Part shown: one piece after another, positions 1-64,000 of the stretch
Numbering within the stretch: the first letter of the stretch is position 1
Layout of the letters: every line of letters begins with the position of its first letter
NCBI GenBank assembly: GCA_017431625.1
Contig: JAFRKQ010000015.1
Location: forward strand, 17,608 to 81,607
From: a bacterium
GTDB lineage: Bacteria > Patescibacteriota > Microgenomatia > UBA1400 > PJMF01
Direction of reading: 5' to 3'
Length of the DNA stretch: 64,000 bases
The notes under the pieces: model-generated
The model's database searches: none
Seen by the model: only the letters and a program-made list of their open reading frames with translations
What the model was told of the DNA's origin: nothing
Position numbers and translations under genes: made by a program

Positions 1-194
1 TGATGGGCATTCGTCCCACTGTTCGTGGTACGGCTCAGCACCCTGGTTCACATCCACATGGTGGTGGTGAAGGTCGTAGTGGCATTGGTTTGTCGCACCC
101 GAAGACTCCATGGGGTAAGCCCGCCTTGGGTCACAAGACTCGCAAACAGTCAAAGAAAAATAAGATGATTGTCAAAGATAGAAGGATGAAGTAA
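1..194 (+). CDS. rplB: 50S ribosomal protein L2, C-terminal fragment (gene starts upstream of window)
   Basis: ORF 3..194 ...[34 protein letters not shown] is the conserved uL2 C-terminus; stop TAA 192-194 overlaps rpsS ATG. Confidence 0.85.
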
Positions 195-478
195 TGAGTA
201 GAAGCGCAAAAAAAGGTCCCTACGTGGACGAGAAACTATTAGCTAAAGTGATGGCACAAAAAGCGAGTGGATCGAAGAGTTCGATTAAGACTTGGGCTCG
301 TGCTTGTGTGGTGGCTCCAGAATTTATTGGTCACACTTTCAGTGTCCATCAGGGTAAGAAGTTTGTGGAAGTGTATGTCACGGAGACAATGGTCGGTCAC
401 AAACTGGGTGAATTTGCTCCCACCAGGACTTTCAAAGGTCATGGTCGGATTGTGAAACGTGTCTTGACTAAGACTTGA
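194..478 (+). CDS. rpsS: 30S ribosomal protein S19
   Basis: 94 aa [16 protein letters not shown]...[15 protein letters not shown] typical uS19; position after L2. Confidence 0.95.
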
Positions 479-493
479 TGCTGGAGGTGGAAA

Positions 494-880
494 ATGACAA
501 CTATTATAGCAGAACAAAAAAATGTCCGTCAATCTTCACGCAAGGTACGTTTGGTAGCCAATCAAGTGAAAAAGCTTGATTTGGAGTCGGCAGTGAGACA
601 ATTGACGGTGATGGAAAAACGTAGTAGCATGGTGATTCTCAAAACTGTCAAACAGGCTTTGGCTAATGCGGTGAAAAATTCTGGTTTGGCGATTGAGGAT
701 CTGGAGTTGACTGATATTGTCGTGGCAGATGGACCGATTTTGCGTCGCATGCGAGCTGTTTCTCGCGGTCGTGGTCATGGTATTGACAAAAGGACGTGTC
801 ATGTCCGTGTGGTATTGAAAACAAAAGAGGCTGCAGTAGTGCCGGCAACGGCCGTGGCTGAGGCTAAAGGAAAGAATTAA
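494..880 (+). CDS. rplV: 50S ribosomal protein L22
   Basis: 128 aa, uL22-like (KAVAKNVRLSPRKVRLVA-type N-term), conserved operon position. Confidence 0.9.
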   Translation: MTTIIAEQKNVRQSSRKVRLVANQVKKLDLESAVRQLTVMEKRSSMVILKTVKQALANAVKNSGLAIEDLELTDIVVADGPILRRMRAVSRGRGHGIDKRTCHVRVVLKTKEAAVVPATAVAEAKGKN

Positions 881-884
881 GACT

Positions 885-1538
885 ATGGGACAAAAAGTAA
901 ATCCGATTGGCTATCGAGTGGGAGTGACTCAGTCTGCTGCGTCCAAGTGGTATGCTGGTAAGGGTGAGTATGGCGCGTTGTTGTTACAAGACAAACAATT
1001 GCGTGATTTGCTCAATAAAGAGTTGGAAAGTGCAGGCTTGGTGAAAGCTGAGATCGAGCGATCAGTGAATTTGATCAAAATCACTATTAATGTTTCCAGA
1101 CCAGGTGTGGTGATTGGCCGCGGTGGCACCAGTTTAGAGCAACTCAAGAAGAAAATTGAAGTTCAGGTCAATAAGAATGCCAAAAAAGGCGAGAAAATTC
1201 GCATTGATTTGAAAGTGGAAGAGGTTAAAAAGGCTGATGCATCGGCAAAATTGGTGGCAGAGAAGATTGCTGGTCAGTTGATTAAGCGTTTCCCCCATCG
1301 CCGGGCTATCAGTCAGGCGATTGAAAAAGCGATGGCAGCCGGTGCACGTGGTATCAAAATTCAGCTCTCAGGGAGAATTGGTGGAGCAGAGATTTCTCGC
1401 AGTGAAAAGTACTTCCAGGGTAGTATTCCCACTCAAACATTGCGAGCAAATATTGATTACTATGAAATGCCTATTCACACCAAGTCAGGTTATGTTGGCA
1501 TAAAAGTATGGATACATAAAGGAACTTTGAACGCATAA
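885..1538 (+). CDS. rpsC: 30S ribosomal protein S3
   Basis: 217 aa MGQKVNPIGYRVGV... KH domain and uS3 C-domain. Confidence 0.95.
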   Translation: MGQKVNPIGYRVGVTQSAASKWYAGKGEYGALLLQDKQLRDLLNKELESAGLVKAEIERSVNLIKITINVSRPGVVIGRGGTSLEQLKKKIEVQVNKNAKKGEKIRIDLKVEEVKKADASAKLVAEKIAGQLIKRFPHRRAISQAIEKAMAAGARGIKIQLSGRIGGAEISRSEKYFQGSIPTQTLRANIDYYEMPIHTKSGYVGIKVWIHKGTLNA

Positions 1539-1555
1539 GTTTAGAGTAAAAAGCT

Positions 1556-1963
1556 ATGTTAGAACCGAAAAAACGCAAATATCGAAAATGCTTTCGCGGC
1601 AAGAATCGTGGCAAGGCACAGCGTGGGACTCAAGTAGCCTTTGGCGACTATGGTCTCAAGGCTTTAGAACATGGCTTGTTGACTGATCGCGAGATTGAAG
1701 CCGCGCGTAAAAAAATTACTTTTGCCACCAAAAAAGTTGGTAAGTATTGGTTTCGGGTCTTTCCCCACAAACCGGTGACCAAAAAGCCTGTCGGAGTCAA
1801 GATGGGTAGCGGCAAGGGTGATATTGATCACTATGTGGCGGTAGTTAAGCCAGGCATGATTCTTTTTGAGATTGGTGGAGTGGATATTGCTACTGCCAAG
1901 AGTGCTTTTAGTAAAGCTGGACATAAGTTATCCGTCAAAACGGCGTTAGTGAGCAAGGATTAA
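1556..1963 (+). CDS. rplP: 50S ribosomal protein L16
   Basis: 135 aa MLEPKKRKYRKCFRGKNRG... uL16. Confidence 0.95.
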   Translation: MLEPKKRKYRKCFRGKNRGKAQRGTQVAFGDYGLKALEHGLLTDREIEAARKKITFATKKVGKYWFRVFPHKPVTKKPVGVKMGSGKGDIDHYVAVVKPGMILFEIGGVDIATAKSAFSKAGHKLSVKTALVSKD

Positions 1964-1964
1964 C

Positions 1965-2183
1965 ATGAAAAAAACACAAATGCGCCAATGGCGTGAAAAA
2001 GATAATCAACAGGTAGAGGCAGAATTGAAGACTTTGTCGGCTAAGTTGACGAGTGCCTATCTGACCAAGAGTGCCGGTAAATTGCAGAATGTAGCTATGA
2101 TTAAAAACATCCGGCGCGATATCGCTTGGCTCAAAACAATCATGGGCGAGCGCGCTGAACAACCAGTAGTAAGTGAAAGTTAA
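1965..2183 (+). CDS. rpmC: 50S ribosomal protein L29
   Basis: 72 aa helical protein between L16 and S17. Confidence 0.85.
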   Translation: MKKTQMRQWREKDNQQVEAELKTLSAKLTSAYLTKSAGKLQNVAMIKNIRRDIAWLKTIMGERAEQPVVSES

Positions 2184-2185
2184 AC

Positions 2186-2437
2186 ATGAAAAGTCTTACG
2201 GGAAAAGTGGTTTCACTTAAGAATCAGCAGACAGCGGTGGTGGAAGTGGAAAATCATTTCCAACATCCGCTTTATAAAAAGTATTTGACACGTACCAAAA
2301 AGTACGCCTGTCAGCTTGATGAGGGGGTGTCTTTAACTCTTGGTCAGGAAGTAGAAATTGTCTCTTGTCGACCAATTAGCAAAACCAAGCACTTCCGTGT
2401 TCAAATGCAGACAGCTAATGGCAGAAGGGAAAAATAA
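2186..2437 (+). CDS. rpsQ: 30S ribosomal protein S17
   Basis: 83 aa ...[14 protein letters not shown]... uS17. Confidence 0.9.
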
Positions 2438-2439
2438 TT

Positions 2440-2814
2440 ATGATACAGTTGCGATCAGTGCTTGATGTCGCTGATAATAGCGGCGCAAAACAAATTCGGG
2501 TCATCCAAGTTCATGGAGGTTCCAAACGTCGTTACGGTTATGTTGGTGACGTGGTGGCCGCTTCGGTCATTAAGGCTGATCCCAATGGTACCGTTAAAAA
2601 AGGTGAAAAGGTGAAAGCAGTGATAGTTCGGACTAAAAAGGAATTTCGCCGTAGCGGTGGTGAGTATGTCCGTTTTGGTGATAATGCAGCTGTTATTATT
2701 ACTGCTCGAGAAAATCTCGATCCCATTGGTACTCGTGTTTTTGGGCCAGTGGCGCGTGAAGTTAAAAATGCTGGCTTTACCAAGATTGCTAATTTAGCGC
2801 CAGAAGTTTTGTAA
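2440..2814 (+). CDS. rplN: 50S ribosomal protein L14
   Basis: 124 aa [17 protein letters not shown]... uL14. Confidence 0.95.
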
Positions 2815-2827
2815 GTGGAGGTGAGCA

Positions 2828-3136
2828 ATGAAATTCAGAGTTAATGACCAAGTAATCATCACCAGCGGTAAAGACAAAGGACGCAAATCAAAAATTATTC
2901 AAGTTTTGCCCGCTAAAGATCAGGTGGTAGTGGAAGGAGTGAATATGTACACTCGCCATATCCGCAAGATGATGGGGCGTCCTGGTGAAAAAATCAGACG
3001 GGAGCGTCCCCTCTCGACGGCCAAGATTGCGATTATTAATGACAAAGGTCAAGCGGATCGTATTGGCTTTGTAGTTGACAATGGGACGAAAAAACGTATC
3101 TATAAGAAGACGAAAACAGTGATGACAGAGAGTTAA
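2828..3136 (+). CDS. rplX: 50S ribosomal protein L24
   Basis: 102 aa MKFRVNDQVIITSGKDKGRKSKI KOW motif. Confidence 0.9.
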   Translation: MKFRVNDQVIITSGKDKGRKSKIIQVLPAKDQVVVEGVNMYTRHIRKMMGRPGEKIRRERPLSTAKIAIINDKGQADRIGFVVDNGTKKRIYKKTKTVMTES

Positions 3137-3137
3137 T

Positions 3138-3686
3138 ATGAATCGATTAAAACAACGCTACAATGATGAAGTCATTCCGCAACTCCAAAAGGAGTTGGGT
3201 GTGTCAAGTAAGTTTGAGGTGCCGGCTTTGAAGAAGGTGGTGCTTAATATGGGAGTGTCAGATCCAGCCGATCCTAGAGAACGACGTCGGGCTTTGGAAA
3301 ACATCAGCAGTCAAATCGCTTTGATTACAGGCCAAAAACCACAAGTAACGGTGGCTAAGAAAGCGATTTCCAATTTTAAGTTGCGTGCCGGTGATCCCAT
3401 GGGTGTGATGGTGACCTTGCGTGGCGAGCGTATGTGGCAATTTGTTGATAAGCTCATCGCTATTGTTTTACCTCGGGTCAAAGATTTCCGTGGCGTGAGT
3501 CGCACCGCTTTCGATGGTCATGGCAACTATTCGTTGGGGATTGAAGAGCAGATTATTTTCCCTGAGATTGAATATGATAAAATTGAACGCATCCGGGGTT
3601 TACAATTAAATTTTGTCACCAACAGCAATGATAAAGATGCTTATCGTATGTTGGAATTATTAGGTATGCCTTTTGCGAAGGAATAA
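3138..3686 (+). CDS. rplE: 50S ribosomal protein L5
   Basis: 182 aa uL5 (YNDEV...ALENISSQIALITGQKP). Confidence 0.95.
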   Translation: MNRLKQRYNDEVIPQLQKELGVSSKFEVPALKKVVLNMGVSDPADPRERRRALENISSQIALITGQKPQVTVAKKAISNFKLRAGDPMGVMVTLRGERMWQFVDKLIAIVLPRVKDFRGVSRTAFDGHGNYSLGIEEQIIFPEIEYDKIERIRGLQLNFVTNSNDKDAYRMLELLGMPFAKE

Positions 3687-3704
3687 CGAGACGAAGGAAT
3701 CACT

Positions 3705-3935
3705 ATGGCTAAAGTTTCTAAAATCGAAAAAAACAAGAAACTCGCGCGCAAGCAAGCGCATTATCGGAGTTTGGGGGTGAAAAAACCCAACAAGGTGGCC
3801 AATCGTGTCGTTAATCGTTGCAGTTTAACTGGCCGACCCCATGGTTATATGCGCTATTTCGGTTTGTCACGTTTGACTTTCCGTGAATTGGCCAATCGAG
3901 GTGAGCTTCCAGGTGTAGTGAAAGCTAGTAAGTAA
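3705..3935 (+). CDS. rpsN: 30S ribosomal protein S14 (short form, single Cys, no Zn knuckle)
   Basis: 76 aa [12 protein letters not shown]...[19 protein letters not shown] uS14. Confidence 0.85.
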
Positions 3936-3946
3936 GGATTTTGATT

Positions 3947-4339
3947 ATGACAGATACCATTGCAGACATGCTGATTAGAATAAAGAATGCTTACTTGGCT
4001 AATAAGGATCAGGTGCAATTGCCGGCATCGAAAAAGCTGGAAGCGGTTGCGAATGTTTTGCGCGAAGCAGGCTATTTGTCAGAGGTGAAAGTAGTCACCA
4101 ATGATAAAAATCAGCGCAATCTTGAGCTAAGTCTTCTCTACTCTGGGGTGACGCCGGCGCTCACTGACGTGAAGCGGGTGTCCAAGCCTGGTTGCCGTGT
4201 ATATGTGACTGTTGGGGAGATTCCGGCGGTACTACATGGCTACGGCCTAGCAATTTTGTCTACCAGTGAAGGGATTCTATCGGGAGCTGCGGCCAAACAA
4301 AAGGGTGTCGGTGGCGAGCTTTTAGCTGAAGTATGGTAA
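3947..4339 (+). CDS. rpsH: 30S ribosomal protein S8
   Basis: MTDTIADMLIRIKNA... uS8; ATG 3947 preferred over upstream TTG because of SD TAAGGA spacing. Confidence 0.9.
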   Translation: MTDTIADMLIRIKNAYLANKDQVQLPASKKLEAVANVLREAGYLSEVKVVTNDKNQRNLELSLLYSGVTPALTDVKRVSKPGCRVYVTVGEIPAVLHGYGLAILSTSEGILSGAAAKQKGVGGELLAEVW

Positions 4340-4364
4340 GACTGTAAGGACAGAAAGACAGTGT

Positions 4365-4904
4365 ATGGCAAAAATAACAAATAAACCAATAATGATACCG
4401 TCCGGAGTTACGGCGAGCGTAGAAAATGGTGAGGTGACGATCAAAGGTGCCAAGGGGCAACTGAAGGTCCAGCTTTTGCCAAACATTGACGTGGAGATTG
4501 ACGGTGATAAGTTGATTGTCCATCAAGGCAGTCAAGAAAAACAAACTAAAGCTTTTGTTGGCCTCATTAAAGCCTTGGTCCGTAATGCCATTGCCGGAGT
4601 AACCACTGGTTTTAGCAAAACGCTTAAGCTGGTCGGTACTGGTTACCGGGTACAGGCTCAGGGCAAAGGGATAAGTCTGGCGGTGGGTTTTTCTCACACA
4701 GTGGAGTTTATGCCTCCTGAGGGTGTTGAGCTCAAAGTGGAGGGTCAAGATACTATCATCGTCAGTGGCTTTGACAAACAACAAGTAGGACAGGTAGCAG
4801 CTAATATCCGCAAAGTACGACCACCAGAACCTTATAAAGGTAAAGGTATTCGCTACGTTGATGAGGTCGTCCGTCGTAAGCAGGGTAAGACAGCCGCGAA
4901 GTAA
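4365..4904 (+). CDS. rplF: 50S ribosomal protein L6
   Basis: 179 aa uL6 two-domain protein. Confidence 0.9.
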   Translation: MAKITNKPIMIPSGVTASVENGEVTIKGAKGQLKVQLLPNIDVEIDGDKLIVHQGSQEKQTKAFVGLIKALVRNAIAGVTTGFSKTLKLVGTGYRVQAQGKGISLAVGFSHTVEFMPPEGVELKVEGQDTIIVSGFDKQQVGQVAANIRKVRPPEPYKGKGIRYVDEVVRRKQGKTAAK

Positions 4905-4912
4905 GGATCAAG

Positions 4913-5281
4913 ATGACAACAGTTGCACATAATTTATCCAATAGACAACGTCGACTCAAAAGAATGCATCGTCGCGTCAAAGCGATAGCGAGTCGGCCAA
5001 AACTCGTGATCACGCGCACCAATCGCTATATAGATCTGCAAGTGATCGGTGAAAATGGCTATGTCCAAGCGAGTGAAAGTGACATCGCTTTGGTCAAAGC
5101 TGGTCAGCTGGATCGTTCACTCACTAAAACCGAGCGGGCGGCGGCTACGGGTAAAGCATTGGCGGCCAAACTTCAGGAGAAAAATATCAAGTGCTTGGCA
5201 GTAGATCGCGGTGCGTACAAATTTCATGGTCGAATAAAGGCCGCAGTAGAAGCAATCAGAGAAAATGGAATTGAGGCGTAA
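4913..5281 (+). CDS. rplR: 50S ribosomal protein L18
   Basis: 122 aa uL18. Confidence 0.85.
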   Translation: MTTVAHNLSNRQRRLKRMHRRVKAIASRPKLVITRTNRYIDLQVIGENGYVQASESDIALVKAGQLDRSLTKTERAAATGKALAAKLQEKNIKCLAVDRGAYKFHGRIKAAVEAIRENGIEA

Positions 5282-5282
5282 A

Positions 5283-6065
5283 ATGGCATTGACTAATAAT
5301 AATACGAATAACAGTCGTTCTCAAGAGGCGAGTGTTGCTGAAGAAAAAAAGTACGAAGAAAAGGTCGTCCAGGTATCGCGTGTGTCCAAAAAGACCAAGG
5401 GCGGTAATCAATTTGGTTTCTCGATCCTAGTTGTGGTCGGCGATAAGAAGGGACGAGTGGGTGTCGGTTTGGGCAAAGGCAAAGATGTCTTGTCCTCGAT
5501 CAAAAAAGCCGTCAAGAAAGCACGTAAAAATATGATCAGTGTGCCAATGGATGGTACTACTATCCCCTTTCCTGTGCGGGTTAAAAAAGGCGCGGCCAAG
5601 GTTTTGCTCAAACCCGCTCCCAAGGGTTCGGGCGTTATTGCTGGTGGTGCTGTCCGTAGTGTAGTGGAAGCGGCTGGCATTCGTGATCTTTCGGCGAAAA
5701 TTTTGGGCACCAATAATCAAGCCAGTAATGTTTATGCCACCTTTACGGCGCTCAAACAAATGGAAAAAATGGTAGAACTTAAGGGTATTAAACTGAAGTC
5801 CATTGTGGAAATCGAAGCTGAAGAAGCGAAGAAATTTGAGGAAGAAGCAGCCAAGGCAAAAGCAGCCGAAAAAGGCAAGCAAGAAGCTTCAAAAAAGAAT
5901 CTTAAGAACGGTCGCAGTGGTGATAAAGCCAAAAAGCCTGTCAAAGATAGTAAAGATAAAAAGGGTGCTAAGTCAGCTGCTGTCAAAAAAGCTGCTAAGC
6001 CAGCGGCTAAATCAGCTCCCAGCAAGGGTGAGCAAGCGACACCCGCAGCCGAGTCGACCAAGTAG
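5283..6065 (+). CDS. rpsE: 30S ribosomal protein S5 with ~95 aa Lys/Ala/Glu-rich C-terminal extension
   Basis: uS5 core (VSRVSKKTKGG..FGFSILVVVGD...GIRDLSAKILG) then low-complexity tail KKFEEEAAKAKAAEKGK...AAKSAPSKG; ATG 5283 directly after rplR stop. Confidence 0.9.
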   Translation: MALTNNNTNNSRSQEASVAEEKKYEEKVVQVSRVSKKTKGGNQFGFSILVVVGDKKGRVGVGLGKGKDVLSSIKKAVKKARKNMISVPMDGTTIPFPVRVKKGAAKVLLKPAPKGSGVIAGGAVRSVVEAAGIRDLSAKILGTNNQASNVYATFTALKQMEKMVELKGIKLKSIVEIEAEEAKKFEEEAAKAKAAEKGKQEASKKNLKNGRSGDKAKKPVKDSKDKKGAKSAAVKKAAKPAAKSAPSKGEQATPAAESTK

Positions 6066-6088
6066 TCGGCGTCAATTAGAAAGGCCCA

Positions 6089-6523
6089 ATGTCAATTTTA
6101 AATCAGAATATCGATATCAGTAATAAGTCTAAAAAACGGCTTGGCCGTGGTTATGGTAGCGGCAAAGGCAAGACCGTTGGTCGCGGTACCAAAGGCTCGG
6201 GGGCGCGCAAAAGTCCTCACATGGCACCTATTTTTGAAGGCGGTCAGTTGCCACTCACCAAACGTTTGCCGATGATCCGTGGTAAATCGCGTTTTCAATC
6301 ATTTGCCAAAGTCGGTGAGGTCAATGTCGGTGATTTAGCCAAGCTAGACGCTGAGCTTATTAGTCTAGAAACACTCAAGCTTGCCGGTTTGGTGGATAAG
6401 CGGGTAAAAGCCGCAAAAGTGATTAACACTGGTAGCTTGGATAAAGCCGTTAAACTCCAAGGATTGCGCGTTTCGGCTGGAGCCAAAAAAGCCATTGAAG
6501 CTGCTGGCGGTAGCGTGGTTTAA
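6089..6523 (+). CDS. rplO: 50S ribosomal protein L15 (uL30 gene absent between rpsE and rplO)
   Basis: 144 aa ...KKRLGRGYGSGKGKTVGRGTKG uL15. Confidence 0.9.
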   Translation: MSILNQNIDISNKSKKRLGRGYGSGKGKTVGRGTKGSGARKSPHMAPIFEGGQLPLTKRLPMIRGKSRFQSFAKVGEVNVGDLAKLDAELISLETLKLAGLVDKRVKAAKVINTGSLDKAVKLQGLRVSAGAKKAIEAAGGSVV

Positions 6524-6543
6524 GACCTGATTGTGTGGATATT

Positions 6544-6575
6544 AAAACTCCCAACTTGATGGTTGGGAGTTTTTG
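6544..6575 (+). terminator. Rho-independent terminator ending the ribosomal protein operon
   Basis: AAAACTCCCAAC ttgatg GTTGGGAG + TTTTT. Confidence 0.75.
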
Positions 6576-6599
6576 GTGGTTGGCCAAAATGATAATTGC

Positions 6600-6608
6600 T
6601 GTTATAAT
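6600..6608 (+). promoter_or_regulatory. Extended -10 (TGtTATAAT) for leaderless rmuC
   Basis: TGnTATAAT with ATG 6615 six nt downstream. Confidence 0.5.
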
Positions 6609-6614
6609 ATGAAT

Positions 6615-7697
6615 ATGGAAATAACTATTTTGGTTTTGTTGATTTTGGTGATAGTTTTGCTGCTGCTCAATTTGCTTTTGACCTATGCTCTCAAGATGCG
6701 ACAACCGGACTTGGAAAAAACGCTTTCGCGCCAGCGCCGGGAGTTGACCCTCACACTTGAGTCTTTCGGTCAAGGCCAGGAACGTCAACTTCAGCATCTA
6801 ACAGCGATGACCGAAAAACGTCTTGAGTCCATGCGTCAAACTGTGGATGAAAAACTACAAACTTCTCTGGAACGCCGACTCAATGATTCTTTTCGCCAGG
6901 TATCTGAGCGGCTGGAAATGGTTTATAAAGGTTTGGGTGAAATGCAGACGCTGGCGGCCGGTGTCGGTGATCTCAAGAAAGTACTTACCAATGTCAAGGT
7001 CCGGGGTACGTGGGGTGAAGTCCAACTGGGCAATTTGTTGTCGCAGTTTTTGGCGCAAAGCGACTATACCGAAAACGTGGCTACCGTCCCTGGTAGTAGC
7101 AATCGGGTGGAATTTGCGATCAAACTTCCGAGCAAAAATAATGATCAAGACAATGTTTTATTACCTATTGATGCGAAATTTCCCTTAGAAGATTTTGAGC
7201 GTTTGCAATTGGCACAAGAGCAAGCTGACAAAAGTTTGATTGACATTGAGTCCAAGGCTTTGTATACGCGTTTGAAAAAATGCGCCAAAGATATTCACGA
7301 TAAGTACTTGTCGCCACCGAAGACCACAGATTTTGCGATTATGTATTTGCCGCTTGAAGGTCTGTATGCCCAAGTGAGTCAAAATGTCGCTTTGTGTCGT
7401 CAACTCCAACAAGATTATCGGGTGACTGTCATGGGACCCAATACCATTGCTGCTTTTTTGAATAGCCTTCAGTTGGGTTTTCGCACATTAACGATTGAAA
7501 AGCGCTCAGCCCAAGTGTGGCAGCTTTTGGGCGAGATCCAAACTGAGTTTGCTAAATTTGGACTCATTTTGCAAAAAACGCAAAAGAAATTGCAAGAAGC
7601 CAGCAACATCATCAGCGAGGCTCAAAGCAAATCAACCACAATTAATCGCAAACTTCAAAGTGTGGAAAATCGTGATTTACTCCAAGAGCCTGTGTAA
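6615..7697 (+). CDS. rmuC: DNA recombination protein RmuC
   Basis: N-terminal TM then coiled coil and RGTWGEVQL / IDAKFPLEDFERL motifs of the RmuC family. Confidence 0.8.
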   Translation: MEITILVLLILVIVLLLLNLLLTYALKMRQPDLEKTLSRQRRELTLTLESFGQGQERQLQHLTAMTEKRLESMRQTVDEKLQTSLERRLNDSFRQVSERLEMVYKGLGEMQTLAAGVGDLKKVLTNVKVRGTWGEVQLGNLLSQFLAQSDYTENVATVPGSSNRVEFAIKLPSKNNDQDNVLLPIDAKFPLEDFERLQLAQEQADKSLIDIESKALYTRLKKCAKDIHDKYLSPPKTTDFAIMYLPLEGLYAQVSQNVALCRQLQQDYRVTVMGPNTIAAFLNSLQLGFRTLTIEKRSAQVWQLLGEIQTEFAKFGLILQKTQKKLQEASNIISEAQSKSTTINRKLQSVENRDLLQEPV

Positions 7698-7790
7698 CAA
7701 AAATGCCATTTTTGTCACAAAAAACCAGATATGCGCGTTTAACACGCGTTTAACAAAAATGCGAAATTGTACATATTTTGTCTACATGTA
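7698..7790. repeat. Repeat element X (contains tandem GCGTTTAACA x2), copy 1
   Basis: ~85% identical to the reverse complement of 22826-22920. Confidence 0.6.
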
Positions 7791-7796
7791 AAAAAT

Positions 7797-7843
7797 GCCG
7801 AGCTCCGCGCGGAGCTCGGCAGTCCGCAGTTATTCGGTAAACT
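7797..7843. repeat. GC-rich palindromic element (family Z), short inverted copy; terminator-like after rmuC
   Basis: Perfect palindrome GCCGAGCTCCGCGCGGAGCTCGGC; its reverse complement aligns with 18307-18384 with an internal deletion. Confidence 0.6.
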
Positions 7844-7875
7844 CAAATTGATGAAAAACTTTTAGCAGCGAACCC

Positions 7876-8010
7876 GAAACAAATATTTAAGCTGGCTCAA
7901 ACAGCTCGCCCAGCAAATATTTAGCCGGGCGCTCAAACAGCGGCTCGCATGACATGGACGTCACGGCTCGCCAAACTCGCGCCAACGGCAAAAATATTTG
8001 CTATGGGCTC
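7876..8010. repeat. Repeat element Y (degenerate ~30-nt tandem units CAAATATTTAGCnGGnCTCAAACAGC...), copy 1
   Basis: Shares a 25-nt exact block AAATATTTAGCCGGGCGCTCAAACA and ~80% identity over ~105 nt with 22672-22790. Confidence 0.6.
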
Positions 8011-8077
8011 GCTGTTTGTAGAGTCTTAATGGCGACATTAGCATTTCATTAAAAATGAGACACTGTCTATTGATTTT

Positions 8078-8914
8078 TCAGCTATTCGGTTGATGCTCAG
8101 TTTTGAAAATAAGTAAGTGAGCTTTTGGTGGTGAACAAAAACGAAAATACGGCAACTCGTTGCCGATGCCCGGCGAGACGAGCATCCGCGCTTGTGGGGT
8201 TTGGACTAGGCCGACTTGGTAGTCGTAGGCCGCAATGCGATGAGGCACAAAAGGCTGGTAACGAAAAAAAGTAATTTGCGAGCCGTGTGTGTGGCCGGCG
8301 AGAACAAAATTGACACCGTCTTGGGGAGTCAATCTGTCAATAAAATTTGGTTGGTGTGATAATAGAATTGTAAAAGTTTTTTTGTCAGTGTGCTCATGTG
8401 CGAGCGCGAAATCAGGATGGCCAAACCACATGTCCCCCACTCCATCAAGACGGATCTGGGCTGAACCACGCTCAAGGGTGACGCCTTGATTGTGAAGCAG
8501 CCTTATACCGGCTCTTTGAAGTTGCTGGCGATTAAAGTCAATGCTAAAATCATAATCATGATTGCCCAAAACGGCATAACAACCCAAACTGGGCGGACGG
8601 ATTTTTTGCAAGATCCCCAAAAGTTCAATGTAGTCGCTCACGAGTTTTTGATGGGAGCGATATTTGGTCAAATAATCACCGCCAAAAAGTACCAAGTCAG
8701 GTTGGAGGCGATTGATTTTGCTGACCATGCGGCGGAGTCTGCTGACGTTGGAAAAGGGACCATGATGAATATCACTGACAAAAACCACTCGCAAATTGTG
8801 AAACTCAGCTGGTAATTGCTGGTCACGGATGATAGTCCGCTCAAAACCAAGCGACAGCGTTTCGGTGGCGATATAAGATGCGAGTAAACCGGTAAAAGCC
8901 AAGCCAGGTGTCAT
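8078..8914 (-). CDS. Calcineurin-like metallophosphoesterase (YkuE-like)
   Basis: VSDIHHG...GDY...GNHDY...GHTHG metallophosphatase motifs. Confidence 0.75.
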   Translation of the reverse strand: MTPGLAFTGLLASYIATETLSLGFERTIIRDQQLPAEFHNLRVVFVSDIHHGPFSNVSRLRRMVSKINRLQPDLVLFGGDYLTKYRSHQKLVSDYIELLGILQKIRPPSLGCYAVLGNHDYDFSIDFNRQQLQRAGIRLLHNQGVTLERGSAQIRLDGVGDMWFGHPDFALAHEHTDKKTFTILLSHQPNFIDRLTPQDGVNFVLAGHTHGSQITFFRYQPFVPHRIAAYDYQVGLVQTPQARMLVSPGIGNELPYFRFCSPPKAHLLIFKTEHQPNS

Positions 8915-9912
8915 GAGTGGGTTTCGATTAATTTGACAATTTCGTGAGCACCTAAACGCTCATTACCAAGCGCCACTAAGAATTGGAGTAAAGGATAGGA
9001 CTGAAGGTCTACTTGGTGATCACTCAAAACGCGCAGAGTATTGGCGCTTTCGGCAGTTTTACCTTGGGCTTGCAGTTGCTCGAGAGCTTGACTAAAGCGG
9101 TGGCCTTCGCCCAAAAGTACCCCGAGTTGATGATTGCGCGTGGCCGGATCAGTGGCACTCATGACCATGTCATTGCCCCAACACTGACTGACAAAATCAA
9201 AAGTCTCACGCTCGGCCCCGCGGCTGATAGCAAATTGCTCACATTCACTGGCCAAAAGGGAGAGACAATGTGTCTGGGTGCCATAGCTAAAACCCAAACC
9301 TGCGACCACACCGACGGCCAGCGAGACGAGATTTTTTAAGGCCCCAGCATACTCTACTCCCACCAAATCATGGCTTAATTGTAAGCGTAAATGTGGACTG
9401 GCAAAAATCTTTTGGAGTAGTGCAAGCACCGCGGGATCGTGCCCCGCTAGAGTAGCACCCAAGTATTGTTCTTGAGTCAGGGCTGTCCCGGTAGTGCCGC
9501 CAGCCAGAGCATTGATCGTTACCGGCAGGCCGTGAAGTTCTTGAGCGATCACATCACTTACGATCCCACCACTGTCATGATCGAGTGCTTTGATAATAGA
9601 AACCAAACATAAAGGATGATCAATTAGCGGGCGCAATTGCTGGAGTATAGGACGCAAACCAGTAGATGAAACTGCCAGGACAATAACATCACTGTCTTTG
9701 ACACCAGCGGCGAGATCATTGGTGGCCTGTGTGCGCGTCAACTCCACGGTGGGGTAAAATTGAGGGTGGGTGTGTTGGGTTTGGATATGGTCGATCAACT
9801 CTTGATTGCGCGCGTACAGCCACAAATCAAGAGTGTCATCATTTTTGCGATCAAGATGGACAGCTAAAGCAAAACCAAAATTACCCGCGCCCAAAATTGT
9901 TACTTTTTGCAT
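8911..9912 (-). CDS. gpsA: NAD(P)H-dependent glycerol-3-phosphate dehydrogenase
   Basis: ILGAGNFGFALA Rossmann N-term, GpsA-like C-terminal domain; 333 aa. Confidence 0.8.
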   Translation of the reverse strand: MQKVTILGAGNFGFALAVHLDRKNDDTLDLWLYARNQELIDHIQTQHTHPQFYPTVELTRTQATNDLAAGVKDSDVIVLAVSSTGLRPILQQLRPLIDHPLCLVSIIKALDHDSGGIVSDVIAQELHGLPVTINALAGGTTGTALTQEQYLGATLAGHDPAVLALLQKIFASPHLRLQLSHDLVGVEYAGALKNLVSLAVGVVAGLGFSYGTQTHCLSLLASECEQFAISRGAERETFDFVSQCWGNDMVMSATDPATRNHQLGVLLGEGHRFSQALEQLQAQGKTAESANTLRVLSDHQVDLQSYPLLQFLVALGNERLGAHEIVKLIETHS

Positions 9913-9933
9913 GGTCTTTTATTATATCACGTC

Positions 9934-10554
9934 TTATTCACGGCAACAATCAAGCATTCTGTTGAGAGTTGCTCCTAATTTTTTCCAGGTACTGTCATGG
10001 TTTTTGGTTTCTTGGCTCGTGTCAGTGAGTGCTGAGGTGGCCACGGTGTCGATTTGGTCGGTATTGGTGGCCAGCTCCTCCTCTTTTTTGATGTCAGCCA
10101 GAAGGGCTTTTTTGTCTTGCTCGCTGAATTGACTACTGGTTTGGTTTTGATCAATGAGCTTGAGATTGAGCGCCCAAAAAAGATTGTAGAGATTGTAGGA
10201 CATCTCAAAAAGATGATAAGCGTGGTCTTTGTCATTGGCCATGGCTTTGGTGCCCACCTCCATCACCCGCATACTGGCGGCCAGGAGATGTTTGCTGGTA
10301 CACCAGACTTCTCCTTCATAGTCTTTGATGATTAATTTAAGCAATTCCTTGCGCATTTCACGGATTTGGGCGAGCATTTCAAAGTAACTAGTCTTGCCGG
10401 TTTTATTGGCGGTAAAAAATAAATGCTCTTCAATCGAGATTAAATTCATAATGCCAATGGACAAGTCTTCATCGGAGGAAAGATCAAGTTTGTGCCCTTT
10501 TTCGATTTTTTTGGCCTGTTCCATATACTCGTCAAGTTTTTTTTGATCAATCAT
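9934..10554 (-). CDS. Hypothetical protein (coiled-coil rich, acidic C-terminus)
   Basis: ORF with SD GAAGGA 7 nt before ATG 10554 and an extended -10 TGTGGTAAAAT upstream; no recognisable family. Confidence 0.5.
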   Translation of the reverse strand: MIDQKKLDEYMEQAKKIEKGHKLDLSSDEDLSIGIMNLISIEEHLFFTANKTGKTSYFEMLAQIREMRKELLKLIIKDYEGEVWCTSKHLLAASMRVMEVGTKAMANDKDHAYHLFEMSYNLYNLFWALNLKLIDQNQTSSQFSEQDKKALLADIKKEEELATNTDQIDTVATSALTDTSQETKNHDSTWKKLGATLNRMLDCCRE

Positions 10555-10654
10555 GGCGATCCTTCTAGTCACTTTTTTCTAATAGCTATTTTACCACACT
10601 TTTGTGACTTTTTACGTCAAAAAAAGGTGAAAATGGTTGACAAACACATTAATG

Positions 10655-10800
10655 ATATGGTGATTTAGATATTATAGGATGTTTACGCATTATAGGATAA
10701 AATTTTCCAGGTATGAAAACTAAAAATTATCCTATAATATAATATTCTGATTAAAATTAGTCTGGAGTTTCTTTTATATTATAGGATTAAAAATGCTAAT
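10655..10800. repeat. ATTATAGGAT/ATCCTATAAT box repeat element, copy 1
   Basis: ATTATAGGAT-N30(TTCCAGG)-ATCCTATAAT-N40(GTCTGGAG)-ATTATAGGAT; same architecture at 42575-42730, 50985-51150, 62415-62540. Confidence 0.7.
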
Positions 10801-10831
10801 TTCAAGTGCTAAGCGCCAGATGCTCTTTTTG

Positions 10832-10840
10832 TGATATAAT
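10832..10840 (+). promoter_or_regulatory. Extended -10 (TGaTATAAT) for RNase P RNA
   Basis: 7 nt upstream of the predicted P1 5' strand. Confidence 0.5.
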
Positions 10841-10846
10841 ACACCC

Positions 10847-11106
10847 ACGGTAAGGCGACTCCAGGACAACCGCCGGTATCGGTCAAGATACTGGAGGAAA
10901 GTCTGGACAGCGCAAGAGAGGCTAGGTACAGAGTCACAGAGACGAGCCGTTTGAGTACGGGTGCAACGAGATAATCCCTAGCTGCTGCAACCGCCAGGTT
11001 TGACCTTAATGGACCTCTTGCCTATCATGGTCATGATCCCGCGGGCATTAGATAGATGGTTGTCAACCAAACAGAATCCAGCTTACTCGGAGCCGACCTT
11101 GCCGTC
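10847..11106 (+). ncRNA. rnpB: RNase P RNA (bacterial type, reduced ~260 nt)
   Basis: P4 strands GGAAAGTCTGGAC (10895-10907) and ACAGAATCCAGCTTA (11071-11085), matching the universal GGAAAGUCCGG / ACAGAAxCCGGCUUA with compensatory CCGG->CTGG/CCAG changes; P1 CGGTAAGG/CCTTGCCG and P2 CGACTCC/GGAGCCG pairings. Confidence 0.55.
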
Positions 11107-12561
11107 GGGTAAAAACTGACTGTAATGCTCGACAAATCCTCGTCCGAGTCCCGGAATCACCTGTAGATCGGGTAGCTTTTGCCAAGGAATGATACTTAGA
11201 TATGACAGCGTGAGATCGGTAATAATAGTACTGGGAATGAGTTTTTGTCGGCGGGCCTGTAGTTGGCGCCACTGCTGCCACTGGTGCAGGTTTTGTTTCA
11301 CTTTTTGGGGATAATGAAAATGGTAGCCAAGACAATTATCACACAAACCACACTCAAAACCAGGACGGCGCTCGTCAAAATAAGCCAAGACAAAACGTTG
11401 TCGACAAGTACGGCACTCGAGAAACTTTTGCACTTGCACTAGTTTTTGGAAAAGAATTTTTTGTCGCTGGGGTGTGAGCGTGTGGTTGCCTTTGATAAAT
11501 TGCAAACTGATTTCCAGATCTTTGTGGGTGTAAAAGGCATAGCAACGCGCGAGCTGGCCATCGCGCCCACCACGACCAATTTCTTGAAAGTAGTTTTCCA
11601 AATTGCTGCTGATTTGCGCGTGAATGACAAAGCGTACGTGTGGTTGGTCAACACCCATACCAAAAGCATTAGTAGCGACAATCACGGGTGTTACTCCGGC
11701 GATGAATTCCTCCTGAATTTGCGCTCGAGCGTCTTTGTCCAAGCCACCGTGATAGACTTTGATGAGTTTTTCGGGACGCAAAAGCGCATTGAGTTTGTCG
11801 GCAATAAAAACTGCCTGTCGGCGAGTGAGCACGTAAATGATGCCAATTTCACCTTGATGTTGTTGGAGTACCCACAGGATCTTGAGTAGTTTGTCGTGTT
11901 CGTTAAAACAATGATTGACCATAATTTTGAGATTGTCGCGGGCAAATGATTGCTGGCTGTGGAGTGGCTGGCGCAAGCCGCAAAAGCGCACAATGTCTCG
12001 TTGCGCTTGGTGATTGGCCGTGGCTGTCAGGGCAATAATCGGTGGTCTGGTGTCGGGGAAAATCTGCTGCAAGATGCGGCCGATTTGCAAGTAATGGGGG
12101 CGAAAATCATGACCCCAAACGCTCACACAGTGAGCTTCATCGATAGCAATGGCACTAATTGGCGATTGTCGGCATTGAGCTTGGAAACTATTACTACTGA
12201 GAGTTTCGGGAGCAGTGTAGACAAATTGATACTCGCCGCGTTTAAATTTTTCCAGGCGTCTGGCTCGCTCCTGACTCGTCAAGGTACTATTAATAAAAGT
12301 AGCGCGTAAGTTTCTTTTTTGCAAATTGGTCACTTGGTCTTGCATCAGGGAAATGAGCGGGGAAATAATTAAGACGCTGCCGCCCAAATATAGCCCCGGG
12401 ATTTGAAAACACAGACTTTTTCCACCACCTGTGGGGAGAATTGCCAAAACATCACGACCCGTGCAGACAGCCTCAATGATTTCCAGCTGTCCGGGGCGGA
12501 AATGAGGGTAGCCGAAATGCTCCAGCAAGAGAGCTTCGAGTTGTATTGATAGCTGGGTCAT
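11083..12561 (-). CDS. recQ: ATP-dependent DNA helicase RecQ
   Basis: FGYPHFRPGQLEIIEAV...LPTGGGKSLCFQIP...DEAHCVSVWGHDFRP, RQC Zn-binding Cys cluster; leaderless (TATAAT 7 nt before ATG 12561). Confidence 0.85.
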   Translation of the reverse strand: MTQLSIQLEALLLEHFGYPHFRPGQLEIIEAVCTGRDVLAILPTGGGKSLCFQIPGLYLGGSVLIISPLISLMQDQVTNLQKRNLRATFINSTLTSQERARRLEKFKRGEYQFVYTAPETLSSNSFQAQCRQSPISAIAIDEAHCVSVWGHDFRPHYLQIGRILQQIFPDTRPPIIALTATANHQAQRDIVRFCGLRQPLHSQQSFARDNLKIMVNHCFNEHDKLLKILWVLQQHQGEIGIIYVLTRRQAVFIADKLNALLRPEKLIKVYHGGLDKDARAQIQEEFIAGVTPVIVATNAFGMGVDQPHVRFVIHAQISSNLENYFQEIGRGGRDGQLARCYAFYTHKDLEISLQFIKGNHTLTPQRQKILFQKLVQVQKFLECRTCRQRFVLAYFDERRPGFECGLCDNCLGYHFHYPQKVKQNLHQWQQWRQLQARRQKLIPSTIITDLTLSYLSIIPWQKLPDLQVIPGLGRGFVEHYSQFLPDGKVGSE

Positions 12562-12699
12562 GTTTTTGATTATACTGACAATGTTGTCAAATGATTTCGC
12601 CACTGAGGCCTTTTTACTGACAGTTTGCTGATAAAAATGCCTTGAAATCAATATTTATTTGTGATTGATATTTCGTCATTTTTGTACGCTTGGGGTGGC

Positions 12700-12729
12700 T
12701 TGACAAGTGGCCGGACTATTTGTTACAAT
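12700..12729 (+). promoter_or_regulatory. Sigma70-type promoter of the pilin operon (TTGACA-18-TACAAT), leaderless
   Basis: -35 TTGACA 12700-12705, -10 TACAAT 12724-12729, ATG 12737 seven nt downstream. Confidence 0.6.
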
Positions 12730-12736
12730 GGTTTTT

Positions 12737-13399
12737 ATGAAAAAACGCACCGCGTTTACACTGGTAGAGATGATGGTTATCGTCGCAGTTTTGGGGATTT
12801 TATCCACTTTTGGTTTTGCCAGCTACAGCCGTTTTGCCCAGCGTCTGGAGGTAGAAAACGCTGCTAAAGAGTTGATTACTTTTATTCGCCAAGTACAAGG
12901 GTATGCAAGGAATGGGGATCGAGGGAATAACGCTTTGGGTTCTGGTTGTAATGCTACTGTGTTTGATATTGCTAGCGATAACAGCAAATTACTTGGTTGG
13001 CGGATTGATTTAAAAGCAAATGAAGCCAATGGCTATCCGGTTTGTTGGACGAGTTCTAGCCCGCGAGTAGCGGATGAGACAGGCGGCAAGTCGTTAGATT
13101 TAACTACAATTAATTCAAGTATTAAGTTTTATTGTTCTGGATGGAGCACTTGCAGTAGTAGTACTAATTATTTTTTTGTAAAATCTATTTTTGGTGATAC
13201 CTGGTATCAACATGAATATACTAAAGGATCAATTGATACCACTGGTGTTGGTAATAAAAACAAAATTATTGTTGTTAGCGATGGCGAATTTTATTATCGT
13301 TTCCGGTTGTCAAATGGATCCATCACTAATGGTAGTTTCTGTGAAAAAGCACACTGCTTTGACAATGATCGTACTAATAGTTTAACTGCTGATGATTAA
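12737..13399 (+). CDS. Type IV pilin / pseudopilin (prepilin-type N-terminal cleavage/methylation domain)
   Basis: MKKRTA|FTLVEMMVIVAVLGIL class III signal (A at -1, E at +5); Cys-containing variable C-terminal domain. Confidence 0.7.
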   Translation: MKKRTAFTLVEMMVIVAVLGILSTFGFASYSRFAQRLEVENAAKELITFIRQVQGYARNGDRGNNALGSGCNATVFDIASDNSKLLGWRIDLKANEANGYPVCWTSSSPRVADETGGKSLDLTTINSSIKFYCSGWSTCSSSTNYFFVKSIFGDTWYQHEYTKGSIDTTGVGNKNKIIVVSDGEFYYRFRLSNGSITNGSFCEKAHCFDNDRTNSLTADD

Positions 13400-13940
13400 T
13401 ATGCCAAAACACAATCGATACCTTCACCATTTGCCTGCCACTTCTATCATTGAGCTGATGGTCTCGGCGGCTTTAATTGGCATGGTTTTAACAGCGCTCA
13501 CACTCAACATGGCGCGGACACAGCGCACTCTGGAGAATACTTTTTTACGTTCCAAGGCTACTGATATGGCCAATAGTTGTATGAATTATTTTCGGGCTGC
13601 CAGAGATAATAATGAGTGGCCAATTTTTTGTGATAGAGTTAAGAATGTTACAGTTAATTCTACTGGTTCTCCTCTTGGCGGTAATATCAATGCTAGTTCA
13701 AGCATTTTGAATCCAATTTGTCCGCAAGGTGCGTATGCTGGATCAAATTTTTATTTAAATCTCGCTAGGAGTGGGCGTAGTGGTTGCTCTAATATAGAGT
13801 GTTTTTGTAAAGGAAATCGTGATGAAGCGTATTTTAATCTACAAGTTATTGTACATTATCAGGATGCCATTGGTGTGGACAAATCTGTTACAGTGACCGA
13901 GCGTTTCTCTCGCGGTCAGCTTGATGCTGAATATAAATAA
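13392..13940 (+). CDS. Minor pilin-like protein (degenerate prepilin N-terminus)
   Basis: ..PA|TSIIELMVSAALIGMVL with Glu at +5; Cys-rich C-terminus; alternative start ATG 13401. Confidence 0.5.
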   Translation: MINMPKHNRYLHHLPATSIIELMVSAALIGMVLTALTLNMARTQRTLENTFLRSKATDMANSCMNYFRAARDNNEWPIFCDRVKNVTVNSTGSPLGGNINASSSILNPICPQGAYAGSNFYLNLARSGRSGCSNIECFCKGNRDEAYFNLQVIVHYQDAIGVDKSVTVTERFSRGQLDAEYK

Positions 13941-14038
13941 ACTATAGTAGTGCTTGTCGCGATTGTAATGTTGCCAAATGCCAGCGATTTGTGTTATAAT
14001 GAACTTGAAAATTGACAACAATAATTGAGAAAGATAGT

Positions 14039-15475
14039 ATGGCGCAAACAGTAATGGGTAAAATAAATGATTGGGGTGGCCTAGATGAGGACGATCCCAT
14101 TATTGATAATTCGGCGCTGACAATGGAAGAGCTCACAGAAGTGTCGGTATCGGGGCTCGATGACGAACCCACAGCGGTGTCGGTTGGTGCGCCAGAGACA
14201 CCAGCGCCCGTGACTTTTCCGCATGTGCCGGCGGCAGCCACTGTGGTCTCCAGTGAACCGGTGGTATTACAACCGGTGGCAGATGAAGTACCACTGACGG
14301 CTGATAGTGCTACCACTGATTGGCAACCAGATGTGGTCCCGGCGGCGGCGACTGTTGATATGTCACCGGTGACGACCGTGACGCAGGCAGAATTGGCTGC
14401 CGCCTCAGCGATGGCAGCGGGCAGCGAGCTGCCAAATCTCAAGACGCAAGAATCAGCACCCGTGGTGGCTAGTGAGCGTGAGACAACCGAAACAGTGAAA
14501 AAGGTGTCAGCAAAAGTGGCGACTAAATCATTGCTGACCCGTTGGCGCGGCACTAAATTCAAGCCGGCCAAAGAGACTGACAAGGTGAAAAAAACGGCAC
14601 CCAAGCGCGCCCCGAAACAGTCAAAAGCTCGCACTGGAAAAAATGAATGGCAGCTGGTGACACTGGCTTTGTTGTTGGTGGTGGGGGTAGCTGGTGGGAG
14701 TTTCTGGTATCGCCGTCGCGGCGGTCAAGTGGCCGGCATCAAAAAAGAATTGGTCGCTGATTACCGTTTGGGTGCGGGTTATATTGCTACTACTGGCGTG
14801 TGTACGCCGGTTATTGACCCGAGCGTGCGTGCGAGTGTGGATGATTTTGTTTCGATTATTTCTGGTGATGGCTATATTGATGAAAGTGTTACGGGTGAGT
14901 TACGAACGCAGTTTGATTTTTTTCAGGAGCACGCTTTGGGTACAGGCGCCAGACACTGCTTTGCTTTGGAGTACTGTCATAATGATTTTGCCAATAATCT
15001 CCCCTTTGTACTTGCTTATGCTAGGCGCGCTTACGTGGATACTCATTATGGCAATGCCGGCGTGGGAGGTGTTGGCGGTCAGTGGGTAGCGGCGGGGCAA
15101 TTGCGTCAAGATGTGACTCAGCTTTTTGGTGTGAGTGAGGTTGATGTTAGCCTTTTCCCGGTCACCAATGGGACGATAAATGATGTTTACAATGCTGCCG
15201 ATGATTTATTCTTGATCCCTGCAGATGTGAATATCAGTGGACCTTATCACTATGAGCTGGAAAAAATACGGGCAAACGCCGCTACCAAGCAGCGAGTGTT
15301 TGTAGCCAAGATGGTCACTAGCGATAGCGCTTGTCAAGTAGTGATTAATGATGATCATTGCAATTGTCCGCAGACGCGTTATTATTTGGTACAAGATATT
15401 AATCCGGCTACTGGTGAGTATGTTTATACTCACGAGTATGTACAAGTTACAGGTGAGCGGCAAAAGGTAGATTGA
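14039..15475 (+). CDS. Single-pass membrane protein, paralog A of a tandem triplet (acidic disordered N-terminus, TM, 6-Cys C-terminal domain)
   Basis: TM WQLVTLALLLVVGVAGG; C-terminal motifs LEYCHNDF and CQVVINDDHCNCPQTRYYLV shared with the next two genes; alternative TTG start 14012. Confidence 0.6.
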   Translation: MAQTVMGKINDWGGLDEDDPIIDNSALTMEELTEVSVSGLDDEPTAVSVGAPETPAPVTFPHVPAAATVVSSEPVVLQPVADEVPLTADSATTDWQPDVVPAAATVDMSPVTTVTQAELAAASAMAAGSELPNLKTQESAPVVASERETTETVKKVSAKVATKSLLTRWRGTKFKPAKETDKVKKTAPKRAPKQSKARTGKNEWQLVTLALLLVVGVAGGSFWYRRRGGQVAGIKKELVADYRLGAGYIATTGVCTPVIDPSVRASVDDFVSIISGDGYIDESVTGELRTQFDFFQEHALGTGARHCFALEYCHNDFANNLPFVLAYARRAYVDTHYGNAGVGGVGGQWVAAGQLRQDVTQLFGVSEVDVSLFPVTNGTINDVYNAADDLFLIPADVNISGPYHYELEKIRANAATKQRVFVAKMVTSDSACQVVINDDHCNCPQTRYYLVQDINPATGEYVYTHEYVQVTGERQKVD

Positions 15476-15476
15476 A

Positions 15477-16604
15477 ATGTCAATACCCAAAGGCTATCCG
15501 ACGCCTCGTGTGCCTTCACCAACCAAAAGTGAAGACTGGCAAATTGGTGGACAACAAGATGCGGCGGGCAAAGTGCAGATGATTTTTGCGGGACAATCAC
15601 CAGCTTTCCCGGATTTAGTGCCCGCCAGCGAGCTGCCTGCGTCCAGCGCGTCTACTCCTACTCCACCACCGACACAGACACCGAGTCCCTCGGCGCATAA
15701 AATTCGCCGACGTCCGGACAAAATGAAAGGCCCGGGCTTTAATTGGCGAGGACTACATTGGCCATTGTATATTTCAGCGCTTGCAGTCGTGATTTTGTTG
15801 GCTCACGTACTGATGCGCTTTGCTAGTATGAGTGGCTTGCGCGATAATTTGGGTCACGAGTATCTGAATCAAGATTTGACACGTTTGGGAGCACCGCCTG
15901 TTGTTCCTTGTTTGGCTAGCGAAGAGGTGACTCTGCGTGAAAGCTTGGACGAGTTGGCGGCGACTTATGAGGCGACCTATTTTCGCGAGGAGCCAACCGT
16001 TGATGACCGAGCGCTTTTGGAGCGTTTCCTTAAACCAGCTCGAGTGGCTCAAGCGGTGGATTGTCTTGGCGGTGTCTATTGCCGGCAAGATTTTACCAAT
16101 CCGACGCTGCAAAAGTCAGTAATTCGGCATCTTTTGGCTTATGATTTGTCTTTGGTGCCAGGGCATAGTGAACCAGCCGGAACTTTTATGGTACAGCTGT
16201 ACTCGATGTTTGGTACCAAGCAAGTGGATTTGGCCACCGTACCTGATTTGGATTATCAAGCAGCTGATGAGACTTTTATTGTGCCCACACCTGTGGATGC
16301 GCCCACGCCTGCTTATGACTATACTTTGGAAGCTATTTGGATCAGTCCTAGTGAGGATGAAGCTGTATATCAAGCGCTTATGACGCCGACGCCGTCGTGT
16401 ACCTTGTCACTGCACGGCCAATGTTCTTGTCCACTGGCTCGTTACTATTTGGTTTTGCGCTATGATCCCGAAAGTGATCACTGGATGCACGCTTATCATT
16501 TTGTCCGTCGTCTTGGAGGAATTGATAATTTGCAGACTGGCGAACAAGTGACTGCGCCCGCGGCTTCAGACTCGACAAATGTTTTAGAAAGTGATAAACT
16601 ATAA
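15477..16604 (+). CDS. Single-pass membrane protein, paralog B
   Basis: TM LHWPLYISALAVVILLAHVL; CLGGVYCRQDF and CTLSLHGQCSCPLARYYLV motifs. Confidence 0.6.
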   Translation: MSIPKGYPTPRVPSPTKSEDWQIGGQQDAAGKVQMIFAGQSPAFPDLVPASELPASSASTPTPPPTQTPSPSAHKIRRRPDKMKGPGFNWRGLHWPLYISALAVVILLAHVLMRFASMSGLRDNLGHEYLNQDLTRLGAPPVVPCLASEEVTLRESLDELAATYEATYFREEPTVDDRALLERFLKPARVAQAVDCLGGVYCRQDFTNPTLQKSVIRHLLAYDLSLVPGHSEPAGTFMVQLYSMFGTKQVDLATVPDLDYQAADETFIVPTPVDAPTPAYDYTLEAIWISPSEDEAVYQALMTPTPSCTLSLHGQCSCPLARYYLVLRYDPESDHWMHAYHFVRRLGGIDNLQTGEQVTAPAASDSTNVLESDKL

Positions 16605-16630
16605 AAACAAAATTGCAAAGAAAGTAGCTT

Positions 16631-18253
16631 ATGCCAACAACCAATATTAATAATAGTCCTAATGCCAATTTGTCCACGCCTACTCCTATCGTGCCGGCGG
16701 GTTCTGCCCCCCAACCAGCAGCACCTGTGGGTGAGATTCCGACGCTCAATCCGGCACTGGTGAGTACTGGTCTACCCACTTTGGGTCAAAGTCTTTTGAT
16801 CTCTACCACTCCTCCACCCGCTGCCCCCACGCCGGCCCCTGCCGCTGCATTGAGTCAAACACTACCAACTACTGCGCCTGTTGTCCCGCCTTCATCGCCA
16901 GCTCCAGTGGCTACCCCTACTCCTTCTACTCCACTAGTCCCGCCAGCTCCCGCACCGGCGCCAGCTAGTCCAATTGCCCCCACCCCAACACCAGCGACAG
17001 TACCCACTCATCCGGTAGGTCTGGCCACACCTTCTGTGGGTACGCCACCGACCGCGGCACCACCAGCAACGGCTTCTGTTCCTACGCCGGGATTGCCACC
17101 AACACCAACACCAACACCGATGTCTGTACCAGCAGTGTCTTCAACACCAGCTCCCGCACCGGCGCCAGCTGCTACTCCCGCTCCAGTAGGCCCAGTCTCG
17201 GCTCCTAGTGTGCCGCCTATGCCAGGAACTGGTACAGGTACTAATACCTCGGGGAGTGTGCCGCCAGTGATCCCTTCAGTAGCACCCACCGCTCCTGGTG
17301 CTGAGCCCAAGCCAGTAACTCCTATTGCAGAAACGCCAGCCGCTAAGCCCGAGAAGAAAACTGATCTGACGATGATTATTTTGGCGGTCGTTTTGGTGAT
17401 TCTTGTAGTGGTCGCGGGTGTGTTGTGGTGGATGAATGCCAATGGCAAAAGTCTTTTTGGTGGTCAGGTGGCAACGGTGGTCACTCCTGAGCCTGTGGTC
17501 GCGCCTATTACTACCCCAGAGCCGGTCGCTGACGCTTCACCCGGTGGCTCGCGTGAGGAATTGGTGGCGATTGATGTCGATGATCTTTGTTATGTCAATC
17601 CCGACTCTTTGGGCCAACAAAAAGATGTGGAAGAGTTTGTCACTTGGGTCAATAATTATTTTACTGACGATTTGGAAAACAGTGAGTATTACCAAAATCT
17701 TTTTAACTATTATATGGAACGAGCCATCATGGCACCACCACTTTGTGACTCACATCAGTTGTATTGCCGCGCTGCTTTCAGTGAGCGGCCAGATTTTGTG
17801 GCTCAGTTTAGTCATTTTGGTGAACAATGGGAGCGACAAACTACCGAGTCAAAAACGCTCACGGGCCAGTCAATTCGCGATCGGGCGTTGATTGATTTTA
17901 ATATGCCTGATTTGGTCTTGGATGAGAATACTGGTCGTGGCAGTCTAGCTGGTAATGGCTGGAAATACAATGCCGATCAAGATATATTGCTTTCTTTTGG
18001 TGAGTATACTTTGCCCCAGCAAGATTACACTTATCGGTTTGTTAAGGGTATGCAATTGGCGGCTACCCAAGAAGTGGTGCTGATCGGACAAGGGGTGGCA
18101 ACACAAAATTGCAAGGAGGAAAATAACTGTGTTTGCGAAGCTTCACAAATATATTTGTATTTACAAAAAGGGCCAACCGGCGAGCTTTATTATTCTAATC
18201 TCTTTATTGAGCCATTGGTAGGCAAAACTGCTGAGGTAGATGCTGATTTATAA
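16631..18253 (+). CDS. Single-pass membrane protein, paralog C (240-aa Pro/Ala/Thr-rich N-terminus)
   Basis: TM LTMIILAVVLVILVVVAGVLWW; LCDSHQLYCRAAF and NCKEENNCVCEASQIYLYL motifs. Confidence 0.6.
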   Translation: MPTTNINNSPNANLSTPTPIVPAGSAPQPAAPVGEIPTLNPALVSTGLPTLGQSLLISTTPPPAAPTPAPAAALSQTLPTTAPVVPPSSPAPVATPTPSTPLVPPAPAPAPASPIAPTPTPATVPTHPVGLATPSVGTPPTAAPPATASVPTPGLPPTPTPTPMSVPAVSSTPAPAPAPAATPAPVGPVSAPSVPPMPGTGTGTNTSGSVPPVIPSVAPTAPGAEPKPVTPIAETPAAKPEKKTDLTMIILAVVLVILVVVAGVLWWMNANGKSLFGGQVATVVTPEPVVAPITTPEPVADASPGGSREELVAIDVDDLCYVNPDSLGQQKDVEEFVTWVNNYFTDDLENSEYYQNLFNYYMERAIMAPPLCDSHQLYCRAAFSERPDFVAQFSHFGEQWERQTTESKTLTGQSIRDRALIDFNMPDLVLDENTGRGSLAGNGWKYNADQDILLSFGEYTLPQQDYTYRFVKGMQLAATQEVVLIGQGVATQNCKEENNCVCEASQIYLYLQKGPTGELYYSNLFIEPLVGKTAEVDADL

Positions 18254-18306
18254 AGAATTGGATCGCAAGAAAAATATCGCTACCTTAAGTGGCGATATTT
18301 TTTTGC

Positions 18307-18384
18307 TTACCGAAACACTCGCGACTGCCGAGCTGTGCACACAGCTGTGCAGTCGTGTGCGGAGCTCCGCGCGGAGCTCCGCAC
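18307..18384. repeat. GC-rich palindromic element (family Z), full copy; bidirectional terminator between convergent genes
   Basis: TTACCGAAACACTC...GCTGTGCACACAGC...GTGCGGAGCTCCGCGCGGAGCTCCGCAC. Confidence 0.65.
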
Positions 18385-18459
18385 TAATCCTTTGTTAGTT
18401 TTACTCGTGCAAACAACAAGAGCAATTTATTTTTTACCGAATAACTGAAATTTGGTTGT

Positions 18460-19611
18460 TTATAATGATTTTTGCTCGTCGACTATCAATTGATAGTAAT
18501 TACGTTTGCCCACGCGCAAAATATGATTGTCCAAAAGCTCTAGTGCTCCTTGCTTGTCAAGCCGGCGCAGTTGTGATTTGCTGGTGGCTGGTTGGGCGAA
18601 TTTGGCGAGTGTCTGTAAAGGTTCGGAAAAACTTGGTACTACGACCACGGGTAAATTGTCGGGCAGTTTTTTTTCACTCACTGTGCGCTGCCAAAAATCA
18701 GCAGCCTCATCAGCAGCGGTGGCATCATGGTAAAACTCTACCAAAGTGTGAGCAAGCTTTTTCTTGTATGTCATCGGGTTGGCACCGGTAGCCATCTCTT
18801 TTTGCATGGTAGTAATTTCTGGTGTGGGCACATCGGTGAGCAGTGTGAAATAGTCAATGATCACCTCATCGGTGGCCGACATCATTTTGGCGTACATTTC
18901 GCGAGCTGGGGCGTCCATGGCGATAAAATTATTAAAACTCTTAGACATTTTACGACCATCAAGTCCATTAATAATTGGTACGGTCAAAACCCATTTTTCG
19001 TGATTATTGTATACTTTTTGTAAGTCACGACCAACAAGCATATTAAAAGTTTGGTCACTACCACCAATTTCCAAGTCGACGTCCATAGCGACGCTGTCAT
19101 AACCTTGCAGCATTGGGTAAATGATTTCGTGACCAAAAATAGGTAAATTTTTTTTGAGACGAGCTTGGAACATATCTCGCTCCAAAAGTTGTTGGACGGT
19201 AGTTTTGGCTAGCAGTTTGACAATATCGGCGTAGGTAAGTTTGTCAAGCCAATCGCCATTATAACGAATTTCAATTTTGTCAAAATCCAAAATTTTACTT
19301 GCTTGCTGGCGCCAAGTTTTGAAGTTGGCTTGAATTTGCTCGTCTGTCAACATTGGGCGGGCGCTATCACGACCCGAGGGATCACCGATGCGTACGGTGC
19401 CGTTGCCAACAAGTAAAATCACGTGATGTCCAGCCTGAGCAAACGCTTGGAGTTTGCGCAGACCGACACTGTGTCCTAAGTGCAAAAGCCCACCAGTCGG
19501 GTCAATTCCTTGATAAAGAGTAATTGGCCGCTGGTTCATGAGCGCCGCTAGCGTTTTTGAGTCGGGTAAAATTTTATCGACACCTCGGGTTAAAAGTTCA
19601 CTTTTGATCAT
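18460..19611 (-). CDS. tyrS: Tyrosine--tRNA ligase
   Basis: GIDPTGGLLHLGH (HIGH) and KMSKS class I motifs, TyrRS-type N-terminus. Confidence 0.85.
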   Translation of the reverse strand: MIKSELLTRGVDKILPDSKTLAALMNQRPITLYQGIDPTGGLLHLGHSVGLRKLQAFAQAGHHVILLVGNGTVRIGDPSGRDSARPMLTDEQIQANFKTWRQQASKILDFDKIEIRYNGDWLDKLTYADIVKLLAKTTVQQLLERDMFQARLKKNLPIFGHEIIYPMLQGYDSVAMDVDLEIGGSDQTFNMLVGRDLQKVYNNHEKWVLTVPIINGLDGRKMSKSFNNFIAMDAPAREMYAKMMSATDEVIIDYFTLLTDVPTPEITTMQKEMATGANPMTYKKKLAHTLVEFYHDATAADEAADFWQRTVSEKKLPDNLPVVVVPSFSEPLQTLAKFAQPATSKSQLRRLDKQGALELLDNHILRVGKRNYYQLIVDEQKSL

Positions 19612-19631
19612 TTTTCTTTCTACACTGGTTT

Positions 19632-20666
19632 TTAGAATTGTTGCAAGAATTTGAGATTGCCATTGTAAAAGTCACGGATGTCATCGATTTGGATATGATC
19701 TTGGAGAGTATAAGTGCGCTCAATCCCCCACCCAAAAGCAAAACCAGAATACTCTTGTGGATCCAGACCACAAGCAGTCAAAACATTGGGGTGCACCATA
19801 CCAGCGCCGCCGACTTCATGCCAGCCACTTTTGCAAAACTTACACTTGTCGCCATTGGGTAATTTACCAGTACCACCACACAAATGACAAGAAAAATCAA
19901 TCTCAAAACTCGGCTCGGTAAACTGGAAGTGGAAGGGGCGAATACGGCTTTTGGTGCCTGGACCGTAAAACTCACGTGCAAAATAATCCAGGACACCTTT
20001 AAGATGAGTGATATTAACATCACGGTCCACCATAAGCCCTTCAAATTGGTGAAACATTTGGGTGTGAGTCACGTCTTGCTGACGCCTGTAGGTGCGGGTA
20101 ATGTTGATCATACGAATTGGGGGTTGGCGCAAGCGCATCATCTCGTGCACTTGACCATTGGAAGTGTGAGGAGTCATGACCCAACGGATCTTATTTTTGC
20201 CGGGTTTGCCCGGATGGGCGACAAAAAAAGTCTCCCATTCGTCACGAGCTGGGTGACCAGGGCTCATATTGAGACGTCCAAAGACATTTTCATCGTCGTC
20301 TAGCTCAGGGTGGCGGACTCTGACAAAACCCAACTCGGCAAAAATACTGACAATTTTTTCCGTGGCCTGACTGATAGGATGTAAGTGGCCGATAGGCTCG
20401 TCACTGGCTGGTAGGGTGTAGTCAATGCTTTCTTGGGTAGGAGTGCCAGCTTGACTTTTTTGGGTGGCAAGCATCTCTAGGTCTTTTTTGAGTTGATTGA
20501 GGAGCTGTCCGGCGGCTTTTTTGTCGCTGATGTCTTTGATTGTCGCAGACAATTGTTTAAAAAGTCCCTTCTTGCCAAGATATTTTACTTGCCAGTCTGG
20601 TGCTTGATCTTGACGGGCTTGTTTGAGTAAATCATTAATTTGGGTTTGAAATTCTTTTTGGGTCAT
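19632..20666 (-). CDS. pheS: Phenylalanine--tRNA ligase alpha subunit
   Basis: FHQFEGLMVD...GFAFGWGIERTYTL class II core; leaderless from TGTGGTATAAT-7nt-ATG at 20666. Confidence 0.9.
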   Translation of the reverse strand: MTQKEFQTQINDLLKQARQDQAPDWQVKYLGKKGLFKQLSATIKDISDKKAAGQLLNQLKKDLEMLATQKSQAGTPTQESIDYTLPASDEPIGHLHPISQATEKIVSIFAELGFVRVRHPELDDDENVFGRLNMSPGHPARDEWETFFVAHPGKPGKNKIRWVMTPHTSNGQVHEMMRLRQPPIRMINITRTYRRQQDVTHTQMFHQFEGLMVDRDVNITHLKGVLDYFAREFYGPGTKSRIRPFHFQFTEPSFEIDFSCHLCGGTGKLPNGDKCKFCKSGWHEVGGAGMVHPNVLTACGLDPQEYSGFAFGWGIERTYTLQDHIQIDDIRDFYNGNLKFLQQF

Positions 20667-20673
20667 AAGCCTT

Positions 20674-20682
20674 ATTATACCA
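20674..20682 (-). promoter_or_regulatory. Extended -10 (TGgTATAAT) for leaderless pheS
   Basis: 7 nt upstream of ATG 20666 on minus strand. Confidence 0.55.
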
Positions 20683-20711
20683 CACAAATCAGATCGTTCA
20701 CTCGTTAAGTT

Positions 20712-20738
20712 AGCAAAACCCCGCCTTTGGTGGCGGGG
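20712..20738 (-). terminator. Rho-independent terminator
   Basis: CCCCGCC tttggt GGCGGGG followed by TTTTGC on the minus strand, after the stop of 20768..20971. Confidence 0.7.
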
Positions 20739-20767
20739 CAAAATTTCCTTTTGCGTGTAAGCCTGAT

Positions 20768-20971
20768 TTAGGCCTCGCGTTTGAGTACTGGCATACCGGT
20801 ACGAACAGTCTCGACGACTTTATAACCAGCTGGCACTTCTTCCAAAGAACCATCGCGGACATCTTTGGCGAAGTAATAGATTTGTTGTTCGCGGCCATTT
20901 TTAAGCGTCACCTTTTTGGTGTGCAAAAAGTACTGGACGCCCTTTTTGTTGGTGTAGCTAAATGCTGCCAT
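20768..20971 (-). CDS. Small hypothetical protein (67 aa)
   Basis: ORF followed by a strong terminator; MAAFSYTNKKGVQYFLHTKK...; no family recognised. Confidence 0.5.
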   Translation of the reverse strand: MAAFSYTNKKGVQYFLHTKKVTLKNGREQQIYYFAKDVRDGSLEEVPAGYKVVETVRTGMPVLKREA

Positions 20972-21084
20972 GTTACCTTTCTTTCGCGAGATCTTTTACT
21001 TATTTCTCGCCTGAACTTTTACTGTACTTGAGTTTACCCCTGATAGCCCAGGTTGTCAAGGGGTAAAATGGGTGGAAATGTCCT

Positions 21085-21582
21085 TTATTGCTCAGGAGCA
21101 TTGATCGTTCCGGTCAAAACTACCTGTTCATCATGACGAATCTCAATGGTGATCGGCAGCTGAGCTTTGGGGAGTGAGTCACTAATAAGCAGTCCGCCTT
21201 TGTTTAATTCTAGGCTGCCAAGGTCACGCCAAGTGTCGTCCTCAGCGGTTTTGACAAAAGCGTGATAGACTTCCTCGCTATCAGTGGGGAGATTGGCATT
21301 GACGGAAAAAAGTACCTGATCGCCTTGGAATTGATAGCGGACTTCACCGTGAGCATTTTGACCAGTAGCATTAAGATTGACGGCTTCGTAATCACCAATG
21401 CCACGGCGCAAGTTTTCGAGGGCTTCACGATTGGCATCTTTGAGTGGTACAATAGGCGCACTTGAGGCAACTTCAGGAGTTTGTAAATCGCTGACTTCGC
21501 GGGAACGATACCAACGCATGCCCAAAAAGGCCACCAGTGCTAGTGCCACAATGGGTAAAATAATCGGTAAATACTTTTTCAT
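21085..21582 (-). CDS. Hypothetical membrane-anchored protein (N-terminal signal anchor)
   Basis: MKKYLPIILPIVALALVAFLG then soluble domain; conserved TTGTCAAGAGGCAATT promoter motif upstream. Confidence 0.5.
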   Translation of the reverse strand: MKKYLPIILPIVALALVAFLGMRWYRSREVSDLQTPEVASSAPIVPLKDANREALENLRRGIGDYEAVNLNATGQNAHGEVRYQFQGDQVLFSVNANLPTDSEEVYHAFVKTAEDDTWRDLGSLELNKGGLLISDSLPKAQLPITIEIRHDEQVVLTGTINAPEQ

Positions 21583-21690
21583 ATCCTAATTTACCTTTCT
21601 GCATCATTTTTCTTGTTAATACAGCATATTTTCCACATTTTTGACGATTTGTCAAGAGGCAATTTATAATCTCAGTAGTGAACTATCAAT

Positions 21691-22416
21691 TTATCTTGAT
21701 GCAGGGGCAGAAAACTGCTCAGTGGTTATCTGGGTCTTGTCTAGGCCACGTTCACGGCACAGGTAATCAATAGTGCTATTAATCATCGCCGGATTGCCAC
21801 ACAAATAGAAGTGGTCGCTAGGTAAAAGCTCGAGGCCACGCAATTGGTCGGTCACATAGCCACGCTCGAGTGTCCAACTATCATCGGGATCAGAAATCGT
21901 GGGGATAAAGTGAAAATTGGGGAAGGATTTTTGCAGATCTTGGAAATCATCAAGCCAAAAAAACTCGCTAGAATTGTTGGCACCCCAAAAAAAGTAGAGT
22001 TCGCGACGGGTTTGCTGGAGTTGGAGTTGGTCGATAGTAATTGCATGCAAAGGCGACATGCCGCTGCCAGTGGCCAGCAAAAAAAGGCGGCCATCACCAT
22101 GCTCAGGAGCGACGCAGAGCTGACCCAAGGGGCCTAGGCAGTTGATTTGATCGCCAAATTTGAGATTCCTAATATAATTGACTCCAATGCCATTAGGCCG
22201 ATAATCCAAGATAATTTCAAAACTACTGTCAAGATCAGGACGATCACACATCGAGTAGGCGCGCATCGTATTCTCCCCCACCTCGATCATCAGATATTGG
22301 CCGGCTTGATTGTGTAATTGAGCAGGCGAGGTTAAATCAAAACGGTACCAACCGTAACGTTGATTTAATTTGCTAAAATCTGCTAGCTTGGCAGTCATTT
22401 TTTGTGGTATAATCAT
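21691..22416 (-). CDS. FAD/NAD(P)-binding oxidoreductase (ferredoxin-NADP reductase family)
   Basis: RAYS FAD motif and LLATGSGMSP NAD(P) motif; leaderless (TATAAT 8 nt before ATG 22416). Confidence 0.7.
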   Translation of the reverse strand: MIIPQKMTAKLADFSKLNQRYGWYRFDLTSPAQLHNQAGQYLMIEVGENTMRAYSMCDRPDLDSSFEIILDYRPNGIGVNYIRNLKFGDQINCLGPLGQLCVAPEHGDGRLFLLATGSGMSPLHAITIDQLQLQQTRRELYFFWGANNSSEFFWLDDFQDLQKSFPNFHFIPTISDPDDSWTLERGYVTDQLRGLELLPSDHFYLCGNPAMINSTIDYLCRERGLDKTQITTEQFSAPASR

Positions 22417-22430
22417 AGAACTTGATTATA
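22405..22430. promoter_or_regulatory. Divergent overlapping -10 elements: TGgTATAAT (+, tRNA-Val) and TATAAT (-, FNR-like gene)
   Basis: Plus-strand -10 22408-22413 abuts the minus-strand start codon 22414-22416; minus-strand -10 22425-22430. Confidence 0.45.
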
Positions 22431-22463
22431 ACATAGATCTTTGAAAAAATCAGGGTTAAGTTT

Positions 22464-22537
22464 GGTCGCATGGCTCAGTTGGTTAGAGCGTTCGATTCAC
22501 ATTCGAGAGGTCCTAGGTTCGAATCCTAGTGCGACCA
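22464..22537 (+). tRNA. tRNA-Val (anticodon CAC)
   Basis: Cloverleaf: acceptor GGTCGCA/TGCGACC, D GCTC/GAGC, anticodon loop TTCACAT, T arm CTAGG-TTCGAAT-CCTAG; no encoded CCA. Confidence 0.9.
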
Positions 22538-22671
22538 CAGTTTTATTTTTTTTGGGTTAAAAACTCATTTGGGAATTATTGTAGTTTGTTATCAAATAAT
22601 CACTGCCGAGTTTTGTACACGTTGATACAGTTTGTGTTGACAGATAAAACGTACCATGCTAACGCCGCTCA

Positions 22672-22790
22672 CCCGGACAAATATTTAGCCGGGCGCTCAA
22701 ACAATGACTGCGCGTGCTCGCCTTCGGCGCCACGCTCGTCAAACTCGCGCCAGCGGTCAAAACATTTGCTTCGGGCTCACAGCTTATATT
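22672..22790. repeat. Repeat element Y, copy 2
   Basis: See 7876-8010. Confidence 0.6.
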
Positions 22791-22825
22791 TTTTCATCAT
22801 TTAAATAATAGATAAAATGTGTACA

Positions 22826-22920
22826 ATTTAAGCATTTTGTTAAACACGTGTTAAACGCTCACATCTGGTTTTTAGTGACAGAAATGGTGTTTTTGTAAAA
22901 TCAATGGCAACGCATTTTCA
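22826..22920. repeat. Repeat element X, copy 2 (inverted)
   Basis: Reverse complement ~85% identical to 7698-7790 incl. G(C/T)GTTTAACA x2. Confidence 0.6.
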
Positions 22921-22988
22921 TTGACCTTGGTTTAGTTAGCGATTGACAGTCGGCATTTTTTTTGATATAAAATATTGTTAGAGGCTAA

Positions 22989-23138
22989 ATGAAAGGCATT
23001 ATGCGCGTGGAAACACAAGTGGTTAATTTTACAATTTCTCGTCCACGTATCAGTAAAGTCTATCCCCTACCCGTCAATGCCAAAGTCGTAATTCCTCGTT
23101 TTAAAACCCTCCTTAAAACTAAAACCGATAAAAAATAA
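22989..23138 (+). CDS. Possible small basic protein (49 aa) in a 660-bp non-coding stretch
   Basis: ATG with SD AGAGG 6 nt upstream; MKGIMRVETQVVNFTISRPRISKVYPLPVNAKVVIPRFKTLLKTKTDKK; below ORF-track cutoff, no homology recognised. Confidence 0.25.
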   Translation: MKGIMRVETQVVNFTISRPRISKVYPLPVNAKVVIPRFKTLLKTKTDKK

Positions 23139-23200
23139 TTATTTTTTAACTTTTAATTTGCTTGCTCAGTCAAGAGTTTTATCGTGTATAATATGAGCAT

Positions 23201-24061
23201 ATGCTGATTGTCATGCACATCAAACCGGATTTGGATGCGATTGCCAGTTCGTGGCTTTTGGTGCGCTTTGACAGCCAACACTATGCGGGTAGTCGTCTGG
23301 CTTTTACGCCCGCGGGGACCACTCTTGATCCAGCGAAAGTGGCAGCTTTGGGCTATCGGCCTGATCAGGTCACTCACGTGGACACTGGCAAAGGGCGTTT
23401 TGATCATCATGTGCCTGAGCGGGCGGGTCCACAGTATTCGGCGACTTCGCTGGTTTATGATTATTTGCTCGAAATTCACCCGGAGTATCGTACTGATAGT
23501 GCTTTGCGCGAAATCGTCAGTATCGTCACGGAAATTGATCACTTTGGGGAAGTCTACTGGCCTGATGCCAATAATCCTCGTTATGAGTTTATGCTCCACC
23601 AAATTATCGATGCGATGGATGCGACGCCTACCCATGATGATTCTTATCAAGCGCAGTTGGGTCATCGTTTGCTGGATTTTGTCTATGCCAGTATGAAATT
23701 GCATCTCAAAGCCACCGAGAAACTGGGTGAGGGCATCACTTTTCCTCTCAAGACTGGCGGTGAGGCTTTTGCGATTTTAACGGGCAGTGAAGAGATTTTG
23801 AGCGTGGCCCAAAAAGCGGGTTATTTGTTGGTGGTCAAAAAAGATAAATATTCTGGACATATCAGGATCAAAGCGCGCCCAGATGCGCCGTTTAATCTCG
23901 ACGCGGTCTATAAGTTGGTTACAGCCGCTGATACAGTGGGTACTTGGTACTATCACCCCAGTGGTAAGATGCTTTTGAATGGTTCGCGCAAAAGTGGCAC
24001 TCATGTGCCCTCACCTTTGAGTTTGGATGAGGTGGTGGCCATGATCAAAAAAGTGCTCTAA
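23201..24061 (+). CDS. DHH-family phosphoesterase (NrnA-like)
   Basis: HIKPDLDAIAS and GKGRFDHH motifs; leaderless TGTATAAT-8nt-ATG. Confidence 0.6.
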   Translation: MLIVMHIKPDLDAIASSWLLVRFDSQHYAGSRLAFTPAGTTLDPAKVAALGYRPDQVTHVDTGKGRFDHHVPERAGPQYSATSLVYDYLLEIHPEYRTDSALREIVSIVTEIDHFGEVYWPDANNPRYEFMLHQIIDAMDATPTHDDSYQAQLGHRLLDFVYASMKLHLKATEKLGEGITFPLKTGGEAFAILTGSEEILSVAQKAGYLLVVKKDKYSGHIRIKARPDAPFNLDAVYKLVTAADTVGTWYYHPSGKMLLNGSRKSGTHVPSPLSLDEVVAMIKKVL

Positions 24062-24080
24062 ATGGTAGTGAAAGGTAAAA

Positions 24081-24437
24081 ATGGACAAGACAGTTTTTGA
24101 GAGAATCCGCGATCGGGAAATTCCGGCCCAGTTTGAGTATGAAGACGACCAGGTGATGGCCTTTCGTGATATTCACCCCCAAGCACCAGTCCATGTCTTG
24201 ATTGTGCCCAAAGTTGCTTATCCCACGCTTGAAGATATTCCTCCAGAAGATGATCTTCAACTTAAGCTAATCTTGGTGGCCCGTCAGGTGGCAAATAAAC
24301 TTGGGATTGCCAAAAACTATCGTTTGTTGATGAATGTGGGTCGCCAAGTCCAGGAGGTGGCTCATGTCCACTTGCATCTTTTGGGCGGCTGGCGCGCGCC
24401 GCAGGCCAATGACCCCGAGACGATGAAGCTGGTCTAA
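24081..24437 (+). CDS. HIT-family (histidine triad) nucleotide hydrolase
   Basis: HVHLHLLGG HxHxHxx motif. Confidence 0.85.
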   Translation: MDKTVFERIRDREIPAQFEYEDDQVMAFRDIHPQAPVHVLIVPKVAYPTLEDIPPEDDLQLKLILVARQVANKLGIAKNYRLLMNVGRQVQEVAHVHLHLLGGWRAPQANDPETMKLV

Positions 24438-24488
24438 ATAGCAAATTGCCTGTCAAAATAGGAAATTGTGTGGTATAATATCAGTCTT

Positions 24489-24872
24489 ATGAAAGCAAAT
24501 ATACATCCTCAATGGCAAGAATGCACTGTGACGTGCGCTTGTGGTAATAGTTTTGTCACCGGGGCGACGACTCCCACGATGCAAGTGGACATCTGCAATA
24601 AGTGCCATCCGTTTTTTACGGGTGAACAGCGTTTTGTTGATAAAGAAGGTCGGCTAGAAAAATTCCAAAAGAAAATGGCCGATTCCAAAGTCCGTCGTGA
24701 GCAAGAAGCCAAGCGCTTGGCAGCCAAGAAAGCTCGGCGAGAGGCAGCCAAGGTCATTCGTGCCAGCGAACCCACCAGTGCCAAGCAAGTACTTAACAAG
24801 GCTAAATCGGCGATGGAAGCTGCCGAAAAGGCGGCCGTAGCTGAGGCCAAACAAGCTGAGAGCAAATCTTAG
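24489..24872 (+). CDS. rpmE: 50S ribosomal protein L31 with ~60 aa Lys/Ala-rich C-terminal extension
   Basis: MKANIHPQW..C.C....C.KCHPFFTG bL31 core then KRLAAKKARREAAK...AEAKQAESKS tail; leaderless TGgTATAAT-9nt-ATG. Confidence 0.85.
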   Translation: MKANIHPQWQECTVTCACGNSFVTGATTPTMQVDICNKCHPFFTGEQRFVDKEGRLEKFQKKMADSKVRREQEAKRLAAKKARREAAKVIRASEPTSAKQVLNKAKSAMEAAEKAAVAEAKQAESKS

Positions 24873-24918
24873 CAATTATGAGTGAAGGAAAGGGGCTTGA
24901 CCGCGAGGTACAAGCCCT

Positions 24919-25863
24919 TTGTGGATAATGTATAATCCTTATCAAGCCCAACTAGACCGACTCGCCGCTTTAGTGAAGGAAAATGAAGCCTTAATGATGG
25001 ATCCTGAACTACAAGAGTTGGCTCGTAGTGAGATTGCGGATTTACGTGCTCAAATAGAGTCACTCCAGGCAGCAGCGGACGCGATGCAAGTGACCACGGC
25101 TGGAGCAGCCACTAATTTGGCGCTCGCCAATTGTATTATGGAGGTGCGTGGCGGCGCCGGCGGCAATGAAGCCAAACTGTGGGCGGGTGAACTTTTGCGC
25201 ATCTACTTGCGCTACAGCGAACACCATCATCTCAAGGTGGAATATTTAGATGATGACGTGATCAAAATTAAAGGTCACGTGACTGACACTGACGGCACTA
25301 CCTGGTATCCTTATCAACTTTTTAAGTGGGAGTCGGGAGTGCATCGGGTACAACGCGTACCAGTGACCGAAAGCAGCGGTCGGATTCATACCTCCACCGC
25401 CTCACTGGCGGTGTTGCCAGAGATTAAGACTACTAGTGTCCAGATCCGAGAAGAAGATTTAGATTGGCAATTTACCAGGGCCGGCGGCGCCGGTGGCCAA
25501 AATGTCAATAAGGTCAACTCGGCGGTCCGCTTGACACATATTCCCACGGGGATCGTGGTCAGTGCGCGCCAAGAGCGCAAGCAAGCCCAAAATCGCCAAA
25601 TCGCTTTGGAAATGCTGGCAGCCAAATTATGGGAGATCGAGGAAGAAAAGCGTCAGCAAGCTTTGGGTAATGCTAGAAGTGCGATTGGTCGGGCACAGCG
25701 GGCCGAAAAAATCCGGACTTACAATTTCCCCCAAAATCGCGTTACTGATCACCGGCTCAATCAAAGTTGGTATGACTTACCAGTAGTTTTGGAAGGGCAT
25801 ATCGGCGAAATTTTGCGAGCCTGTCGACAACTGGAGGCCGACACTGTGACTATTGGAGATTAG
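24919..25863 (+). CDS. prfA: Peptide chain release factor 1
   Basis: [17 protein letters not shown] (PxT) and [10 protein letters not shown] (GGQ) motifs; start may be ATG 24928. Confidence 0.85.
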
Positions 25864-25885
25864 TTTTGTGGTAAAATAAAACGTC

Positions 25886-26992
25886 ATGAAAAAAATCATC
25901 GCGATTATCACTAGTTTTTGGATCGTGATTGTGACAGGTGGACATGTTTGGGCGCAAAGCGAAAATATGGAAGCGGTGATTACGGCGGTAGAAGACACCA
26001 AGACCGTTGTTCCTGCTGGTGGAGGGCCAGCACAAGTAAGTCAAAACTTGAGACTTTTAATCACCTCGGGTGATAAAAAGGGCCAGGAGATAACACTGGA
26101 AAATGATAATGCTCCGGTAGCTAATTTGCGTCAGTACCAATTGGGTGACAAAGTGGTGCTTTACAATCAGCCGGAAACGGAGAATTATACGATCGCAGAC
26201 GTTGTCCGTCGGCCAGTTTTAGCTTGGCTTTTTGCTATCTTTGTGGTCGCAGCCATTGTCGTTGGTCACTGGCAAGGAGTGACTTCACTACTGGGGTTGG
26301 CGGCTTCTTTTGTCCTGATTTTTTTCTGGATCGTACCACGAGTGGCGAGCGGCAGCAATCCGATTGTGATGGTGACTGCAGGTTGTTTGATTATTATCCC
26401 CATTATGTTTTTGTTGTCACATGGTTGGAATAAAACGACTTTGGTGGCGATGGTGGCCACTTTGATGGCAATGATGTTTACAGGTGGCCTAATCGTGATT
26501 TTTGTGCAATGGGCGAGATTGACTGGGCTGGCGTCCGAAGAAGCTGGCTTTCTTTTAGCGATGAATCCAGATTTACTTGATTTTCGCCAACTGCTGGCGG
26601 CCGGGATGCTTTTTGCTACTTTGGGAGTGCTCGATGATGTCACGATTTCACAAGCAGCGATTGTCAGTGAACTGAAAAAAACTGATCCTACGCTAGATTT
26701 TTGGCGACTTTATGCGGGTGCAAGCAAACTGGGGCGTGACCATATTGCCTCAATGATCAATACCTTGATTCTGGTTTATGCTGGGGCCAGCTTTCCCCTA
26801 CTCTTGCTTTTTAATCAATCACGAGAAAGTTTGAGTCTGGTGCTTAATTATGAAATCATCGCCGATGAGATTGTACGGACGCTCACGGGCAGTATTGGTT
26901 TGATTATGGCGGTACCACTGACCACTCTTTTGGCTTGCTTGGTAGAGACGACTAAGTTTCGTGCGGGTGCGCGTCGCCCTCACCATAAATAA
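25886..26992 (+). CDS. YibE/F-family membrane protein
   Basis: Signal peptide, soluble domain, then 6-7 TM helices typical of YibE/F. Confidence 0.65.
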   Translation: MKKIIAIITSFWIVIVTGGHVWAQSENMEAVITAVEDTKTVVPAGGGPAQVSQNLRLLITSGDKKGQEITLENDNAPVANLRQYQLGDKVVLYNQPETENYTIADVVRRPVLAWLFAIFVVAAIVVGHWQGVTSLLGLAASFVLIFFWIVPRVASGSNPIVMVTAGCLIIIPIMFLLSHGWNKTTLVAMVATLMAMMFTGGLIVIFVQWARLTGLASEEAGFLLAMNPDLLDFRQLLAAGMLFATLGVLDDVTISQAAIVSELKKTDPTLDFWRLYAGASKLGRDHIASMINTLILVYAGASFPLLLLFNQSRESLSLVLNYEIIADEIVRTLTGSIGLIMAVPLTTLLACLVETTKFRAGARRPHHK

Positions 26993-27012
26993 CACCTATT
27001 CGTCAAGGAAAA

Positions 27013-27687
27013 CTACTCTTGATAGAGGGCTCTGGCGACCAGCAAATCCTGAGGGTAAGTGATTTTGAGATTGCGATTGTTGCCGGTGACGATGGCCACT
27101 GGTCGCTCAAGAAAACGAGTGACCAGTTCGCTTTCGTCGGTCATTTTGTCAAAACCAGCCTCGCGTGCTCGGGTGAAAGCGCGCAAAATTAGCTCTCGCT
27201 GGAAAGTTTGTGGTGTTTGTGCTAGGTAGATGGTGTTGCGGTCAATGGCGGCGGTATTTTGCTGGTCATGCACGACTTTAATGCTGTCCGTGGCGGGTGC
27301 GGCTACCAAGGCGGCTCCGTGAGCAGCAGCTAAATTATAGCTTTGACGGATATGCTCGGCACTAATCAGTGGCCTGGCGGCGTCATGAATGGCCACAAGC
27401 TCGCCGCTGGCGGTTTGAATGCCAAGGAGTGATGATTGCCAACGCTGCGCCCCGCCCTCAATGATTTTAATTCTGGAGTCGGGACAAAATTCATCAATCA
27501 GTTTTTGGTATTGCTGGCGCCATTGGGAGTGAGAGACCACGATAATCTCGGTTATCTCGGGGAGCAAAAAGGCACGGATACTGTGAATGATCACTGGTGT
27601 GTCCGCAATTGTATCTAGCAGTTTATTGCCGCCATAACGCTCTCCCACACCAGCAGCGACCAAAACAGCACTTAACACTTTTGTCAT
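27013..27687 (-). CDS. IspD/TarI-family cytidylyltransferase
   Basis: LSAVLVAAGVGERYGGNKLL N-terminal nucleotidyltransferase motif; two upstream promoters, proximal one leaderless. Confidence 0.7.
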   Translation of the reverse strand: MTKVLSAVLVAAGVGERYGGNKLLDTIADTPVIIHSIRAFLLPEITEIIVVSHSQWRQQYQKLIDEFCPDSRIKIIEGGAQRWQSSLLGIQTASGELVAIHDAARPLISAEHIRQSYNLAAAHGAALVAAPATDSIKVVHDQQNTAAIDRNTIYLAQTPQTFQRELILRAFTRAREAGFDKMTDESELVTRFLERPVAIVTGNNRNLKITYPQDLLVARALYQE

Positions 27688-27772
27688 AAGCCGTATTATA
27701 ACATAAAAACCTTTACCAATAAGCCCCAAAAACCCTCCTGAAATCAGGCTTAATGGTAGCGAAGTGTCCTTT

Positions 27773-27801
27773 ATTATATCACATATGGTCACTTTTGTCA
27801 A
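27773..27801 (-). promoter_or_regulatory. Sigma70 promoter TTGACA-17-TATAAT preceded by conserved AATTGCCTC
   Basis: Minus strand: AATTGCCTCTTGACAaaagtgaccatatgtgaTATAAT. Confidence 0.6.
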
Positions 27802-27810
27802 GAGGCAATT

Positions 27811-27837
27811 TTAGCACTAGCTCTTGCAATTTGCTAA
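27811..27837. promoter_or_regulatory. CIRCE-like inverted repeat (HrcA operator candidate) upstream of dnaJ-like gene
   Basis: TTAGCACTA-N9-ATTTGCTAA vs consensus TTAGCACTC-N9-GAGTGCTAA; lies just upstream of -10 TGTATAAT (27845-27852). Confidence 0.6.
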
Positions 27838-27860
27838 TTTTCGGTGTATAATAGGTGCCT

Positions 27861-28709
27861 ATGCCAACAAAAAGAGATTATTATGAAGTTTTGGGAGTGA
27901 GCAAGACGGCGAGTGAGGACGAAATCAAGTCGGCCTATCGCAAAATGGCTCTCAAATATCATCCAGATCGTAATAAAGCCGCTGATGCTGAGGCAAAATT
28001 TAAGGAAATCAATGAAGCTTATCAAGTTTTGAGTGATAAAAGTCAGCGGCAAAAGTATGATCAATTTGGCCACTCAGCTTTTGATCCAGCGGCTGGCATG
28101 GGTGGCAATCCTTTCTCGGGTGCCTATCAACAAGGGCCATTCACTTGGTCATATTCCACTGGCGGTTCGCCTTTTGGTGATGGAGTGGATTTCATTGATC
28201 CTTTTGAAGTTTTTAATAGTTTTTTTGGCGGTAGCTACAATAGCCGGCGGATGCCTAATTATTCGCTCCACCTTGATTTTATGGAAGCCGCTTTGGGGTG
28301 TGAAAAAACTATTAGTGTGGGTGATCGCCGACAAACAATCAAGATCCCGGCTGGGGTTGATGATGGGACTCGCATCAAATTTACTGATTTTTACGTCACT
28401 TTTGACGTGGGTGCTGATCCTTATTTCAAGCGGCAAGGAGCGGATTTGTATGTCGATGTTTCGCTTCCAGTTTCGGCTTTAATTATTGGGGCAACAATCA
28501 AGGTAAAGACATTGACGGGTGAGATTAAGATGAAAGTGCGTGAGGGGACACCATCACACACGATGCTGCGACTTTCGGGCGAAGGTTTGGACCGATTGGA
28601 TCGGCGTGGTAAGGGTAATTTGTATGTGCGCCTGATCGCTGATATTCCCAAAAAGCTCAATCGTCAACAAAAACAAGTGGTCAATGCTTTGCGGGATGTT
28701 GGCCTATAA
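27861..28709 (+). CDS. DnaJ-class co-chaperone without zinc finger (type II, CbpA-like)
   Basis: J domain DYYEVLGV...[13 protein letters not shown] with HPD, G/F region, two C-terminal beta-sandwich domains, no CxxCxGxG repeats. Confidence 0.75.
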
Positions 28710-28785
28710 GTGGATTGATGCTTAAAAACTACTCACTATACCCGTAAAAAGATACGATTAAAGCCAAAAATAAGGCGAAAAGTGT

Positions 28786-29115
28786 TTAGTGACCAATGAG
28801 ACGGCGCAGATTGTCTACGACTCCCCCATTGACTGTGGGGTTGGGATTGTATGCGATTTCGGCTTGATTTATAGCTTGATGCTGTCTAGCAGCAGCGATT
28901 TGGGCCACTTGGTCGCGAGCTGATTGGAGAGCTGCCTGTTCTTGGAGATGTTTTTGTTCGAGCATTTCTTTTTGGGCTTGAGCAGCGGCTTTTTGGGCGA
29001 CAATGCCAGGAACACGCGGTATACGACCCAAAACTCCGCGTAAATGGTCATTGAGTAACACTCCAGAGTGCCCAGTATAAGGCAATTCATCATAGTTAAA
29101 GTTTTGTTTGTCCAT
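28786..29115 (-). CDS. Hypothetical protein (109 aa)
   Basis: ORF only; Gln/Ala-rich helical segment. Confidence 0.4.
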   Translation of the reverse strand: MDKQNFNYDELPYTGHSGVLLNDHLRGVLGRIPRVPGIVAQKAAAQAQKEMLEQKHLQEQAALQSARDQVAQIAAARQHQAINQAEIAYNPNPTVNGGVVDNLRRLIGH

Positions 29116-29409
29116 GTGACTTATTATACACTAAAATTGACAAAAATGGCACTAGTCTTGTTTGATCTTGTGCGGATATAAAAATATCGGTTACTGACAT
29201 TTAGACTTATAAAATTAAACGAGACTGATAAAATTGCCTGTAAAAATCCCATAAGTTTTGATTTAAACAATTGATATTAATATCTAAAAATTATTAACTA
29301 ACGCTAATATTGGGGCTTGCACTTTTGTCGGTTTTGTATTATAATAGGGGCGTTTGGGTAACCAGACGAAAAGCGAAAATAGAATTTGAGAAGAAATATT
29401 AAGGGCGAT

Positions 29410-31632
29410 ATGTTAAAAAATAATAAACTGCTTTACATTTTACCAGAAATGTCTTTCACAGCAACCGTGGGTGAAACGCCAAAACAGGACTATTATTTTG
29501 TCCAAACATTTCACCAAATTAACGGTGAGTTTATGCGCGATGAGAACTTTATTCACGAAAGCCTCAAAAAGTTGTTTGAGCGTGTGGAAGAAGCGCAATA
29601 TACTTTGGTATTGCCAGATTTTCTTTTTACAGATACTATTGTTAATGTACCCGAAACAGACGATGTCAAAATAGCTCAGTATTTGCGTGATCAATTGTTA
29701 CCACGCATTGAAGTCTCAACATTTTCGCACGAGACACGCACGTCGGTACTACTTCAGCGTAAAACTACGGCTAAAGTGCAGCTGTCGGCTTTTGAAAAGG
29801 AGCTGGCGGCTTCGTTGAAATTAGCCATTGGCAGTCGTGACATCACCATTGATGAAATTGTGCCTTTGTCATGGGCGCTCAAAGCAGCTGTCAGTCTTGA
29901 ACCCTCGCTCACTATTGCCCAAGTTGGTGAACGGTTATATTTGGCTGAACACTATATCGGTATTAATCAGACGATTAGTACCCCGATTAATGATTTGGAC
30001 GTGCTAGCGGAGTCGGTACGGACTTTGAAAGGCTCTGATCCTAATTTGCAAACCACTTATCTTTTCACCTCACAACTGGTGGAAGAAAAACTCAAGAAGT
30101 TCTTACTCAAGACTTTGCCGGTACAGCAGCTGACAGAGCCCATCGAAGAAGAAGCAAAAATTCCCCCATATGTCAAGCAAATTATTGAAGTGACTGCTAG
30201 AACTTTGAGTCTGTCGGATTTTGCTGTGCCTCGTTTCACTCTCCAGGCTGACGATCTTTTGGGTCAGATTCCCGCTTTGCCGGTCACCCAAGCAGAAGAA
30301 ACAACTGAGACAAAAGTCGAACCCGAAACAAGCGTGGAGTCCATTGATAATCATGATAATCAATCAACGAAGGAGCAAGCGGCCGAGGTGGCAGCTGTAG
30401 CGACAGCGGTGGCTCGCAGTTTGGACTTGGAGACGGCTAGTGACGCCGCGCTAGCATCACCAACAGCAAAACAATCTCAGTCGCCAGCAGACTCGACAAC
30501 GTCAGCAGCAAAATCAGCAGTAGCCTTGGACTCGGAAAAAGAAACTCCTCAACAAGCTTCGGAGTCCGAGGTCAGCGAGCCGGCTCAACCGGCGGCAGCC
30601 GAGCAAGCAAGTGAAGTGCCGGCGACGACAGCAACACCACCACAAGTGGCAACGGCTAGTCTCAATCGCGAGCCAACGCTGACGCAAGCAGCGGTGAGCG
30701 CAGAGTCAGTCGCAGTTGATGCCAAATCAGAAGCGTCATCATCTACGTCTCAGGCAGAGGTTACGGCACAAGCGTCACCGGTTTTGGTAGAGTCAGCGCC
30801 AGCGATTGCTGCTAAGCCGGAGACACCCGCTCTGGCGTCAGCATCAACACCGGCTCAACTCAAACAACCAGAAACGCCAGTCTTAAGTCAACCAGCGAAA
30901 GTGGAACAATTGCCTAGCAATGAGGCGATGCCGCGTTTGAGTTTCATGTCTCCCAAGCAAACTGCAACTAGCGAAACTATATCAGCGACTAATAACCCCA
31001 GTTCTCAGGATACTGAAGCGACCAAAAACGATAAAACTAGTGCAAAAAATGACAAAAAAGATGATAAAATATCAGCTAGTAAGCAATCGACGAGCAAGAA
31101 GAAAGGAAGCATGTCTTCATTTATAAAAAAATTACTGTTGTTTTTGTTGATTTTTGTGATTGTCATCGCTATCGGTATTGGTGTTGGGGTGTTAATCTTA
31201 TCCATGACCGATAAAGATTTTTTCAAGCGTGACGATTTACCAGAACCAGAGATGTCAGCTTTGCCCACGCCTGAGCCAGAAGAAGTGCCAGTACCCGAGG
31301 AATCTTCACCTGAAGCGGAAATTGTTGAGGAAGAAGAAGAAATTGATCCGGCTGAGTTTTCACTTAAAGTGGTTAATGCCACTGGGGTTGCTGGATTGGC
31401 TGGCAAGGCCAAAACTGCTCTTGAATCAGCAGGTTTTAGTGGCGTGCAAACCGGCAATGCTGCTGGTGAATATGAGACAGAAGGCACTTTTGTCTTGATG
31501 AAGGAAAAAAATTCGGCACTGATTAAGGCTTTGGAACAAGCTACCGGGCGGACGATGAATTACGATGAGGATGTAGACGTGGAAGACAAGGCTGGTAGCT
31601 TTGACGCGGTCATTGTCCTTAATGAGGAATAA
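29410..31632 (+). CDS. Membrane protein with cytoplasmic N-terminal domain, ~290-aa Ser/Ala/Thr/Glu-rich linker, TM helix and C-terminal LytR_C domain
   Basis: TM LLLFLLIFVIVIAIGIGVGVLIL; C-terminus FSLKVVNATGVAGLAGKAKTALESAGFSGVQTGNA...DAVIVLNE matches LytR_C; ATG 29410 with SD AAGGG. Confidence 0.6.
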   Translation: MLKNNKLLYILPEMSFTATVGETPKQDYYFVQTFHQINGEFMRDENFIHESLKKLFERVEEAQYTLVLPDFLFTDTIVNVPETDDVKIAQYLRDQLLPRIEVSTFSHETRTSVLLQRKTTAKVQLSAFEKELAASLKLAIGSRDITIDEIVPLSWALKAAVSLEPSLTIAQVGERLYLAEHYIGINQTISTPINDLDVLAESVRTLKGSDPNLQTTYLFTSQLVEEKLKKFLLKTLPVQQLTEPIEEEAKIPPYVKQIIEVTARTLSLSDFAVPRFTLQADDLLGQIPALPVTQAEETTETKVEPETSVESIDNHDNQSTKEQAAEVAAVATAVARSLDLETASDAALASPTAKQSQSPADSTTSAAKSAVALDSEKETPQQASESEVSEPAQPAAAEQASEVPATTATPPQVATASLNREPTLTQAAVSAESVAVDAKSEASSSTSQAEVTAQASPVLVESAPAIAAKPETPALASASTPAQLKQPETPVLSQPAKVEQLPSNEAMPRLSFMSPKQTATSETISATNNPSSQDTEATKNDKTSAKNDKKDDKISASKQSTSKKKGSMSSFIKKLLLFLLIFVIVIAIGIGVGVLILSMTDKDFFKRDDLPEPEMSALPTPEPEEVPVPEESSPEAEIVEEEEEIDPAEFSLKVVNATGVAGLAGKAKTALESAGFSGVQTGNAAGEYETEGTFVLMKEKNSALIKALEQATGRTMNYDEDVDVEDKAGSFDAVIVLNEE

Positions 31633-31634
31633 TC

Positions 31635-31946
31635 GTGATGGCGAAGACTAAAGCGGCTCCAGCCGCCGTAACGCCAGAGGAAGTAGCTGAGGCGGTGTCG
31701 GAAGACACCGCCCAGCTTGAGTTAGAAAAGCTGCAGAAAAAAATTGCTCGTGAAGAGAGGCGCAAGCGGCGAGAAATCGAAGCCACCAAACAAAAACAAG
31801 CCAAATGGCTGCTTCCAAGTCTGCTTTTGGGGACGATGCTGGTGTCATGGATATTAAGTCGACTCAATTTTGATGTTGATTCTACCCCAGCGCCAGCTGC
31901 TGAGTCACCGGCAAACGCGGAAGGCACTGAAACTTATCAAGATTGA
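31635..31946 (+). CDS. Small single-pass membrane protein (103 aa)
   Basis: ORF immediately after the preceding gene; TM WLLPSLLLGTMLVSWIL. Confidence 0.4.
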   Translation: MMAKTKAAPAAVTPEEVAEAVSEDTAQLELEKLQKKIAREERRKRREIEATKQKQAKWLLPSLLLGTMLVSWILSRLNFDVDSTPAPAAESPANAEGTETYQD

Positions 31947-32593
31947 TGTTTTTGGGGATAATTTTGCAGGAGAGTGAGAATTTGGGTAGGTTTTTTTACT
32001 AAATAGTCAGGCTTAAACCTTTCTAGTCCGATTTGTGAGTTGTAGCCGTAAGTGAGTGACACTACTGGCATTCCGATTTGTTGGCAAGCTTGAATGTCAC
32101 GGATTTCATCGCCAAAATACAGAGTGCTTTTTATTGGTATTTGATAGCGACGGCACAACTTTTTGAGCGTTTTTGCTTTGCGCCAAAGTCCTTTGGTGGG
32201 CATGATATCAGCAAAGACAGTGTCCAGGTCATATTGACGTAAAAAGTTTTGTACACTTGGAACATCATTGGAGGTAACGATATACATTTGATAGCCTTGG
32301 TCATAAAGGGTATTGAGGGTGTAAACAATACCGGGATAAGCTTTAATTTGGTGAGCGTGGGCGTGAATGTGTTTTTTGGCGCGCATCAGCAAATAAACAA
32401 ATTTCCACCAGCCGCCAGGAATAGTGTGAATGATTTGCCAAATCGTGAGCGAACGCAATTGATTAATGGTGTGTCGGCGGTGAAAATAGTCGCCCCACTT
32501 TTCGTATTCGACACGCAAAATTTCCATAGTGGGTGTAAAAGTATCAGCAATGGTGCCATCAAAATCAAATATCAAAACTGGTTTTTCTTGCAT
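31937..32593 (-). CDS. HAD-superfamily hydrolase
   Basis: LIFDFDGTIADT motif I, downstream HAD motifs. Confidence 0.75.
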   Translation of the reverse strand: MQEKPVLIFDFDGTIADTFTPTMEILRVEYEKWGDYFHRRHTINQLRSLTIWQIIHTIPGGWWKFVYLLMRAKKHIHAHAHQIKAYPGIVYTLNTLYDQGYQMYIVTSNDVPSVQNFLRQYDLDTVFADIMPTKGLWRKAKTLKKLCRRYQIPIKSTLYFGDEIRDIQACQQIGMPVVSLTYGYNSQIGLERFKPDYLVKKPTQILTLLQNYPQKHQS

Positions 32594-32642
32594 ATTTACT
32601 CTTTACAAAACTTGCCTCGTATGATAAACTAAATAAGTCATT

Positions 32643-33476
32643 ATGTCAACAATCATTTTATTTTTGAGTTTTTGGTTGGTCGCTTTTGGGTCGCGAGTAG
32701 AGGCTCAACAAGCATCGACAGTCTCAGCGCAAATGGAAGATAGCGAAGGTTTGGGAGCGGTGGGCGGCACTTCATCTTCGGATAATTTTATTATGACTTT
32801 GGGTGTCAATCAAGGCGATGATTCTAGTGATGACGACCTTAGTCAGACGTTGTCACTGCTTTCTCCGGCCAGTTATCGTCAGCTTTTGACGAGCAGCGGT
32901 GGACTTTATGGTGATAGCTTCGCCAGTGGTGAGGCGACTGGTATTAATACCGATATTCAGTTTAGTATTGACAAACTTTGGGTTGATTTCCCTTACATGT
33001 CACCAGGCATCTTGGCTACGGGTCAAAATGAACTGATAATTAACTCGAACGCCCCGATCGGCTATTCACTTTACACCGGCGAGGATTTACCACTGCATTT
33101 GCCGGAGATGGAGCAGAGACTTTTGGTGGATGGGCTTGCGGTTTATCCACGGGAAATCATTGCTGCGACCACTTGTGATGCCGGCGATTGCGATGATCAG
33201 ACGGCTGGTACTTGGGTTAATGGCGAAATTGCTGGTTTTGGTTATACTGTCATGGGTGATGACGCTTTGGCTGATTTTGCCGGTGGACAAAAGTATCGTG
33301 CCTTTAGTGATCTCAAACTGGGACAGCCAGCGCGACTGATCGCTACCAAAGATGCTTCTAGTCAGGCGCTGTCGCAGCGTCAACTCACTGTCCGCTATCA
33401 AGTGGGTGTCCGCGGTGATACTGAGGCAGGAGTGTTTCAAAACAGCGTTTATTATACATTAGTTCCAAATTATTAA
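32643..33476 (+). CDS. Secreted acidic protein (signal peptide), unknown function
   Basis: MSTIILFLSFWLVAFGSRVEA signal peptide; beta-rich. Confidence 0.5.
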   Translation: MSTIILFLSFWLVAFGSRVEAQQASTVSAQMEDSEGLGAVGGTSSSDNFIMTLGVNQGDDSSDDDLSQTLSLLSPASYRQLLTSSGGLYGDSFASGEATGINTDIQFSIDKLWVDFPYMSPGILATGQNELIINSNAPIGYSLYTGEDLPLHLPEMEQRLLVDGLAVYPREIIAATTCDAGDCDDQTAGTWVNGEIAGFGYTVMGDDALADFAGGQKYRAFSDLKLGQPARLIATKDASSQALSQRQLTVRYQVGVRGDTEAGVFQNSVYYTLVPNY

Positions 33477-33477
33477 C

Positions 33478-34491
33478 ATGTCAATTCTCTCTCGAGGTCA
33501 AAAACAAATCATTGTCTGGATGTGTGCTTGGTTTCTGACAGCAGTAGGTGCAGTGCAAGCGGTTGATTTGACAGTCTCACCAGCACAAAACTACATTCAA
33601 ATAGATGGTGGCGAGGAGCAGATTTTGGATTATATCTTGAGTAATGAAGACGTCGATGATTTGCAGGTGAGTCTGTCAGCGATGAGCTTTGCCACAGGTG
33701 ATCTCGATGGCAAACCTATTTTGAGTGCTCGCTTAGATTTTCCCTATTTATCGTTATTGTCTGCAGGTGAAACAGTGGATACCATCACCCTGGCGGCCGG
33801 CTCCAGTCAAACGGTCCAGGTGAAGGTAGCACCTCCTTTGGGAACTCCAGTCAAGGAATATCCGTTGGTGTTACTTTTTGAAGCACGGGTGGCGACTCCA
33901 GATGATCAAGTGGGTAGCGGCGTAGGTATGCAAGTGGGTTCGAATTTAATTGTCCGCCTTGATCACAGCAATGAAGACAAAAGTGATTTGTCAATTGCAC
34001 TGGTGGACAATTGGCATGGTTTAGTGGACACTTTTGGCCGAACAAGCCAACAAGTGCTGGTACGCAATCGAGGCAGCTTCGGCACATTAATCAATGGCGA
34101 GGTGACTCTTCGGCGCGGACAACAAGAGGTAGCTCATTGGGATTTTTACCCGGACTTGGTTTTGGGGGAAAGTGAGCGTCTGGCGCGAGTGAGTGATGGT
34201 AGTATTGATGGTAATGGCAATATTTCTTTGAGTTCATCACTTGATTTACCGCCATTTTTGTTGGGGCATTATACTCTTGAAGCCCGAGTGCACAGTATTA
34301 AAGCTAGTCGTGACATGGGCTCGACAGTAACAGTCAGCTTTATTGCTCTTCCCTATTGGCTTTTGACTCTATTGGTGGTGATTGCAGTTTTGGTAATTAT
34401 TACCGCGAAAGTGTCGCGCCCCAAAACCAAAAAACAACAACTTCAGAAACGTCTTGCACAAATGAAACGACAAAAAGAATTTTTTGAGTAA
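33478..34491 (+). CDS. Cell-surface protein with signal peptide and C-terminal TM anchor plus basic tail
   Basis: N-terminal signal peptide, C-terminal LPYWLLTLLVVIAVLVIITAKVSRPKTKK; start 2 nt after preceding stop. Confidence 0.5.
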   Translation: MSILSRGQKQIIVWMCAWFLTAVGAVQAVDLTVSPAQNYIQIDGGEEQILDYILSNEDVDDLQVSLSAMSFATGDLDGKPILSARLDFPYLSLLSAGETVDTITLAAGSSQTVQVKVAPPLGTPVKEYPLVLLFEARVATPDDQVGSGVGMQVGSNLIVRLDHSNEDKSDLSIALVDNWHGLVDTFGRTSQQVLVRNRGSFGTLINGEVTLRRGQQEVAHWDFYPDLVLGESERLARVSDGSIDGNGNISLSSSLDLPPFLLGHYTLEARVHSIKASRDMGSTVTVSFIALPYWLLTLLVVIAVLVIITAKVSRPKTKKQQLQKRLAQMKRQKEFFE

Positions 34492-34557
34492 ATTTTGTGA
34501 ACGTTTAATTTTTGTGTACAAAATGGATAATAACCACTATATTTAGGATTTTTTTGA

Positions 34558-34929
34558 TTAAGGGAAAGTGATATTTTCGTAGTGGTCAATGTTTGCTGGA
34601 GTGATGGCGACAATGTCAAAGCGCCAGTCGGTCTGGAGATGGTGCTGCTTGGCATAACGTTTACCAGCGGTGATAAAGGCTTTAAGTTTGCGCTTATCAA
34701 CAGCGTCAGCGGGATTACCGCCATCATCATTACGTCGAGTTTTCACTTCCACAAAAACAGTTTCTTGATAGCGAGGATCAAAAGCGACCAGGTCAAGTTC
34801 ATACTGGCCGCAACGGACATTGCGCGCCAAAATCTGATAGTCTTTTGCCTCTAAATAAACACTGGCTAGAGTCTCACCGGCTTGACCAAGAGTTTTTTTA
34901 AGCAGCGATGCTGGCGACGGGATTGACAC
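34558..34929 (-). CDS. yraN: YraN-family endonuclease (UPF0102)
   Basis: GETLASVYLEAKDYQILARNVRCGQYELDLVAFD...VFVEVKTR; GTG start 34929 overlaps rplS 3' end by 32 nt. Confidence 0.65.
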   Translation of the reverse strand: MSIPSPASLLKKTLGQAGETLASVYLEAKDYQILARNVRCGQYELDLVAFDPRYQETVFVEVKTRRNDDGGNPADAVDKRKLKAFITAGKRYAKQHHLQTDWRFDIVAITPANIDHYENITFP

Positions 34930-35263
34930 TCGTACCTCGAGCTTTTTCCTTAATTCTAGTAGCGCGTCGACCGATCTTGTCTCGCAGATAGTAGAGCTTA
35001 GCTCGACGCACGTCACCGTGTCGCTTGATTACCACCTTCTGCAGACTAGGTAACTCGAGTGGAAAGATTTTTTCTACCGCCACATTGTTGCTGGCAATTT
35101 TGCGCACAGTGAAAGCACGACCAGTTTCTTGTCCGCCAGCGGCGATCACAATACCTTCAAAAACTTGAATTCGTTTTTTGCTGCCTTCGCTCACCTCCTG
35201 GTGAACAGCCACAGTGTCACCCACACTAATTTGTTGATCTTGAAAAGTAAAATGTTGTGCCAT
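34898..35263 (-). CDS. rplS: 50S ribosomal protein L19
   Basis: 121 aa bL19 (QVFEGIVIA...RRAKLYYLR). Confidence 0.9.
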   Translation of the reverse strand: MAQHFTFQDQQISVGDTVAVHQEVSEGSKKRIQVFEGIVIAAGGQETGRAFTVRKIASNNVAVEKIFPLELPSLQKVVIKRHGDVRRAKLYYLRDKIGRRATRIKEKARGTSVNPVASIAA

Positions 35264-35406
35264 ACCAATTTGTTCCTTGTTTGTTTTTTCCTAAGGGTCA
35301 TATTATATCACAAAAAATATAAATTTCGGGGGGCAATTTTATCAAAATGTGTAATTGGTCGAGCTTGATAAAACGACCGGTGTTTTTCCCGCCTGGAAAC
35401 CAGACA

Positions 35407-35444
35407 AATTGCCTCTTGTCAAAAATGATCTTTTTTGGTATAAT
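35407..35444 (+). promoter_or_regulatory. Promoter AATTGCCTC-TTGTCA-17-TGgTATAAT, leaderless (ATG 35452)
   Basis: -35 35416-35421, -10 35439-35444, 7-nt gap to ATG. Confidence 0.6.
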
Positions 35445-35451
35445 TGAGGTA

Positions 35452-37233
35452 ATGGCAGAAGAGAATATTGATCAATCGCAAAAAAACAAGCCGGCAGCAC
35501 TGACAGCTCCACCGGTGGGTACTCGTTTGCCTGATGACCCAGGAAAGCCCAAAAGACGTCGCCGCCGTGGTCGGCGGGGACGTGGTCGGAGAACGCAATT
35601 GCCAGATAGCGTTGTTGCTGGACAGCAACAATCTCAACAATTAGCTCGTCAACAGCAACAAGCGCGTTTGGGCTCGCTGGATCAGGAACTCAAGCCTGAT
35701 GTTGCGGCCGTTACTCATGGATCTCAGACTAATAAAACTCAAAGCCTGGACAATAACGATAAACATCAGTCGGCAGACCAAAAAACATCATCTTCAGCTA
35801 ACACCTCGCCATCAGATCAAGCTCAAGAAGAATCGCTCTCGTCAACTTTACCAGCTTTGCGCGTCAACGGTAAACCTTATCGCCCAGCAGAAAAACGTGG
35901 AGATCGGTCTGCGGCCAAAGTTGATAAAAATGCGACTTTTCAAAAAAAACTAGTTGTCAAAAAAGATCCTGATATCCCAAACAAATTGGCTGACGTGGGG
36001 AAGAAAGTCCATATAGCTTTTGCTGGTAAAAAGCCAGATGCGCCAGCTGAGACGATCGCGGCTGAGACGATTTATCAGACTTCAGCGCCAAATGAAAAAC
36101 GCCACGGCAGAAATAATAGGACGGGCAAAAATAACCAGCAAATCCGTTCCCAGTCAGCAGTTATTGGTGAGACATCATCTCGGTCGAAGGCGGAAGCGCC
36201 GATTTTGGACACAGGTTTGGCGCAGGCGTCTCAAGAACGATCACTAGCCAGTGAGTCGAGTCGTCACAATCAACAACGCCGTGACAAAGAAAGTGAGCAA
36301 AAAGAAGCTGAAGCCACCGCTCACCGCTTTACTCCCCATTTGTCTAGTGGCTTAAAAGGGTCAACGCCAACTTTTTCTTTACAAGATATCCAACGAGCTC
36401 GCCGTCGTCGTCGCATTTGGGGTAGTTTGCTGTTACTTATTTTGCTGGCAGCGGCTTACTTTTTGTGGGCTGGTATTCAGCAAGCTCGCCAGAGCGTTGG
36501 CGAAATGATCGGTGAGACTAACAAACGTGAGCTTGAGCAGTTGGTACCAACAAGTGAAGTACCACAACCTCATACTAAGGCTACTTTGAGTGGCAAGGTG
36601 GTGACCGGCGGTTTGCATTTTCCATCCGTTACGGTGGATCGCATTGCGATTTATATCCGTTATGGCGAAGAGAACTCTTTCCGTGACACTGGCATTCGTT
36701 TGATGCGCGGCGAGGAGAAATGGAGTTTTTCTCAGGCTGACAGCGGTGAAAGTTATGAAATTCAAGCAGTCCTGATTGATAATGGTCGTCAAATTGCTTA
36801 CTCGGATGTCGTGACAGCGACGGCTCCAGCGGCTGAGATTGTGCTGACTTTTCCCGCTGGTAGTGGTGAGGTGCCGACTGAAAACATTCGCGACAATCTT
36901 GCTGATCAAGCACCAGCCGAGCCAGTGCTTCAATTATCGGAATCACCCACTATTTCTGGTGTTGTCCGCTTGGAAGGAGATTTTCCAGCGGGTGCTCAGG
37001 TGGTCATTTGGTTGGGCGAAGACCATGGTGGTCAAGTGCGACAAGATGCTTATACTTTTGGTATCAGTAGTAGTGAGACAGCATATACGATCAGTGAACT
37101 CAAAGCCGATGTTAATTACGTGATGGATGCTGTGTTACAAAGTGCCGATGGACAGATTTTGGGGTTGGCTGGTCAGAGTTTGCTTGCTCGTTCTCCGGCT
37201 ACCGATGCTAATTTTGTGATTAAACTTAATTAG
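35452..37233 (+). CDS. Single-pass membrane protein with Arg/Gly-rich disordered cytoplasmic N-terminus and extracytoplasmic C-terminal domain
   Basis: KPKRRRRRGRRGRGRR stretch, TM IWGSLLLLILLAAAYFLWAGI, ~230-aa C-domain. Confidence 0.55.
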   Translation: MAEENIDQSQKNKPAALTAPPVGTRLPDDPGKPKRRRRRGRRGRGRRTQLPDSVVAGQQQSQQLARQQQQARLGSLDQELKPDVAAVTHGSQTNKTQSLDNNDKHQSADQKTSSSANTSPSDQAQEESLSSTLPALRVNGKPYRPAEKRGDRSAAKVDKNATFQKKLVVKKDPDIPNKLADVGKKVHIAFAGKKPDAPAETIAAETIYQTSAPNEKRHGRNNRTGKNNQQIRSQSAVIGETSSRSKAEAPILDTGLAQASQERSLASESSRHNQQRRDKESEQKEAEATAHRFTPHLSSGLKGSTPTFSLQDIQRARRRRRIWGSLLLLILLAAAYFLWAGIQQARQSVGEMIGETNKRELEQLVPTSEVPQPHTKATLSGKVVTGGLHFPSVTVDRIAIYIRYGEENSFRDTGIRLMRGEEKWSFSQADSGESYEIQAVLIDNGRQIAYSDVVTATAPAAEIVLTFPAGSGEVPTENIRDNLADQAPAEPVLQLSESPTISGVVRLEGDFPAGAQVVIWLGEDHGGQVRQDAYTFGISSSETAYTISELKADVNYVMDAVLQSADGQILGLAGQSLLARSPATDANFVIKLN

Positions 37234-37465
37234 GGCGGGTCTACAACTCACCGAAACACTCAAAAAATGGTCAAAAATTTATCTGAAAGTCTGATGGATG
37301 CATTTGTGGCAAGTATCAAAATATCACTGGTGTATAGGTAATATTTGTAACGATAATAAATTTTTTTTCGCCGATTGCTACTCTTAAGTGCCAAGCTTGG
37401 TGCAAAGCGGCGCAGTAACATATTGCTAATAAGCGTGTAGATATACTCGACTACTGGTATTGTTT

Positions 37466-38362
37466 TTACAGACTTTGTAATTTGCTAACTGTATCTAAGT
37501 AGGTAACAGCACTCAAAGCAGCAACATTGCCCTCACCGGCAGCTTTAATGTATTGATAAGGGGCGCCGGTGAGATCGCCAGCTGCAAATACCCCTGGTAA
37601 ATTAGTTTTACCAGCACGATCAATCACGACACGATTGCCTTCAATGTTTAAGTCGGGTAAAAGTCGCCACGGTGGACTCGTGGGACGGAAAATAAAAACT
37701 CCATCAACACTGACAGTGGATTCCCCAAAACTCACAACCATTTTTTTGTCTTCACTTTGAGTGATATTGGCAGGGCGACCTTGAGCCAGTTCTAAATTTT
37801 TTGGCGGTGGTTCTTGAGAAAAAGCATCGGCATATTGCGGATAATAATAAACATGAGCAGCCAGTTGACACAAAAAGCGGGTTTCGGTTTCGTCGCTAGC
37901 AGCGTAGGCGATCACAACTGTGTCTTTGTCACGATAAGCTCGACCATCGCAAGTAGCACAATAACTAACGCCGTGCCCTAAGAATTTTGTCTCGCCAGGA
38001 AGTGGTGTCGCGCGGACACTGCCAGTAGCGAGAATAACACTACGGGCTTCGTAGAGATTATTTTCGCCTTGAATCGAAAAAAACTCGCCAAAATCAATTA
38101 CCTCTGTAATGCGGTCGGCGGTAATTTCTAGGTCAAAATTTTTGGCGTGAGCGACAAATTTGCGATTGAGTTTTTGACCGGTAACATCCGGCAAGCCTAG
38201 ATAGTTTTCGATTTTGTGTTCGCCGGCTAAATGTGTGGCTCCAGATTCAAAAATAATGACTGATTTATTACGAATCTTGGCAGTGATAGCGGCTTCAAGT
38301 CCCGCTGGACCGGCACCAATAATGGCAATGTCAAAACGTTGACTAGCCAAACTTGTACTCAT
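37466..38362 (-). CDS. trxB: Thioredoxin-disulfide reductase
   Basis: IIGAGPAG FAD motif, CATC redox-active disulfide. Confidence 0.9.
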   Translation of the reverse strand: MSTSLASQRFDIAIIGAGPAGLEAAITAKIRNKSVIIFESGATHLAGEHKIENYLGLPDVTGQKLNRKFVAHAKNFDLEITADRITEVIDFGEFFSIQGENNLYEARSVILATGSVRATPLPGETKFLGHGVSYCATCDGRAYRDKDTVVIAYAASDETETRFLCQLAAHVYYYPQYADAFSQEPPPKNLELAQGRPANITQSEDKKMVVSFGESTVSVDGVFIFRPTSPPWRLLPDLNIEGNRVVIDRAGKTNLPGVFAAGDLTGAPYQYIKAAGEGNVAALSAVTYLDTVSKLQSL

Positions 38363-40026
38363 GTCTTTCCTTGCTGTTGTTTGTAAGTTTGTGCCGCTTG
38401 AATGAAAGCCACAAAAAGAGGATGCGGTGCAAGGGGGCGAGTTTTGTATTCAGGATGGCCTTGAGTTGCAACAAAGAAGGGGTGAACACTTACTGGCAGC
38501 TCGATAAACTCGACAAAAAAGTCATCAGGTGAAGTGCCAGAAAAAACCAAGCCCTTTTGCTCTAATTGCTCGCGATAGTTATTGTTGACCTCAAAGCGAT
38601 GACGATGGCGCTCACTCACTAGCCCATCTTGTTGCTGTTTGAAGGCATTGGCCTGCTGATAAATGCGATAAGTCAAAGTGTCTTTTTTGAGGATAGCATC
38701 ATGAGCCCCGAGACGCATGGAGGCACCTTCACCTTTGATGGTTTGGCGTTGATCATCGCGAGGAATGGCGTGAATGACAGGATAAGGTGTTTGCGGGTCG
38801 ACTTCGGTGCTATTGGCATTTTGAAGACCAGCGACATGACGAGCGAATTCCACTACTGCCAGTTGCATCCCATAACATAATCCCAAGAAAGGCACTTGGT
38901 GTTCGCGCGCATATTGAATGGCGGTAATTTTCCCCTCTACTCCCCGGCTGCCCCAACCAATTGGCACAATGATACCATCAAGATGATACAAGTCGTCAAT
39001 TTTTTTTGACTCTTTTTCTAAATCTTCGGCCTTAATAAACTGCAAATCCAAATTAAGACCGGTAGCAGTTTGGGTGTGAGCGAGGGCCTCAAGCAGCGAA
39101 GCGTAAGAATCACGCAATTCATATTCGCCGGAGCTTAAATACTTAGCAATAATGCCGATTTTGAGAGTAAGTTTTTTGGGAGCATCAATTTTACTTACCA
39201 TTTTTTTCCAGGCCGACAGGTCTGGCGTGTGGTCTTCGAGACCAAGTTTTTTGAGCGCCTTGCTGGCAAAATTCTGCTCTTCAAAAATTAAGGGGAGTTC
39301 ATAGATACTGTGACAATCAGGATTGGAAATAATGTCGGCGGGTGCGAGATTACAGTAGTAAGCAACTTTGTCTTTACGCTTATCGTCAATAGGAATTTGC
39401 GCCCGGCCAACAATAAAATCTGGTTGAATACCCATGCTATTGAGATTTTTGACTGAGAGTTGAGTGGGCTTGGACTTGAGTTCATTGATATGGGCCGGCT
39501 TGGGGAAATAAGTCACATGGACATGAATGACATCGTCTGGTTTTTGGAGTTTAAGAATCCGGTTGGCTTCATAATAAATGGTATTTTGGTACTCGCCAGC
39601 GCAACCACCGAGTTCGATGAGAATGATGTCAAAGCCATGGGCCGCTTTTTCAATGCGCCTGATCACCTCTTCTGGTAAGTAAGGAATAGCGTCAACGGTT
39701 TTGCCCTTAAACTCAAGGTCACAGGTTTTTTTAATCATTGTTTGGTAGATTTGGCCGACAGTACAATAATTTTTCAAACCCACCTCTTGTCCCAAAAAAC
39801 GTTCATAAGTACCCAGGTCCAAGTCGGCCTCAGTGCCATCTTCACATAAAAATACATCGCCATGTTCAATTGGGTTAATATTGCCAGCATCGAGGTTGAG
39901 ATAGTTTTCAAATTTGATATTAGTGACGCGATAACCACGGGCTTTGAGAGTCACTCCTAGAGATGCCGCTGTCACCCCTTTACCTAAACCTGACAACACC
40001 CCGCCAGAAACAAAAATATATTTCAT
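38359..40026 (-). CDS. pyrG: CTP synthase
   Basis: MKYIFVSGGVLSGLGKG synthetase N-terminus, class I glutamine amidotransferase C-domain (GLCYGMQ); SD GAGAGG. Confidence 0.9.
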   Translation of the reverse strand: MKYIFVSGGVLSGLGKGVTAASLGVTLKARGYRVTNIKFENYLNLDAGNINPIEHGDVFLCEDGTEADLDLGTYERFLGQEVGLKNYCTVGQIYQTMIKKTCDLEFKGKTVDAIPYLPEEVIRRIEKAAHGFDIILIELGGCAGEYQNTIYYEANRILKLQKPDDVIHVHVTYFPKPAHINELKSKPTQLSVKNLNSMGIQPDFIVGRAQIPIDDKRKDKVAYYCNLAPADIISNPDCHSIYELPLIFEEQNFASKALKKLGLEDHTPDLSAWKKMVSKIDAPKKLTLKIGIIAKYLSSGEYELRDSYASLLEALAHTQTATGLNLDLQFIKAEDLEKESKKIDDLYHLDGIIVPIGWGSRGVEGKITAIQYAREHQVPFLGLCYGMQLAVVEFARHVAGLQNANSTEVDPQTPYPVIHAIPRDDQRQTIKGEGASMRLGAHDAILKKDTLTYRIYQQANAFKQQQDGLVSERHRHRFEVNNNYREQLEQKGLVFSGTSPDDFFVEFIELPVSVHPFFVATQGHPEYKTRPLAPHPLFVAFIQAAQTYKQQQGKT

Positions 40027-40099
40027 ATTTACCTCTCTAGGGCTTTCATTGTACCGCAATAGGCATAAAAATCAAGGTCTTGATTTTCTGGTGAGAGTG

Positions 40100-40108
40100 T
40101 GGTATAAT
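40100..40108 (+). promoter_or_regulatory. Extended -10 (TGgTATAAT) for tRNA-Asp
   Basis: 26 nt upstream of tRNA 5' end. Confidence 0.5.
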
Positions 40109-40134
40109 GTCAATCCTTAACAAATAGAGATATT

Positions 40135-40211
40135 GGCTCGGTGGTGTAGCTGGTTAACATAACTCCCTGTCACGGAGTAGATCGCCGGTTCGAGTCCGGT
40201 CCGAGTCGCCA
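40135..40211 (+). tRNA. tRNA-Asp (anticodon GTC), CCA encoded
   Basis: Acceptor GGCTCGG/CCGAGTC, anticodon stem ACTCC/GGAGT loop CTGTCAC, T arm GCCGG-TTCGAGT-CCGGT. Confidence 0.9.
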
Positions 40212-40220
40212 AAGTACTAA

Positions 40221-40247
40221 TGTCTCAGAAGTTGGGACATTTTTTTG
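40221..40247 (+). terminator. Terminator-like hairpin + T tract after tRNA-Asp
   Basis: TGTCTCA gaagt TGGGACA TTTTTTT (one mismatch in stem). Confidence 0.5.
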
Positions 40248-40356
40248 GTGCAGTTTTGCCTACTTATTCTTCCAGCCAAGATAAATCGAAGTCGTTTGGT
40301 GATACTTATGTGTTGGCCAACTCGACTAGCTCTTCGTGCGTCAATTGTGGAGGGAG

Positions 40357-41661
40357 TTAGTAGGCTTCATCATTATAGCGTGAGTTGATACCCCAATCAC
40401 TGATTTTGGCAACACCATGTCCAGTGTGACCAACACCCAAGGGATATTGATCTCCGTTGGGAGTTGGCATACGCTCTTGCTGGCGTCGTTGATTGTCCCA
40501 CGCATAGCCTTCACCGTCAATCATGGTGGTAGACTCAAAGTGGTAACCGGTGGGCGACAAGCTGCACTCCACACTAGGAGTTTTAGTCAGACAATCGGGA
40601 TCATTTTGACTGGCGACACCTACACAACCAGCGTGCCCAGCAATGTAAGATGAACCACCACCGCCAGTGCCGACGTAGTTGGTAACACTACCACCAGCTT
40701 CCCCACCATACCAACCGCCACCACCGCCGCTGCCATAACTAGGTGCACTACCGCCTTGGCCAAAAGCACTCCGACGCCAGAAATCGCCCGCAGTGACTTC
40801 ACTGGTTACTTGTGTTCCGCCTGCTCGATTGATGTAATCGGGAGACTCGTCACCACAAAAAGCAAAATTTGTATTAGTGCCAGAATAACCAACAAGTCCA
40901 CCGGCACTACCACCTTTGGCACGACAACCAGCATAATTGAGCGCGCCACCGCCACCACCGGCAACCATAATCCGACTGCTGAGGGAACCGGTATCGTACC
41001 ATTCTCCTTTGATCAGGCGAATATCAGTGGCACCGCCACCACCGCTTCCCCAAGAGGATGGGGCTACGCCACCAGCGCCGCCGGCATTAAATGCTGCTGT
41101 TTTTTCGCCGTTGCCCACAACATGTTCGCCGACATAAACATAAACGATCGTGTCATTGTCAACAGTGAGTATCCCCGCGGTATAAGCTCCACAGCCACCG
41201 TCATTGTGCTGTTCGTCAATATTGCCACCTTGGGCACCCCAAAGTTCAACATAATACGTGTGATTGGCCTTGAGTGTCACCGTCTGCACTGCTCCTGTAT
41301 AAGTAAAAATCTTGCTACCATGCTCTGCTATTGTTTGTTCTTGGGTGTCGGTAACGACTATGCTATTATTGTCAGGCGGAATTTCCCAGTCAATCTTATT
41401 ATCTATAGCAACGTGACTTGGTGATGAGGGTGCGGGTGTGGGTAATGGTTGACCATCGTCGTTTTGGCTTGCAATATTCAAGAAACTGTCTTGAGAAGTC
41501 GATCTGGGTGTTTGATAGGTAGTAATTGCAGCGGCACCAACCAAAGTGACAATGACGATAAAAACACCAATGGTAACAATCGTGCTAGTGTCATCACTGT
41601 TAGGTTGGTATTTTGAAGCGGTATTATTGCTAGTATTGAGATTTTCTTCTTGACTGGACAT
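40357..41661 (-). CDS. Membrane-anchored glycine-rich-domain surface protein
   Basis: N-terminal TM IVTIGVFIVIVTLVGAAAI, then YVELWGAQGG...GGGGA...GGSAGGLVGY...GGGGGWYGGEAGG repeats reminiscent of the ALK-type Gly_rich domain; own promoter TTGACA-17-TATAGT. Confidence 0.6.
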   Translation of the reverse strand: MSSQEENLNTSNNTASKYQPNSDDTSTIVTIGVFIVIVTLVGAAAITTYQTPRSTSQDSFLNIASQNDDGQPLPTPAPSSPSHVAIDNKIDWEIPPDNNSIVVTDTQEQTIAEHGSKIFTYTGAVQTVTLKANHTYYVELWGAQGGNIDEQHNDGGCGAYTAGILTVDNDTIVYVYVGEHVVGNGEKTAAFNAGGAGGVAPSSWGSGGGGATDIRLIKGEWYDTGSLSSRIMVAGGGGGALNYAGCRAKGGSAGGLVGYSGTNTNFAFCGDESPDYINRAGGTQVTSEVTAGDFWRRSAFGQGGSAPSYGSGGGGGWYGGEAGGSVTNYVGTGGGGSSYIAGHAGCVGVASQNDPDCLTKTPSVECSLSPTGYHFESTTMIDGEGYAWDNQRRQQERMPTPNGDQYPLGVGHTGHGVAKISDWGINSRYNDEAY

Positions 41662-41685
41662 AGTTTTTTATCTTTGTTTTTATTC

Positions 41686-41714
41686 ACTATAACGTATTTT
41701 TTTGGCTTTGTCAA
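41686..41714 (-). promoter_or_regulatory. Sigma70 promoter TTGACA-17-TATAGT for the glycine-rich protein gene
   Basis: Minus strand; diverged copy of TTTGTCAAGA(G/C)G motif at 41705-41719. Confidence 0.55.
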
Positions 41715-41970
41715 GACGACATGTGGGCTCAATCATTGCGAAATAAAAAATCATGCCCTTTATAGCGTATATTTGCTGGATAAAATCTGCGAATTTCTTC
41801 TGTCTGGAGAAAAATTTTGTGAGTTGATGACAAATAATCAATAAGATTATTTGAGCCAAACAAGCGCAAGATGATGTAGCTTATCTAGGTGAGTATATAT
41901 TTTGCCAGACACTGGGTTTCAATTGTCGCGCACTGATGTCAGCGAGCTTGAATAATCCTTTGTCTACTGG

Positions 41971-42011
41971 TAAACAAAAAACAGGTGACAACGTCACCTG
42001 TTTTTTGTTTT
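41971..42011. terminator. Bidirectional terminator (A-tract, perfect 8-bp stem, T-tract)
   Basis: AAACAAAAAA CAGGTGAC aa GTCACCTG TTTTTTGTTTTT downstream of hsp20. Confidence 0.75.
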
Positions 42012-42029
42012 TGGTCCATCAAGATCAGC

Positions 42030-42458
42030 TTAATTGATTTCGATGTGTTTGCTCTCTGGCAGCTTCTCTGGCTCTTGCTTTTTGGGCAAAGTGATTTGCA
42101 AAATTCCATCATTGAAGCTGGCTTTAATGTCGTCGCGAGTGATATCTTCGCCGACATAGAAGCTTCGGGCGCAAGAACCATAGAAGCGTTCTTGACGGAC
42201 GAACCGCTCCCCTTCTTTCTCGTCCACATTTTTGTGGGTTTGAGCGGAGATTTTGAGATAACCGTCTTCGAGTTGGATGTCAATATTATCCTTGCTAAAT
42301 CCAGGCATATCAACATCAATTAGATATTCGCCTTTCTTTTCGCGGATGTCAGTTTTCATCAAACTGCCAGTTGAGGGTGAGAAGAAATCCCCTCCTCCAA
42401 AAAAGCTGTCAAAAAGATCAAAATCACGTCCGCGGCGTGGTACCATAGTCATGAGCAT
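42030..42458 (-). CDS. Hsp20/alpha-crystallin small heat-shock protein
   Basis: 142 aa ACD domain (GYLKISAQ...ERFYGSCARSF...DGILQITLPK). Confidence 0.9.
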   Translation of the reverse strand: MLMTMVPRRGRDFDLFDSFFGGGDFFSPSTGSLMKTDIREKKGEYLIDVDMPGFSKDNIDIQLEDGYLKISAQTHKNVDEKEGERFVRQERFYGSCARSFYVGEDITRDDIKASFNDGILQITLPKKQEPEKLPESKHIEIN

Positions 42459-42494
42459 ATGGCTCCTTTCTGTAATAATTTTTAATTACCTGTG

Positions 42495-42545
42495 ATTATA
42501 GCACAATTTTTAGCAATGTCAACACCCAATTGCTAGTAGTGCTAA
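42495..42545. promoter_or_regulatory. hsp20 promoter (TTGACA-16-TATAAT, minus) overlapped by CIRCE-like inverted repeat
   Basis: TTAGCAATG-N9-AATTGCTAG (42510-42536) followed by AGTGCTAA (42538-42545). Confidence 0.55.
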
Positions 42546-42574
42546 AAAAAACTAATTTTTTCTTGATTGATGGG

Positions 42575-42730
42575 AAAAAATTGTCTATTTTAGTGAATTA
42601 TCCTATAATTTATGAGATTGTCCAGACTAATTTAAAACGGAATAATATATTATAGGATAAATAGTAACTTTTTTGCCTGGAAAAATATGGCAAAACTTGG
42701 TTAAAATCCTATAATAATTAAAAATTATGG
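42575..42730. repeat. ATTATAGGAT/ATCCTATAAT box repeat element, copy 2
   Basis: ATCCTATAAT-N40(GTCCAGAC)-ATTATAGGAT-N47(GCCTGGAAAAA)-ATCCTATAAT. Confidence 0.7.
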
Positions 42731-42795
42731 AGTAATTATCAATTTGATATAAAAACTGGCGGGCGAAAAAGACAAAGTCGTGATATAATAGGGGC

Positions 42796-44544
42796 ATGAA
42801 GCAAAAACTGACGAGTTTTTTGGCCTGGTTTGATGACTATTTTTTGTTGATAGCTAGTATTTTTTTGCTGTTTTTTATTCCTTTGTGGCCCAAAATTCCC
42901 TTGGCTGATATTATTCCAGGCTATATTGTCCGCTTGCGCCTGGAAGATATTTTCGTTTTTGCGATTTTTGTGATTTACTTGATCCAAGTGGCTCGAGGTA
43001 AGGTTGCCTGGCGGATGCCCACTTGGCAGTTAATTTTTGGTTACGTAGCAGTAGGTTTAATGTCGATATTGACAGGAATTTTTGTCATTCATACAATTCC
43101 GTTTCTCCTACCAGAGATGGGCAGCTTGGGTGACGTTATCGCCGCCGGTGTGCATGTGGCAAAGTCATTTTTGCACTGGGCACGTTACATTGAGTATTTT
43201 TTCTTGGCTTTTTTATTCTATTCAGCTATCAACAAGCGCGTGGCCCTCAAAACAATCGCAGCGTGCATGTTATTGACGGTGGTAGCGATCACAGTCTACG
43301 GTTGGGGGCAAAAGTATTGCTATTGGCCCGTTTATTCAACGATGAACCGAGAATTTGCCAAGGGTATGAAGCTGGTGCTTACTCCTCATGCTCGGGTACA
43401 ATCAACTTTTGGTGGCCATTATGATTTTGCGGCCTATTTGGTATTACTTTTGCCTTTTACTCTCATGATTGCCAAAAAGGCCCGTAATATCTGGCCAAAG
43501 TATCCTCGTTTGTTGACTGGCTTGGCATGGTTGGCTCATTTTGCGGGAGTCTGGAGCTTGATTATTTCGGCAGCCAGAACCTCAATTATTGCTTATTTTA
43601 TAGGTACAGTTTTGGTTTTTACTCTTGATGTTTTTATGAGTAAACGGCCTCGTCGCCGTCAGGTATGGGCTTGGTGTAGTCAACAAGTGGCTTATTTTGC
43701 TTTGGTGGGCGTGCTTGTTTTTGGTTGGGGACAAGACATGATTGAGCGTTTTGAACACACACTCGACTCAATTCCTTGGGTACATGATACGTATCACACC
43801 GCCAACCGTTGGCGCAAAGAATTACCTTATAAATTGGGCTGGAAGGAATGGGAACAGCCAGAGGGAACAGTAGCTGTTGTGGTTGATGATTTTGGTAATA
43901 ATTCGGTGCTCACGCCAACTGACACACAACCGCAACCAGTCGCGCCATCACCTTCATCGGAACCCACCAGTGACAATCGTCCAGTGGATGTTTATGAGGA
44001 TATTCCGGATATTAAGATAGCAGTGGATGCTTCGGGTAACGCTTATACTTATGAAGCTACCCGGACTTGGTCGGTCAATGCAGAAAAATACGGTTTGTCG
44101 ATGGCCATCCGTTTTGATACTCTCTGGCCCAATGCCATTCGTGGTTTTAGTCGCAATCCCCTTTTGGGGAGTGGCTATGGTACCCTGACTAAGGGTGAGT
44201 CACTCTCGGTTTTTACCGAGGCGGATAGCACTGATTGCAATTATTTGCGCACTTTGGGTGAAACAGGACTTTTGGGCTTTATTTGTTTTTATGGTGCCGT
44301 TGTTTGGGCCATTATTATTGCTTGGCAGCAATGTCGTCTGGCTGATAATTTGCTACAGATGATCAATTTGGCTTATTTGGGTGCAGCGGTGGGTATCTTG
44401 GTGAACGCTTTGTATATCGATGTTTTCGCGGCTTCTAAAGTAGCGTTTACTTTCTGGATGTTGACTGGTATCTTTTGGGCATCACAAAAGAAGGCTATTA
44501 GAGCCATTGAAATAACTCAAGATGAGAAAAAAGTTGACGCTTAA
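42796..44544 (+). CDS. O-antigen ligase/Wzy_C-family polytopic membrane protein
   Basis: ~10 TM helices, large external loop ending in DCNYLRTLGETGLLGF (O-antigen-ligase H/N-x-x-L...E-x-G motif); leaderless. Confidence 0.6.
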   Translation: MKQKLTSFLAWFDDYFLLIASIFLLFFIPLWPKIPLADIIPGYIVRLRLEDIFVFAIFVIYLIQVARGKVAWRMPTWQLIFGYVAVGLMSILTGIFVIHTIPFLLPEMGSLGDVIAAGVHVAKSFLHWARYIEYFFLAFLFYSAINKRVALKTIAACMLLTVVAITVYGWGQKYCYWPVYSTMNREFAKGMKLVLTPHARVQSTFGGHYDFAAYLVLLLPFTLMIAKKARNIWPKYPRLLTGLAWLAHFAGVWSLIISAARTSIIAYFIGTVLVFTLDVFMSKRPRRRQVWAWCSQQVAYFALVGVLVFGWGQDMIERFEHTLDSIPWVHDTYHTANRWRKELPYKLGWKEWEQPEGTVAVVVDDFGNNSVLTPTDTQPQPVAPSPSSEPTSDNRPVDVYEDIPDIKIAVDASGNAYTYEATRTWSVNAEKYGLSMAIRFDTLWPNAIRGFSRNPLLGSGYGTLTKGESLSVFTEADSTDCNYLRTLGETGLLGFICFYGAVVWAIIIAWQQCRLADNLLQMINLAYLGAAVGILVNALYIDVFAASKVAFTFWMLTGIFWASQKKAIRAIEITQDEKKVDA

Positions 44545-46081
44545 ACGCTCTCACTGGTTTTTGGCATTTATTCTTAGTCTGGCTTTTGCCGTTCGGCTTT
44601 ATCGACTTACTTATCCTTTGCTTGATTGGCATTCTTTTCGTCAAGCTGATACTGCTTCGGTCACGCGTGAGTTTGTCAAACATCGCTATCCTATTTGGCG
44701 GCCACATTATCATGATCTTGGTGATATCCAAAGTGGTTTGGACAATTTGGCTGGTGATCGGATGGTAGAATTTCCTTTAGTGAATTATTTGCTGGCGTGT
44801 TGGCTGCGAGTTTTTCCTACTTGGGATTTGGTAGTGACCTCGCGTTTGGCAGCCGCGCTGGCCTCCACTGGCTCATGCTGGTGTCTTTATTGGCTGGTAA
44901 AAAAGCTCGTATCTAGCAACAGTGATGATGACTCGCAAGTGGAATGGCTAGCACAACTTTCGGCCTTAACGATGGCAATTCTGCCTTATTCTATTTATTA
45001 TGGTCGAGTCATCTTGCCAGAACCTTTTCAGGTTTTTTTTGGCTTGTTAGCGCTTGTGAGTTTTGTGAGCTATTTGCGAGAGCATCGCTGGTCATCTTGG
45101 GGTTTGACGGTGGTGAGTTTGCTGACTGCTTTGCTCATCAAACCGACAACAGTTTTTTGGGGACCTTTATTTTTACTTTTGGCTTGGCAAAAAGATGGTT
45201 GGCATTGTCTCAAACGCGGCGATTTGTGGCTTCTGGCTTTGGTGGCGGTTTTGCCTTTGGGGTGGTGGCGGTTATATATTCGCCAGTTTCCGGCGGGGAT
45301 TCCGGCGAGTGACTGGTTGTTTAACGGACCAATTGCTGGTGTGGCTCCACGTTGGCGGCCGATGTGGTGGCGCTGGCTTTTTTACGAACGTTTGACCAAG
45401 GATTGGCTGGGTTGGTTGGGAGCCATGTGGCTGATTTTGGGATTGTATCCTCTATCGGTGTTTCACCGAAAAACTCACGTCTCTTGGCGACAGCTTGATA
45501 TTTTTGTTTATTGTTGGTTGGCACTTGATTTTGTTTATCTGAGTGTTTTTGCTCGTGGTAATATTCAACATGATTATTATCAATATCTTTTATTGCCAGC
45601 GGTAGCTGTGTTGGTAGGTCGTGGGGTGGCAATTTTTGTCAGTTGGACCCAGCGTTTTTGGCCATGGCGAAGTTTAACGATAGTGCTAGCGGTAGTTATC
45701 AGTGCTGGTGCTTGGTGTTTGGCTTGGCAGCGCGTGGGTGGCTATTTTAATGTCAATAATTGGGCTCAAGTACGGATTGGTCATCAAGCAGATTTGCTGC
45801 TACCAAGTGATGCCTTAGTGATCGCTCATGCTTATGATGCTGATACTAGTTTTCTTTTTCAAACCAATCGTTGCGGTTGGTCTACAGGGTTGGAGTTGGA
45901 GGATAAAATTACCAAAGGTGCACATTTTTTTGTGGGCACTGATACTGATGATTTATATCACCATTTGCTTGACAATTATCAGCTTTTGGCGCAAAATGAG
46001 GATGGCTTTATTTTTGATTTGACCGCCAGTAGTGCAGGACAGCTAACAGCGACGGCAAGTGGACAAGAAAGACAACCATGA
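44522..46081 (+). CDS. ArnT/PMT-like GT-C fold membrane glycosyltransferase
   Basis: Polytopic; N-terminal LRLYRLTYP...FRQADTA loop typical of lipid-carrier-dependent glycosyltransferases. Confidence 0.55.
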   Translation: MRKKLTLKRSHWFLAFILSLAFAVRLYRLTYPLLDWHSFRQADTASVTREFVKHRYPIWRPHYHDLGDIQSGLDNLAGDRMVEFPLVNYLLACWLRVFPTWDLVVTSRLAAALASTGSCWCLYWLVKKLVSSNSDDDSQVEWLAQLSALTMAILPYSIYYGRVILPEPFQVFFGLLALVSFVSYLREHRWSSWGLTVVSLLTALLIKPTTVFWGPLFLLLAWQKDGWHCLKRGDLWLLALVAVLPLGWWRLYIRQFPAGIPASDWLFNGPIAGVAPRWRPMWWRWLFYERLTKDWLGWLGAMWLILGLYPLSVFHRKTHVSWRQLDIFVYCWLALDFVYLSVFARGNIQHDYYQYLLLPAVAVLVGRGVAIFVSWTQRFWPWRSLTIVLAVVISAGAWCLAWQRVGGYFNVNNWAQVRIGHQADLLLPSDALVIAHAYDADTSFLFQTNRCGWSTGLELEDKITKGAHFFVGTDTDDLYHHLLDNYQLLAQNEDGFIFDLTASSAGQLTATASGQERQP

Positions 46082-47292
46082 AAATATTGATGCTTACGCC
46101 ATATCTCCCCTATCCCCTGCTTTCTGGAGGTCAGATTCGGACTTATAATTTACTCAAAAAAATGGCCGACAAACACGAGATTACTCTTTTTGCGCTGATT
46201 AAAAATGAACAAGAGAAACAGTATATTAAAGAACTTGAACAATATTGTCATAAAGTGCGAGTTTTTAAGCGCTCGAGTAAACCTTTTACGCTGCGCAATA
46301 TTCTGCGTACGGCCATTTCGAGCTATCCGTTTTTGGTCATTCGCAATCATGTCTCATCAGTGATTAGTGCCGTCAGACAAGAGCTCGAGAGTGAAAATTA
46401 TGATTTAATTCACGCGGAGACTTTTTACATGATGCCTCATTTACCAGCTACTAAAATTCCGGTAATGCTGGTGGAGCAGACGATTGAGTATTTAGGCTAT
46501 GAAAGTTTTGCACAGACGACTCGCTGGCAGTTTTTGCGTCCTTTGCTGAAAATTGATATTAATAAAATTAAGTACTGGGAAAAGTATTACTGGCAGCACT
46601 GTGATCAACTCGTCACGATGAGCGAGGACGATAAAACTTTTATTGCTAGTGAAATTGGTGAAACCACACCAATTGATGTGGTGGCTAATGGTGTGGATAC
46701 AGCGTGGTTTAGTGAGCAAAAATTTGCCAAAAGAAAAGTACCAACACTTTTATCGGTGGGAACTTTTAAGTGGTTGCCCAATGTTGAGGCAGTACGTTTT
46801 CTCATTCAGAAAGTCTGGCCGTTAATTAAAAGGCAACGTCAAGATATTAAACTTTGGGTGGTGGGTAATGCGCCCACTGATGAAATCTTGCGTTTCGCGG
46901 CTCGTGATCCGCAAATAGAAGTTTCTGGCCGTATTGCTGACATCCGTGAGGCTTTTGGTGGGGCGCACATTCTTTTGGCACCGGTGTTTTCTGGTAAAGG
47001 TACGCGCTATAAAATTTTGGAGGCGATGGCTTCGGGTACGCCGATTATTGCCACTAGTACCGCGGTTGAGGGTCTGGGTGTGGTCAATCGCGAAGAGGTA
47101 ATTATTGCCGATACTGCGGAAGCGATGGCTCGTGAGGCTTTGGCTTTATTGGCTGATGACCAACTGCAAGCAAGACTTTCTCACGGTGGGAGGCAATTTG
47201 TACGCGAACATTATGATTGGGAGTTAATCGCCAAGCGCTTGGATGATATCTACCAGCGAGTGGGTAAAAAAGATAATGCAAGAAAAAATTGA
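46078..47292 (+). CDS. Glycosyltransferase family 4
   Basis: MKILMLTPYLPYP...SGGQ N-domain, EAMASGTPIIATSTA C-domain. Confidence 0.8.
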   Translation: MKILMLTPYLPYPLLSGGQIRTYNLLKKMADKHEITLFALIKNEQEKQYIKELEQYCHKVRVFKRSSKPFTLRNILRTAISSYPFLVIRNHVSSVISAVRQELESENYDLIHAETFYMMPHLPATKIPVMLVEQTIEYLGYESFAQTTRWQFLRPLLKIDINKIKYWEKYYWQHCDQLVTMSEDDKTFIASEIGETTPIDVVANGVDTAWFSEQKFAKRKVPTLLSVGTFKWLPNVEAVRFLIQKVWPLIKRQRQDIKLWVVGNAPTDEILRFAARDPQIEVSGRIADIREAFGGAHILLAPVFSGKGTRYKILEAMASGTPIIATSTAVEGLGVVNREEVIIADTAEAMAREALALLADDQLQARLSHGGRQFVREHYDWELIAKRLDDIYQRVGKKDNARKN

Positions 47293-48151
47293 TTTGTCAA
47301 TTATTATTGTCAGTTATAATGGCAGCTTTTGGCTCAAAAAAACGCTTGAGAGTCTCAAGGAGTTTTACTTGGATCAGACGACCAAACGAGTGGCAGTTTA
47401 TTTAGTGGATAATGCGAGCACTGATGATGTGGTGGTAATGACACGTCAAAACTTCCCGTTTGTACAGATTATTGAGTTAGAAAAAAATTTGGGATTTGCG
47501 GCCGCTAATAATCGAGCGCTCAAAGAAATTTCTAGCGACTATGTGATGCTGCTAAATCCCGATACGCAATTGGACGAACGCTCGCGAATAGATTTACTGC
47601 TTGATTATTTATCCGCTCACCAGGAGGTGGGTATGATTGGTCCTAAGCTGTTGTTGACAGATGGACGCTTGGATCCAGCGTGTCATCGGGGTGAACCCAA
47701 TCCGTGGGCAGCAGCGTGTTACTTTTTGCGGTTGGAAAAATTGTGGCCACGTTGGCGTTTGGTTAATGGTTATCACCGTGGCGATTTGGATATGGATAAG
47801 ATTCATTCGATTGAAGCTATTTCTGGGGCAGCGATGATAGTGCCACGATCAGCTCTTGAGGTAGTCGGACTTTTGGATGAGAGATTTTTTCTTTACGCTG
47901 AAGATTTGGATTGGGCGCGACGTTTTCGGGAAGCTGGTTACCAAATTATTTACGATCCCGAATGTATTATCATTCATCACAAAAATAAAACTGGTATTGC
48001 CAATCAAGATGCACAAATTTCTGGCAAGAGTCGTGAGTATTTTTTCAATACCATGCTACAATATTATGACAAGTATTATGCCGACAAACTACCAAAATTT
48101 ATGCGTCGGCTTGTCCAAAGTTTTTTATTTGTCAAAAAAGAAGGTTGGTAA
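47276..48151 (+). CDS. Glycosyltransferase family 2
   Basis: LSIIIVSYNG...VDNASTDD, DxD-type GT-A fold. Confidence 0.8.
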   Translation: MQEKIDLSIIIVSYNGSFWLKKTLESLKEFYLDQTTKRVAVYLVDNASTDDVVVMTRQNFPFVQIIELEKNLGFAAANNRALKEISSDYVMLLNPDTQLDERSRIDLLLDYLSAHQEVGMIGPKLLLTDGRLDPACHRGEPNPWAAACYFLRLEKLWPRWRLVNGYHRGDLDMDKIHSIEAISGAAMIVPRSALEVVGLLDERFFLYAEDLDWARRFREAGYQIIYDPECIIIHHKNKTGIANQDAQISGKSREYFFNTMLQYYDKYYADKLPKFMRRLVQSFLFVKKEGW

Positions 48152-48227
48152 ACCGAAACACTGAGGACTGCATAGCTCCGCACACATCTCGGCAGTCGCT
48201 TACACAGCTCCGCGCCGAGCTCGGCAG
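48151..48227. repeat. GC-rich palindromic element (family Z) copy; terminator-like after GT2 gene
   Basis: AACCGAAACACT...CAGCTCCGCGCCGAGCTCGGCAG. Confidence 0.6.
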
Positions 48228-48303
48228 TGTGAATAATAGTAGTTAAAGACAAATAATAAAATTGCTCACGCACAAATTAAATTTTGCGTGTATAATCGCC
48301 TTT

Positions 48304-49347
48304 ATGGATGTAAGTAAACTCTATGTGCAAGATTTTCGTCAGTTCGCACAAAGAACTTGGGATTTGGCGCCGGGAATCAATCTGGTGATTGCTCCCAATG
48401 GTTCGGGCAAAACGACATTACTTGAAGCTTTGCATCTTTTGGCTACTGGCAAGAGTTTTCGGGCGAACAAAACCGTCGAGATGGTGCGCTTTGGTCAGGA
48501 AATTGCGAGAGTTTATGCACTAGCTGATGATAAGCTCAAACTAGGGATAACACTGACGGGCGGATTGGTAGGTGGTCAAAAGGCAGCTGCTAAATATTAT
48601 CAAATCAACCAAACGAGAAAACGGGCGGTAGATTTTGTGGGTAATTTGCTGACAGCCACGTTCAGGCCAGAGGATTTGCGTTTGATTGAAGGCTCAAGCA
48701 GTAGACGACGCGATTATTTGGATGGACCTTTGAGCCTAGTCAGCCAAGTATATCGGGAAGCTGACAAAAAATATTCAGCTGCCTTGATACGTCGTAACAA
48801 GACACTCAAAGCGATTCGTGACGATGGCTTGGATGAAAGCTTGTTGTCATTGTGGGATCGGCAGGTGCTGGAATTTGGACCCGTGGTGCAAAGATTGCGA
48901 GCTGCTTATGTTGATTTTGTCAATACGCGGGTGCAGTTCGCTCGCCCGTATCATCTTATATATCAACATTCTCTCATGAGTCCAGAAAGACTCCTCTCTC
49001 ACCGTCGGGCTGAGCTGGCTGTTGGTTATACTTTGGTGGGGCCGCATAAAGATGATTTACTCATTGAAGCCGAGCTGGGCGGACAGATGGTCAATCTCGC
49101 GACTTATGGTTCGCGTGGACAACAACGTCTGGCAGTGTTGTGGCTCAAATTGGCTGAGCTTGAGTATATCAAGCGAGAGACCAAGCGAGTGCCGATTTTG
49201 CTTTTGGATGATATTTTTTCCGAGCTGGATGATCAAGCGCGCGAGCTCGTACTTGCCCAAGTGCAACAACAAACCACCATTATTACTTCTATTGATCAAG
49301 AATTGACAAAAATAATCGGTAAGCAAGTAAATACAATAGTTTTATGA
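48304..49347 (+). CDS. recF: DNA replication and repair protein RecF
   Basis: Walker A APNGSGKTTLLEA, RecF signature regions; leaderless (TATAAT-7nt-ATG 48304). Confidence 0.85.
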   Translation: MDVSKLYVQDFRQFAQRTWDLAPGINLVIAPNGSGKTTLLEALHLLATGKSFRANKTVEMVRFGQEIARVYALADDKLKLGITLTGGLVGGQKAAAKYYQINQTRKRAVDFVGNLLTATFRPEDLRLIEGSSSRRRDYLDGPLSLVSQVYREADKKYSAALIRRNKTLKAIRDDGLDESLLSLWDRQVLEFGPVVQRLRAAYVDFVNTRVQFARPYHLIYQHSLMSPERLLSHRRAELAVGYTLVGPHKDDLLIEAELGGQMVNLATYGSRGQQRLAVLWLKLAELEYIKRETKRVPILLLDDIFSELDDQARELVLAQVQQQTTIITSIDQELTKIIGKQVNTIVL

Positions 49348-49925
49348 CAATAAATAATCACATGTCACAAGAAATTACCGCGTCCACACTGGAAACAGTA
49401 CCGGGGCGGCGACGTTTGACCAAAGAAGTCAAAATAATTTTGGCTGCTTTGGCTACGGTCATCATTGTGGGGCTTTTGGGACAAGTGTTGCGTCACTGGC
49501 GGCGTGAGTATACCACTTTGTCGGCGTATCTGCTGAGTCTGCCTGATTATTCTTATGTGACCGCTTCGATTAATGATCAACCTTTTCGTTTGGAGCTGGT
49601 CAATACTAATACTTCAAGACAGCAAGGTTTGTCAGATCGCAGTGAAATTGGCAGTGATGGTATGCTTTTTGTGATGCCGATGTTGGGCACTTATCCTTTT
49701 TGGATGCCACGCATGCATTTTGATTTGGATATTGTGTGGTTGGCTGAAGATCAGATTGTGGATATTACACCCAATGTGCCGGCCCAACCAGGTGTGCCTT
49801 TGGGTCAGCTGCCATTTTATACCAATGATCAGCCTTGTAATCTGATTTTGGAGTTGCCAGCGGGACGAGCCGCACTTTTAGGTCTGCAAGTGGGCGACAA
49901 ACTGGTAGTCCAGCGCGACTTATAA
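49344..49925 (+). CDS. DUF192-domain protein
   Basis: Signal anchor then LDIVWL...beta-rich DUF192-like core; ATGA overlap with recF. Confidence 0.6.
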   Translation: MTINNHMSQEITASTLETVPGRRRLTKEVKIILAALATVIIVGLLGQVLRHWRREYTTLSAYLLSLPDYSYVTASINDQPFRLELVNTNTSRQQGLSDRSEIGSDGMLFVMPMLGTYPFWMPRMHFDLDIVWLAEDQIVDITPNVPAQPGVPLGQLPFYTNDQPCNLILELPAGRAALLGLQVGDKLVVQRDL

Positions 49926-50897
49926 AGTTGTGAGTAATAAGGTAGCCTGACCTTCTAGGGTGTACTCTCCCAAGCCAGCGGGAATAAAAGCGGTTTCCCC
50001 TTTTTGGAAGGTGTAAATCATCCCCGAGTGTACAATTTGAAATTGACCCTCGAGAGTGAGATAAACCTGACAACTACCACCGGTAGCTTTTTGGGTAAAA
50101 GCTGATTGTAAAGTGAGTTTGCGGACGTGGAAATAATCGCAAGCGGCCAGTTCCTGCCAACTATTGCCCTCAACGGTGGGTACTGGTGGGGCGAGTGGTG
50201 CCAGGGGTGTAGGCTCAAGAGTGCTGACAGCCAAAGCATCCTTGATATGCAAGGGACGCTTTTTACCATCAAAATCTACTCGACCATAGTCACAGACGCG
50301 ATAAGTCAAGTCACAGGCTTGTTGAATTTCGGCAATCAAAAGACCCTTGCCAATGCCATGGACAGTGCCAGGCGGCAAGAAAAAGACATCGCCGGGATGA
50401 GCAGGCACTTGGCGTAAAATTTCGGGTAAAGTGTCATTTTCGATGTGCTTTTTGAAGTCACGTCGGTCGGTAATTTCGGCTACACCATAATAAAGACTAG
50501 CACCGGGTTGGGCCTCGACTACGTACCACATTTCGGTTTTTCCCGAAAAATTGGGACCCGGTCCAGCATAACCTTTGCCTGGATGGACTTGAATGGAGAG
50601 ATCATCCATGGCGTCAATGTACTTAATAATTAAAGGAAAATCAGTACTTTTGGCCTGACGAGTAATAACTTTTGGCCCCATGGTCTCAAGATAATGAGTA
50701 AAAGTTTCACCAGCAAAAAAACCACCATCAATTTTGCTTTGACCATTAGGATGAGTGGAAACTTCCCATGATTCGGCGACGTTTTTGAGTTCCTTTTGGG
50801 GTTTTTTGCCATATTGCTTGACCAGACGCTGCCCGCCCCAAATTGTTTCGCGCAAAAAGGGATCCATTTTAAGAGGTGCTAAAAGCTCATTTATCAT
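49920..50897 (-). CDS. manA: Mannose-6-phosphate isomerase, class I
   Basis: ETIWGG N-terminus, LSIQVHP and cupin motifs; 325 aa. Confidence 0.75.
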   Translation of the reverse strand: MINELLAPLKMDPFLRETIWGGQRLVKQYGKKPQKELKNVAESWEVSTHPNGQSKIDGGFFAGETFTHYLETMGPKVITRQAKSTDFPLIIKYIDAMDDLSIQVHPGKGYAGPGPNFSGKTEMWYVVEAQPGASLYYGVAEITDRRDFKKHIENDTLPEILRQVPAHPGDVFFLPPGTVHGIGKGLLIAEIQQACDLTYRVCDYGRVDFDGKKRPLHIKDALAVSTLEPTPLAPLAPPVPTVEGNSWQELAACDYFHVRKLTLQSAFTQKATGGSCQVYLTLEGQFQIVHSGMIYTFQKGETAFIPAGLGEYTLEGQATLLLTTL

Positions 50898-50984
50898 AAT
50901 AAGTCTATTATATCATGAAAAAAGCCATAAAAATTACTAATTTTGACCAAAAAATAACAAAAATGAGTACGAACTTAAGTATCT

Positions 50985-51150
50985 TTCGGGTGTTATTTAT
51001 ATTATAAGTCCGAAACTTTTAATATTATAGGATTTTAAGCCATTATAGCTCATAATTTCCAGGCGAAAATTTGCTGAAAGTCCTATAAGATATTTTTACG
51101 TTCGGAAAAAGTCTGGATGATTATTAATATTATAGGATATATTTGTATAC
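50985..51150. repeat. ATTATAGGAT/ATCCTATAAT box repeat element, copy 3
   Basis: ATTATAGGAT...TTCCAGGCGAAAAT...GTCCTATAAG...AGTCTGGAT...ATTATAGGAT. Confidence 0.65.
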
Positions 51151-51247
51151 ATTTTGTCTACACTTATTCCATAAGCACATGCTGAGCTGCCGGCAAAAAA
51201 ATACCCCGACGGTGTCGAGGTATTTAGGGTTGGCTAGGAGACTGTCT

Positions 51248-52648
51248 TCACGCTTTGATGATGGACATAGTGTTGGTACCACCTTGACGATGAGGAATGC
51301 CGTGGGTGACAATCAACCGTTCGCCGGGAGTGATAATCCCCTGCTGCTTTAAGTAAGCAATGGTTTTGTTGGCATCACTAGCAATGTCGGAAGGAGCCAA
51401 AACAGGCTCGACAGCATAAGCCAAAGATAGAGCGTAATAAACACGTTCGTCGTCGGTCACGGCAATTACTTGACGGCTAGGATGAAGACTGGCAGCAAGC
51501 AGAGCACTGTGGCCAGTGCTGGTGAGATTCACCAAACGATCCACCTCTAATCCACTAGTTTCAGTCAACTCGATAGCAGCATTGATGACGGCTTCTTGTG
51601 GATCATTGGTGACTTTGATCGTGAGATTTTCATTGGCATAAGGTTCATTAAAGGCGGCAATAGTCGCTTGAGTTTTTACCGCTCGCACCGGATATTTACC
51701 AATGGTAGTTTCCTCAGAGAGCATGATGGCATCAGTGCCGTCGTAGATAGCGTGAGCAACATCGGAAACCTCAGCGCGGGTGGGTCGTGGTAGTTCAGTC
51801 ATACTTTTGAGCATTTGGGTGGCCGTAATCACTGGTTTGGCTTGAGCGCGACACAAATCAATAATTTTCTTTTGCCAGAAAACCAATTCTTCATAAGGCA
51901 TCTCAACGCCAAGATCGCCACGAGCCACCATAACACTATCAGAGGCGGTTACAATCTCTTGGAGATTGTCTAGTGCGGCTTGGGTTTCAATTTTGGAAAT
52001 GATTTTGGATTTCAAGCCTCGTTTGTCAAGCTCTTGACGTAAAAACTCGATGTCTTTGGCGTCGCGGACAAATGATAGACCGACATAGTCAATCAAATCT
52101 GTGCCTTGAGCGCCATCTAATTGGGCGTAATCAGCGCTCACCAGAGATGGCATATCAATGGTGACCCCGGGCACATTCATGGTTTTGCGATGCTTGACTG
52201 TGCAATTGGTGAGAGCGGTCAAAACCAAATGATCACTATTTTTGGCGGTGACTTTTAGCTCACAAGCACCATCGTCTAGCAAAATCATATTGTCAACTTG
52301 CAATGATTCCACGACGTTTTGGGGGATGATCACTTTTTTGACGGCATCAAGATTTTCATTATAAGTAAAAACACATGTCTCTCCCTCAATCAGGTCAAAA
52401 GGTTTTTCTTGTGGGAGGTTGATGCGAATTTCTGGTCCTTGTAAATCCAACAAAATAGCCACACTGGCGTGTTTTTCTTGGGCAACTTTGCGCACGCGGC
52501 GAATTCTTTCTTGGTGCCACTCGGGACTGGAGTGTTTGGTATTAAAACGAGCGACATTCATACCAGCATCAATGAGCTTGGCGATGATCTCCTCAGTCTC
52601 TGTCGCTGGACCAATAGTGGCCACGAGTTTGGTTAATTTTTGGGGCAT
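51248..52648 (-). CDS. pyk: Pyruvate kinase
   Basis: KLVATIGPA N-terminus, PK barrel and C-domain; 466 aa. Confidence 0.9.
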   Translation of the reverse strand: MPQKLTKLVATIGPATETEEIIAKLIDAGMNVARFNTKHSSPEWHQERIRRVRKVAQEKHASVAILLDLQGPEIRINLPQEKPFDLIEGETCVFTYNENLDAVKKVIIPQNVVESLQVDNMILLDDGACELKVTAKNSDHLVLTALTNCTVKHRKTMNVPGVTIDMPSLVSADYAQLDGAQGTDLIDYVGLSFVRDAKDIEFLRQELDKRGLKSKIISKIETQAALDNLQEIVTASDSVMVARGDLGVEMPYEELVFWQKKIIDLCRAQAKPVITATQMLKSMTELPRPTRAEVSDVAHAIYDGTDAIMLSEETTIGKYPVRAVKTQATIAAFNEPYANENLTIKVTNDPQEAVINAAIELTETSGLEVDRLVNLTSTGHSALLAASLHPSRQVIAVTDDERVYYALSLAYAVEPVLAPSDIASDANKTIAYLKQQGIITPGERLIVTHGIPHRQGGTNTMSIIKA

Positions 52649-52757
52649 GTTCCCTCTCTAACGTGCATTTGGCACGTGGCTAATTACTTTTTGGATGAAA
52701 TCAACTGACTAAATATCATTAGAGTTTTCACTTCATCTGTCTTATTGTACCACAGTT

Positions 52758-55163
52758 TTATTTTTTCGGTGTCGCTTGATCTTTATGATTTGTTTTTTTC
52801 TTGGCTACAGGCTCAAGAGCAATCTCGAGGTTTTCGCGAACGCTTTTGGTGGGTACAAATTTGATATTCTTGCGAATTTCTTCTGGTATCTCTACCAAAT
52901 CACGCTGATTTTCCCAGGGAATACAGATAGTTTGACACCCCGCTCTAGCAGCGGCAATGGATTTTTCCTTAAGGCCACCAATACGCAAAACTTTGCCGCG
53001 CAATGTTACCTCGCCAGTCATAGCCACATCTTTTTTCACTGGACGCCCAGTAAGCGCTGAGACTAGAGCAGTCACGATGGTTACGCCAGCAGAAGGGCCA
53101 TCTTTGGGCACGGCTCCTTCGGGCACATGTAAGTGAATGTCGGTATGATCAAGTTTTTTGATAGTTAGTCCAAAGTCAGCAGCGTGAGAGCGAACATAAG
53201 TCATCGCTGCTTGAGCTGATTCTTTCATGACGTCACCTAGCTGACCTGTAAGCTTAAGCTCTCCTTTGCCTTCACTGGTGGCCACCTCAATAAAAAGCAC
53301 ATCGCCACCAACACTGGTCCAAGCAAGGCCGGTCGCAACACCCACCTCGTTTTCTTGGTTTTTTATGCTGACATCAAATTTTTGTGGGCCTAAAAATTCG
53401 GCTAATTTTTTGTCATCCACAACAATATTTTGGAGTTTTTTGTTGGCTACTAGGAGACGGGCGCTTTTGCGCATGATCTTGTCGAGTTGTCGGGAGAGTT
53501 CGCGCACACCAGCCTCTTTAGTATAATTTTCGATAATTTCATTAAGAATTTTTTCGTCGATGGTGACCTGCTCTGGTTTGAGACCGGCATTGGCCAAAGA
53601 TTCTGGCAAAAGATATTTTTGGGCAATGATCATTTTTTCCGAGACGGTGTAGCCAGCATAGCGGATAATCTCCATCCGATCGAGCAAAGGCTCGGGAATG
53701 TCAGTGGTATTGGCGGTGGCAATAAATATTATTTTGGATAAATCATAGGGCATGTCAAGGTAATGGTCTTCAAAAGTTTTGTTTTGTGATGGATCGAGCA
53801 CTTCGAGAAGAGCAGCTGAAGGATCCCCGTGATAGTCATAGTCCATTTTGTCAATTTCATCAAGCATAAAAACGGGATTGCTGGTGCCAGCTTGTTTGAG
53901 ACCATTGATAATTCGACCCGCCATAGCGCCGACATAAGTGCGTCTGTGGCCACGAATTTCGGCTTCATCGCGGACGCCACCTAGGGAAATGCGGGCAAAC
54001 TTGCGTCCCAAGGCTTTGGCAATACTTTGACCAATGCTAGTTTTGCCCACTCCTGGCGGTCCCACAAAACACAAAATTGTGGGCTTTTCGTTGACTTTTT
54101 TTTGATCTTGATGTAGGCGCAAGACGGCGATGTATTCCAAAATCCGATCCTTAACTTCTTCCAGACCATAATGAGATTCATTGAGAATTTTTTCGGCTTT
54201 TTTGAGATCAAGGACATCATTGCTAAATTTATTCCACGGCAGTTCAAAAACGGTGTCCAGCCAGTTGCGCAAATAAGAGCTTTCGGGATTGAAAGATGAG
54301 GTGGAACGAAATTTTTGCAATTCTTTTTTGATTTTGTTTTTAATAGCTTCGCCAACGTCAAGTTTTTTGAGTTTGTTGTCGTATTCGCTGGAGTCATCGC
54401 CTTCATCAGTCAGTTCGCCCAATTCTTTTTGGATCATGGATAGGCGCTCGCGCAAGATATTTTCGCGCATGTTTTTTTCCATTTTTTTGTGAGTTTTGGT
54501 GATGACATCGGTTTCAATTTTGGCCACTTGCAGCTCGGTATTTACTTGCGCCATAGTGATTTTAATCCGCTCACTAATTTTGGTCGCTTCCAAGAGTTTT
54601 TGCTTATCACTGGGGCTGGCTGACAAAAGATTGCCAATGTGATCACAAGCTTGTCCTGGAGGTAATACACGCAAGAAAGCTAAAAAATTCTCTGGTTGCT
54701 CAATCAAACCAATGCTGATTAGCTGGGAAAAATCATGCAGGAGATGATTACGCATGAGTTCGATTTTTTCGGGTGTCAGGTCATATTCATCTTCAACAAT
54801 TTCGACATTGGCAATAATTGCTTTGTTGGCCGCGCTCGTGCGTCCCCAATTCAGTACGCGTGCACGGTGAATAGCGGTAACATTAACTGAATAACTATCG
54901 CGCTTAATGTCCTGAGTCACCGAACCGACTTTGGCAATAACTCCCATCTTGAAAAGATCGCGAGCGGTGGGATTGTCAATATTGGGTGATTTCTGAGCGG
55001 TAATAAAAATAAAATCTTGGGATTTACGACTGGCACGGACGGCAGCTTTGCTGGATTCGCGAGTAAAAATCATCTGAGTCTGCATGCCGGGGAAAAGAAC
55101 ACCCTCTTTGAGGGGGGCGGTGGGTAATAACATGATATTTTCTAAAATTTCGACTTCTGACAT
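52758..55163 (-). CDS. lon: ATP-dependent Lon protease
   Basis: LON N-domain, AAA+ Walker [10 protein letters not shown], proteolytic domain PKDGPSAG; leaderless ATG 55163. Confidence 0.9.
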
Positions 55164-55172
55164 ATGGGGCGT

Positions 55173-55214
55173 ATTATACCACAACTTTTAGCAGTGTCAA
55201 GGGCTGGTTGCTAA
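55173..55214. promoter_or_regulatory. lon promoter (TTGACA-16-TATAAT, minus) overlapped by CIRCE-like inverted repeat
   Basis: TTAGCAGTG-N9-GGTTGCTAA at 55188-55214. Confidence 0.55.
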
Positions 55215-55242
55215 AAAAATGCTGCCAGTCAAACGGAAAACG

Positions 55243-55251
55243 TGGTATAAT
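55243..55251 (+). promoter_or_regulatory. Extended -10 (TGgTATAAT) for suf operon
   Basis: 11 nt upstream of sufC ATG 55263. Confidence 0.5.
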
Positions 55252-55262
55252 ACAGACAATTG

Positions 55263-56021
55263 ATGACGAAAACAGATGATTTGCTACAGATTAGAAATTT
55301 AAGTGTCGCGTTGGAAACGAAAAAAGTTTTACATGATATTGATTTGACTTTGGGCGTTGGTCAAACATTGGTGCTTTTGGGCCCTAATGGCGCGGGCAAA
55401 TCGACTTTGGCAAACACGATTGCGGGTATTGATCGTTACCAATTGACACAGGGCGAGATTAATTTTTGTGGACAAGTGATTAATGACTGGTCGCTAACTC
55501 GTCGGGCACAAGCTGGTCTGATGATGACGTGGCAAAATCCTCCGTCCTTGCCAGGAGTATTGACGAGTAATTTTTTACGTCAAGCCTACGAAAAAACTGG
55601 ACAGGAAAAGCTAACTATCTTTGAGTTTCAACAAAAATTGAACAAATTTTGTGAACAATTACACCTACCAATTACCATGATGTCACGTGATTTTGGTGTG
55701 GGATTTTCTGGAGGCGAAAAAAAGAAGTTGGAATTGTTACAACTATTATTACTACGACCGCAAGTGGCCATTGTTGATGAACTCGATGCTGGCTTGGACA
55801 CTGACGCCGTCAAATTGGTGAGTCAAAACTTGCGTGCTTTCCAAAAAGAAACGCAGGCAGGCCTGATTATCATCACTCACACAGCCCAAATTTTGGCTCA
55901 TTGGCCAATTGATGATGTTTTGGTGCTATATCAAGGACACATTGCGGCCACTGGTGGTCAAGAGTTAATCGCTCGCATACAAAAAGATGGTTATAGCTGG
56001 CTAAAGGAAGAAGATGACTAA
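55263..56021 (+). CDS. sufC: Fe-S cluster assembly ATPase SufC
   Basis: ABC ATPase with Walker A GPNGAGKST and signature FSGGEKKK. Confidence 0.9.
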   Translation: MTKTDDLLQIRNLSVALETKKVLHDIDLTLGVGQTLVLLGPNGAGKSTLANTIAGIDRYQLTQGEINFCGQVINDWSLTRRAQAGLMMTWQNPPSLPGVLTSNFLRQAYEKTGQEKLTIFEFQQKLNKFCEQLHLPITMMSRDFGVGFSGGEKKKLELLQLLLLRPQVAIVDELDAGLDTDAVKLVSQNLRAFQKETQAGLIIITHTAQILAHWPIDDVLVLYQGHIAATGGQELIARIQKDGYSWLKEEDD

Positions 56022-57354
56022 GGGTCTGGCGCGCGAGCTTGTCATGGAAATATCGCGCATTAAAGATGATCCGGAGTGGATGCGTCAATTGCGCTTGCAA
56101 AGTTTGGATATATATAATAGTACCCCCTTACCCGCATGGGGGCCTGATTTATCTGGTTTGGATTTATCACAGATTGAAACTTTTGTCTGGCCGAAAAACA
56201 AAATCCATGATGACTGGTCTCAAGTGCCGCCTGAAATTCGCGATACTTTTTCTCGTCTGGGTATTCCACAAGCAGAAGAGAAATTTCTTGCTGGCGTGGG
56301 AGCACAACTAGATTCTGAGATGGTGTACCATCGTCTACAAGAAATGGCAGCCGAACAGGGAGTGTATTATGCTGATTTGGAAAGTGCTTTGCATTCTGAT
56401 TATGAGTCAATGATCCGGGAACATTTTGCTACGTTAATCAAACCAACTGATCATAAATTTGCTGCTTTGCACACGGCGGTGTGGTCAGGAGGTTCTTTTG
56501 TGTATTTGCCACCCGGTGTGAGTTTGACATTGCCTTTGCAAGCTTATTTTCGTCTCAACGCCAAGGGGGCGGGACAATTTGAACACACGTTGATTATCGT
56601 CGATCAGGGTGCGAGTTTGCATTTTATTGAAGGTTGCTCGGCACCACGCTACAATCAAGTTAGTCTACATGCTGGTAGTGTAGAACTTTTTGTGCGTCCG
56701 CGCGGCTACTTGCGCTATACTACGATCGAAAATTGGTCGCGCAATATGTATAATCTCAATACCAAAAGAGCGTACGTGGATGATGAGGGCGTGATTGAAT
56801 GGGTATCGGGAAGTTTTGGTTCGTGTACCACCTGTCTGTATCCAGAAAGTATTTTGGCGGGTGATAAAGCAAAATCAAGTTATTCGGGAGTGACTTTTGC
56901 GGGGACTGGTCAGTGCTTGGATACTGGTTTTAAAGTGCAACATTTGGGTCGTAATACTAGTAGCCATGTCCAAGCGAAGTCAATCGCTAAAGGTGGCGGA
57001 GTGTCAGTTTTTCGCAGTAGTATTTGGGTGGGCGATCAGGCAGCTAATACCAAGACTTCATTGGCTTGCCACTCATTAATTCTGGATGCACACTCGCGCA
57101 GTGATACTATTCCGGCGATGGTGGTCAATCATCCGGAGACTGATTTGGGACATGAGGCGAGCGTGGGGCGTGTCAGTGATGAGCAATTGCATTATTTACA
57201 GGCGCGAGGCTTGACTCAACAGCAAGCATTACAACTTTTGGTTAGTGGTTTTGTTTCCGATTTTACCAATCAATTGCCACTAGAATACGCGTTGGAGATG
57301 AATAATTTACTTAATTTGGAATTGTCTCCAACGAGTAAGGAAGGACAAATATAA
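56014..57354 (+). CDS. sufB: Fe-S cluster assembly protein SufB
   Basis: 446 aa SufB/SufD-family beta-helix, overlaps sufC by 8 nt. Confidence 0.9.
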   Translation: MTKGLARELVMEISRIKDDPEWMRQLRLQSLDIYNSTPLPAWGPDLSGLDLSQIETFVWPKNKIHDDWSQVPPEIRDTFSRLGIPQAEEKFLAGVGAQLDSEMVYHRLQEMAAEQGVYYADLESALHSDYESMIREHFATLIKPTDHKFAALHTAVWSGGSFVYLPPGVSLTLPLQAYFRLNAKGAGQFEHTLIIVDQGASLHFIEGCSAPRYNQVSLHAGSVELFVRPRGYLRYTTIENWSRNMYNLNTKRAYVDDEGVIEWVSGSFGSCTTCLYPESILAGDKAKSSYSGVTFAGTGQCLDTGFKVQHLGRNTSSHVQAKSIAKGGGVSVFRSSIWVGDQAANTKTSLACHSLILDAHSRSDTIPAMVVNHPETDLGHEASVGRVSDEQLHYLQARGLTQQQALQLLVSGFVSDFTNQLPLEYALEMNNLLNLELSPTSKEGQI

Positions 57355-58280
57355 TGCAGAAAAATATTGATAAATCAATTATTTTTCTGGATAAATTTGT
57401 TGCTGTGCCAACGTGGAGTTGGTTGGGTTTGCAACCTCATGACGCTCTGGTGGCAGTTAATTCATCGGCAACTCAAGTCCAAATCGACAAAAAAATACCA
57501 CGACTGATAACTTACCGAATAAGTGATTTATCGGTGGACAACAGTGGCTTGGCAACCATTAATTTACAACTTGTTTTGGCGCCTTTGGCATCTGTCTGCT
57601 TGTTATTAGATTTTGGCGCATTGGATAAATTGGAAAAAATAAAAAGCGTTTTTTGTTGCTTGAAAAGTGAACTGCCGGCGCACGCGCAGCTGCGAGTTGG
57701 TATTTGCGTGCATGCTGGCAGCCGCCAAAATGTAAGCATCATCGGTCAGTGGCGTTTGCAGCGTGATAGTCAGCTTGAGTTGGCTGGTATGTACACTGGA
57801 GATGGCAAAGTTAGTGATAGACAGTTTGTTTTTTTAGCCGCACCACGAGCGCATGCGAGCGTTCAAACTTTTTACGATAGCGGTGGCGGGCAAATTGATA
57901 ATGATTATCAAATTGTTCATGCGTCTTCACAGACGCGAAGTCAGATTAATACTGATGGTATTATCCGGACAAATGGCCAAAAAACCTGGCGGGCTACCAT
58001 AGATTTTCGCGCTGGTAGTCGTGGCAGTCAAGGGAGTGAAAGCGAAAATGTTTTAGTTTTGGGACAGGCTGGGAGTAATAAATCGTTGCCGATAATTCTG
58101 ACACATGAAGATGATATTAAGGCAACACACAGTGTTAGCAGTGGTCGTGTGAGTGATGAAGTTGAGTGCTATGCTAGTGGTCGCGGTCTGACTCGCGAGC
58201 AAATAGAACAACTTTTGATTGACGGCAAGAAACAAAAAGTGCAAGGTTTGATTGATCAGTGGTCGCAAACAAAAGGATAG
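57354..58280 (+). CDS. sufD: Fe-S cluster assembly protein SufD (short form)
   Basis: SufB/D C-terminal beta-helix, position between sufB and sufS. Confidence 0.7.
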   Translation: MQKNIDKSIIFLDKFVAVPTWSWLGLQPHDALVAVNSSATQVQIDKKIPRLITYRISDLSVDNSGLATINLQLVLAPLASVCLLLDFGALDKLEKIKSVFCCLKSELPAHAQLRVGICVHAGSRQNVSIIGQWRLQRDSQLELAGMYTGDGKVSDRQFVFLAAPRAHASVQTFYDSGGGQIDNDYQIVHASSQTRSQINTDGIIRTNGQKTWRATIDFRAGSRGSQGSESENVLVLGQAGSNKSLPIILTHEDDIKATHSVSSGRVSDEVECYASGRGLTREQIEQLLIDGKKQKVQGLIDQWSQTKG

Positions 58281-58286
58281 CTATTT

Positions 58287-59525
58287 ATGGAGACAAAAAA
58301 TATTTTGCGTGATGAAGTAGTGCTGCGCCGACGTGGTGATTTCCCTTTTTTGTCTACGCATCCAGAACTGGTTTATTTTGATAATGCGGCGACGACACAA
58401 AAACCACAATCGGTTTTGTGGTCACAACAGAATTGGTATCAAAATCTCAATAGCAATCCTTTACGCGGAATGTATGATTTGAGCGCCAAAGCGACCGCGC
58501 AATATGAACGCGCTCGGGCCTTGGTGGCTAGCTTTATTGGTGCCAACACTGATGAAATCATTTTTACTAGCGGGGCGACAATGGGTTTAAATTTTTTGGC
58601 TTTAATGCAAACCGCCAACTGCCAAAAAGGTGACGAAATCTTAGTGTCAGTTTTGGAGCATCACGCTAATTTACTCCCTTGGCAAGAATTAGCGAGACGC
58701 AACGGAGCGCGTTTGGTCTATATTGAGCCGGATGAAAATGGTTTTTTGAGCGTGGATGCGCTGACAAGACAAATGTCAACACGGACCAAAATTGTCGCGC
58801 TGACTGGCATGTCCAATGTCGTTGGCAATCCGCCAGCGCTCAAACACATCAGTCAACTGATTCATAAAAACAATGCCTTATTTTTTGTTGATGGAGCGCA
58901 GTTAATCGCTCATCAGGCTATTAATGTTCACGCTTTGGATATCGACGCTTTGAGTTTTTCGGGACACAAGCTTTATGGTCCAATGGGGATTGGGGTTTTG
59001 TATCTGCGCCGCCAATTGGCCGAACAAGTGCCGCCGATTTTTGTTGGTGGTGAAATGATTAGTGAGGTGACTCGCGATCACTTTACTCTCGCGCCAATTC
59101 CACAACGCTTTGAGGCTGGCACAGTCAACGCCGCTGGAGCAGTGGGTTTAGCCAAAGCCATCGAGTATGTACAGGAGCTGGGAATGAATAATATTGCAGC
59201 TCGCGAACAGGAATTGACTATGTATTTGCTGCAGCAAATGCAAAGCTTGCCGGCAGTACAGATTCTTGGTAGCGCTAATGCCAGTGATCATTGCGGCCTT
59301 GTAAGTTTCAATCTTGCCGATGTCCATGCACACGACGTGGCGACTATTTTGGCCAGTGAAGGGATAGCAGTGCGCGCGGGTCATCATTGCGCGGCGGTTT
59401 TGCATCAGTTTTTCGGTGTACCAGCAAGCGTGCGAGTGAGTTTGAGCTGGTATAATACGCGCGGAGAAATTGACAAATTTATCCGTGTGTTAGCGACAGT
59501 ACGTGGGAGAATGGGTTATGAATGA
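58287..59525 (+). CDS. sufS: Cysteine desulfurase SufS
   Basis: Class V aminotransferase; SFSGHKLYGPMGIGVLY PLP-Lys region; active-site Cys (RAGHHCA). Confidence 0.9.
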   Translation: METKNILRDEVVLRRRGDFPFLSTHPELVYFDNAATTQKPQSVLWSQQNWYQNLNSNPLRGMYDLSAKATAQYERARALVASFIGANTDEIIFTSGATMGLNFLALMQTANCQKGDEILVSVLEHHANLLPWQELARRNGARLVYIEPDENGFLSVDALTRQMSTRTKIVALTGMSNVVGNPPALKHISQLIHKNNALFFVDGAQLIAHQAINVHALDIDALSFSGHKLYGPMGIGVLYLRRQLAEQVPPIFVGGEMISEVTRDHFTLAPIPQRFEAGTVNAAGAVGLAKAIEYVQELGMNNIAAREQELTMYLLQQMQSLPAVQILGSANASDHCGLVSFNLADVHAHDVATILASEGIAVRAGHHCAAVLHQFFGVPASVRVSLSWYNTRGEIDKFIRVLATVRGRMGYE

Positions 59526-59964
59526 TAGTTTTTATGGTGAAGTCCTAACGGAACATTATTTGTATCCGCGACACCAGCGGCAATTGGCGACTTATGATCG
59601 ACGCCAAGTGGGTGTGAATGCGAGTTGTGGTGATAGTTTGGAACTGCAAATTAAATTTGCCGGTGATCGAATTCAGGATTTGGCTTTTAGTGGTCAGGGG
59701 TGTGCGCTCTCGCGAGCCAGTAGTGACATTGTCTGTGGACTTTTGCAAGGACGCAGTCTGAGTGAAGCCCAAAAAATCATTGTCGCTTTTGATCAATTGG
59801 CGGCGGGTCAGGCCCATGAAGAACAAAAACAATTACTTGGTGAAGCGGTAAGTTTGGAGTCGGCGCTACAAATGCCTTTGCGGACCAAGTGTGTACAGTT
59901 GGCGTGGACACTAGCAGCTCAGTTGCTCCGGCCAATGTCTAGTGATAACAAAAACGAAACATGA
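59518..59964 (+). CDS. sufU: SufU/IscU-like Fe-S scaffold
   Basis: CGDSLELQIK...GQGCALSRASSDIVCG three-Cys scaffold; ATGA overlap with sufS. Confidence 0.8.
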   Translation: MNDSFYGEVLTEHYLYPRHQRQLATYDRRQVGVNASCGDSLELQIKFAGDRIQDLAFSGQGCALSRASSDIVCGLLQGRSLSEAQKIIVAFDQLAAGQAHEEQKQLLGEAVSLESALQMPLRTKCVQLAWTLAAQLLRPMSSDNKNET

Positions 59965-59980
59965 CAAGTAAGCTGGCAAC

Positions 59981-61183
59981 TTAAATAATGCCCAATTGGT
60001 AACCAGCGACTAGCATGATGACTATACTGATAGTCCCCCAAATGAGATTGAAAAGATGTTGCAAGCGCTGGACATAAAGATTGGCAATAAATTCACGAAT
60101 TAGAGCATTATTATAAAAATACCACGGTGCTTTAGCACCAATACCAATGGCTTTCAGGCCAATGGCGTGTGCGATCACCCCGCTGCGCCACACATGATAG
60201 CCTGTGGTAGCAAAAACAACGTTTTTATTGCCCTTCAATTGGTCGATAATTTTTTTGGAAAAAGCCATGTTTTCCCGAGTTGTTTTCGATTTATTTTCGG
60301 TGATAATCTTATGGGTACTAACACCTTTGGCCACAAGGTAATTCTTCATCGCTTGAGCTTCGGAAATCACCTCGTCACTTCCTTGTCCACCAGAAGGAAT
60401 ATAAGTGATAGCGGGTCCCAAAGCCTGTTTTTGCGCGCCAGCAAAGGCCAAAGCCCGATCAAGTCGTCCTTGTAGAATGGGTAGTGGTTGTCGATCACTG
60501 CCGACTTTGCAGCCTAAAATAATAAGAAAGTTTTGGTTAAGCGGCGGCTGATAATGTTCTGACTTGAGAGTGCAAATAATGACTCCCACCATCATACACT
60601 CAAGATAAGCGATAATAAGGCTCATTTCCGCTTCAAAAAAATAGATCAGACCATCAACAAGTCGAGAATGATCACCAATGAATTCGTCGAGAATAGCATA
60701 AAGATTGGGGACGATAAGACTGCTAAGTGTCAAGAGACTGCCCAAAGTAATGCCCAACATATTACTGACGCGATAGCCTTCCTTTTTGATCAGGACAATG
60801 TTGCTAATTACCAGCATCACGGCGAGCATCAGAGCAAAAGGCATCATCATCCATACGTGAATGGCAAAAGCATCAATGATAGTTTCATAAATATCATTGA
60901 GAGTAAAATTTTCAAAACCAAACAATAACCGATAAAGTTGAAAGACAATGGCATTGAGTAAAAAATACAACACCCCGAGATTGGACATAAGTGAATAAGA
61001 ATACATCGTGATTTTGGCTTGCGCGCGGATAAAGTAATAACAAAAAATCGCAATGACCACCATTACCACGAGTTTTTCGATTTCAAAAACCAAGCCAAAA
61101 AACCGGCTGCTAAAAGTATAATGATTGATCAGATGACAAATAATTATCATGCCGACGCTGATGGCCAAGGCCCGCTTTTTCAT
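59981..61183 (-). CDS. Polytopic membrane protein with C-terminal DUF218 (SanA/YdcF-like) domain
   Basis: N-terminal TM bundle; C-terminus ...IPSGGQGSDEVISEAQAMKNYL...TTRENMAFS DUF218 signature. Confidence 0.6.
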   Translation of the reverse strand: MKKRALAISVGMIIICHLINHYTFSSRFFGLVFEIEKLVVMVVIAIFCYYFIRAQAKITMYSYSLMSNLGVLYFLLNAIVFQLYRLLFGFENFTLNDIYETIIDAFAIHVWMMMPFALMLAVMLVISNIVLIKKEGYRVSNMLGITLGSLLTLSSLIVPNLYAILDEFIGDHSRLVDGLIYFFEAEMSLIIAYLECMMVGVIICTLKSEHYQPPLNQNFLIILGCKVGSDRQPLPILQGRLDRALAFAGAQKQALGPAITYIPSGGQGSDEVISEAQAMKNYLVAKGVSTHKIITENKSKTTRENMAFSKKIIDQLKGNKNVVFATTGYHVWRSGVIAHAIGLKAIGIGAKAPWYFYNNALIREFIANLYVQRLQHLFNLIWGTISIVIMLVAGYQLGII

Positions 61184-61271
61184 AAGAGTGATTATACCAC
61201 ATATCTTATCTTCCAGCTGTGGTATAATAACGACACTTGGCTATATAGTAGTACTGACTAACAAGGAAAAT

Positions 61272-62393
61272 ATGACCCAAAAAAAGACCAAAACTCAAGC
61301 GCAAACATTGGTAGTGGGGGCAGGCTTGTCGGGAGCGGTCATTGCCCGACGTTTGGCTGAAGAAAAAAATGAATCAGTGTTGGTGATTGACCGGCGCGAA
61401 CAAATCGGTGGCAACTGTTTTGACCAAAAAATCGAGGGGATTACAATACACCGTTACGGGGCACATATTTTTCACACTGACGATCAACAAGTGTGGACGT
61501 GGCTGTCGCGCTTTACTTGCTGGCATGAATATCGTCATCAAGTCCAAGCGCAATTGCGTGACCAGCTGATTTTTTTACCTTTCAATCTTAATGCTTTGGA
61601 ACAATGTTTTGCTCCCGAAAAAGTGACTTTAATGAAAAAAACACTCAAACAACATTTTGCGTCAGGACAAAAAGTGACGATTTTGCAGTTGCGTCAAATT
61701 CAGGATCCGGTCTTGCAAGAATTAGCTGACTATGTTTATGAACACATCTTTTTGCACTACACGCTCAAACAGTGGGAATGTCGGCTAGAAGATTTGGATA
61801 TGAGTGTGGCCGCTCGGGTGCCAGTAGTTTTTGATCGCGATGATCACTATTTTGCCAATCGCTATCAAGCAATACCGGCACAAGGTTATACGGCGATGAT
61901 AGAGAAAATTTTGGACCACCCCTTAGTCCAAGTACGTCTTGACACTGACTATCAATCGCTTAAAAATCAAGTTTTTCGGCATGTTTATTTTACGGGGGCA
62001 ATTGATGAATTTGGTGATTATTGTTTTGGGCCGCTCCCCTATCGCAGTCTGGAGTTTGTCAACCAAAAACTCGATCAAGAATACTATCAAGCAGTCAGTG
62101 TCGTTAATTATCCCGAAACACAAGAGTTTACCCGTATTATTGAACATAAACACTTTTTGGCCGAAAAAACACCCTACACCTGGATTACTCGCGAGTATCC
62201 ACGTTGTTTTGTGCTGGGACAAGGCGAGCGTTATTACCCGATCCAAAATCAAGCCAATCAAGAGTTGTATCGGCGCTATCGCGATCATTTAGCGAGTCAT
62301 CAGGATATCACTTTTTTGGGACGTTTGGGCGATTATCAATATTATGACATGGATAAAGCGGTGGCGCGAGCTTTGAACCTTGAGTTGCGCTAG
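61272..62393 (+). CDS. glf: UDP-galactopyranose mutase
   Basis: LVVGAGLSGAVIARRLAE FAD motif, ...IGGNCFD..., Glf C-terminal region; leadered with SD AAGGAAA. Confidence 0.85.
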   Translation: MTQKKTKTQAQTLVVGAGLSGAVIARRLAEEKNESVLVIDRREQIGGNCFDQKIEGITIHRYGAHIFHTDDQQVWTWLSRFTCWHEYRHQVQAQLRDQLIFLPFNLNALEQCFAPEKVTLMKKTLKQHFASGQKVTILQLRQIQDPVLQELADYVYEHIFLHYTLKQWECRLEDLDMSVAARVPVVFDRDDHYFANRYQAIPAQGYTAMIEKILDHPLVQVRLDTDYQSLKNQVFRHVYFTGAIDEFGDYCFGPLPYRSLEFVNQKLDQEYYQAVSVVNYPETQEFTRIIEHKHFLAEKTPYTWITREYPRCFVLGQGERYYPIQNQANQELYRRYRDHLASHQDITFLGRLGDYQYYDMDKAVARALNLELR

Positions 62394-62414
62394 TGCTGGC
62401 TCACTAAGACTTTT

Positions 62415-62540
62415 TATCTTATAGGATTTTAACCCTTTTTTTGTCAAAATCTCCAGGCAGAAAAATTTTATTTAATCCTATAATATATGTTATCGATTTA
62501 AAACCAGGCATGAAATTAAAATTATATAGGATAATATTGT
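62415..62540. repeat. ATTATAGGAT/ATCCTATAAT box repeat element, copy 4
   Basis: TTATAGGAT-N47(CTCCAGGCAGAAAAA)-ATCCTATAAT-N36(AAACCAGGCATGAAA)-ATATAGGAT. Confidence 0.7.
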
Positions 62541-62592
62541 ATAAATTTTTTACTCAAAATCGGAAAAAATCACCTTTTGATAAGCATTTTTG

Positions 62593-62666
62593 TGACTCCA
62601 GAGGGATTCGAACCCTCGATCTTTTGGATGAAAACCAAATATCCTGGACCGCTAGACGATGGAGCC
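62593..62666 (-). tRNA. tRNA-Glu (anticodon TTC)
   Basis: Reverse complement GGCTCCATCGTCTAGCGGTCCAGGAT...TTTGG-TTTTCAT-CCAAA...GAGGG-TTCGAAT-CCCTC-TGGAGTC-A closely parallels canonical tRNA-Glu. Confidence 0.85.
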
Positions 62667-62778
62667 AATATTCAAGAACTCACGTATTATATCACGTTTT
62701 TTGACAAATGTAGGGAGCAGTTTGGCCAAATTGGTCGTGGGCGTAGGAAAATGACCATGAATGTATGCTTTTGTTATC

Positions 62779-62807
62779 TTGACAAATGGGTCAAGTCCTA
62801 GTAAACT
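62779..62807 (+). promoter_or_regulatory. Promoter TTGACA-17-TAAACT, leaderless ftsE
   Basis: ATG 62815 seven nt after -10. Confidence 0.5.
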
Positions 62808-62814
62808 TGCACTT

Positions 62815-63648
62815 ATGATAAAGTTTGACCAAGTCAGTAAGGATTTTTGCCACGGACAAAAGGTTGCCTTGGAGGATGTATCTTTTGAAATAGATGATGG
62901 GGAGTTTGTTTTTGTCACTGGTCATTCTGGTAGTGGCAAAACCACCCTTTTGCGCTTGCTGATGCGTGAACTCCAACCCACTCATGGGACAGTGTATTTT
63001 GACAACAAAAATTTGCGTCGTCTTTCACGTGGCCGTGTAGCCAAACATCGGCGCAAAGTGGGAGTGGTTTTTCAAGACTATCGCTTGATAGAAGAGCTGA
63101 GTGTCGCTGAGAATATTGCTTTGCCTTTGGTGATTGCCAAAGCGCGCCGACGAGAGATTGACAAGCGCGTGACAGAACTGTTGGAGCTTTTGGGTTTGGA
63201 AGGCTACGAAAATGTTTTCCCCTCACAACTGTCCGGTGGTGAAGCTCAGCGAGTTGGCTTGGCCCGAGCTTTGATTACTGCTCCCGAAGTAATTTTTGCT
63301 GACGAACCTACAGGTAATCTTGATGCTGAAAACGCCTTGGAATTACTCAAACTTTTGGCGAGTGTGAATGAGTATGGTACCACAGTGATTATGACCACTC
63401 ATGATTTGAGTTTGTTGTCACAAATTGCCAATGCTAGACATATGGATTTTCGACGTGGACGCTTGGTACAAGATACTGGGAGTGCTATCAAAAATATGTT
63501 GGTAGGTAGCAATCCTGCCAATACTAAGCAACCAACCGAAAAGGTGGAGAAAACAGCACCAACTCCAGAAGAAATCACGGTGGAAGCATTGAGTGAAGAT
63601 CATGCTCCACAACCGGCAAAAAAGTCACAGAAAGACGAGCATGAGTAA
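62815..63648 (+). CDS. ftsE: Cell-division ABC transporter ATP-binding protein FtsE (with C-terminal extension)
   Basis: Walker A GHSGSGKTT, signature LSGGEAQR, Walker B IFADEPTGNLD; followed by ftsX. Confidence 0.85.
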   Translation: MIKFDQVSKDFCHGQKVALEDVSFEIDDGEFVFVTGHSGSGKTTLLRLLMRELQPTHGTVYFDNKNLRRLSRGRVAKHRRKVGVVFQDYRLIEELSVAENIALPLVIAKARRREIDKRVTELLELLGLEGYENVFPSQLSGGEAQRVGLARALITAPEVIFADEPTGNLDAENALELLKLLASVNEYGTTVIMTTHDLSLLSQIANARHMDFRRGRLVQDTGSAIKNMLVGSNPANTKQPTEKVEKTAPTPEEITVEALSEDHAPQPAKKSQKDEHE

Positions 63649-64000
63649 CGTTTTTTCTAGTTGGACTAATATGCGTCGGACTCCTTACCAGAGTTTGACG
63701 GCGCTTTTTGTGGTCATTGCCACTTTCTTTTTGTTGTATGTATTGACGGATCTTTTGTATATTGGCAATCGGGTTTTGAGTTATTTTGAAACGCAACCAG
63801 AAATTGTAGTTTTTTTTGATGTCAGTGTTAGCGACGCGCAAGCCACGGCCGCAGCCGACTTGGTACGCGCTTTGGATTATGTTGACGAGGTGACGGTAGT
63901 GGGTAAAAATGACGCTTTCGAGACTTATAAACAGGAAAACCAGGATGAACCACTGCTTTTGGGTTTGCTTAGTAGTGATCTTTTCCCCGTGAGTATGAGT
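63641..64000 (+). CDS. ftsX: Cell-division permease FtsX, N-terminal fragment (continues past window end)
   Basis: ATG overlaps ftsE stop; MSNVFSSWTNMRRTPYQSLTALFVVIATFFLLYVL... typical FtsX N-terminal TM and periplasmic domain start. Confidence 0.75.
   Translation, partial: MSNVFSSWTNMRRTPYQSLTALFVVIATFFLLYVLTDLLYIGNRVLSYFETQPEIVVFFDVSVSDAQATAAADLVRALDYVDEVTVVGKNDAFETYKQENQDEPLLLGLLSSDLFPVSMS

Follow-up and report, generated by a model that had tools for sequence, protein, structure and literature searches.

Separable modules in two long intergenic regions of a Patescibacteria-type genome, probably mosaics of a repeat family

Two non-coding gaps in a reduced Patescibacteria-type genome are unusually long and resemble each other, which raises the question of what kind of element they share. 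In the window, i.e. the whole 64-kb stretch of DNA analysed here, region 1 separates the convergent genes rmuC and metallophosphoesterase, and region 2 follows tRNA-Val(CAC). The RmuC and metallophosphoesterase proteins of the window match NCBI MBQ6449682.1 and MBQ6449683.1, respectively. The gap sizes of 380 and ~660 bp given by the first-pass annotation are correct. That annotation described the shared sequence as a single duplicated composite module with two sub-elements, X and Y, and both are present where claimed, far beyond chance.

A repeat search of the window finds X as an inverted pair (7697-7784 versus 22896-22809, 88 nt, 84% identity), and by blastn the X copies are 86.5% identical over 89 nt (E 3e-23). 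The Y copies are found on the same strand with an identity of ~78-80%, with indels, and the alignments agree with the claim that X is in opposite and Y in the same orientation in the two regions. The exact block in Y exists, and is a 26-mer, CAAATATTTAGCCGGGCGCTCAAACA, one base longer than the 25 nt proposed. A second Y block matches between 7966-8010 and 22734-22778. In a scan for ungapped segments, none of comparable score was found in 50 shuffles, so the X/Y match extends beyond A/T runs. The local alignment of the two regions, proposed as a check, thus holds beyond low complexity, and X is kept in relatives.

The regions are not two copies of one unit, as they contain at least three separable modules, X, H and Y. 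The features are, in order:

7697-7786, + strand: X1, ~90 bp, A/T-rich and unstructured, beginning at the rmuC stop codon
7707-7730, + strand: Xa of X1, CATTTTTGTCAC-A-AAAAACCAGAT
7735-7755, + strand: Xb of X1, with two GTTTAAC sites (7737-7743 and 7748-7754) whose centres are 11 bp apart
7767-7786, + strand: Xc of X1, TTGTACATATTTTGTCTACA
7796-7821, - strand: H, a 26-nt GC-rich hairpin, TGCCGAGCTCCGCGCGGAGCTCGGCA, with an 11-bp stem and the T-run TTTTTT at 7795-7790
7846-7865, + strand: short A/T-rich spacer, AATTGATGAAAAACTTTTAG; in both regions it and the X-proximal Y end are collinear with X
7866-8014, no strand assigned: Y1, ~150-bp imperfect palindrome with the 26-mer at 7914-7939
7866-7888 and ending near 8014: inverted ends of Y1, CAGCGAACCCGAAACAAATATTT and AAATATTTGCTATGGGCTCGCTG, respectively
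7880-7913 and 7914-7950: 34-nt tandem duplication in Y1
22464-22538, + strand: tRNA-Val(CAC); the spacer behind it is a hot spot of variation among relatives
22599-22663, + strand: 65-nt block upstream of Y2, with TTGACA/TTGATA -35-like hexamers and no good -10
22664-22783, no strand assigned: Y2, ~120-bp imperfect palindrome with the 26-mer at 22678-22703, followed by TTATATTTTTT on the + strand
22784-22808, - strand: Y2-X2 spacer, homologous to 7846-7865 when read from X
22809-22896, - strand: X2, inverted relative to X1, with GTTTAAC at 22850-22856 and 22839-22845 (- strand)
22944-22972, + strand: strong sigma-70-type promoter (TTGACA, 17 nt, TATAAA), serving the sORF and outside the repeats
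22989-23138, + strand: 49-codon sORF adjoining X2, encoding a clade-restricted small basic protein

A 43-nt stretch, 7846-7888 versus 22802-22760 on the opposite strand, scores 20.5 when all shuffled segments stay below 14, and it runs collinear to X rather than to Y. Region 2 additionally contains the promoter and a real 49-codon gene.

Module X is characterised by the tandem G(C/T)GTTTAACA-C-G(C/T)GTTTAACA, located at 7735-7755 (+) and 22838-22858 (-), for which shuffles give an expectation of 0. Each of the direct repeats includes the 7-bp quasi-palindrome GTT-w-AAC, and next to the pair is an invariant box, TTTTGTCAC-N-AAAACCAG. In all six X copies the GTTwAAC sites keep a spacing of 11 bp, whether they are direct, inverted or tripled. 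The pair is inverted around a short central spacer in L009 (GCGTTTAAC-ATTT-GTTAAACGC), and L011 has three phased sites. At exactly this spacing two or three sites face the same side of the helix, an arrangement that fits any dimeric binder. The response-regulator-type site suggested earlier is for that matter not established, with the motif inverted in one relative and tripled in another. No enrichment of the GTTwAAC motif was seen outside X.

Is X conserved for its sequence? The orthologue of X1 in the sister lineage L015 (2143-2231) is 89% identical, compared with 62.5% at the third codon positions of rmuC. X2 is 95.5% identical to its counterpart in L008 and 83% to that in L016, where the Xb-Xa core reaches 90%. 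Third codon positions of the compared lineages are 62-68% identical and other spacers 37-57%. These comparisons indicate purifying selection on the sequence of X. The earlier idea of a conserved regulatory locus accordingly finds partial support, for X alone (83-95% against ~62-68% at synonymous positions, with no RNA fold). X has no stable RNA fold, and it contains only a weak inverted match of 9-10 A/T-rich nucleotides (ACAAAAATG / CATATTTTGT). We read X as a selected, DNA-level platform for putative protein binding.

X resembles arrays of operators for dimeric repressors, or the arm sites of tyrosine recombinases, in its two or three near-identical 7-9-bp quasi-palindromes at exactly 11-bp spacing, conserved across lineages without RNA structure. 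However, no cognate protein was found for X and no recombinase nearby, and X of region 1 and of L009 lies between convergent gene ends with nothing obvious to regulate. Two other roles for X were discarded. As a sigma-70 promoter it has at best 9/12 matches, which are not conserved between the copies; a TACAAT box is conserved on the other strand, but no -35 accompanies it consistently, and in L009 its orientation is opposite to that of the remaining X. As a coding sequence it has a short frame, but X2 and L008 have no start codon for it and L009 carries a frameshift.

Module H has eight GC pairs in its 11-bp stem, a 4-nt loop and then TTTTTT on the - strand (7821-7790), i.e. a GC-rich stem-loop directly before a T-run, as in an intrinsic (Rho-independent) terminator. 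By its sequence, H is a terminator-like site, presumably for the metallophosphoesterase/gpsA transcript. Family members are located at 18358-18383, between convergent ORFs, and at 48201-48226, between ORFs on the same strand. H is absent from the rmuC junction of L015.

Module Y is larger than the ~105 nt assigned to it before. It is an imperfect palindrome of 120-150 nt (7866-8014 and 22664-22783), with inverted ends of ~23 bp (CAGCGARCCC..ACAAATATTT / AAATATTTGC..GGGCTCGCTG) around the palindrome AAATATTT, and such ends are like the terminal inverted repeats of MITEs. The ~30-nt tandem units described earlier correspond to the single 34-nt tandem duplication in region 1 together with inverted copies of the 34-nt unit at the Y ends. 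Y1 folds at -71.6 kcal/mol on the - strand (z -5.4) and -61.7 on the + strand (z -4.6), Y2 at -60 (z -3.7) and -43.1 kcal/mol (z -1.7), respectively. Over the four folds the z scores thus span -1.7 to -5.4, with the - strand stronger. Each copy forms one long imperfect hairpin closed by the ~23-nt inverted ends, as REPINs do.

In the Y1/Y2 consensus hairpin 97.5% of the cells are paired, compared with 30-49% in slid controls, and four pairs have changed on both sides. The pairing is thus maintained by compensatory changes despite 20% divergence. Y2 is 95% identical to its counterpart in L008, and all six substitutions preserve pairing on the + strand, two of them via G-U. The G-U counts favour opposite strands in different Y comparisons. 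A coding role of Y was rejected, as the reading frames differ between the copies through indels.

The orientation of the Y core relative to X is flipped between the two copies. Compared with the unit formed by X, the spacer and the adjoining Y end, the core is inverted, and the breakpoints fall at the AAATATTT palindromes. Y1 is absent from the rmuC junction of L015, and Y from region 2 of L016, so Y is dispensable at orthologous sites. Every Y seen so far adjoins an X. The block 22599-22988 is 96% identical between the window and L008, and its first 65 nt (22599-22663) are 100% identical in this sister lineage and absent from L016. Outside X, the flank 22897-22943 shares 98% identity with L008 but only 37% with L016, which fits recent sharing of the block, and the 96% identity of the block is therefore not a sign of constraint on Y. 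A single non-coding RNA of ~390 nt over 22599-22988 was rejected, with fold z scores of -1.0 (+) and -2.4 (-) and non-X parts that are unconserved in L016.

Orthologous sites were compared in relatives. In L005, L006, L007 and L012 the convergent stop codons of rmuC and metallophosphoesterase overlap or are at most 24 nt apart, and the junction is empty. In L015 it is 140 bp long and contains X only, and in the window it is 380 bp with X, H and Y. This series, from empty to X to X+H+Y, shows a stepwise addition of modules to the spacer. No clean target-site duplication was found at the borders when the filled junction of the window was compared with the X-only junction of L015 and the empty ones of L005-7 and L012.

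The spacer behind tRNA-Val occurs in five different states across the window and its relatives: no element (L014), unrelated cargo genes (L009), X with three phased sites (L011), H+X (L016) and Y+X (window and L008). In L009, X occupies the entire 94-nt spacer between the convergent genes RecQ and PheS, a synteny breakpoint. Presence/absence polymorphism at orthologous sites is thus observed at both the rmuC junction and the tRNA-Val spacer. X is found alone (L015, L009), with H (L016), with Y (region 2, L008) and with both (region 1), and H is found alone at 18358 and 48201. The X-H junction of region 1 aligns collinearly, at 84% identity, with the one behind tRNA-Val in L016. It is closer to this junction than to its own orthologue, which argues for exchange between loci. 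The earlier proposal of a mobile or recombining module fits these data well, since the modules are independently present or absent at orthologous sites and combined differently at the two loci.

On balance, we favour the explanation that the two regions are different mosaics of a lineage-specific family of intergenic repeats, comparable to BIME/REP, BOX or MITEs. The modules are restricted to a narrow clade of Patescibacteria-type (CPR) bacteria with small genomes. New combinations would be produced by ectopic recombination or gene conversion initiated within X copies, with adjacent modules taken along, or by mobilisation in trans, and recombination between the inverted ends of Y would flip its core. 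X would act as double-stranded DNA, where a dimeric DNA-binding protein could occupy the two GTTwAAC quasi-palindromes (three in one relative) on one helix face, beside TTTTGTCAC-N-AAAACCAG. H and Y would act once transcribed, by terminating or insulating convergent transcription and protecting 3' ends, as discussed for REP/BIME, ERIC and BOX. This terminator or insulator role of H and Y is suggested by analogy.

BIMEs are mosaics of palindromic units and extra motifs, some of which bind IHF. The enterobacterial BIME/REP elements share several properties with the modules described here: they are short, non-coding and variable in order and orientation, they are located at gene ends and between convergent genes, they place GC-rich palindromic units beside an A/T-rich module of protein-binding type, and termination and 3'-end protection have been proposed for them. 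The extragenic placement is clear for region 1 and the X of L009, between convergent stop codons, and for the H at 18358, between convergent genes, and the independent modules vary in combination, order and orientation from locus to locus as in BIME and BOX. The differences are that the sequences are dissimilar, that the copy number is apparently low here, that X is strongly conserved and overall non-palindromic, that no RAYT is known here and that the host has a reduced genome of the Patescibacteria type.

BOX elements of Streptococcus pneumoniae (boxA-boxB-boxC) are also three-part and intergenic, with a module content that varies per locus and a part with stable secondary structure. However, BOX keeps a fixed A-B-C order, while order and orientation change here, and BOX has more than 100 copies with sequences unrelated to X, H or Y. 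Y itself resembles REPINs, ERIC/IRU and Correia elements in being a 120-150-nt imperfect palindrome of two inverted units around a spacer, and it shares with REPINs and hairpin MITEs a 3' untranslated position and presence/absence polymorphism between close lineages. In contrast to these, it has no target-site duplication or fixed target, and only two copies of Y are known, both beside X. REPINs number tens to hundreds per genome; the 64-kb window has two copies of Y, and scans of sequence collections added none.

The RAYT is a single-copy gene for an IS200/IS605-like tyrosine transposase, flanked by REPs. In the ~48 window ORFs scanned with Pfam, i.e. those outside the ribosomal-protein cluster (1-6000) and up to position 59964, we found no RAYT or IS200/IS605 transposase, nor any other transposase, recombinase or integrase. 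Several observations count against mosaic repeats, including this negative result and the lack of clear target-site duplications. For a selfish miniature element, X is unusually well conserved. Further, two X and two Y within 64 kb, and a handful of copies in ~110 kb of relatives, do not establish a high-copy dispersed family. The X core, the Y 23-mer and a relaxed X pattern gave zero true matches in genome, metagenome and viral contig collections, the one viral match to the pattern being a chance match within a coding region, and blastn against phage and plasmid collections gave no match.

Two other explanations are, in our estimate, improbable to about the same degree. According to the first, this is a small-RNA or regulatory locus, with Y a structured small RNA or a cis-acting hairpin and X a promoter/operator whose tandem GTTTAACA is bound by a regulator. 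The conserved, compensated hairpin of Y, the substitutions in L008 that all keep the + strand paired, the selection on X, a T-rich run after Y2 and the TTGACA-containing block before Y2, identical in L008, would all suit such a locus. However, the orientation of Y relative to X differs between the copies, X occurs without Y at four loci (L015, L009, L011, L016), and Y is dispensable at both orthologous sites. The X copies have no conserved sigma-70-type promoter, in an organism whose own promoters are canonical. The Y of region 1 is situated between a gene end and a terminator, with no promoter ahead of it, and the strand favoured by the G-U counts changes with the comparison. In the window Rfam found only tRNAs at the gathering threshold; when both regions were scanned permissively, the matches stayed at chance level, with E of at least 0.28. 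The small-RNA locus of the first-pass annotation is for these reasons not established.

The second is site-specific recombination, in which X would hold arm- or core-type sites of a tyrosine recombinase (att-, dif- or integron-like) and Y would contain crossovers around AAATATTT, so that the modules would be scars of integration, excision or inversion, or sites where these still occur. Region 2 follows a tRNA gene behind which relatives have differing cargo genes, X marks a synteny breakpoint in L009 and has there an inverted GTTwAAC pair with a short central spacer, Y1 and Y2 have an exact 26-bp direct repeat in common, and the inversion of the Y core has its breakpoints at the AAATATTT palindromes. 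GTTTAAC/GTTAAAC would also fit the integron core consensus RYYYAAC/GTTRRRY and resemble the XerD arm of dif. Against this, no recombinase, integrase or transposase is among the Pfam-scanned ORFs, which also contain no integron intI integrase, and the Y ends lack RYYYAAC/GTTRRRY. Unlike in an integron attC site, the motif-like GTTTAAC is found in X, which is overall non-palindromic. Y has a single orientation in four independent assemblies of region 1 and in the region 2 of the sister lineage. Finally, the 15 kb between the copies are core genome, in which element-free relatives have an identical gene order. An integrated island between the copies, bounded by the 26-bp direct repeat and the inverted X 15 kb apart, was rejected because relatives lacking the elements share the order of genes on both sides of the rmuC junction.

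Less probable still, and put forward as a speculation, is that X and the 49-residue gene at the tRNA-Val locus form a self-contained DNA-binding cassette and Y is a recombination-active hairpin whose core inverts between AAATATTT palindromes, together an undescribed system that moves and flips modules without a transposase. The binder of the phased GTTwAAC sites may then be the sORF product or an unlinked clade-specific factor. Of 18 differences in the sORF, 10 fall at third codon positions, and its promoter is kept in L008 and L016. Homologues are rare, only three among 5.8 billion proteins, and L011 has an inverted copy. The protein has no match in Pfam or PHROG; its AlphaFold model is a beta-hairpin (pLDDT 74) with no match in the PDB. 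A functional partnership with X is possible. The cargo proteins that adjoin X in relatives (429 and 1536 aa) have no match in Pfam or PHROG either. Should the cassette exist, a reduced CPR genome would move and flip short regulatory or terminator modules without a resident transposase.

TIGR systems, reported in CPR genomes, have arrays of typically 5-15 units with two alternating 8-12-nt repeats, variable ~9-nt spacers and an adjacent Nop-domain protein, Tas (PMC12045711). The ~34-36-nt units of region 1, with two alternating conserved blocks of 9-10 nt, recall such an array of tandem guide RNAs (cf. PMC12045711), each ~35-nt Y unit being an edge repeat CAAATATTT, a spacer, a loop repeat CTCAAACAGC and a spacer; this is effectively refuted, as the array fails four defining features, with just two or three units, 'spacers' that are alike and conserved between loci (the exact 26-mer covers 'edge' and 'spacer' and reaches into 'loop'), no UG...CCA box motifs, and no Nop-domain (Tas) protein by Pfam within several kb of either copy or in the other scanned ORFs, besides a last unit that is inverted and creates the hairpin.

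A further shared element, 'W' (AATGGCRAC...ATTTCATT, 8031-8056 versus 22904-22925), was dropped as its local alignment score equals the shuffled mean. Sites of a replication terminus or origin were also discarded; the cumulative GC skew climbs monotonically over the window.

Small dispersed repeats are considered rare in the highly reduced genomes of symbiotic Patescibacteria, and to our knowledge none have been described; a limited literature search on such repeats in these genomes found nothing relevant. The mosaic repeats, with three states at one junction and five at another, offer a natural series for the growth and reshuffling of spacers in reduced genomes. The selected motif of ~50 bp in X, TTTTGTCAC-N-AAAACCAG ... 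GTTwAAC-N4-GTTwAAC, could serve as bait to find the putative binding protein. A modest practical value is that the repeats explain where contigs of these MAGs break and where rearrangements have their breakpoints.

The intergenic repeat modules of regions 1 and 2 of the window form a genuine set, well defined and dynamic in evolution. The convergent genes rmuC (+, ending at 7697) and a metallophosphoesterase gene (-, ending at 8078), the latter followed by gpsA, enclose region 1 (7698-8077); region 2 (22539-23200) follows tRNA-Val(CAC). The genome is compact, and the nearest named relatives of the window proteins are Patescibacteria (Saccharimonadia, Microgenomates and Paceibacterota). The features are:

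7697-7786, + strand: X1, first copy of the A/T-rich module X
7796-7821, - strand: H, a 26-nt GC-rich hairpin with a T-run
7866-8014: Y1, first copy of the imperfect palindrome Y
22664-22783: Y2, second copy of Y
22809-22896, - strand: X2, second copy of X
22944-22972: strong promoter TTGACA-17-TATAAA in region 2
22989-23138: 49-codon gene (sORF) in region 2

The first-pass annotation had described the regions as sharing X in inverted and Y in the same orientation, which we confirm. A repeat search of the window finds the X pair 7697-7784 / 22809-22896 as an inverted 88-nt match, 84% complementary, and blastn aligns 89 nt of X1 with X2 at 86.5% (E 3e-23). Chance would give 0 occurrences of the tandem motif GYGTTTAACACGYGTTTAACA, which is confined to 7735-7755 (+) and 22838-22858 (-). 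The two Y copies have the same strand, an exact 26-mer (7914-7939 = 22678-22703) and a second conserved block (7966-8010 / 22734-22778) in common; their overall identity is ~78-80%, indels present. The identity is not confined to A/T runs, because 50 shuffles gave no ungapped segment with a score comparable to the X and Y matches, and chance is excluded as the source of the repeats. Outward from X the regions stay collinear from X itself across a short spacer into the nearer end of Y (7846-7888 vs 22802-22760), with 61 extra nt, H included, in region 1. The core of Y, flanked by the AAATATTT palindromes, has in one copy the opposite orientation to X.

Comparing relatives, we show that X, H and Y are three separable modules, that they accreted stepwise at gene ends, that very close lineages combine them in different ways at two or three loci, that X is selected and that Y retains its predicted hairpin. 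Relatives for the rmuC junction were found through RmuC homologues, four of them at 77-80% protein identity; four scans of large genome and metagenome DNA collections gave no match because the organism is absent from them. Since the rmuC and metallophosphoesterase stop codons overlap or lie <=24 nt apart in four relatives (L005, L006, L007, L012), the 380-bp gap of region 1 is an insertion. The sister lineage (L015, RmuC 94%) has a 140-bp rmuC spacer with X only, lacking H and Y. The upstream neighbour of rmuC differs in every lineage (window 6089-7697; L005 5127-11074): rplO (L15) in the window, the suf operon and nifU in L005, a 7TM-transglutaminase/ATP-grasp pair in L006 and L007. PheS orientation varies among L009, L011 and L014, and gene order in this clade is by this comparison unusually fluid.

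The tRNA-Val spacer shows five states among the window and its relatives:

L014: none of the elements
L009 (4699-9897): a nucleotidyltransferase gene (Pol-beta-type) and an orphan 1536-residue ORF instead
L011 (3693-5177): X with three phased TGTTTAACAA sites, abutting an orphan 429-residue ORF
L016: H and X
Window and sister L008: Y and X

This spacer is a hot spot (L009 4699-9897; L011 3693-5177; window 22539-22598), and its first 60-113 nt are unalignable even between sisters. L009 adds a third locus: the whole 94-nt spacer of convergent RecQ and PheS, a synteny breakpoint relative to the window, is taken up by a complete X, with Xc flipped and the two GTTwAAC sites in inverted orientation (GCGTTTAAC-ATTT-GTTAAACGC). 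The X-H junction of region 1 is 84% identical to that of the L016 tRNA-Val locus, closer than to its own orthologue, which has no H. This likeness indicates exchange between loci.

Beside X2 the sORF is a real, clade-restricted gene (window 22989-23138; L008 592-741; L016 340-489; L011 4989-5177, - strand). Its product is a small basic protein of 49-62 residues with a conserved RPRxxK...IPRF, and only 3 homologues occur among 5.8 billion proteins. The gene is in every case found close to X at the tRNA-Val locus, and L011 has it inverted; structure prediction gives the product a beta-hairpin that matches no known fold.

Six aligned copies divide X into Xa (CATTTTTGTCAC-N-AAAAACCAGAT, in which TTTTGTCAC and AAAACCAG never vary), Xb (two quasi-palindromic GTT-w-AAC sites spaced exactly 11 bp) and Xc (TTGTACAnATTTTGTCTACA). 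The GTTwAAC octamer is not enriched outside X. A near-exact lone Xc copy (TTGTATACATTTTGTCTACA, 1 mismatch) at 51143-51162, directly after a ATTATAGGAT-family repeat and ahead of a terminator, suggests that Xc is a separable unit in its own right. Among three roughly equidistant lineages (window, L008/L015, L016), third codon positions are 62-68% and ordinary spacers 37-57% identical. X is 89% identical between region 1 orthologues, 95% between window and L008, and 83-84% against L016 (Xb-Xa core 90%). These values, together with the lack of stable RNA structure in X on either strand (X2 z = +0.5 and -0.2), point to constraint on the primary DNA sequence. X would serve as a platform for a putative dimeric DNA-binding protein on phased sites along one helical face. 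The block 22599-22988 is ~96% identical between window and L008; we read it as recently shared by this pair of lineages and do not take it to prove constraint on Y, because the non-X flank 22897-22943 matches L008 at 98% but L016 at only 37%, and L016 lacks the 65-nt leader and Y.

Each Y copy is predicted to fold into one extended, imperfect hairpin: on the - strand -71.6 kcal/mol, z -5.4 for Y1 and -60, z -3.7 for Y2; on the + strand -61.7, z -4.6 for Y1 and -43.1, z -1.7 for Y2. When Y1, Y2 and the L008 orthologue are taken together, 97.5% of cells pair, against 30-49% in slid controls, and 4 pairs have changed on both sides; G-U comparisons contradict each other on the transcribed strand. 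H consists of the hairpin TGCCGAGCTCCGCGCGGAGCTCGGCA and, after it on the - strand, T6 (7821-7790), the textbook shape of a putative intrinsic terminator for the metallophosphoesterase/gpsA transcript. Once transcribed, H and Y may serve to terminate, to insulate or to protect 3' ends; the genes they separate here abut directly in relatives. The small-RNA locus also proposed by the first-pass annotation is unlikely, because Y flips relative to X, four loci have X without Y, both orthologous sites can do without Y, and there is no conserved promoter. Hairpins related to H lie at 18358-18383 and 48201-48226, within a double GC-rich element (GACTGCCGAGCTGTGCACACAGCTGTGCAGTC plus H-type GAGCTCCGCGCGGAGCTC) whose copies, 18309-18383 between convergent ORFs and 48152-48226 between same-strand ORFs, are 77% identical; L005 has only a 54-nt spacer at the junction apparently corresponding to the former.

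Ectopic recombination or gene conversion starting from X could drive the shuffling, as could mobilisation in trans by a putative enzyme encoded elsewhere, and the Y core may have inverted by recombination between its inverted ends. Dedicated recombination sites would fit the tRNA hot spot, the breakpoint location of X, the inverted GTTwAAC pair in L009, the exact 26-bp direct repeat and the flipped Y core. However, Pfam finds no transposase, recombinase, Nop-domain protein or obvious transcription factor among ~48 window ORFs, core-genome content separates the two copies, and Y orientation is uniform in all independent assemblies, which leaves this reading improbable. By function and architecture the closest systems are BIME/REP mosaics, pneumococcal BOX elements and hairpin MITEs/REPINs, but with two copies each of X and Y in the window, no transposase among the ORFs scanned there and no clean target duplication, the modules are proven members of none. 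We know of no description of such intergenic repeat elements in reduced CPR genomes. The interest, which is moderate, lies mainly there and in the crisp, selected motif of X, whose putative binding partner could be found. A TIGR-like array deserves almost no credence, four defining features of such arrays (PMC12045711) being absent.

A second, unrelated dispersed intergenic repeat family of ~85-130 nt (10662-10800, 42600-42722, 51015-51138, 62409-62502) is built of multiple ATTATAGGAT / ATCCTATAAT units in both orientations; the RNase P RNA and a phosphomannose isomerase gene each have a copy upstream, and the others are near hsp20 and beside tRNA-Glu. A domain familiar chiefly from animal receptor kinases, the ALK/LTK glycine-rich domain (PF12810), has a strong match (E 2e-41) in a 434-residue protein at 40357-41661 (-). 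The default Rfam scan did not pick up the reduced bacterial RNase P RNA of ~248 nt (10854-11101, +) in the window, whose score against RF00010, 89.3 bits (E 5e-28), stays under the gathering score of 100; a promoter of its own (TGTGATATAAT) lies at ~10830-10842, and recQ, on the opposite strand, overlaps it with its 3' end.

Follow-up and report, generated by a model that had tools for sequence, protein, structure and literature searches.

A 64,000-nucleotide stretch of DNA from a Patescibacteria MAG of goat gut (hereafter the window) carries four copies of a single AT-rich, non-coding element of 115–117 bp, in which three short boxes follow one another in the order reverse-forward-reverse (R1, F, R2). 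With its direct ends and its non-palindromic unit, this element fits no known family strictly. We consider it, with a probability of about 50%, to be a non-autonomous mosaic repeat of the REP/BIME/MITE kind whose boxes would be recognised by a trans-acting protein and whose promoter potential would be incidental.

Exact matches to the box and its complement (ATTATAGGAT/ATCCTATAAT) were found 10 times in the window; shuffling with the dinucleotides preserved predicted 0.08, and a count of 10 was reached in none of 100 shuffled sequences. All 10 lie inside four intergenic segments that a previous sequence-only reading had singled out as an ordered, non-chance repeat family. This sequence ranks first among the 10-mers of the window, ATTATACCAC from housekeeping promoters being less frequent (n = 8), and no solitary box and no box in coding DNA was detected by exact match in the 64 kb. 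Allowing one mismatch only added position 62418 (CTTATAGGAT) and a chance match in a coding region at 26184. With the degenerate boxes at 62418, 51080 (GTCCTATAAG) and 62521–62532 (ATTATA[TA]GGAT), the total comes to approximately 13, as had been claimed. A profile HMM built from the copies (nhmmer) matched the window four times, at the same four segments and nowhere else, and MAFFT aligned these segments colinearly once the second was reverse-complemented, recovering the box-spacer-box order and confirming the claim of an ordered family. The third copy was also reproduced, colinear and at 99.8–99.9% identity, in independent metagenome assemblies (L069, L002, and L003) derived from the same strain, and is thus no assembly artefact.

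Table 1. Positions of the four element copies (w1–w4) and of their parts in the window, with the intergenic context of each copy.
Feature	Position	Strand	Basis or detail	Context
Copy w1, full R1-A-F-B-R2, 78% AT	10666..10788	+	nhmmer 78 bits, MAFFT	Divergent: start of unannotated ORF 9934-10555(-) / promoter of reduced RNase P RNA gene
w1 box R1 (ATTATAGGAT on +)	10671..10680	-	exact match	
w1 extra internal box, in A spacer	10689..10698	-	exact match, alignment	
w1 CCAGG core	10707..10711	+	26 nt after R1, 17 nt before F	
w1 box F (ATCCTATAAT)	10729..10738	+	exact match	
w1 B-core GTCTGGA	10760..10766	+	11 nt before R2	
w1 box R2	10778..10787	-	exact match	
Copy w2, full, reverse orientation	42599..42720	-	nhmmer 95.6 bits, MAFFT	Divergent: hsp20 promoter / Wzy_C-PMT_2-glycosyltransferase operon promoter
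w2 box R2	42600..42609	+	exact match	
w2 B-core GTCTGGA	42621..42627	-		
w2 box F	42649..42658	-	exact match	
w2 CCAGG core	42676..42680	-		
w2 box R1	42706..42715	+	exact match	
Copy w3, full	51019..51139	+	nhmmer 92.1 bits, MAFFT, reproduced in L069/L002/L003	Tandem: pyk 3' end / mannose-6-P isomerase (PMI) start
w3 box R1	51024..51033	-	exact match	
w3 CCAGG core	51059..51063	+		
w3 box F	51080..51089	+	degenerate (GTCCTATAAG)	
w3 B-core GTCTGGA	51111..51117	+		
w3 box R2	51129..51138	-	exact match	
Copy w4, variant	62413..62532	+	nhmmer 77.4 bits, MAFFT	Convergent: glf 3' end / tRNA-Glu 3' end
w4 box R1	62418..62427	-	one mismatch (CTTATAGGAT)	
w4 CCAGG core	62453..62457	+		
w4 box F	62475..62484	+	exact match	
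w4 second CCAGG	62504..62508	+	at usual B-core position	
w4 box R2	62521..62532	-	TA insertion (ATTATA-TA-GGAT)	

The geometry of the element was established from seven full copies, the four of the window and three (g1–g3) of RGIG2560, a distant MAG from goat jejunum. R1 (ATTATAGGAT), usually followed by TTTAAC, is separated by 25–26 nt from CCAGG, which lies 16–17 nt before F (ATCCTATAAT), itself followed by ATAT; 36–39 nt further lies R2 (ATTATAGGAT), and the distance from R1 to R2 is ~106 bp, or roughly ten helical turns. The box itself is 10–12 bp long (ATATTATAGGAT and its complement), AT-rich and devoid of self-complementarity, and always contains a perfect TATAAT. The spacer leading from R to F (module A, 46–48 nt, TTCCAGGC) invariably consists of a T-run, CCAGGC and an A-run, whereas the spacer leading from F to R (module B, 36–39 nt) reads TTAGTCTGGA, with its GTCTGGA core, in three of the four window copies and contains CCTCGAG in RGIG2560. 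Copy w4 is a variant in which an A-like spacer with a second CCAGG replaces the B spacer, w1 has an extra box within module A that aligns with a partial ATTATAGC of w3, and w2 is reversed relative to the three others. Pairwise local alignments begin 2–10 nt before R1 and stop at R2, or just past F if the B modules differ, indicating that the element is bounded by R1 and R2; the outer limits of homology fall at R1 (−5 nt) and R2 (+0–2 nt). The two termini are therefore direct repeats, with their inverted partner F in the centre. The elements contain 73–78% A+T, versus 55% for the window, their ORFs are trivial, and no coding potential was found in them. The sequence-only reading had described boxes alternating in orientation and separated by 30–47 bp spacers, each with a short core. 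The alternation and the cores were indeed found, but the boxes form one three-box unit rather than a loose array, with spacers of the lengths given above; the spacers of 8 nt and 30 nt in the first segment arise from the extra internal box at 10689.

Pairwise identity among the copies is 56–78%. The columns of the three boxes and of CCAGG are 95% identical, versus 54% for all other columns and 32% for random expectation, a contrast that is partly circular because the motif columns were picked after alignment and decayed copies escape detection. Modules A and B nevertheless keep their lengths, and the element its 115–117 bp, despite ~46% substitution in the spacers; that the lengths hardly vary is, independently of this contrast, a sign that the geometry is constrained. 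Non-motif columns are 57% identical within a genome and 52% between genomes, the former being barely above the latter. The copies are old and diverged, and no recent burst is apparent. On the other hand, the species-specific B spacers (GTCTGGA in the window, CCTCGAG in RGIG2560) imply propagation within each genome.

Motif conservation and the scarcity of indels are explained by purifying selection in place, and hence by a host function, no less well than by selfish spread. According to such an explanation, the copies would be binding-site cassettes maintained by the host, i.e., operator or architectural sites for a chromosomal DNA-binding protein such as a regulator, a nucleoid protein or a gyrase-like wrapper, which selection would keep for the regulation or insulation of adjacent genes, mobility being irrelevant or ancient. 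The contrast between motif and other columns, the constant length, boxes that are invariant between two species with divergent proteins, and a within-genome identity close to that between genomes, suggestive of old constrained copies, all argue for it, as does the proximity of three of the four window copies to genes for cell-envelope glycans. However, the distribution described below is patchy, with two orthologous sites empty, and the copies are randomly oriented and stand at no consistent distance from the closest promoter (~25 to 112 nt). Moreover, two of the seven copies (w4 and g1) lie between convergent 3' ends and the R1 side of g3 adjoins a gene 3' end, where there is nothing to regulate, and the genes flanking the RGIG2560 copies have no functional relation to those flanking the window copies. 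We regard this explanation as possible although rather unlikely; it stays alive because the copies are old and their motifs and spacing tightly conserved. A related reading, which we find unlikely, is a host-maintained nucleoprotein site peculiar to a clade of gut Patescibacteria, whose −10-like boxes and CCAGG, held at fixed helical phasing, would be bound by a dedicated protein or by the RNA polymerase holoenzyme. Such a site might insulate or co-regulate its neighbours, notably surface-glycan genes, or mark DNA for uptake by a pilus/ComEC system. It would be a cis-element of a novel type, in bacteria for which hardly any regulators are known.

The window copies occupy divergent (w1, w2), tandem (w3), and convergent (w4) intergenic sites in either orientation, and both orientation and gene context look random. 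The earlier view that they are not a simple promoter motif is in agreement with these contexts. The pyk gene adjoining w3 (MBQ6449724.1) has its named relatives in Patescibacteria/Pacebacteria, at identities of at most 57%. The glycan-related neighbours are the Wzy_C/PMT_2/GT4/GT2 operon (42796–48151), PMI (49920–50897), and glf, encoding UDP-galactopyranose mutase (61149–62393); the probability of such adjacency by chance, ~0.02, is a rough hand estimate made post hoc, and the pattern is absent in RGIG2560. Next to w1, a reduced RNase P RNA gene with several helices deleted was located at 10854–11101 (+), preceded by TGTGATATAAT at ~10830–10840. It was missed by the default Rfam scan because its score of 89.3 bits is below the gathering score of 100. 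The longest ORF called for recQ (11083–12651, −) extends into the 3' end of this RNA gene, and the start of recQ is thus probably further in.

Outside the window, a scan of 185,579 species-representative genomes with the pattern R-N30-55-F returned 60 loci, which is about the number expected by chance. The true members among them were two loci of RGIG2560 (L048 and L059), and the only other relevant locus was L007, nearly all the remaining ones being chance matches or unrelated repeats. The three full copies of RGIG2560 have the same order and spacing as in the window; its proteins are 38–75% identical to those of the window, but the boxes and the CCAGG core are nevertheless identical. These copies lie directly between a gene stop and the 3' end of tRNA-Val, upstream of pheS, and beside an ORF of 524 aa with a by-eye likeness to a phospholipase D-type enzyme. 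The window regions syntenic with the tRNA-Val and pheS loci carry no copy there, and no orthologous copy common to the window and RGIG2560 was found. A solitary ATCCTATAAT is located in RGIG2560 14 nt past the pyk stop (L067, 4949–4958) in the same orientation to pyk as box R2 of w3, and may be the remnant of an orthologous copy.

Closer relatives (L064, L065, and L087; 88–89% pyk identity) have empty sites at two of the window loci. Their pyk-PMI spacer measures 89–96 nt, versus 350 nt in the window, and their hsp20-Wzy spacer 135 nt, versus 337 nt; alignment is good across the promoters on either side, and the element sits in the extra DNA of the window. The comparison of presence and absence among relatives that the sequence-only reading had proposed thus gave two empty orthologous sites, with copies at other sites in RGIG2560. 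In the genome of L064 (JAZQJV01), the modules occur once, rearranged as nested palindromes between rnpA and gyrB (L007, 1950–2150). No copy was found in eight other related loci (~100 kb). A metagenome scan with a three-motif pattern produced three matches, all due to chance, two scans of viral contigs and blastn searches against phages and plasmids returned nothing related, and literature searches on the box sequence or on repeats of CPR bacteria yielded neither this motif nor any repeat comparable to it.

The same comparisons provided several separate observations. RmuC-Metallophos-GPD stands beside the NifU/Suf cluster in L064 and L065, but ~50 kb away from it in the window (6.5–10 and 59.5–62.5 kb), and glf and tRNA-Glu are absent from the corresponding position in these relatives. 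A relative with 75% pyk identity (L084) has no boxes but possesses its own intergenic repeat, AAATTTTAGTCGAGA, in five copies (4890–4975, 5565–5630, 7080–7100), with a likeness to the element's B-core (TTAGTCTGGA in the window, TTACTCGAGG in RGIG2560); module B may thus exist independently of the boxes. The high-copy tandem TAGGATT(A/T) octamers of the Chitinispirillales MAG Nx346_bin10 (L005, L015, L037, L038, L050, L053, and L055), which happen to hold ATTATAGGATT/AATCCTATAAT as inverted ends around cores of 40–55 nt, were rejected as a separate family, unrelated to the element.

Indifference to context and orientation, empty orthologous sites, the use of other sites in a distant co-resident species, species-specific B modules, and reshuffling of the modules in a third lineage (JAZQJV01) make a non-autonomous mosaic repeat the most likely explanation, REP/BIME/MITE-type repeats being known to behave in this way (PMC3184786, PMC3116915, PMC10969869). 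In this reading, a repeat of ~116 bp has been gained and lost in the intergenic DNA of ruminant-gut Patescibacteria independently of the neighbouring genes. We infer that the boxes and CCAGG would be the recognition sites of a putative trans-acting DNA-binding protein, most likely an enzyme that copies or moves the element and is encoded elsewhere in the genome, and the fixed geometry would reflect a nucleoprotein complex that assembles on each copy. The earlier proposal of arrays of binding sites for a DNA-binding protein would accord with how strongly motifs and spacing are conserved. Since each box holds a perfect TATAAT, the copies could incidentally offer −10 elements to their neighbours. 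Pfam detected no domain of a transposase (Y1 included), a RAYT, or a recombinase in those window ORFs that were scanned; the ORFs neighbouring copies at other loci included no mobilising enzyme, and no protein family common to the neighbours of the copies was found. A clear target-site duplication was not found either: TTTTTA flanks the 207-nt insertion at the hsp20 site relative to L064, but this insertion is longer than the element and its flanks are AT-rich, and the match may be due to chance.

The −10-like boxes also raise the question of a portable promoter cassette, made of a divergent sigma-70 pair with TGGAAA-N18-TAAAAT-CC-TATAAT directed leftward on the R1 side and F directed the opposite way. 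Apart from the TATAAT of every box, a promoter scan detected TGGAAA/TGGAGA-18-TAAAAT in w2, w3, and w4 and ATGGCA-17-TATAAT in w2, with the same geometry in g1 and g3; R1 faces the start of the adjacent gene in four of the seven copies, and functional promoters are known in Correia elements and other MITEs (PMC10969869; PMC3184786). However, the genuine promoters of this DNA, of which there are ~25 in the window, have an extended −10 element, (T/C)GTG(G/A)TATAAT, sometimes with TTGACA, whereas the boxes carry TCC in place of TGn and their −35 matches are inconsistent. Genes next to the element retain a canonical promoter of their own, located between it and their start codon, R1 faces gene 3' ends in the three other copies, and promoter-like counts are mostly near those of shuffled sequences. 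A promoter cassette is thus improbable as the reason for the existence of the element, although TGGAAA-N18-TAAAAT-CC-TATAAT, on the strand complementary to R1, could in some copies drive weak outward transcription. The genuine promoters commonly lie 6–10 nt before ATG, e.g., at 42781–42798, 50907–50895 (−), 20679–20662 (−), 55178 (−), and 61196 (−), implying many leaderless mRNAs. The hsp20 promoter, TTGACA-16-TGTGCTATAAT, with TTTTTAGCACTACTAGCA upstream (42459–42560), is nearly identical to positions 19713–19849 of L064, a relative at ~73% nucleotide identity; it may represent an operator for the heat-shock response, conserved between the two and similar to one half of a CIRCE site.

A small structured RNA had also been proposed, and it is true that F can pair with either R1 or R2 in mutually exclusive stems of 10–12 bp, perfectly complementary in all copies, as might be expected of an sRNA, an attenuator or a bidirectional terminator. 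Some folds reach z-scores of about −2.3 to −3.0, and two copies are located at convergent gene ends. Nevertheless, single-sequence z-scores ranged from −0.8 to −3.0, with values of only −0.8 to −1.1 on some strands, the inner spacer stems differ among copies, and the sole consensus structure obtained with RNAalifold is the R1:F stem of the invariant boxes, in which 0 of 12 pairs covary. The stems are AU-rich with loops of 39–47 nt and no adjacent U-tract, in contrast to the terminators of this genome, which are GC-rich hairpins such as that at 51199–51228 after pyk, and three of the seven copies lie between divergent promoters. Rfam gave matches at chance level only, none reaching the gathering score of a family. 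These analyses gave the RNA proposal no support, and we consider a terminator or RNA gene quite improbable.

By analogy with the inverted pairs of Neisseria DUS, the 10–12-mer could also be a DNA-uptake signal for a type IV pilus/ComEC competence system of episymbionts. It is the most over-represented 10-mer of the window and identical in three gut Patescibacteria lineages, its boxes stand in inverted pairs, the window contains a pilin-like gene cluster (N_methyl motif, 12707–18253), and natural competence is described as demonstrated in Saccharibacteria (PMC10187176). However, uptake signals of the DUS/USS type are dense throughout a genome, genes included, whereas the window boxes are confined to four composite elements in 64 kb; in addition, close relatives have no such motif, and neither the CCAGG core nor the fixed three-box geometry would be explained. 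An uptake function is therefore very improbable. The cluster itself (+ strand), probably a module for a type IV pilus or a pseudopilin, opens with an ORF whose N-terminus carries a prepilin-type methylation motif; the four large ORFs behind it have no Pfam match.

Other candidates were discarded. CCWGG is not depleted (50 CCAGG versus 50 expected), arguing against a restriction-modification site. None of the look-alikes of sigma-54, CodY, DnaA-box, or CIRCE sites fits when compared by eye and by spacing, and no DnaA-box cluster was found near L007 or the copies. An invertible promoter is unlikely, as the intervals between inverted boxes are only 39–47 bp and three independent assemblies of w3 are colinear.

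Two further repeats were observed in the window. The first consists of G+C-rich perfect or near-perfect palindromes, TGCCGAGCTCCGCGCGGAGCTCGGCA, at 7796–7821, 18358–18383, and 48201–48226, together with a 75-nt repeat (18309–18383 versus 48152–48226, 77% identity), located downstream of genes; this family looks REP-like or terminator-like. The other, which contains GTTTAACACGCGTTTAAC, comprises an 88-nt inverted pair (7697–7784 versus 22809–22896, 86.5% identical) and a 113-nt direct match (7904–8010 versus 22667–22778, 78%), found downstream of RmuC and next to tRNA-Val.

Patescibacteria (CPR) have tiny, streamlined genomes that are generally regarded as poor in repeats and mobile DNA, and to our knowledge their cis-regulatory DNA is almost unexplored. 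The element is a modest but real addition to the repeats of a group thought to be poor in them, and represents a familiar class of repeat in a new form rather than a new principle. Identical boxes in genomes with such divergent proteins, combined with gain and loss among relatives, point to either a mobilisation system or a DNA-binding factor of gut CPR that has gone unrecognised. In metagenomes of the ruminant gut, this lineage could be traced by the 10-mer and by the 116-bp profile, the copies flag sites of possible promoter or terminator rewiring, and the invariant box offers a bait for finding the protein that reads it, with ATATTATAGGATTTTAAC and TTTCCAGGC as oligonucleotide sequences. 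The value of the element would rise if a dedicated host protein proved to bind the boxes, or with the discovery of a new mobilising enzyme.

MITE-like was the nearest of the identities proposed by the sequence-only reading. The element is small (<~300 bp), non-coding, and multi-copy (115–117 bp; four copies in the window and three in RGIG2560), it occurs in varied contexts, and it shows insertion polymorphism, the pyk-PMI and hsp20-Wzy sites being empty in L064, L065, and L087. However, a MITE has terminal inverted repeats, and the direct termini R1/R2, with no clear target duplication or transposase found, place the element outside the strict definition.

The element also resembles enterobacterial BIMEs, which are clusters of REP/PU units. 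Both have a short unit in alternating orientation with two conserved, orientation-dependent linkers (A between R and F, B between F and R, w4 being the exception), both are strictly extragenic and found in any intergenic context, and in both the modules are reshuffled and the motifs conserved far above the linkers. BIMEs serve as binding sites for IHF, gyrase, and Pol I and influence how stable mRNAs are (PMC3184786), illustrating that a mobile repeat and a host function need not be mutually exclusive. In contrast, a REP is a G+C-rich imperfect palindrome of ~35 nt, whereas the unit described here is an AT-rich, non-palindromic TATAAT box of 10–12 nt that is not PU-like; furthermore, no RAYT gene was seen, there are four copies per 64 kb, and the host belongs to the Patescibacteria.

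REPINs, i.e., REP doublets mobilised by RAYT, likewise combine short inverted motifs with a spacer of constant length and form long-lived, diverged populations within a genome, and they require no target-site duplication (PMC3116915; PMC3337134). The inverted arrangement with a conserved spacer was present in seven of seven copies, though as a triplet whose two outer boxes are direct. Unlike the imperfect, usually G+C-rich palindrome of 20–40 nt of a REP, the box forms no hairpin, and no RAYT (Y1) was found in the sequence searched.

Finally, the element is similar to the Correia (CREE/NEMIS) elements of Neisseria and to bacterial MITEs of their kind (RUP, ERIC) in being ~100–160 bp long, AT-rich, intergenic, non-coding, present or absent at orthologous sites, and often upstream of genes. 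Correia elements are associated with a TA duplication, and the box TATAGGATTTTAAC may, by eye, resemble the Correia end. Ends of the Correia type carry sigma-70-like promoter elements, and their transcripts can form long hairpins (PMC10969869; PMC3184786). Unlike Correia elements, which are bounded by terminal inverted repeats of 26 bp, the element described here has direct termini, and its copies are far more diverged.

Follow-up and report, generated by a model that had tools for sequence, protein, structure and literature searches.

A probable RNase P RNA gene of about 259 nt, without P8 and P9, beside recQ in a Patescibacteria genome

Judged from its sequence and that of its relatives, the interval 10847-11105 on the forward strand of the 64-kb stretch of DNA analysed here (the window) is very probably a functional rnpB gene, from which a Patescibacteria (CPR) bacterium makes the catalytic RNA of its RNase P. 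RNase P is the enzyme that trims tRNA precursors, and the RNA predicted here, about 259 nt long, is a strongly reduced version of the bacterial type A. An earlier note on this DNA had placed here a candidate RNase P RNA of minimal size, about 260 nt, and the proposal is now supported by homology to the Rfam family RF00010, by covariation among related genes and by conservation of the promoter.

In an Rfam scan of the 64-kb window, RF00010 matches at 10854-11101 with 89.3 bits and E = 1.2e-27 over model positions 1-367, and this family (bact_a) is the best match among those of the RNase P clan. All conserved junction sequences of the family are aligned with high posterior probability; the core junction motifs GAGGAAAGUC, ACAGA.A, GGGUG.AA, AGAU.RAUG and ACAGAA.CC.GCUUA are present and are invariant in the clade of relatives described below, and both conserved strands of the P4 pseudoknot are in place, with U10902 as the universal bulged U. 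The type A signature, a P6 pseudoknot with P16/P17, is found, and none of the extra hairpins that mark type B (P5.1, P10.1 and P15.1) is. Assignment to the archaeal type T (RF02357) or type M is contradicted by the presence of P10/11, J11/12, P12, P6 and P16/17. Because 89.3 bits is below the gathering threshold of 100 bits, standard annotation misses the gene, and at curated thresholds Rfam reports only three tRNAs and no canonical rnpB in the 64-kb window. The covariance-model check that the earlier note had put forward is thus ambiguous, with nothing at the gathering threshold on one side and an E value near 1e-27 on the other. If the likeness to RNase P motifs were a chance property of non-coding or recQ-flanking DNA, the sub-threshold score, and nothing more, would speak for it; that reading is refuted by the E value together with orthologues that show covariation in 7 other genomes, and we give it practically no credence. 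Sub-threshold Rfam matches further upstream, to mir-5470, snoZ155 and SCARNA7, are artefacts of an AT-rich hairpin repeat.

Folding of the window RNA as a single sequence by minimum free energy gives z = -1.6 and mis-pairs the pseudoknotted core. The structure in Table 1 is upheld by comparison. A scan of species-representative genomes for both P4 strands 150-180 nt apart gave 40 loci, of which seven (L031, L012, L010, L021, L026, L009 and L017) are true relatives of the window RNA, 74-91% identical and 239-248 nt long, so that the eight-member clade covers 239-259 nt. The structure was written by hand, a covariance model (R1) was built, the 8 sequences were realigned, and pairs were counted, those of the P4 and P6 pseudoknots included. 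In this alignment, whose fit to the R1 model favours the structure, 94.6% of cells hold standard pairs; sliding the 3' partners by 1-3 columns lowers this to 32-46%. Two-sided changes are found in 35 pairs, and the slid controls have 7-9 of them. A plain MAFFT alignment and a listing of the segments also show these compensatory changes. In 500 shuffles the observed values were never reached for paired cells, for two-sided changes (counted by pair or by cell) or for the covariation score, and the count of further pair types is unexceptional (64 of 500 shuffles).

At least one compensatory pair occurs in 12 of the 13 helices, the exception being the 2-bp P17 with one-sided variation only. P1, P2, P3, P5, P7, P10/11, P12 and P15 are all backed by covariation, with 90-100% of cells paired, and the catalytic-core sequences are invariant across the 8 sequences. 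The pairing of P1 and of P2, and the two strands of P4, had been pointed out before and are confirmed. P1 is upheld by different sequences in every relative and is about 9 bp longer in the window than in the relatives, and the C-G/U-A exchange claimed for P4 is true covariation, the pair 10904/11080 (columns 54/238) being C-G in 4 species and U-A in the other 4 and never mismatched. R1 recovers the clade members at 220-280 bits and finds a single match in the 64-kb window, at 278.7 bits. Against RF00010, 7 of the 8 clade members stay below the threshold and one, L010, passes it with 106.2 bits.

Table 1. Predicted RNase P RNA gene and neighbouring features, in window positions (n, number of sequences compared; +, forward strand)
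Feature	Position	Strand	Pairing, sequence and support
Extended -10	10832-10840	+	TGaTATAAT; 6 nt between box and first P1 base, 10847
Probable rnpB, 259 nt, reduced type A	10847-11105	+	RF00010, R1, covariation
P1 5' strand	10847-10864	+	Pairs with 11086-11105; duplex prediction
P1 outer part, 9 bp	10847-10855 with 11097-11105	+	Followed by internal loop
P1 strands CGGTAAGG and CCTTGCCG	10848-10855 with 11097-11104	+	Read in the sequence
P1 inner part, CUCC/GGAG	10859-10862 with 11089-11092	+	Followed by G10864-C11086
P2, GACAACC/GGTTGTC	10865-10871 with 11058-11064	+	Compensatory pairs 4/7 (n=8), 7/7 (n=21)
P3 hairpin, 8 bp, loop GGUCAA	10873-10894	+	6/8 pairs compensatory
P4 5' segment GGAAAGTCTGGAC	10897-10909	+	Read in the sequence
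P4 5' strand, AAG-U-CUGG	10899-10906	+	Pairs with 11078-11084; 100% of cells paired
P4 pairs	A10899-A10900-G10901 with C11082-U11083-U11084; C10903-U10904-G10905-G10906 with C11078-C11079-A11080-G11081	+	
P5	10908-10911 with 10984-10987	+	G-C to A-U in 2/8; 3/4 pairs compensatory (n=21)
P6 pseudoknot, GCAAGAG/CUCUUGC (loop L17)	10912-10918 with 11015-11021	+	6 pairs in 8/8, 2 compensatory
Fused P7-P10, GGCUAGG/CCUAGCU	10920-10926 with 10977-10983	+	Compensatory pairs 5/7 (n=8), 7/7 (n=21)
Specificity-domain remnant	10931-10976	+	ACAGA.A and GGGUG.AA motifs retained (Rfam alignment)
P11	10931-10935 with 10970-10976	+	
J11/12 ACAGAGACGAG	10936-10946	+	
P12 stub, 4 bp	10947-10960	+	4/4 pairs compensatory
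J12/11 GUGCAACGA	10961-10969	+	
P15-P16-P17 region with loop L17	10991-11044	+	
P15	10991-10994 with 11041-11044	+	3/4 pairs compensatory
P16, 5 bp	11001-11005 with 11029-11033	+	1 pair compensatory
J16/15, UGAUCCC, without GGU	11034-11040	+	Consensus CGGGUa becomes UGAUC (Rfam alignment)
J15/2 GCAUUAGAUAGAU, AGAU.RAUG region	11045-11057	+	AGATAGAT invariant in the clade
J2/4 and P4 3' strand, ACAGAATCCAGCTTA = ACAGAAUCCAGCUUA	11071-11085	+	Invariant in the clade save covarying base 11080
recQ helicase gene, convergent with rnpB	11083-12651	-	Pfam DEAD, Helicase_C, RecQ_Zn_bind, HRDC
tRNA-Val gene	22464-22537		

The host is placed among the CPR/Patescibacteria by its nearest RNA (91% identity) and its nearest RecQ (71% identity), both of which are in a MAG labelled Patescibacteria group bacterium, and by its ribosomal operon, whose genes stand in the order L6, L18, S5, L15, with no L30 between S5 (end 6065) and L15 (start 6089). 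A missing L30 is a hallmark of the CPR. Contigs with the same sequence are present in ENA metagenome assemblies.

What sets the RNA apart is the set of helices that it has lost. P8, P9, P13, P14, P18 and the GGU of L15 are absent, and P12 is cut to a stub. In the Rfam alignment the P8/P9 block (model positions 74-103) shrinks from 30 nt to 1 nt and the P13/P14 block from 43 nt to 1 nt, and the whole P18 hairpin is deleted. P13/P14, P18 and the L15 GGU are typical of class A but known to be dispensable. P8 and P9 are counted as absent because nothing lies between P7 and P10, and with their arm gone P7 runs straight into P10 as one continuous covarying helix of 7 bp. From the short length of the RNA, the earlier note had expected losses of the P13/P14/P16-17 type: P13 and P14 are indeed lost, whereas P16 and P17 are retained together with a P6 of 6-7 bp, and the losses of P8, P9 and P18 had gone unnoticed.

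These losses bear on how the molecule is held together. In type A RNAs the contacts L8-P4, L18-P8 and L9-P1 hold the specificity and catalytic domains to each other, and in model type A RNAs joint disruption of L8-P4 and L18-P8 lowers kreact/Km 22- to 3000-fold (PMC8457005). With P8, P9 and P18 missing, all three interdomain struts are impossible in the window RNA, and therefore other elements must keep the domains in register. A search of the clade alignment by covariation for some new long-range helix that might compensate turned up nothing convincing: one base pair added to P4, and candidates that overlap helices already annotated.

If the window locus were a decaying relic, RNase P function would have to come from a canonical rnpB elsewhere or from a HARP-type protein-only enzyme. 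The Rfam score under the gathering threshold would fit such a relic, as would the five missing helices, among them some that are listed as conserved throughout or for the most part (PMC12974513). On the other hand, 94.6% pairing with compensatory changes in the helices across 8 species is unlike a pseudogene, the catalytic-core sequences have stayed invariant, a perfect -10 box stands at a fixed distance from all eight genes, and complete CPR genomes have been reported that hold such diverged copies only (PMC8172020). We consider a relic very unlikely. The points that we count against a functional rnpB are the sub-threshold score, the absence of rnpA from the window, the loss of the struts, the lack of a compensating helix and the lack of a terminator, and with all of them weighed a functional gene is still the reading in which we have high confidence. 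A search for rnpA, suggested earlier as a check on the proposal, found none in the 64-kb window: a motif search over all window ORFs gave one spurious match only, and tblastn with approximate E. coli and B. subtilis RnpA queries gave nothing. A weak RnpA match in one of the other loci, L023, belongs to a MiaA-like ORF.

The extended -10 element reported upstream of the RNA is borne out by the relatives, since a perfect TATAAT stands 4-7 nt before the 5' end of P1 in 8 of 8 clade members and carries the TG extension in 6 of them. With the box this close to P1, the primary 5' end of the transcript would essentially be its mature 5' end. No intrinsic terminator is visible downstream of the window rnpB, and therefore the 3' end is presumably formed by read-through into recQ followed by trimming.

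The 3' end is antisense to the recQ stop region, as had been noticed, over 23 nt (11083-11105). The recQ stop codon, TAA, is read on the strand opposite 11083-11085, where the 3' strand of P4 has the UUA of its conserved GCUUA, and the last 7 recQ codons and the stop are antisense to the 3' strands of P4 and P1. In the window the recQ ORF reads through the antisense of P1 up to the TAA supplied by the GCUUA complement, and RecQ ends in LPDGKVGSE where the relatives end in LPK(R), so that the overlapping residues form a window-specific extension of the C-terminus.

This arrangement raises the question of whether the 3' part of the transcript serves mainly for antisense control of recQ, possibly besides a function in RNase P. 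The two genes are convergent, their overlap spans the recQ stop codon, transcription should run antisense into recQ where no terminator follows the RNA, and the convergent order recurs in 4 of the 7 relatives. However, the distance from the recQ stop to the 3' end of the RNA varies widely, from -23 nt in the window and -9 nt in L017, both overlaps, to +45 nt in L012, about +547 nt in L031 (where the stop falls within the tblastn alignment) and +664 nt in L009, and the RecQ extension is window-specific, a pattern that fits a compact genome which has lost spacer DNA. Since the overlap is not conserved, though the convergent arrangement is, we reject antisense regulation, to which we assign an even smaller probability than to a decaying relic. 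The overlap, which as the earlier note had it is real in the window and which is not conserved in the relatives, looks like a by-product of spacer loss in a compact genome and not like a regulatory device.

The conserved sequence suggests that transcription is driven by the extended -10 and starts on the first base of P1 or no more than a few nt away from it. Homology and covariation show that the RNA folds into a core derived from type A. Its catalytic centre consists of P1-P5 with the P4 pseudoknot and its bulged U, J5/15, P15-P17 and P6, and the retained part of the specificity domain (P10/11, J11/12, the P12 stub and J12/11) is the reader of the tRNA elbow. If the locus works as an rnpB gene, the RNA, together with an RnpA encoded elsewhere, would cleave the 5' leader from pre-tRNA by the usual Mg2+-dependent hydrolysis, by analogy with the rest of the family. 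By the same analogy the tRNA elbow would be read by J11/12-J12/11 and the acceptor stem would lie at P4/P5/J5-15 without CCA pairing. No pairing to the 3'-CCA is possible because the GGU of L15 is absent. Of the window's three tRNA genes, only that for tRNA-Asp encodes CCA at its 3' end, which fits the missing GGU.

Candidates for keeping the domains in register are a rigid continuous stack of P5-P7/P10-P11, the lengthened P6 of 6-7 bp, the protein, or some combination of these. In E. coli, P6 is about 4 bp long. P6 is reported to bridge the junction of the two domains (PMC12974513).

Compared with class A at large (RF00010, with E. coli M1 RNA and the T. maritima structure 3Q1Q as examples), the window RNA shares P1-P7, P10/11, P12 and P15-P17, the P4 and P6 pseudoknots, the bulged U of P4, and the sequences of J3/4, J11/12, J12/13, J5/15, J18/2 and J2/4. 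It differs in its length of about 259 nt as against the typical 340-420 nt (PMC4919922), in the loss of every class A strut (PMC8457005) and in a P12 of only 4 bp.

Its closest known counterparts are the diverged RNase P RNAs of other CPR bacteria. Lui et al. 2021 lowered the Rfam thresholds to find RNase P RNA in 10 of 35 closed CPR genomes, and in circularised CPR genomes the single RNase P RNA was diverged and sub-threshold; losses of P13, P14, P16, P17 and P18, sometimes of P12 or P15, are reported, many of these RNAs being without P13/14/18, and UGG is absent in 23 of 35 (PMC8172020). A 2026 survey of 635 RNAs (337 bacterial and 298 archaeal) describes P1, P4, P5, P7 and P9 as "fully conserved", finds P8 in most lineages, treats P8 and P9 as one ancestral segment, AES7, and records losses of P6, P13 and P14 in the CPR for which compensation is "unclear" (PMC12974513). 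The window RNA belongs with these diverged RNAs (PMC8172020; PMC12974513 SI) in its CPR host, its small size, its sub-threshold score and its loss of peripheral helices (P13, P14 and P18) and of UGG/GGU. The published CPR RNAs, however, lose P12, P15, P16/17 or P6, and their drawings show P8/P9, whereas the window RNA retains P6, P12 (as a stub) and P15-17 and loses P8 and P9. Loss of P8/P9 in bacteria is mentioned in neither PMC8172020 nor PMC12974513, and we found no description of it in the open-access literature on RNase P RNA of Patescibacteria, Elusimicrobia and TM7. A Shapirobacteria RNA of similar size retains both the P8 and P9 hairpins, its best model being the archaeal RF00373 with 116.9 bits; since this RNA has P8/P9 and the window RNA does not, there must be at least two routes by which CPR RNAs came down to about 250 nt.

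At least 21 species-level genomes, which carry two or more phylum labels, have the form without P8/P9: the clade of 8 and 13 others among the 40 short RNAs. The 13 are ten RNAs from Elusimicrobia-labelled MAGs (L004, L005, L016, L018, L019, L020, L022, L024, L027 and L036) together with L023, L029 and L044, and a metagenome scan with the P8/P9-less signature found one locus, L044. Across the 21 RNAs 95.2% of cells are paired, 51 of 54 pairs show compensatory changes, and the pairs of the fused helix covary in 7 of 7 cases. The Elusimicrobia-labelled RNAs are about 240-260 nt long, match R1 over their full length with 92-108 bits and have a covarying fused P7-P10; in L024 the deletions are the same, with P8/P9 going from 30 to 0 nt, P13/14 from 43 to 0 nt and P18 from 24 to 0 nt. 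Unlike the window RNA they hold the GGU and a P12 of about 10 bp, and their P6 has the usual short form in L024, the one inspected. Only in the core are their sequences similar to that of the window RNA. Because they retain the GGU and the long P12, they pass the Rfam threshold, with 126-157 bits.

Other natural reductions point in different directions. Archaeal type M RNAs have no P8 (PMC4919922), and in the type T of Caldivirga P9/P10 are replaced by a longer P7 (PMC3579882). Both types, like the window RNA, derive by natural reduction from one ancestral fold; in contrast to the window RNA they use at least 4 protein subunits, where the window RNA would be expected to work with the single bacterial protein, and type M is also without P6, P16 and L15 and type T without nearly all of the specificity domain, parts that the window RNA retains. 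Siegel et al. 1996 are said to have described a type B RNase P RNA of 276 nt in Mycoplasma fermentans. That bacterial RNA, too, was minimised in nature; it is of type B and has no P12 (PMC8172020), whereas the window RNA is derived from type A, is smaller and has lost other helices.

Small, sub-threshold RNase P RNAs of the CPR are thus already known, and as far as the searchable literature shows it is the loss of P8 and P9 along with P13/14 and P18 that is an undescribed variant. We word its newness with caution because the literature search covered open-access texts and because RNAs of the Elusimicrobia type are routinely auto-annotated. We raise tentatively, and with somewhat more doubt than conviction, the possibility that the RNAs of the window clade, those of the Elusimicrobia-labelled MAGs and L023, L029 and L044 make up an undescribed structural class in which AES7 has been excised with P13/14 and P18, and which would work without struts and with one protein.

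If this is the case, P9 would lose its universal status, and the rigid fusion of P7 with P10, joined in the window clade by the long P6, would be a natural minimal way of orienting the two domains. A naturally selected bacterial RNA without P8, P9, P13, P14 and P18 sets the natural core at a smaller size than the classical minimal consensus does. For genome surveys, 7 of the 8 clade genomes would seem at the Rfam threshold to lack rnpB, a gene used in completeness checks. For the enzyme itself, these RNAs would offer a testable system in which domain register is kept with a single protein cofactor.

The decamer ATTATAGGAT is enriched in the window, with 12 matches against 3.3 expected and none of 100 shuffles reaching 12, and these matches cluster in four intergenic regions. 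A perfect -10 box is present in its complement, ATCCTATAAT. A 59-nt hairpin unit at 10729-10787 recurs as an inverted second copy at 42600-42658 and is also what a sub-threshold Rfam match to 'mir-5470' corresponds to; the other spacers carrying the decamer have a TCCAGG core in common. We see no obvious regulon among the genes that flank the four regions of the window, and the clusters could represent a promoter or operator module, or else a small mobile repeat.

Intergenic clusters of the decamer and tRNA genes, in window coordinates
Feature	Position	Flanking genes
Decamer ATTATAGGAT cluster	10664-10787	unknown ORF / rnpB
Decamer ATTATAGGAT cluster	42600-42715	Hsp20 / Wzy-like
Decamer ATTATAGGAT cluster	51024-51138	PMI / pyruvate kinase
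Decamer ATTATAGGAT cluster	62418-62484	Glf / tRNA-Glu
tRNA gene	22464-22540	
tRNA gene	40135-40211	
tRNA gene	62592-62666	

Only one of the three tRNA genes in the window, that for tRNA-Asp, encodes its 3'-CCA; after the discriminator base, tRNA-Val has CAG and tRNA-Glu has CAA. In the ribosomal protein region at 5265-6523, the gene for S5 is followed directly by that for L15, with no L30 gene between them, and what comes after L15 is RmuC, not SecY. The S5 protein is 266 aa long, with about 90 residues lying outside the Pfam S5 domains. A 434-aa ORF at 40357-41661 (-) has a Pfam match to the ALK/LTK glycine-rich domain (PF12810, E = 2.3e-41), and several large ORFs in the window have no Pfam match (14012-15475, 15477-16604, 16631-18253 and 13942-14634).

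Among relatives of the window RNA, the locus L017, from a goat-jejunum MAG, has a recQ ORF that overlaps the RNase P RNA 3' end by 9 nt (L017:4415-4423). The C-terminal extension of RecQ is longer here, ending in ...LPPRDAPDLRSGAPTITL*. Downstream of the RNA 3' end there is a strong GC-rich hairpin. Several other loci come from TPA MAGs whose record titles are at odds with their content, reading 'uncultured Pseudomonadales' for L009, L010, L012 and L026 and 'uncultured Gammaproteobacteria' for L008, L029 and L041. The RNase P RNAs of these seven and, where present, their RecQ proteins are nearest to MAGs of Patescibacteria or Shapirobacteria. The seven have a GC content of 34-48%, and the taxonomic labels look wrong.

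Short RNase P RNAs were also found at two further loci. On a 1.9-kb metagenome contig (L044:447-1742, JGI contig Ga0137429_1019872), a 276-nt RNase P RNA without P8 and P9 lies at 807-1082 on the minus strand amid four same-strand tRNA genes, with which it may form a tRNA/rnpB co-transcription unit. In the CPR bacterium Candidatus Shapirobacteria GW2011_GWF2_37_20 (L028:3320-3572), the RNase P RNA retains both P8 and P9, its P12 is short, and P13, P14 and P18 are missing. The best match of this RNA is to the archaeal model RF00373, at 116.9 bits and above the threshold of 84. The label 'archaeal RNase P' is one that it could receive from automated pipelines.

What the first reader, a model, noticed from the sequence alone, without database searches (positions are those of the whole stretch)
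12700..18253. Operon of two type IV pilin-like genes followed by a tandem triplet of paralogous single-pass membrane proteins with a shared 6-Cys ectodomain
A strong leaderless promoter (TTGACA-18-TACAAT) drives a prepilin-type pilin (12737-13399) and a degenerate minor pilin (13392-13940). Three consecutive genes follow with the same architecture: a long disordered N-terminus (acidic in A, basic and Pro-rich in B, 240 aa of PAPAPT repeats in C), a basic juxtamembrane patch, one TM helix, and a ~230 aa C-terminal domain. The C-terminal domains share ordered motifs: an early Cys; then C-x4-YC-x2-DF (LEYCHNDF / VYCRQDF / LYCRAAF); then C-x-C-P/E-x3-YYL (CNCPQTRYYLV / CSCPLARYYLV / CVCEASQIYLYL); then P-x-T/S-G-E/D. 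Six conserved Cys suggest a disulfide-bonded extracytoplasmic fold. I do not recognise this domain. Its linkage to pilins in a putative episymbiotic CPR organism makes it a candidate pilus-associated adhesin or sensor module. The Pro-rich region of C also contains a near-exact nucleotide duplication (CCAGCTCCCGCACCGGCGCCAGCT at ~16945 and ~17148), which implies recent internal expansion. The operon ends at a GC palindrome at 18357-18384.
Basis: partly seen in the sequence, partly recalled or inferred. Interest (0 to 1): 0.75.

Follow-up and report, generated by a model that had tools for sequence, protein, structure and literature searches.

The report
Undescribed six-cysteine membrane protein triplet
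Three neighbouring genes in a Patescibacteria-type genome encode single-pass membrane proteins that share a six-cysteine outer domain absent from the domain and structure libraries searched; the family is real, rare and new, but its tie to the two pilin genes beside it is not conserved, and its function is only inferred.

Summary

The operon and pilus interpretation is only partly supported. Gene A has its own near-consensus extended -10 promoter, conserved in relatives. In more distant genomes the module follows rplO plus a terminator, with no pilins. The conserved neighbour is tyrS. No pilus machinery is in the window.

Best reading: an N-in/C-out envelope protein family with a membrane-proximal, disulfide-stapled, non-enzymatic ectodomain. 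Its tails are likely cytoplasmic and carry short docking motifs. It probably acts as a transmembrane scaffold or sensor.

The parts
12700..12729 (+). Promoter-like site TTGACA-18-TACAAT, 7 nt before ATG 12737 (leaderless layout) for the pilin genes
   Evidence: 11/12 match. The same layout is conserved in L003.
12737..13399 (+). Pilin1: type IV prepilin-like protein (MKKRTA|FTLVEM), with 6 Cys in its globular part
   Evidence: PF07963 at 25.9 bits against a 21.2 cut-off. TIGR02532 at its cut-off, and N-terminal matches to GspH/PpdD/ComGD models. Cys count. 47% identical to its ortholog in L003.
13392..13940 (+). Pilin2: degenerate pilin-like protein (LPA|TSIIE, hydrophobic helix, 6 Cys). It overlaps pilin1 by 8 nt.
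   Evidence: PF07963 scores only 9.6 bits, below the cut-off. Glu+5 and the helix are conserved in the L003 ortholog.
13971..14000 (+). Separate promoter-like site for A-B-C: TTGCCA-18-(TGT)TATAAT, extended -10, about 38 nt before ATG 14039
   Evidence: 11/12 plus TG. Equivalent sites lie upstream of the family genes in L003, L006 and L007.
14039..15475 (+). Gene A (478 aa): acidic tail starting with the motif MAxV.G.IND(F/W)GG..DDPIIDN, a basic patch, a TM helix, and a 6-Cys domain
   Evidence: AF2 model of residues 225-478, pLDDT 85.2.
15477..16604 (+). Gene B (375 aa): basic, Pro-rich tail with the motif PRVPSPTK.EDWQIGGQQD..GKV..IFAGQ.P, a TM helix, and a 6-Cys domain. It starts 1 nt after the stop of A.
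16631..18253 (+). Gene C (540 aa): 245-aa Pro/Ala/Thr tail with the motif P.(V/I)IPSVAP.APGAE.KP, a TM helix followed by WWMN..GKS, a Pro-rich linker, and a 6-Cys domain
16943..17170 (+). Exact 24-nt direct repeat (16943-16966 and 17147-17170) inside the Pro/Ala-rich tail of C
18267..18304 (.). Intrinsic-terminator-like hairpin (A-tract, 9-bp stem 18275-18297, U-tract), plausibly bidirectional between C and the convergent tyrS
   Evidence: dG -22.3 kcal/mol, z -5.9
18357..18384 (.). Perfect 14+14 GC-rich palindrome in the C/tyrS intergenic region
   Evidence: dG -29, z -3.9

Best explanation
A, B and C belong to a small, previously undescribed family of single-pass membrane proteins. I infer an N-in/C-out topology. 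The family appears confined to a narrow clade of Patescibacteria, probably from ruminant or other gut samples.

The three genes form their own tightly packed transcription unit with its own promoter. That unit happens to lie downstream of a two-gene pilin cassette in this lineage.

Each protein places a ~230-aa alpha/beta domain just outside the cytoplasmic membrane. The domain is probably held by three disulfides. It has a helical N-terminal half and a cystatin/NTF2-like C-terminal half.

Each protein also keeps a long disordered tail in the cytoplasm. The only conserved parts of the tails are short, clade-specific linear motifs.

The most likely mode of action is non-enzymatic transmembrane coupling. 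The ectodomain would bind an envelope or extracellular ligand or partner. The A-, B- and C-type tail motifs would each dock a different cytoplasmic partner, or the paralogs would co-assemble.

Shown here: the gene structure, paralogy, family size, Cys pattern, promoters, synteny and predicted fold. Inferred: the topology, the disulfides, the binding or scaffold role, and any partner.
For: Architecture and Cys pattern:
- The architecture is conserved in every full-length family member: a tail of 40-300 aa, one TM helix, then the domain.
- Nearly all have exactly 6 Cys after the TM helix and none in the tail. The exceptions are P0006 (one tail Cys) and P0020 (four ectodomain Cys).
- P0020 lacks the first and fourth Cys together and has CxxC in place of CxC. 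This is the pattern expected for paired disulfide cysteines.

Topology:
- There is no N-terminal signal peptide.
- A has 14 K/R in the 40 residues before its TM helix.
- The K/R count in the flanks favours the N-terminal side in most members.
- Both neighbouring pilins, which are extracytoplasmic by nature, also carry 6 Cys each. This suggests that disulfide-rich exported proteins are normal here.

No sign of an enzyme: the only invariant or near-invariant columns are Cys, Phe, Tyr and Leu. No conserved His, Asp, Glu, Ser or Lys is present.

Old, maintained paralogs: A, B and C form three separate orthologous clades. Each has its own conserved tail motif.

Independent unit:
- The promoter is conserved in four genomes.
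- The A stop and B start are 1 nt apart, B and C are 26 nt apart, and a terminator follows C.
- The module occurs without pilins in L006 and L007.

Surface-like evolutionary rate: against L003, the ectodomains are 42-49% identical and the pilins 40-47%. Cytoplasmic neighbours are 62-81% identical.
Against: - No partner, ligand or phenotype is known.
- Topology and disulfides are inferred, not measured. I could not inspect the model coordinates, so the Cys pairing is unverified.
- The K/R bias is ambiguous in several members (A 4 vs 5 in 15-residue flanks, P0006 3 vs 4, P0007 2 vs 4).
- B is missing from the L003 locus, and the tandem number varies from 1 to 3 across loci. An obligate A-B-C complex is therefore not universal.
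- Adjacency to pilins in two genomes, with no terminator in between, leaves a functional pilus link open.
- The fold matches are too weak to assign a superfamily.
Confidence: 0.45

Rival explanations
1. Pilus-accessory module. A, B and C would be lineage-specific inner-membrane components of a type IV filament. They would act like PilN/PilO or GspL/GspM, or as membrane receptors that work with the two pilins, and would be co-transcribed with them.
For: - They lie directly downstream of the pilin pair on the same strand in the window and in L003.
- No terminator-like structure lies between pilin2 and A.
- Like PilN/PilO, they are paralogous bitopic proteins with N-terminal cytoplasmic motifs (comparison from general knowledge).
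- They evolve at the same rate as the pilins.
Against: - The linkage is absent in L006, L007, L009, L011 and L012.
- The module has its own conserved promoter.
- No pilus ATPase, platform or peptidase gene is in the 64-kb window.
- There is no Pfam hit to PilN, PilO or GspL/M at E <= 1.
- The structural neighbours are not PilO/PilN/GspM-type chains.
Confidence: 0.15
2. Host-facing surface proteins. The ectodomains would act as adhesins towards a host bacterium, or as membrane-anchored cystatin-like protease inhibitors that protect the epibiont.
For: - The ectodomains evolve fast, like surface proteins.
- The domain is Cys-rich and probably disulfide-stabilised.
- The family is narrow and lineage-specific.
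Against: - The ectodomain starts only about 25-55 residues after the TM helix. It would therefore sit next to the membrane, under any wall or S-layer (inference).
- The near-consensus promoter and the fixed position between rplO and tyrS look like a core gene, not an accessory one.
- From memory, the cystatin QxVxG hairpin-loop motif has no counterpart. The similar-looking (Q/E)xV(F/L)(V/I)(A/G) stretch lies within a predicted strand.
Confidence: 0.15
3. Division or elongation scaffold. The proteins would be clade-specific counterparts of bitopic divisome or elongasome proteins such as FtsN, ZipA or ARC6/PARC6. The tail motifs would bind cytoskeletal proteins, and the ectodomain would bind envelope partners. 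This is a specific sub-case of the best explanation.
For: - The layout has the same logic: a short N-terminal docking motif, a disordered linker, a TM helix and an outer globular domain.
- The genomic setting and promoter look like those of a housekeeping gene.
Against: - The family is detectable in only about 17 representative clusters out of 1.84 billion.
- There is no linkage to dcw or mre genes in any locus seen.
- The PARC6 hits score no better than the cystatin hits, and there is no sequence match to any Pfam family.
Confidence: 0.12
4. Reversed topology. The Pro/Ala/Thr-rich tails would be extracellular wall-spanning linkers, and the 6-Cys domain a cytoplasmic metal-binding (Zn or Fe-S) module.
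For: - Pro/Thr/Ala-rich segments are common extracellular linkers (general knowledge).
- The CxC motif plus four more Cys could ligate metal.
- The K/R bias is ambiguous in some members.
Against: - No signal peptide precedes tails of up to about 300 aa, and export of such N-tails is not expected (general knowledge).
- The strong basic patch lies on the N-terminal side in A.
- Two Cys are lost together in P0020 while the CxC spacing changes to CxxC. This fits disulfide pairs better than a metal site.
Confidence: 0.05

Closest known systems
Type IV pilins / pseudopilins (Pfam PF07963 N_methyl; TIGR02532). This applies to the two upstream genes only.
   Same: Pilin1 has a short basic leader, a cleavage-site-like A|F, Glu+5 and a ~20-aa hydrophobic helix, and it passes the Pfam cut-off. 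Pilin2 keeps the helix and Glu+5.
   Different: Position -1 is Ala rather than the usual Gly. Pilin2 fails the HMM threshold. The globular parts match no named pilin family. No assembly genes are nearby.
PilN/PilO and GspL/GspM: paralogous bitopic alignment proteins of type IV filament machines
   Same: They are tandem paralogous single-pass proteins, N-in/C-out, with a conserved cytoplasmic N-terminal peptide. In two genomes they are encoded next to pilin genes.
   Different: There is no sequence match. The tails are much longer. The outer domain is a 230-aa 6-Cys domain whose structural neighbours are cystatin/NTF2-like chains, not the ferredoxin-like PilO/GspM fold (the fold class of PilO is from memory). 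The genes are not linked to pilM or pilB/pilC.
Cystatin / NTF2-like alpha+beta roll superfolds. Bitopic examples include VirB8, TraM and OrfG of type IV secretion systems.
   Different: Only about 85-105 of 254 residues align, at 4-15% identity. Foldseek finds nothing at E <= 1e-3. The N-terminal helical half and the six-Cys pattern have no counterpart.
ARC6/PARC6 (CDP1) intermembrane-space domain of plastid division proteins
   Different: There is no sequence similarity and no Pfam match. The organisms are unrelated. The score is no better than for cystatins.
PilY1 / PilC-type non-pilin adhesins encoded within minor-pilin operons
   Same: A non-pilin gene, or several, follows minor-pilin-like genes.
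   Different: From general knowledge, PilY1-type proteins are secreted and ride on the pilus. A, B and C keep a TM anchor and long tails inferred to be cytoplasmic, and the linkage is not conserved.

Membership tests
Type IV pilin (pilin1, 12737-13399) | N-terminal class III signal: a basic leader, a cleavage site, Phe+1, Glu+5 and a hydrophobic helix (PF07963 / TIGR02532) | tested here: met
   PF07963 E 6.9e-6, 25.9 bits against a 21.2 cut-off. TIGR02532 16.3 bits, equal to its cut-off. Sequence MKKRTA|FTLVEMMVIVAVLGIL. Position -1 is Ala, not Gly.
Type IV pilin (pilin1, 12737-13399) | A prepilin peptidase and an assembly ATPase/platform are present to process and assemble it | tested here: not met
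   No PilB/C/D/M/T-type Pfam hit among about 45 larger ORFs of the 64-kb window. The rest of the genome could not be examined, so this applies only to the window.
Type IV pilin (pilin2, 13392-13940) | N-terminal methylation/cleavage motif passing the family model | tested here: not met
   PF07963 scores 9.6 bits against a 21.2 cut-off. GspH E 0.057. By eye, LPA|TSIIE followed by a hydrophobic helix is conserved in L003. It is pilin-like but not a demonstrated member.
PilN / PilO / GspL / GspM alignment proteins (A, B, C) | Sequence match to the family models | tested here: not met
   No such Pfam or NCBIfam hit at E <= 1 for A, B, C or any of the 19 family ectodomains.
PilN / PilO / GspL / GspM alignment proteins (A, B, C) | Encoded with pilM/pilB/pilC-type machinery, with conserved linkage to pilus genes | tested here: not met
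   No machinery genes are in the window. Pilins are absent upstream in L006, L007, L009, L011 and L012.
Cystatin / NTF2-like superfold (ectodomain) | Significant structural superposition of the whole domain | tested here: inconclusive
Cystatin protease inhibitors | QxVxG hairpin-loop and PW motifs (recalled from memory) | tested here: not met
   No such conserved motifs appear in the 19-sequence alignment. The (Q/E)xV(F/L)(V/I)(A/G) stretch lies within predicted strand 194-203.
ARC6/PARC6 outer domain | Sequence or strong structural match to the intermembrane-space domain | tested here: not met
Disulfide-bonded extracytoplasmic domain (general class) | Domain located outside the membrane with oxidised, paired Cys | not testable with these tools
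   Indirect support only: an even, invariant Cys count; co-loss of two Cys in P0020; basic residues on the N-terminal side; no signal peptide.

The most novel reading that the evidence does not exclude
The 6-Cys domain is a new fold-level module. The A/B/C clades, plus the dispersed fourth clade, would form a clade-specific transmembrane complex. That complex would couple what happens at the cell surface (pilus activity or contact with a host) to cytoplasmic partners through the three distinct tail motifs. It would be a new kind of envelope signalling or attachment device in gut Patescibacteria.
Probability: 0.15. Interest if true: 0.7.

Novelty: new variant of a known kind. Interest (0 to 1): 0.42.

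Why it matters
Patescibacteria have tiny genomes, and much of their envelope biology is encoded by proteins with no known relatives.

This is a clean example. It is a well-delimited, confidently modelled domain that is absent from Pfam, NCBIfam and the PDB. It has been kept as three to four old paralogs, each with its own cytoplasmic docking motif, behind near-consensus promoters in a core-genome position.

If the ectodomain binds an envelope or host ligand, the family would be a handle on how these organisms sense or organise their surface. The narrow distribution and the lack of any functional data limit the immediate impact.

The work also corrects a tempting guilt-by-association call: the pilin neighbourhood is lineage-specific.

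Tried and rejected
- Word-indexed homolog searches returned only 2-3 proteins and missed even B and C. The exhaustive HMMER scan was needed. Two of its hits (P0018, P0019) are repetitive, unrelated proteins and were discarded.
- The first AF2 run, on 4 sequences, was poor (pLDDT 60) and was not used.
- The afdb50 and afdb_sample fold libraries were unavailable.
- The BFVD search gave one borderline hit: A0A8S5UB97, probability 0.99 but TM 0.42 and E 6.5e-3. I could not fetch that sequence. A tblastn search of GenBank phages found nothing meaningful.
- GTDB species genomes yielded only the one known relative.
- IMG/VR and JGI metagenome scans, using peptide patterns and a CxCPxARYYLV DNA pattern, gave no true hits. 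The JGI scan failed to return a JGI contig that does carry the motif (L016). These negatives are therefore not exhaustive.
- A profile search of PDB sequences found nothing.
- A hairpin between pilin2 and A was looked for and not found.
- The 230-aa antisense ORF at 13942-14634 was set aside as a by-product of the biased composition of A's tail. This was a judgement, not a test.
- The link between the sample label 'XIEF21-1' and the ruminant gut catalogue (PMC8199421) could not be confirmed from the paper text. The habitat is an inference.

Full report
**1. What is in the sequence**

Five same-strand ORFs occupy 12737-18253.

Pilin1 (12737-13399) begins MKKRTA|FTLVEMMVIVAVLGIL. It passes Pfam PF07963 at 25.9 bits against a 21.2 cut-off and reaches the TIGR02532 cut-off. 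Its first ~60 residues also match several pseudopilin models (GspH, PpdD, ComGD).

TTGACA (12700) with an 18-nt spacer and TACAAT (12724-12729) ends 7 nt before ATG 12737. The closest related genome has the same arrangement: TTGACA-18-TAGAAT-6 nt-ATG. The leaderless layout is therefore conserved rather than a chance match.

Pilin2 (13392-13940) overlaps pilin1 by 8 nt. It is sub-threshold for the pilin model (9.6 bits). It keeps a hydrophobic helix and a Glu five residues after a plausible cleavage site, and so does its ortholog.

**2. The triplet**

Orthologs begin MA(D/Q)V..., so A starts at ATG 14039 rather than TTG 14012. B starts 1 nt after the stop of A, and C starts 26 nt after B.

Each protein has one hydrophobic segment and six Cys, all downstream of it. 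The tails have these compositions:

| Tail | Length | pI | Notable composition |
|---|---|---|---|
| A | 205 aa | 4.8 | 14 K/R in the last 40 residues |
| B | 96 aa | 10.1 | 19% Pro |
| C | 245 aa | 5.6 | 29% Pro, 16% Ala, 16% Thr |

Pairwise comparisons give:
- A-B: BLASTP 6e-21 over 295 aa.
- A-C: 1e-5 over the C-terminal 97 aa.
- B-C: not significant alone.

A profile of the family, which includes A, B and C among its 19 sequences, scores all three at 1e-63 to 1e-82 and hits nothing else in the six-frame translation of the window.

The 24-nt repeat is exact at 16943 and 17147 but extends no further.

**3. How big is the family**

Word-indexed searches were nearly blind to the family. An exhaustive HMMER search of 1.84 billion cluster representatives found 20 proteins at E <= 1e-3. 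About 17 of them are genuine, and three of those are A's ortholog, B and C themselves.

All full-length relatives share the plan of tail, TM helix and domain. Sixteen of the 17 full-length sequences have exactly six Cys after the TM helix. The tails contain no Cys, apart from one in P0006.

The exception is P0020. It lacks the first and fourth Cys together and has CxxC instead of CxC. That is the behaviour expected of disulfide partners. I infer local pairing of Cys2-Cys3, with Cys1 and Cys4 each pairing with one Cys of the CxC. I could not check this, because the model coordinates are not exposed.

In the 19-sequence alignment the invariant or near-invariant columns are only Cys, Phe, Tyr and Leu. 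There is no candidate catalytic residue.

Neighbour-joining on the ectodomains gives three clean clades: A, B and C. Each contains the window protein plus three orthologs from other assemblies. There is also a fourth clade (P0016/P0021) and several singletons.

Each clade has its own conserved tail motif:
- A: MAxV.G.IND(F/W)GG..DDPIIDN at the extreme N-terminus.
- B: PRVPSPTK.EDWQIGGQQD..GKV..IFAGQ.P.
- C: P.(V/I)IPSVAP.APGAE.KP, just before the TM helix.

The rest of the tails barely align, even at 47% ectodomain identity.

**4. Known families and fold**

- No Pfam or NCBIfam model matches A, B or C at E <= 1 in any meaningful or consistent way. None of the 19 ectodomains shares a Pfam hit.
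- A profile search of all PDB sequences is empty.
- AF2 on the 19-sequence alignment gives pLDDT 85.2 and pTM 0.83. Only the first 22 linker residues are disordered.
- The model has a four-helix alpha/beta N-terminal half followed by a six- to seven-stranded antiparallel sheet.
- Foldseek against PDB has no hit at E <= 1e-3.
- BFVD gives one borderline uncharacterised phage-labelled protein. I could not follow it up. A tblastn search of phage genomes was negative.

The domain is therefore new at the family level. At best it is remotely related to the cystatin/NTF2 type of helix-on-sheet fold in its C-terminal half.

**5. Genomic context: the key test of the pilus idea**

The window matches an ENA metagenome scaffold (L001). 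The nearest genome, GCA_045541795.1, is titled Patescibacteria group bacterium.

| Locus | Gene order |
|---|---|
| Window / L001 | RmuC / Metallophos / GPDH / hyp / RecQ, then pilin1-pilin2-A-B-C, then convergent tyrS |
| L003 (GCA_045541795.1) | same flanking genes, pilin1-pilin2-A-C-tyrS; no B |
| L005 | A-B-C-tyrS, upstream cut |
| L016 | (A)-B-C-tyrS, upstream cut |
| L006 | rplO, terminator, then an A-type and a B-type gene |
| L007 / L008 (another assembly) | whole S10-spc ribosomal operon ending in rplO, a terminator, two family genes, convergent tyrS; no pilins |
| L009 | behind an SLFN/AlbA_2 gene |
| L011 | divergent from tyrS |
| L012 (fourth clade, same MAG as L003) | between the L33 gene and an alpha/beta hydrolase |

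Of the seven loci where the upstream gene is visible, two have pilins. Those two are the closest relatives of each other. The conserved neighbour is tyrS.

Gene A also has its own promoter-like site: TTGCCA-18-(TGT)TATAAT at 13971-14000. It scores 11/12, equal to the pilin promoter. Matching extended -10 sites precede the family genes in L003, L006 and L007.

No hairpin lies between pilin2 and A (z +1.2), so read-through cannot be excluded.

Downstream of C there is a strong A-tract/stem/U-tract terminator at 18267-18304 (dG -22.3, z -5.9).

Pfam scans of about 45 larger ORFs across the window found ribosomal, tRNA-synthetase, Suf, glycosyltransferase, Lon, pyruvate kinase and other housekeeping genes. 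No pilus ATPase, platform, PilM or prepilin peptidase was found.

**6. Rates of change**

Identity between the window and L003:

| Proteins | Identity |
|---|---|
| Cytoplasmic neighbours | 62-81% |
| Pilins | 40-47% |
| A and C ectodomains | 42-49% |

The ectodomains therefore change as fast as proteins known to be exposed. This fits an extracytoplasmic location but does not tie them to pili.

**7. Mechanism**

I commit to the following, at about 0.45 confidence.
- The proteins are N-in/C-out bitopic proteins. There is no signal peptide, and the basic residues lie mostly on the N-terminal side.
- The six invariant Cys form three disulfides.
- The ectodomain begins about 25-55 residues after the TM helix. 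It therefore sits against the outer face of the membrane and cannot be carried on a pilus or reach far beyond the wall.
- With no conserved catalytic residues, it is a binding or structural module.
- The likely cytoplasmic tails are spacers that present short, clade-specific docking motifs.
- Three maintained clades with three different motifs argue for non-redundant roles. Either they form a mixed complex, or one type of outer domain is wired to three inner partners.

This is the working logic of bitopic scaffolds and sensors such as FtsN, ZipA, ARC6/PARC6, VirB8 or PilN/PilO. It does not amount to membership of any of those families.

The rivals are scored in the report sections: pilus accessory 0.15, host-facing adhesin or inhibitor 0.15, division scaffold 0.12 and reversed topology 0.05.

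**8. Verdict**

The new 6-Cys family and the paralogous triplet are real. The single operon and the pilus association are not supported by comparative evidence.

Novelty: this is an undescribed, very narrowly distributed domain family within an ordinary class of protein (bitopic envelope proteins). Interest is moderate at 0.42.

Caveats:
- All function is inferred.
- The family census depends on one profile search.
- The pattern scans of metagenomes are demonstrably incomplete.
- The ruminant-gut origin is my inference from sample labels. The paper text did not confirm it.

Noticed in passing
window 40357-41661 (-): A 434-aa protein matches the Pfam ALK/LTK glycine-rich domain (PF12810) at E 2.3e-41 over residues 134-421. 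This is an unexpected strong match for a bacterial genome of this kind.
   Followed up: no
window 6089-7697; L006 3135-3703; L007 9448-10001: The ribosomal spc operon ends at rplO and is not followed by secY. In the window RmuC follows. In two relatives the 6-Cys family genes follow directly after a terminator.
   Followed up: partly
window 12737-13940: Both pilin-like proteins carry exactly six Cys, like each of A, B and C. This suggests heavy use of extracytoplasmic disulfides. No Dsb/VKOR-type gene was looked for.
   Followed up: no
window 14012-14040: A further promoter-like site (TTGACA-17-TAGTAT, 10/12) overlaps the start of gene A. Its relevance is unknown.
   Followed up: no
L012 10001-11059 (GCA_045541795.1, contig JAZQJV010000019): A fourth-clade paralog (P0021; P0016 is similar) sits at an unrelated locus, after the HU and L33 genes and before an alpha/beta hydrolase, in the same MAG that carries the pilin-A-C locus.
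   Followed up: partly
L011 3126-3878: The gene downstream of family member P0020 is another bitopic protein, with a Ser/Thr/Pro-rich tail and a TM helix. The visible part of its outer region does not match the family profile. The contig is cut.
   Followed up: no
model m8a7174de9774 vs BFVD: The top Foldseek hit is A0A8S5UB97, an uncharacterised 410-aa protein labelled Caudovirales sp. ctcT39. Probability 0.99, E 6.5e-3, 210 aligned columns, TM 0.42. It could be a distant homolog or a mislabelled contig.
   Followed up: partly
window 13942-14634 (-): A 230-aa antisense ORF overlaps the low-complexity tail of gene A. I judged it a compositional artefact but did not test that.
   Followed up: no
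window 23201-24061, 32643-33476, 33478-34491, 35347-37233 (+), 21085-21582 and 9934-10572 (-): Several sizeable ORFs have no Pfam match. The 212-aa ORF at 9934-10572 is 73% identical to its counterpart in the relative L003.
   Followed up: no
window 29386-31632 (+): A 748-aa protein whose only Pfam match is a C-terminal LytR_C domain (E 5e-8). The first ~650 residues are unassigned.
   Followed up: no
Metagenome-contig scan vs L016: The JGI contig Ga0307249_10238376 carries two exact matches to the CxCPxARYYLV DNA pattern, but the metagenome-contig scan did not return it. Negative results from that scan are therefore not exhaustive.
   Followed up: yes
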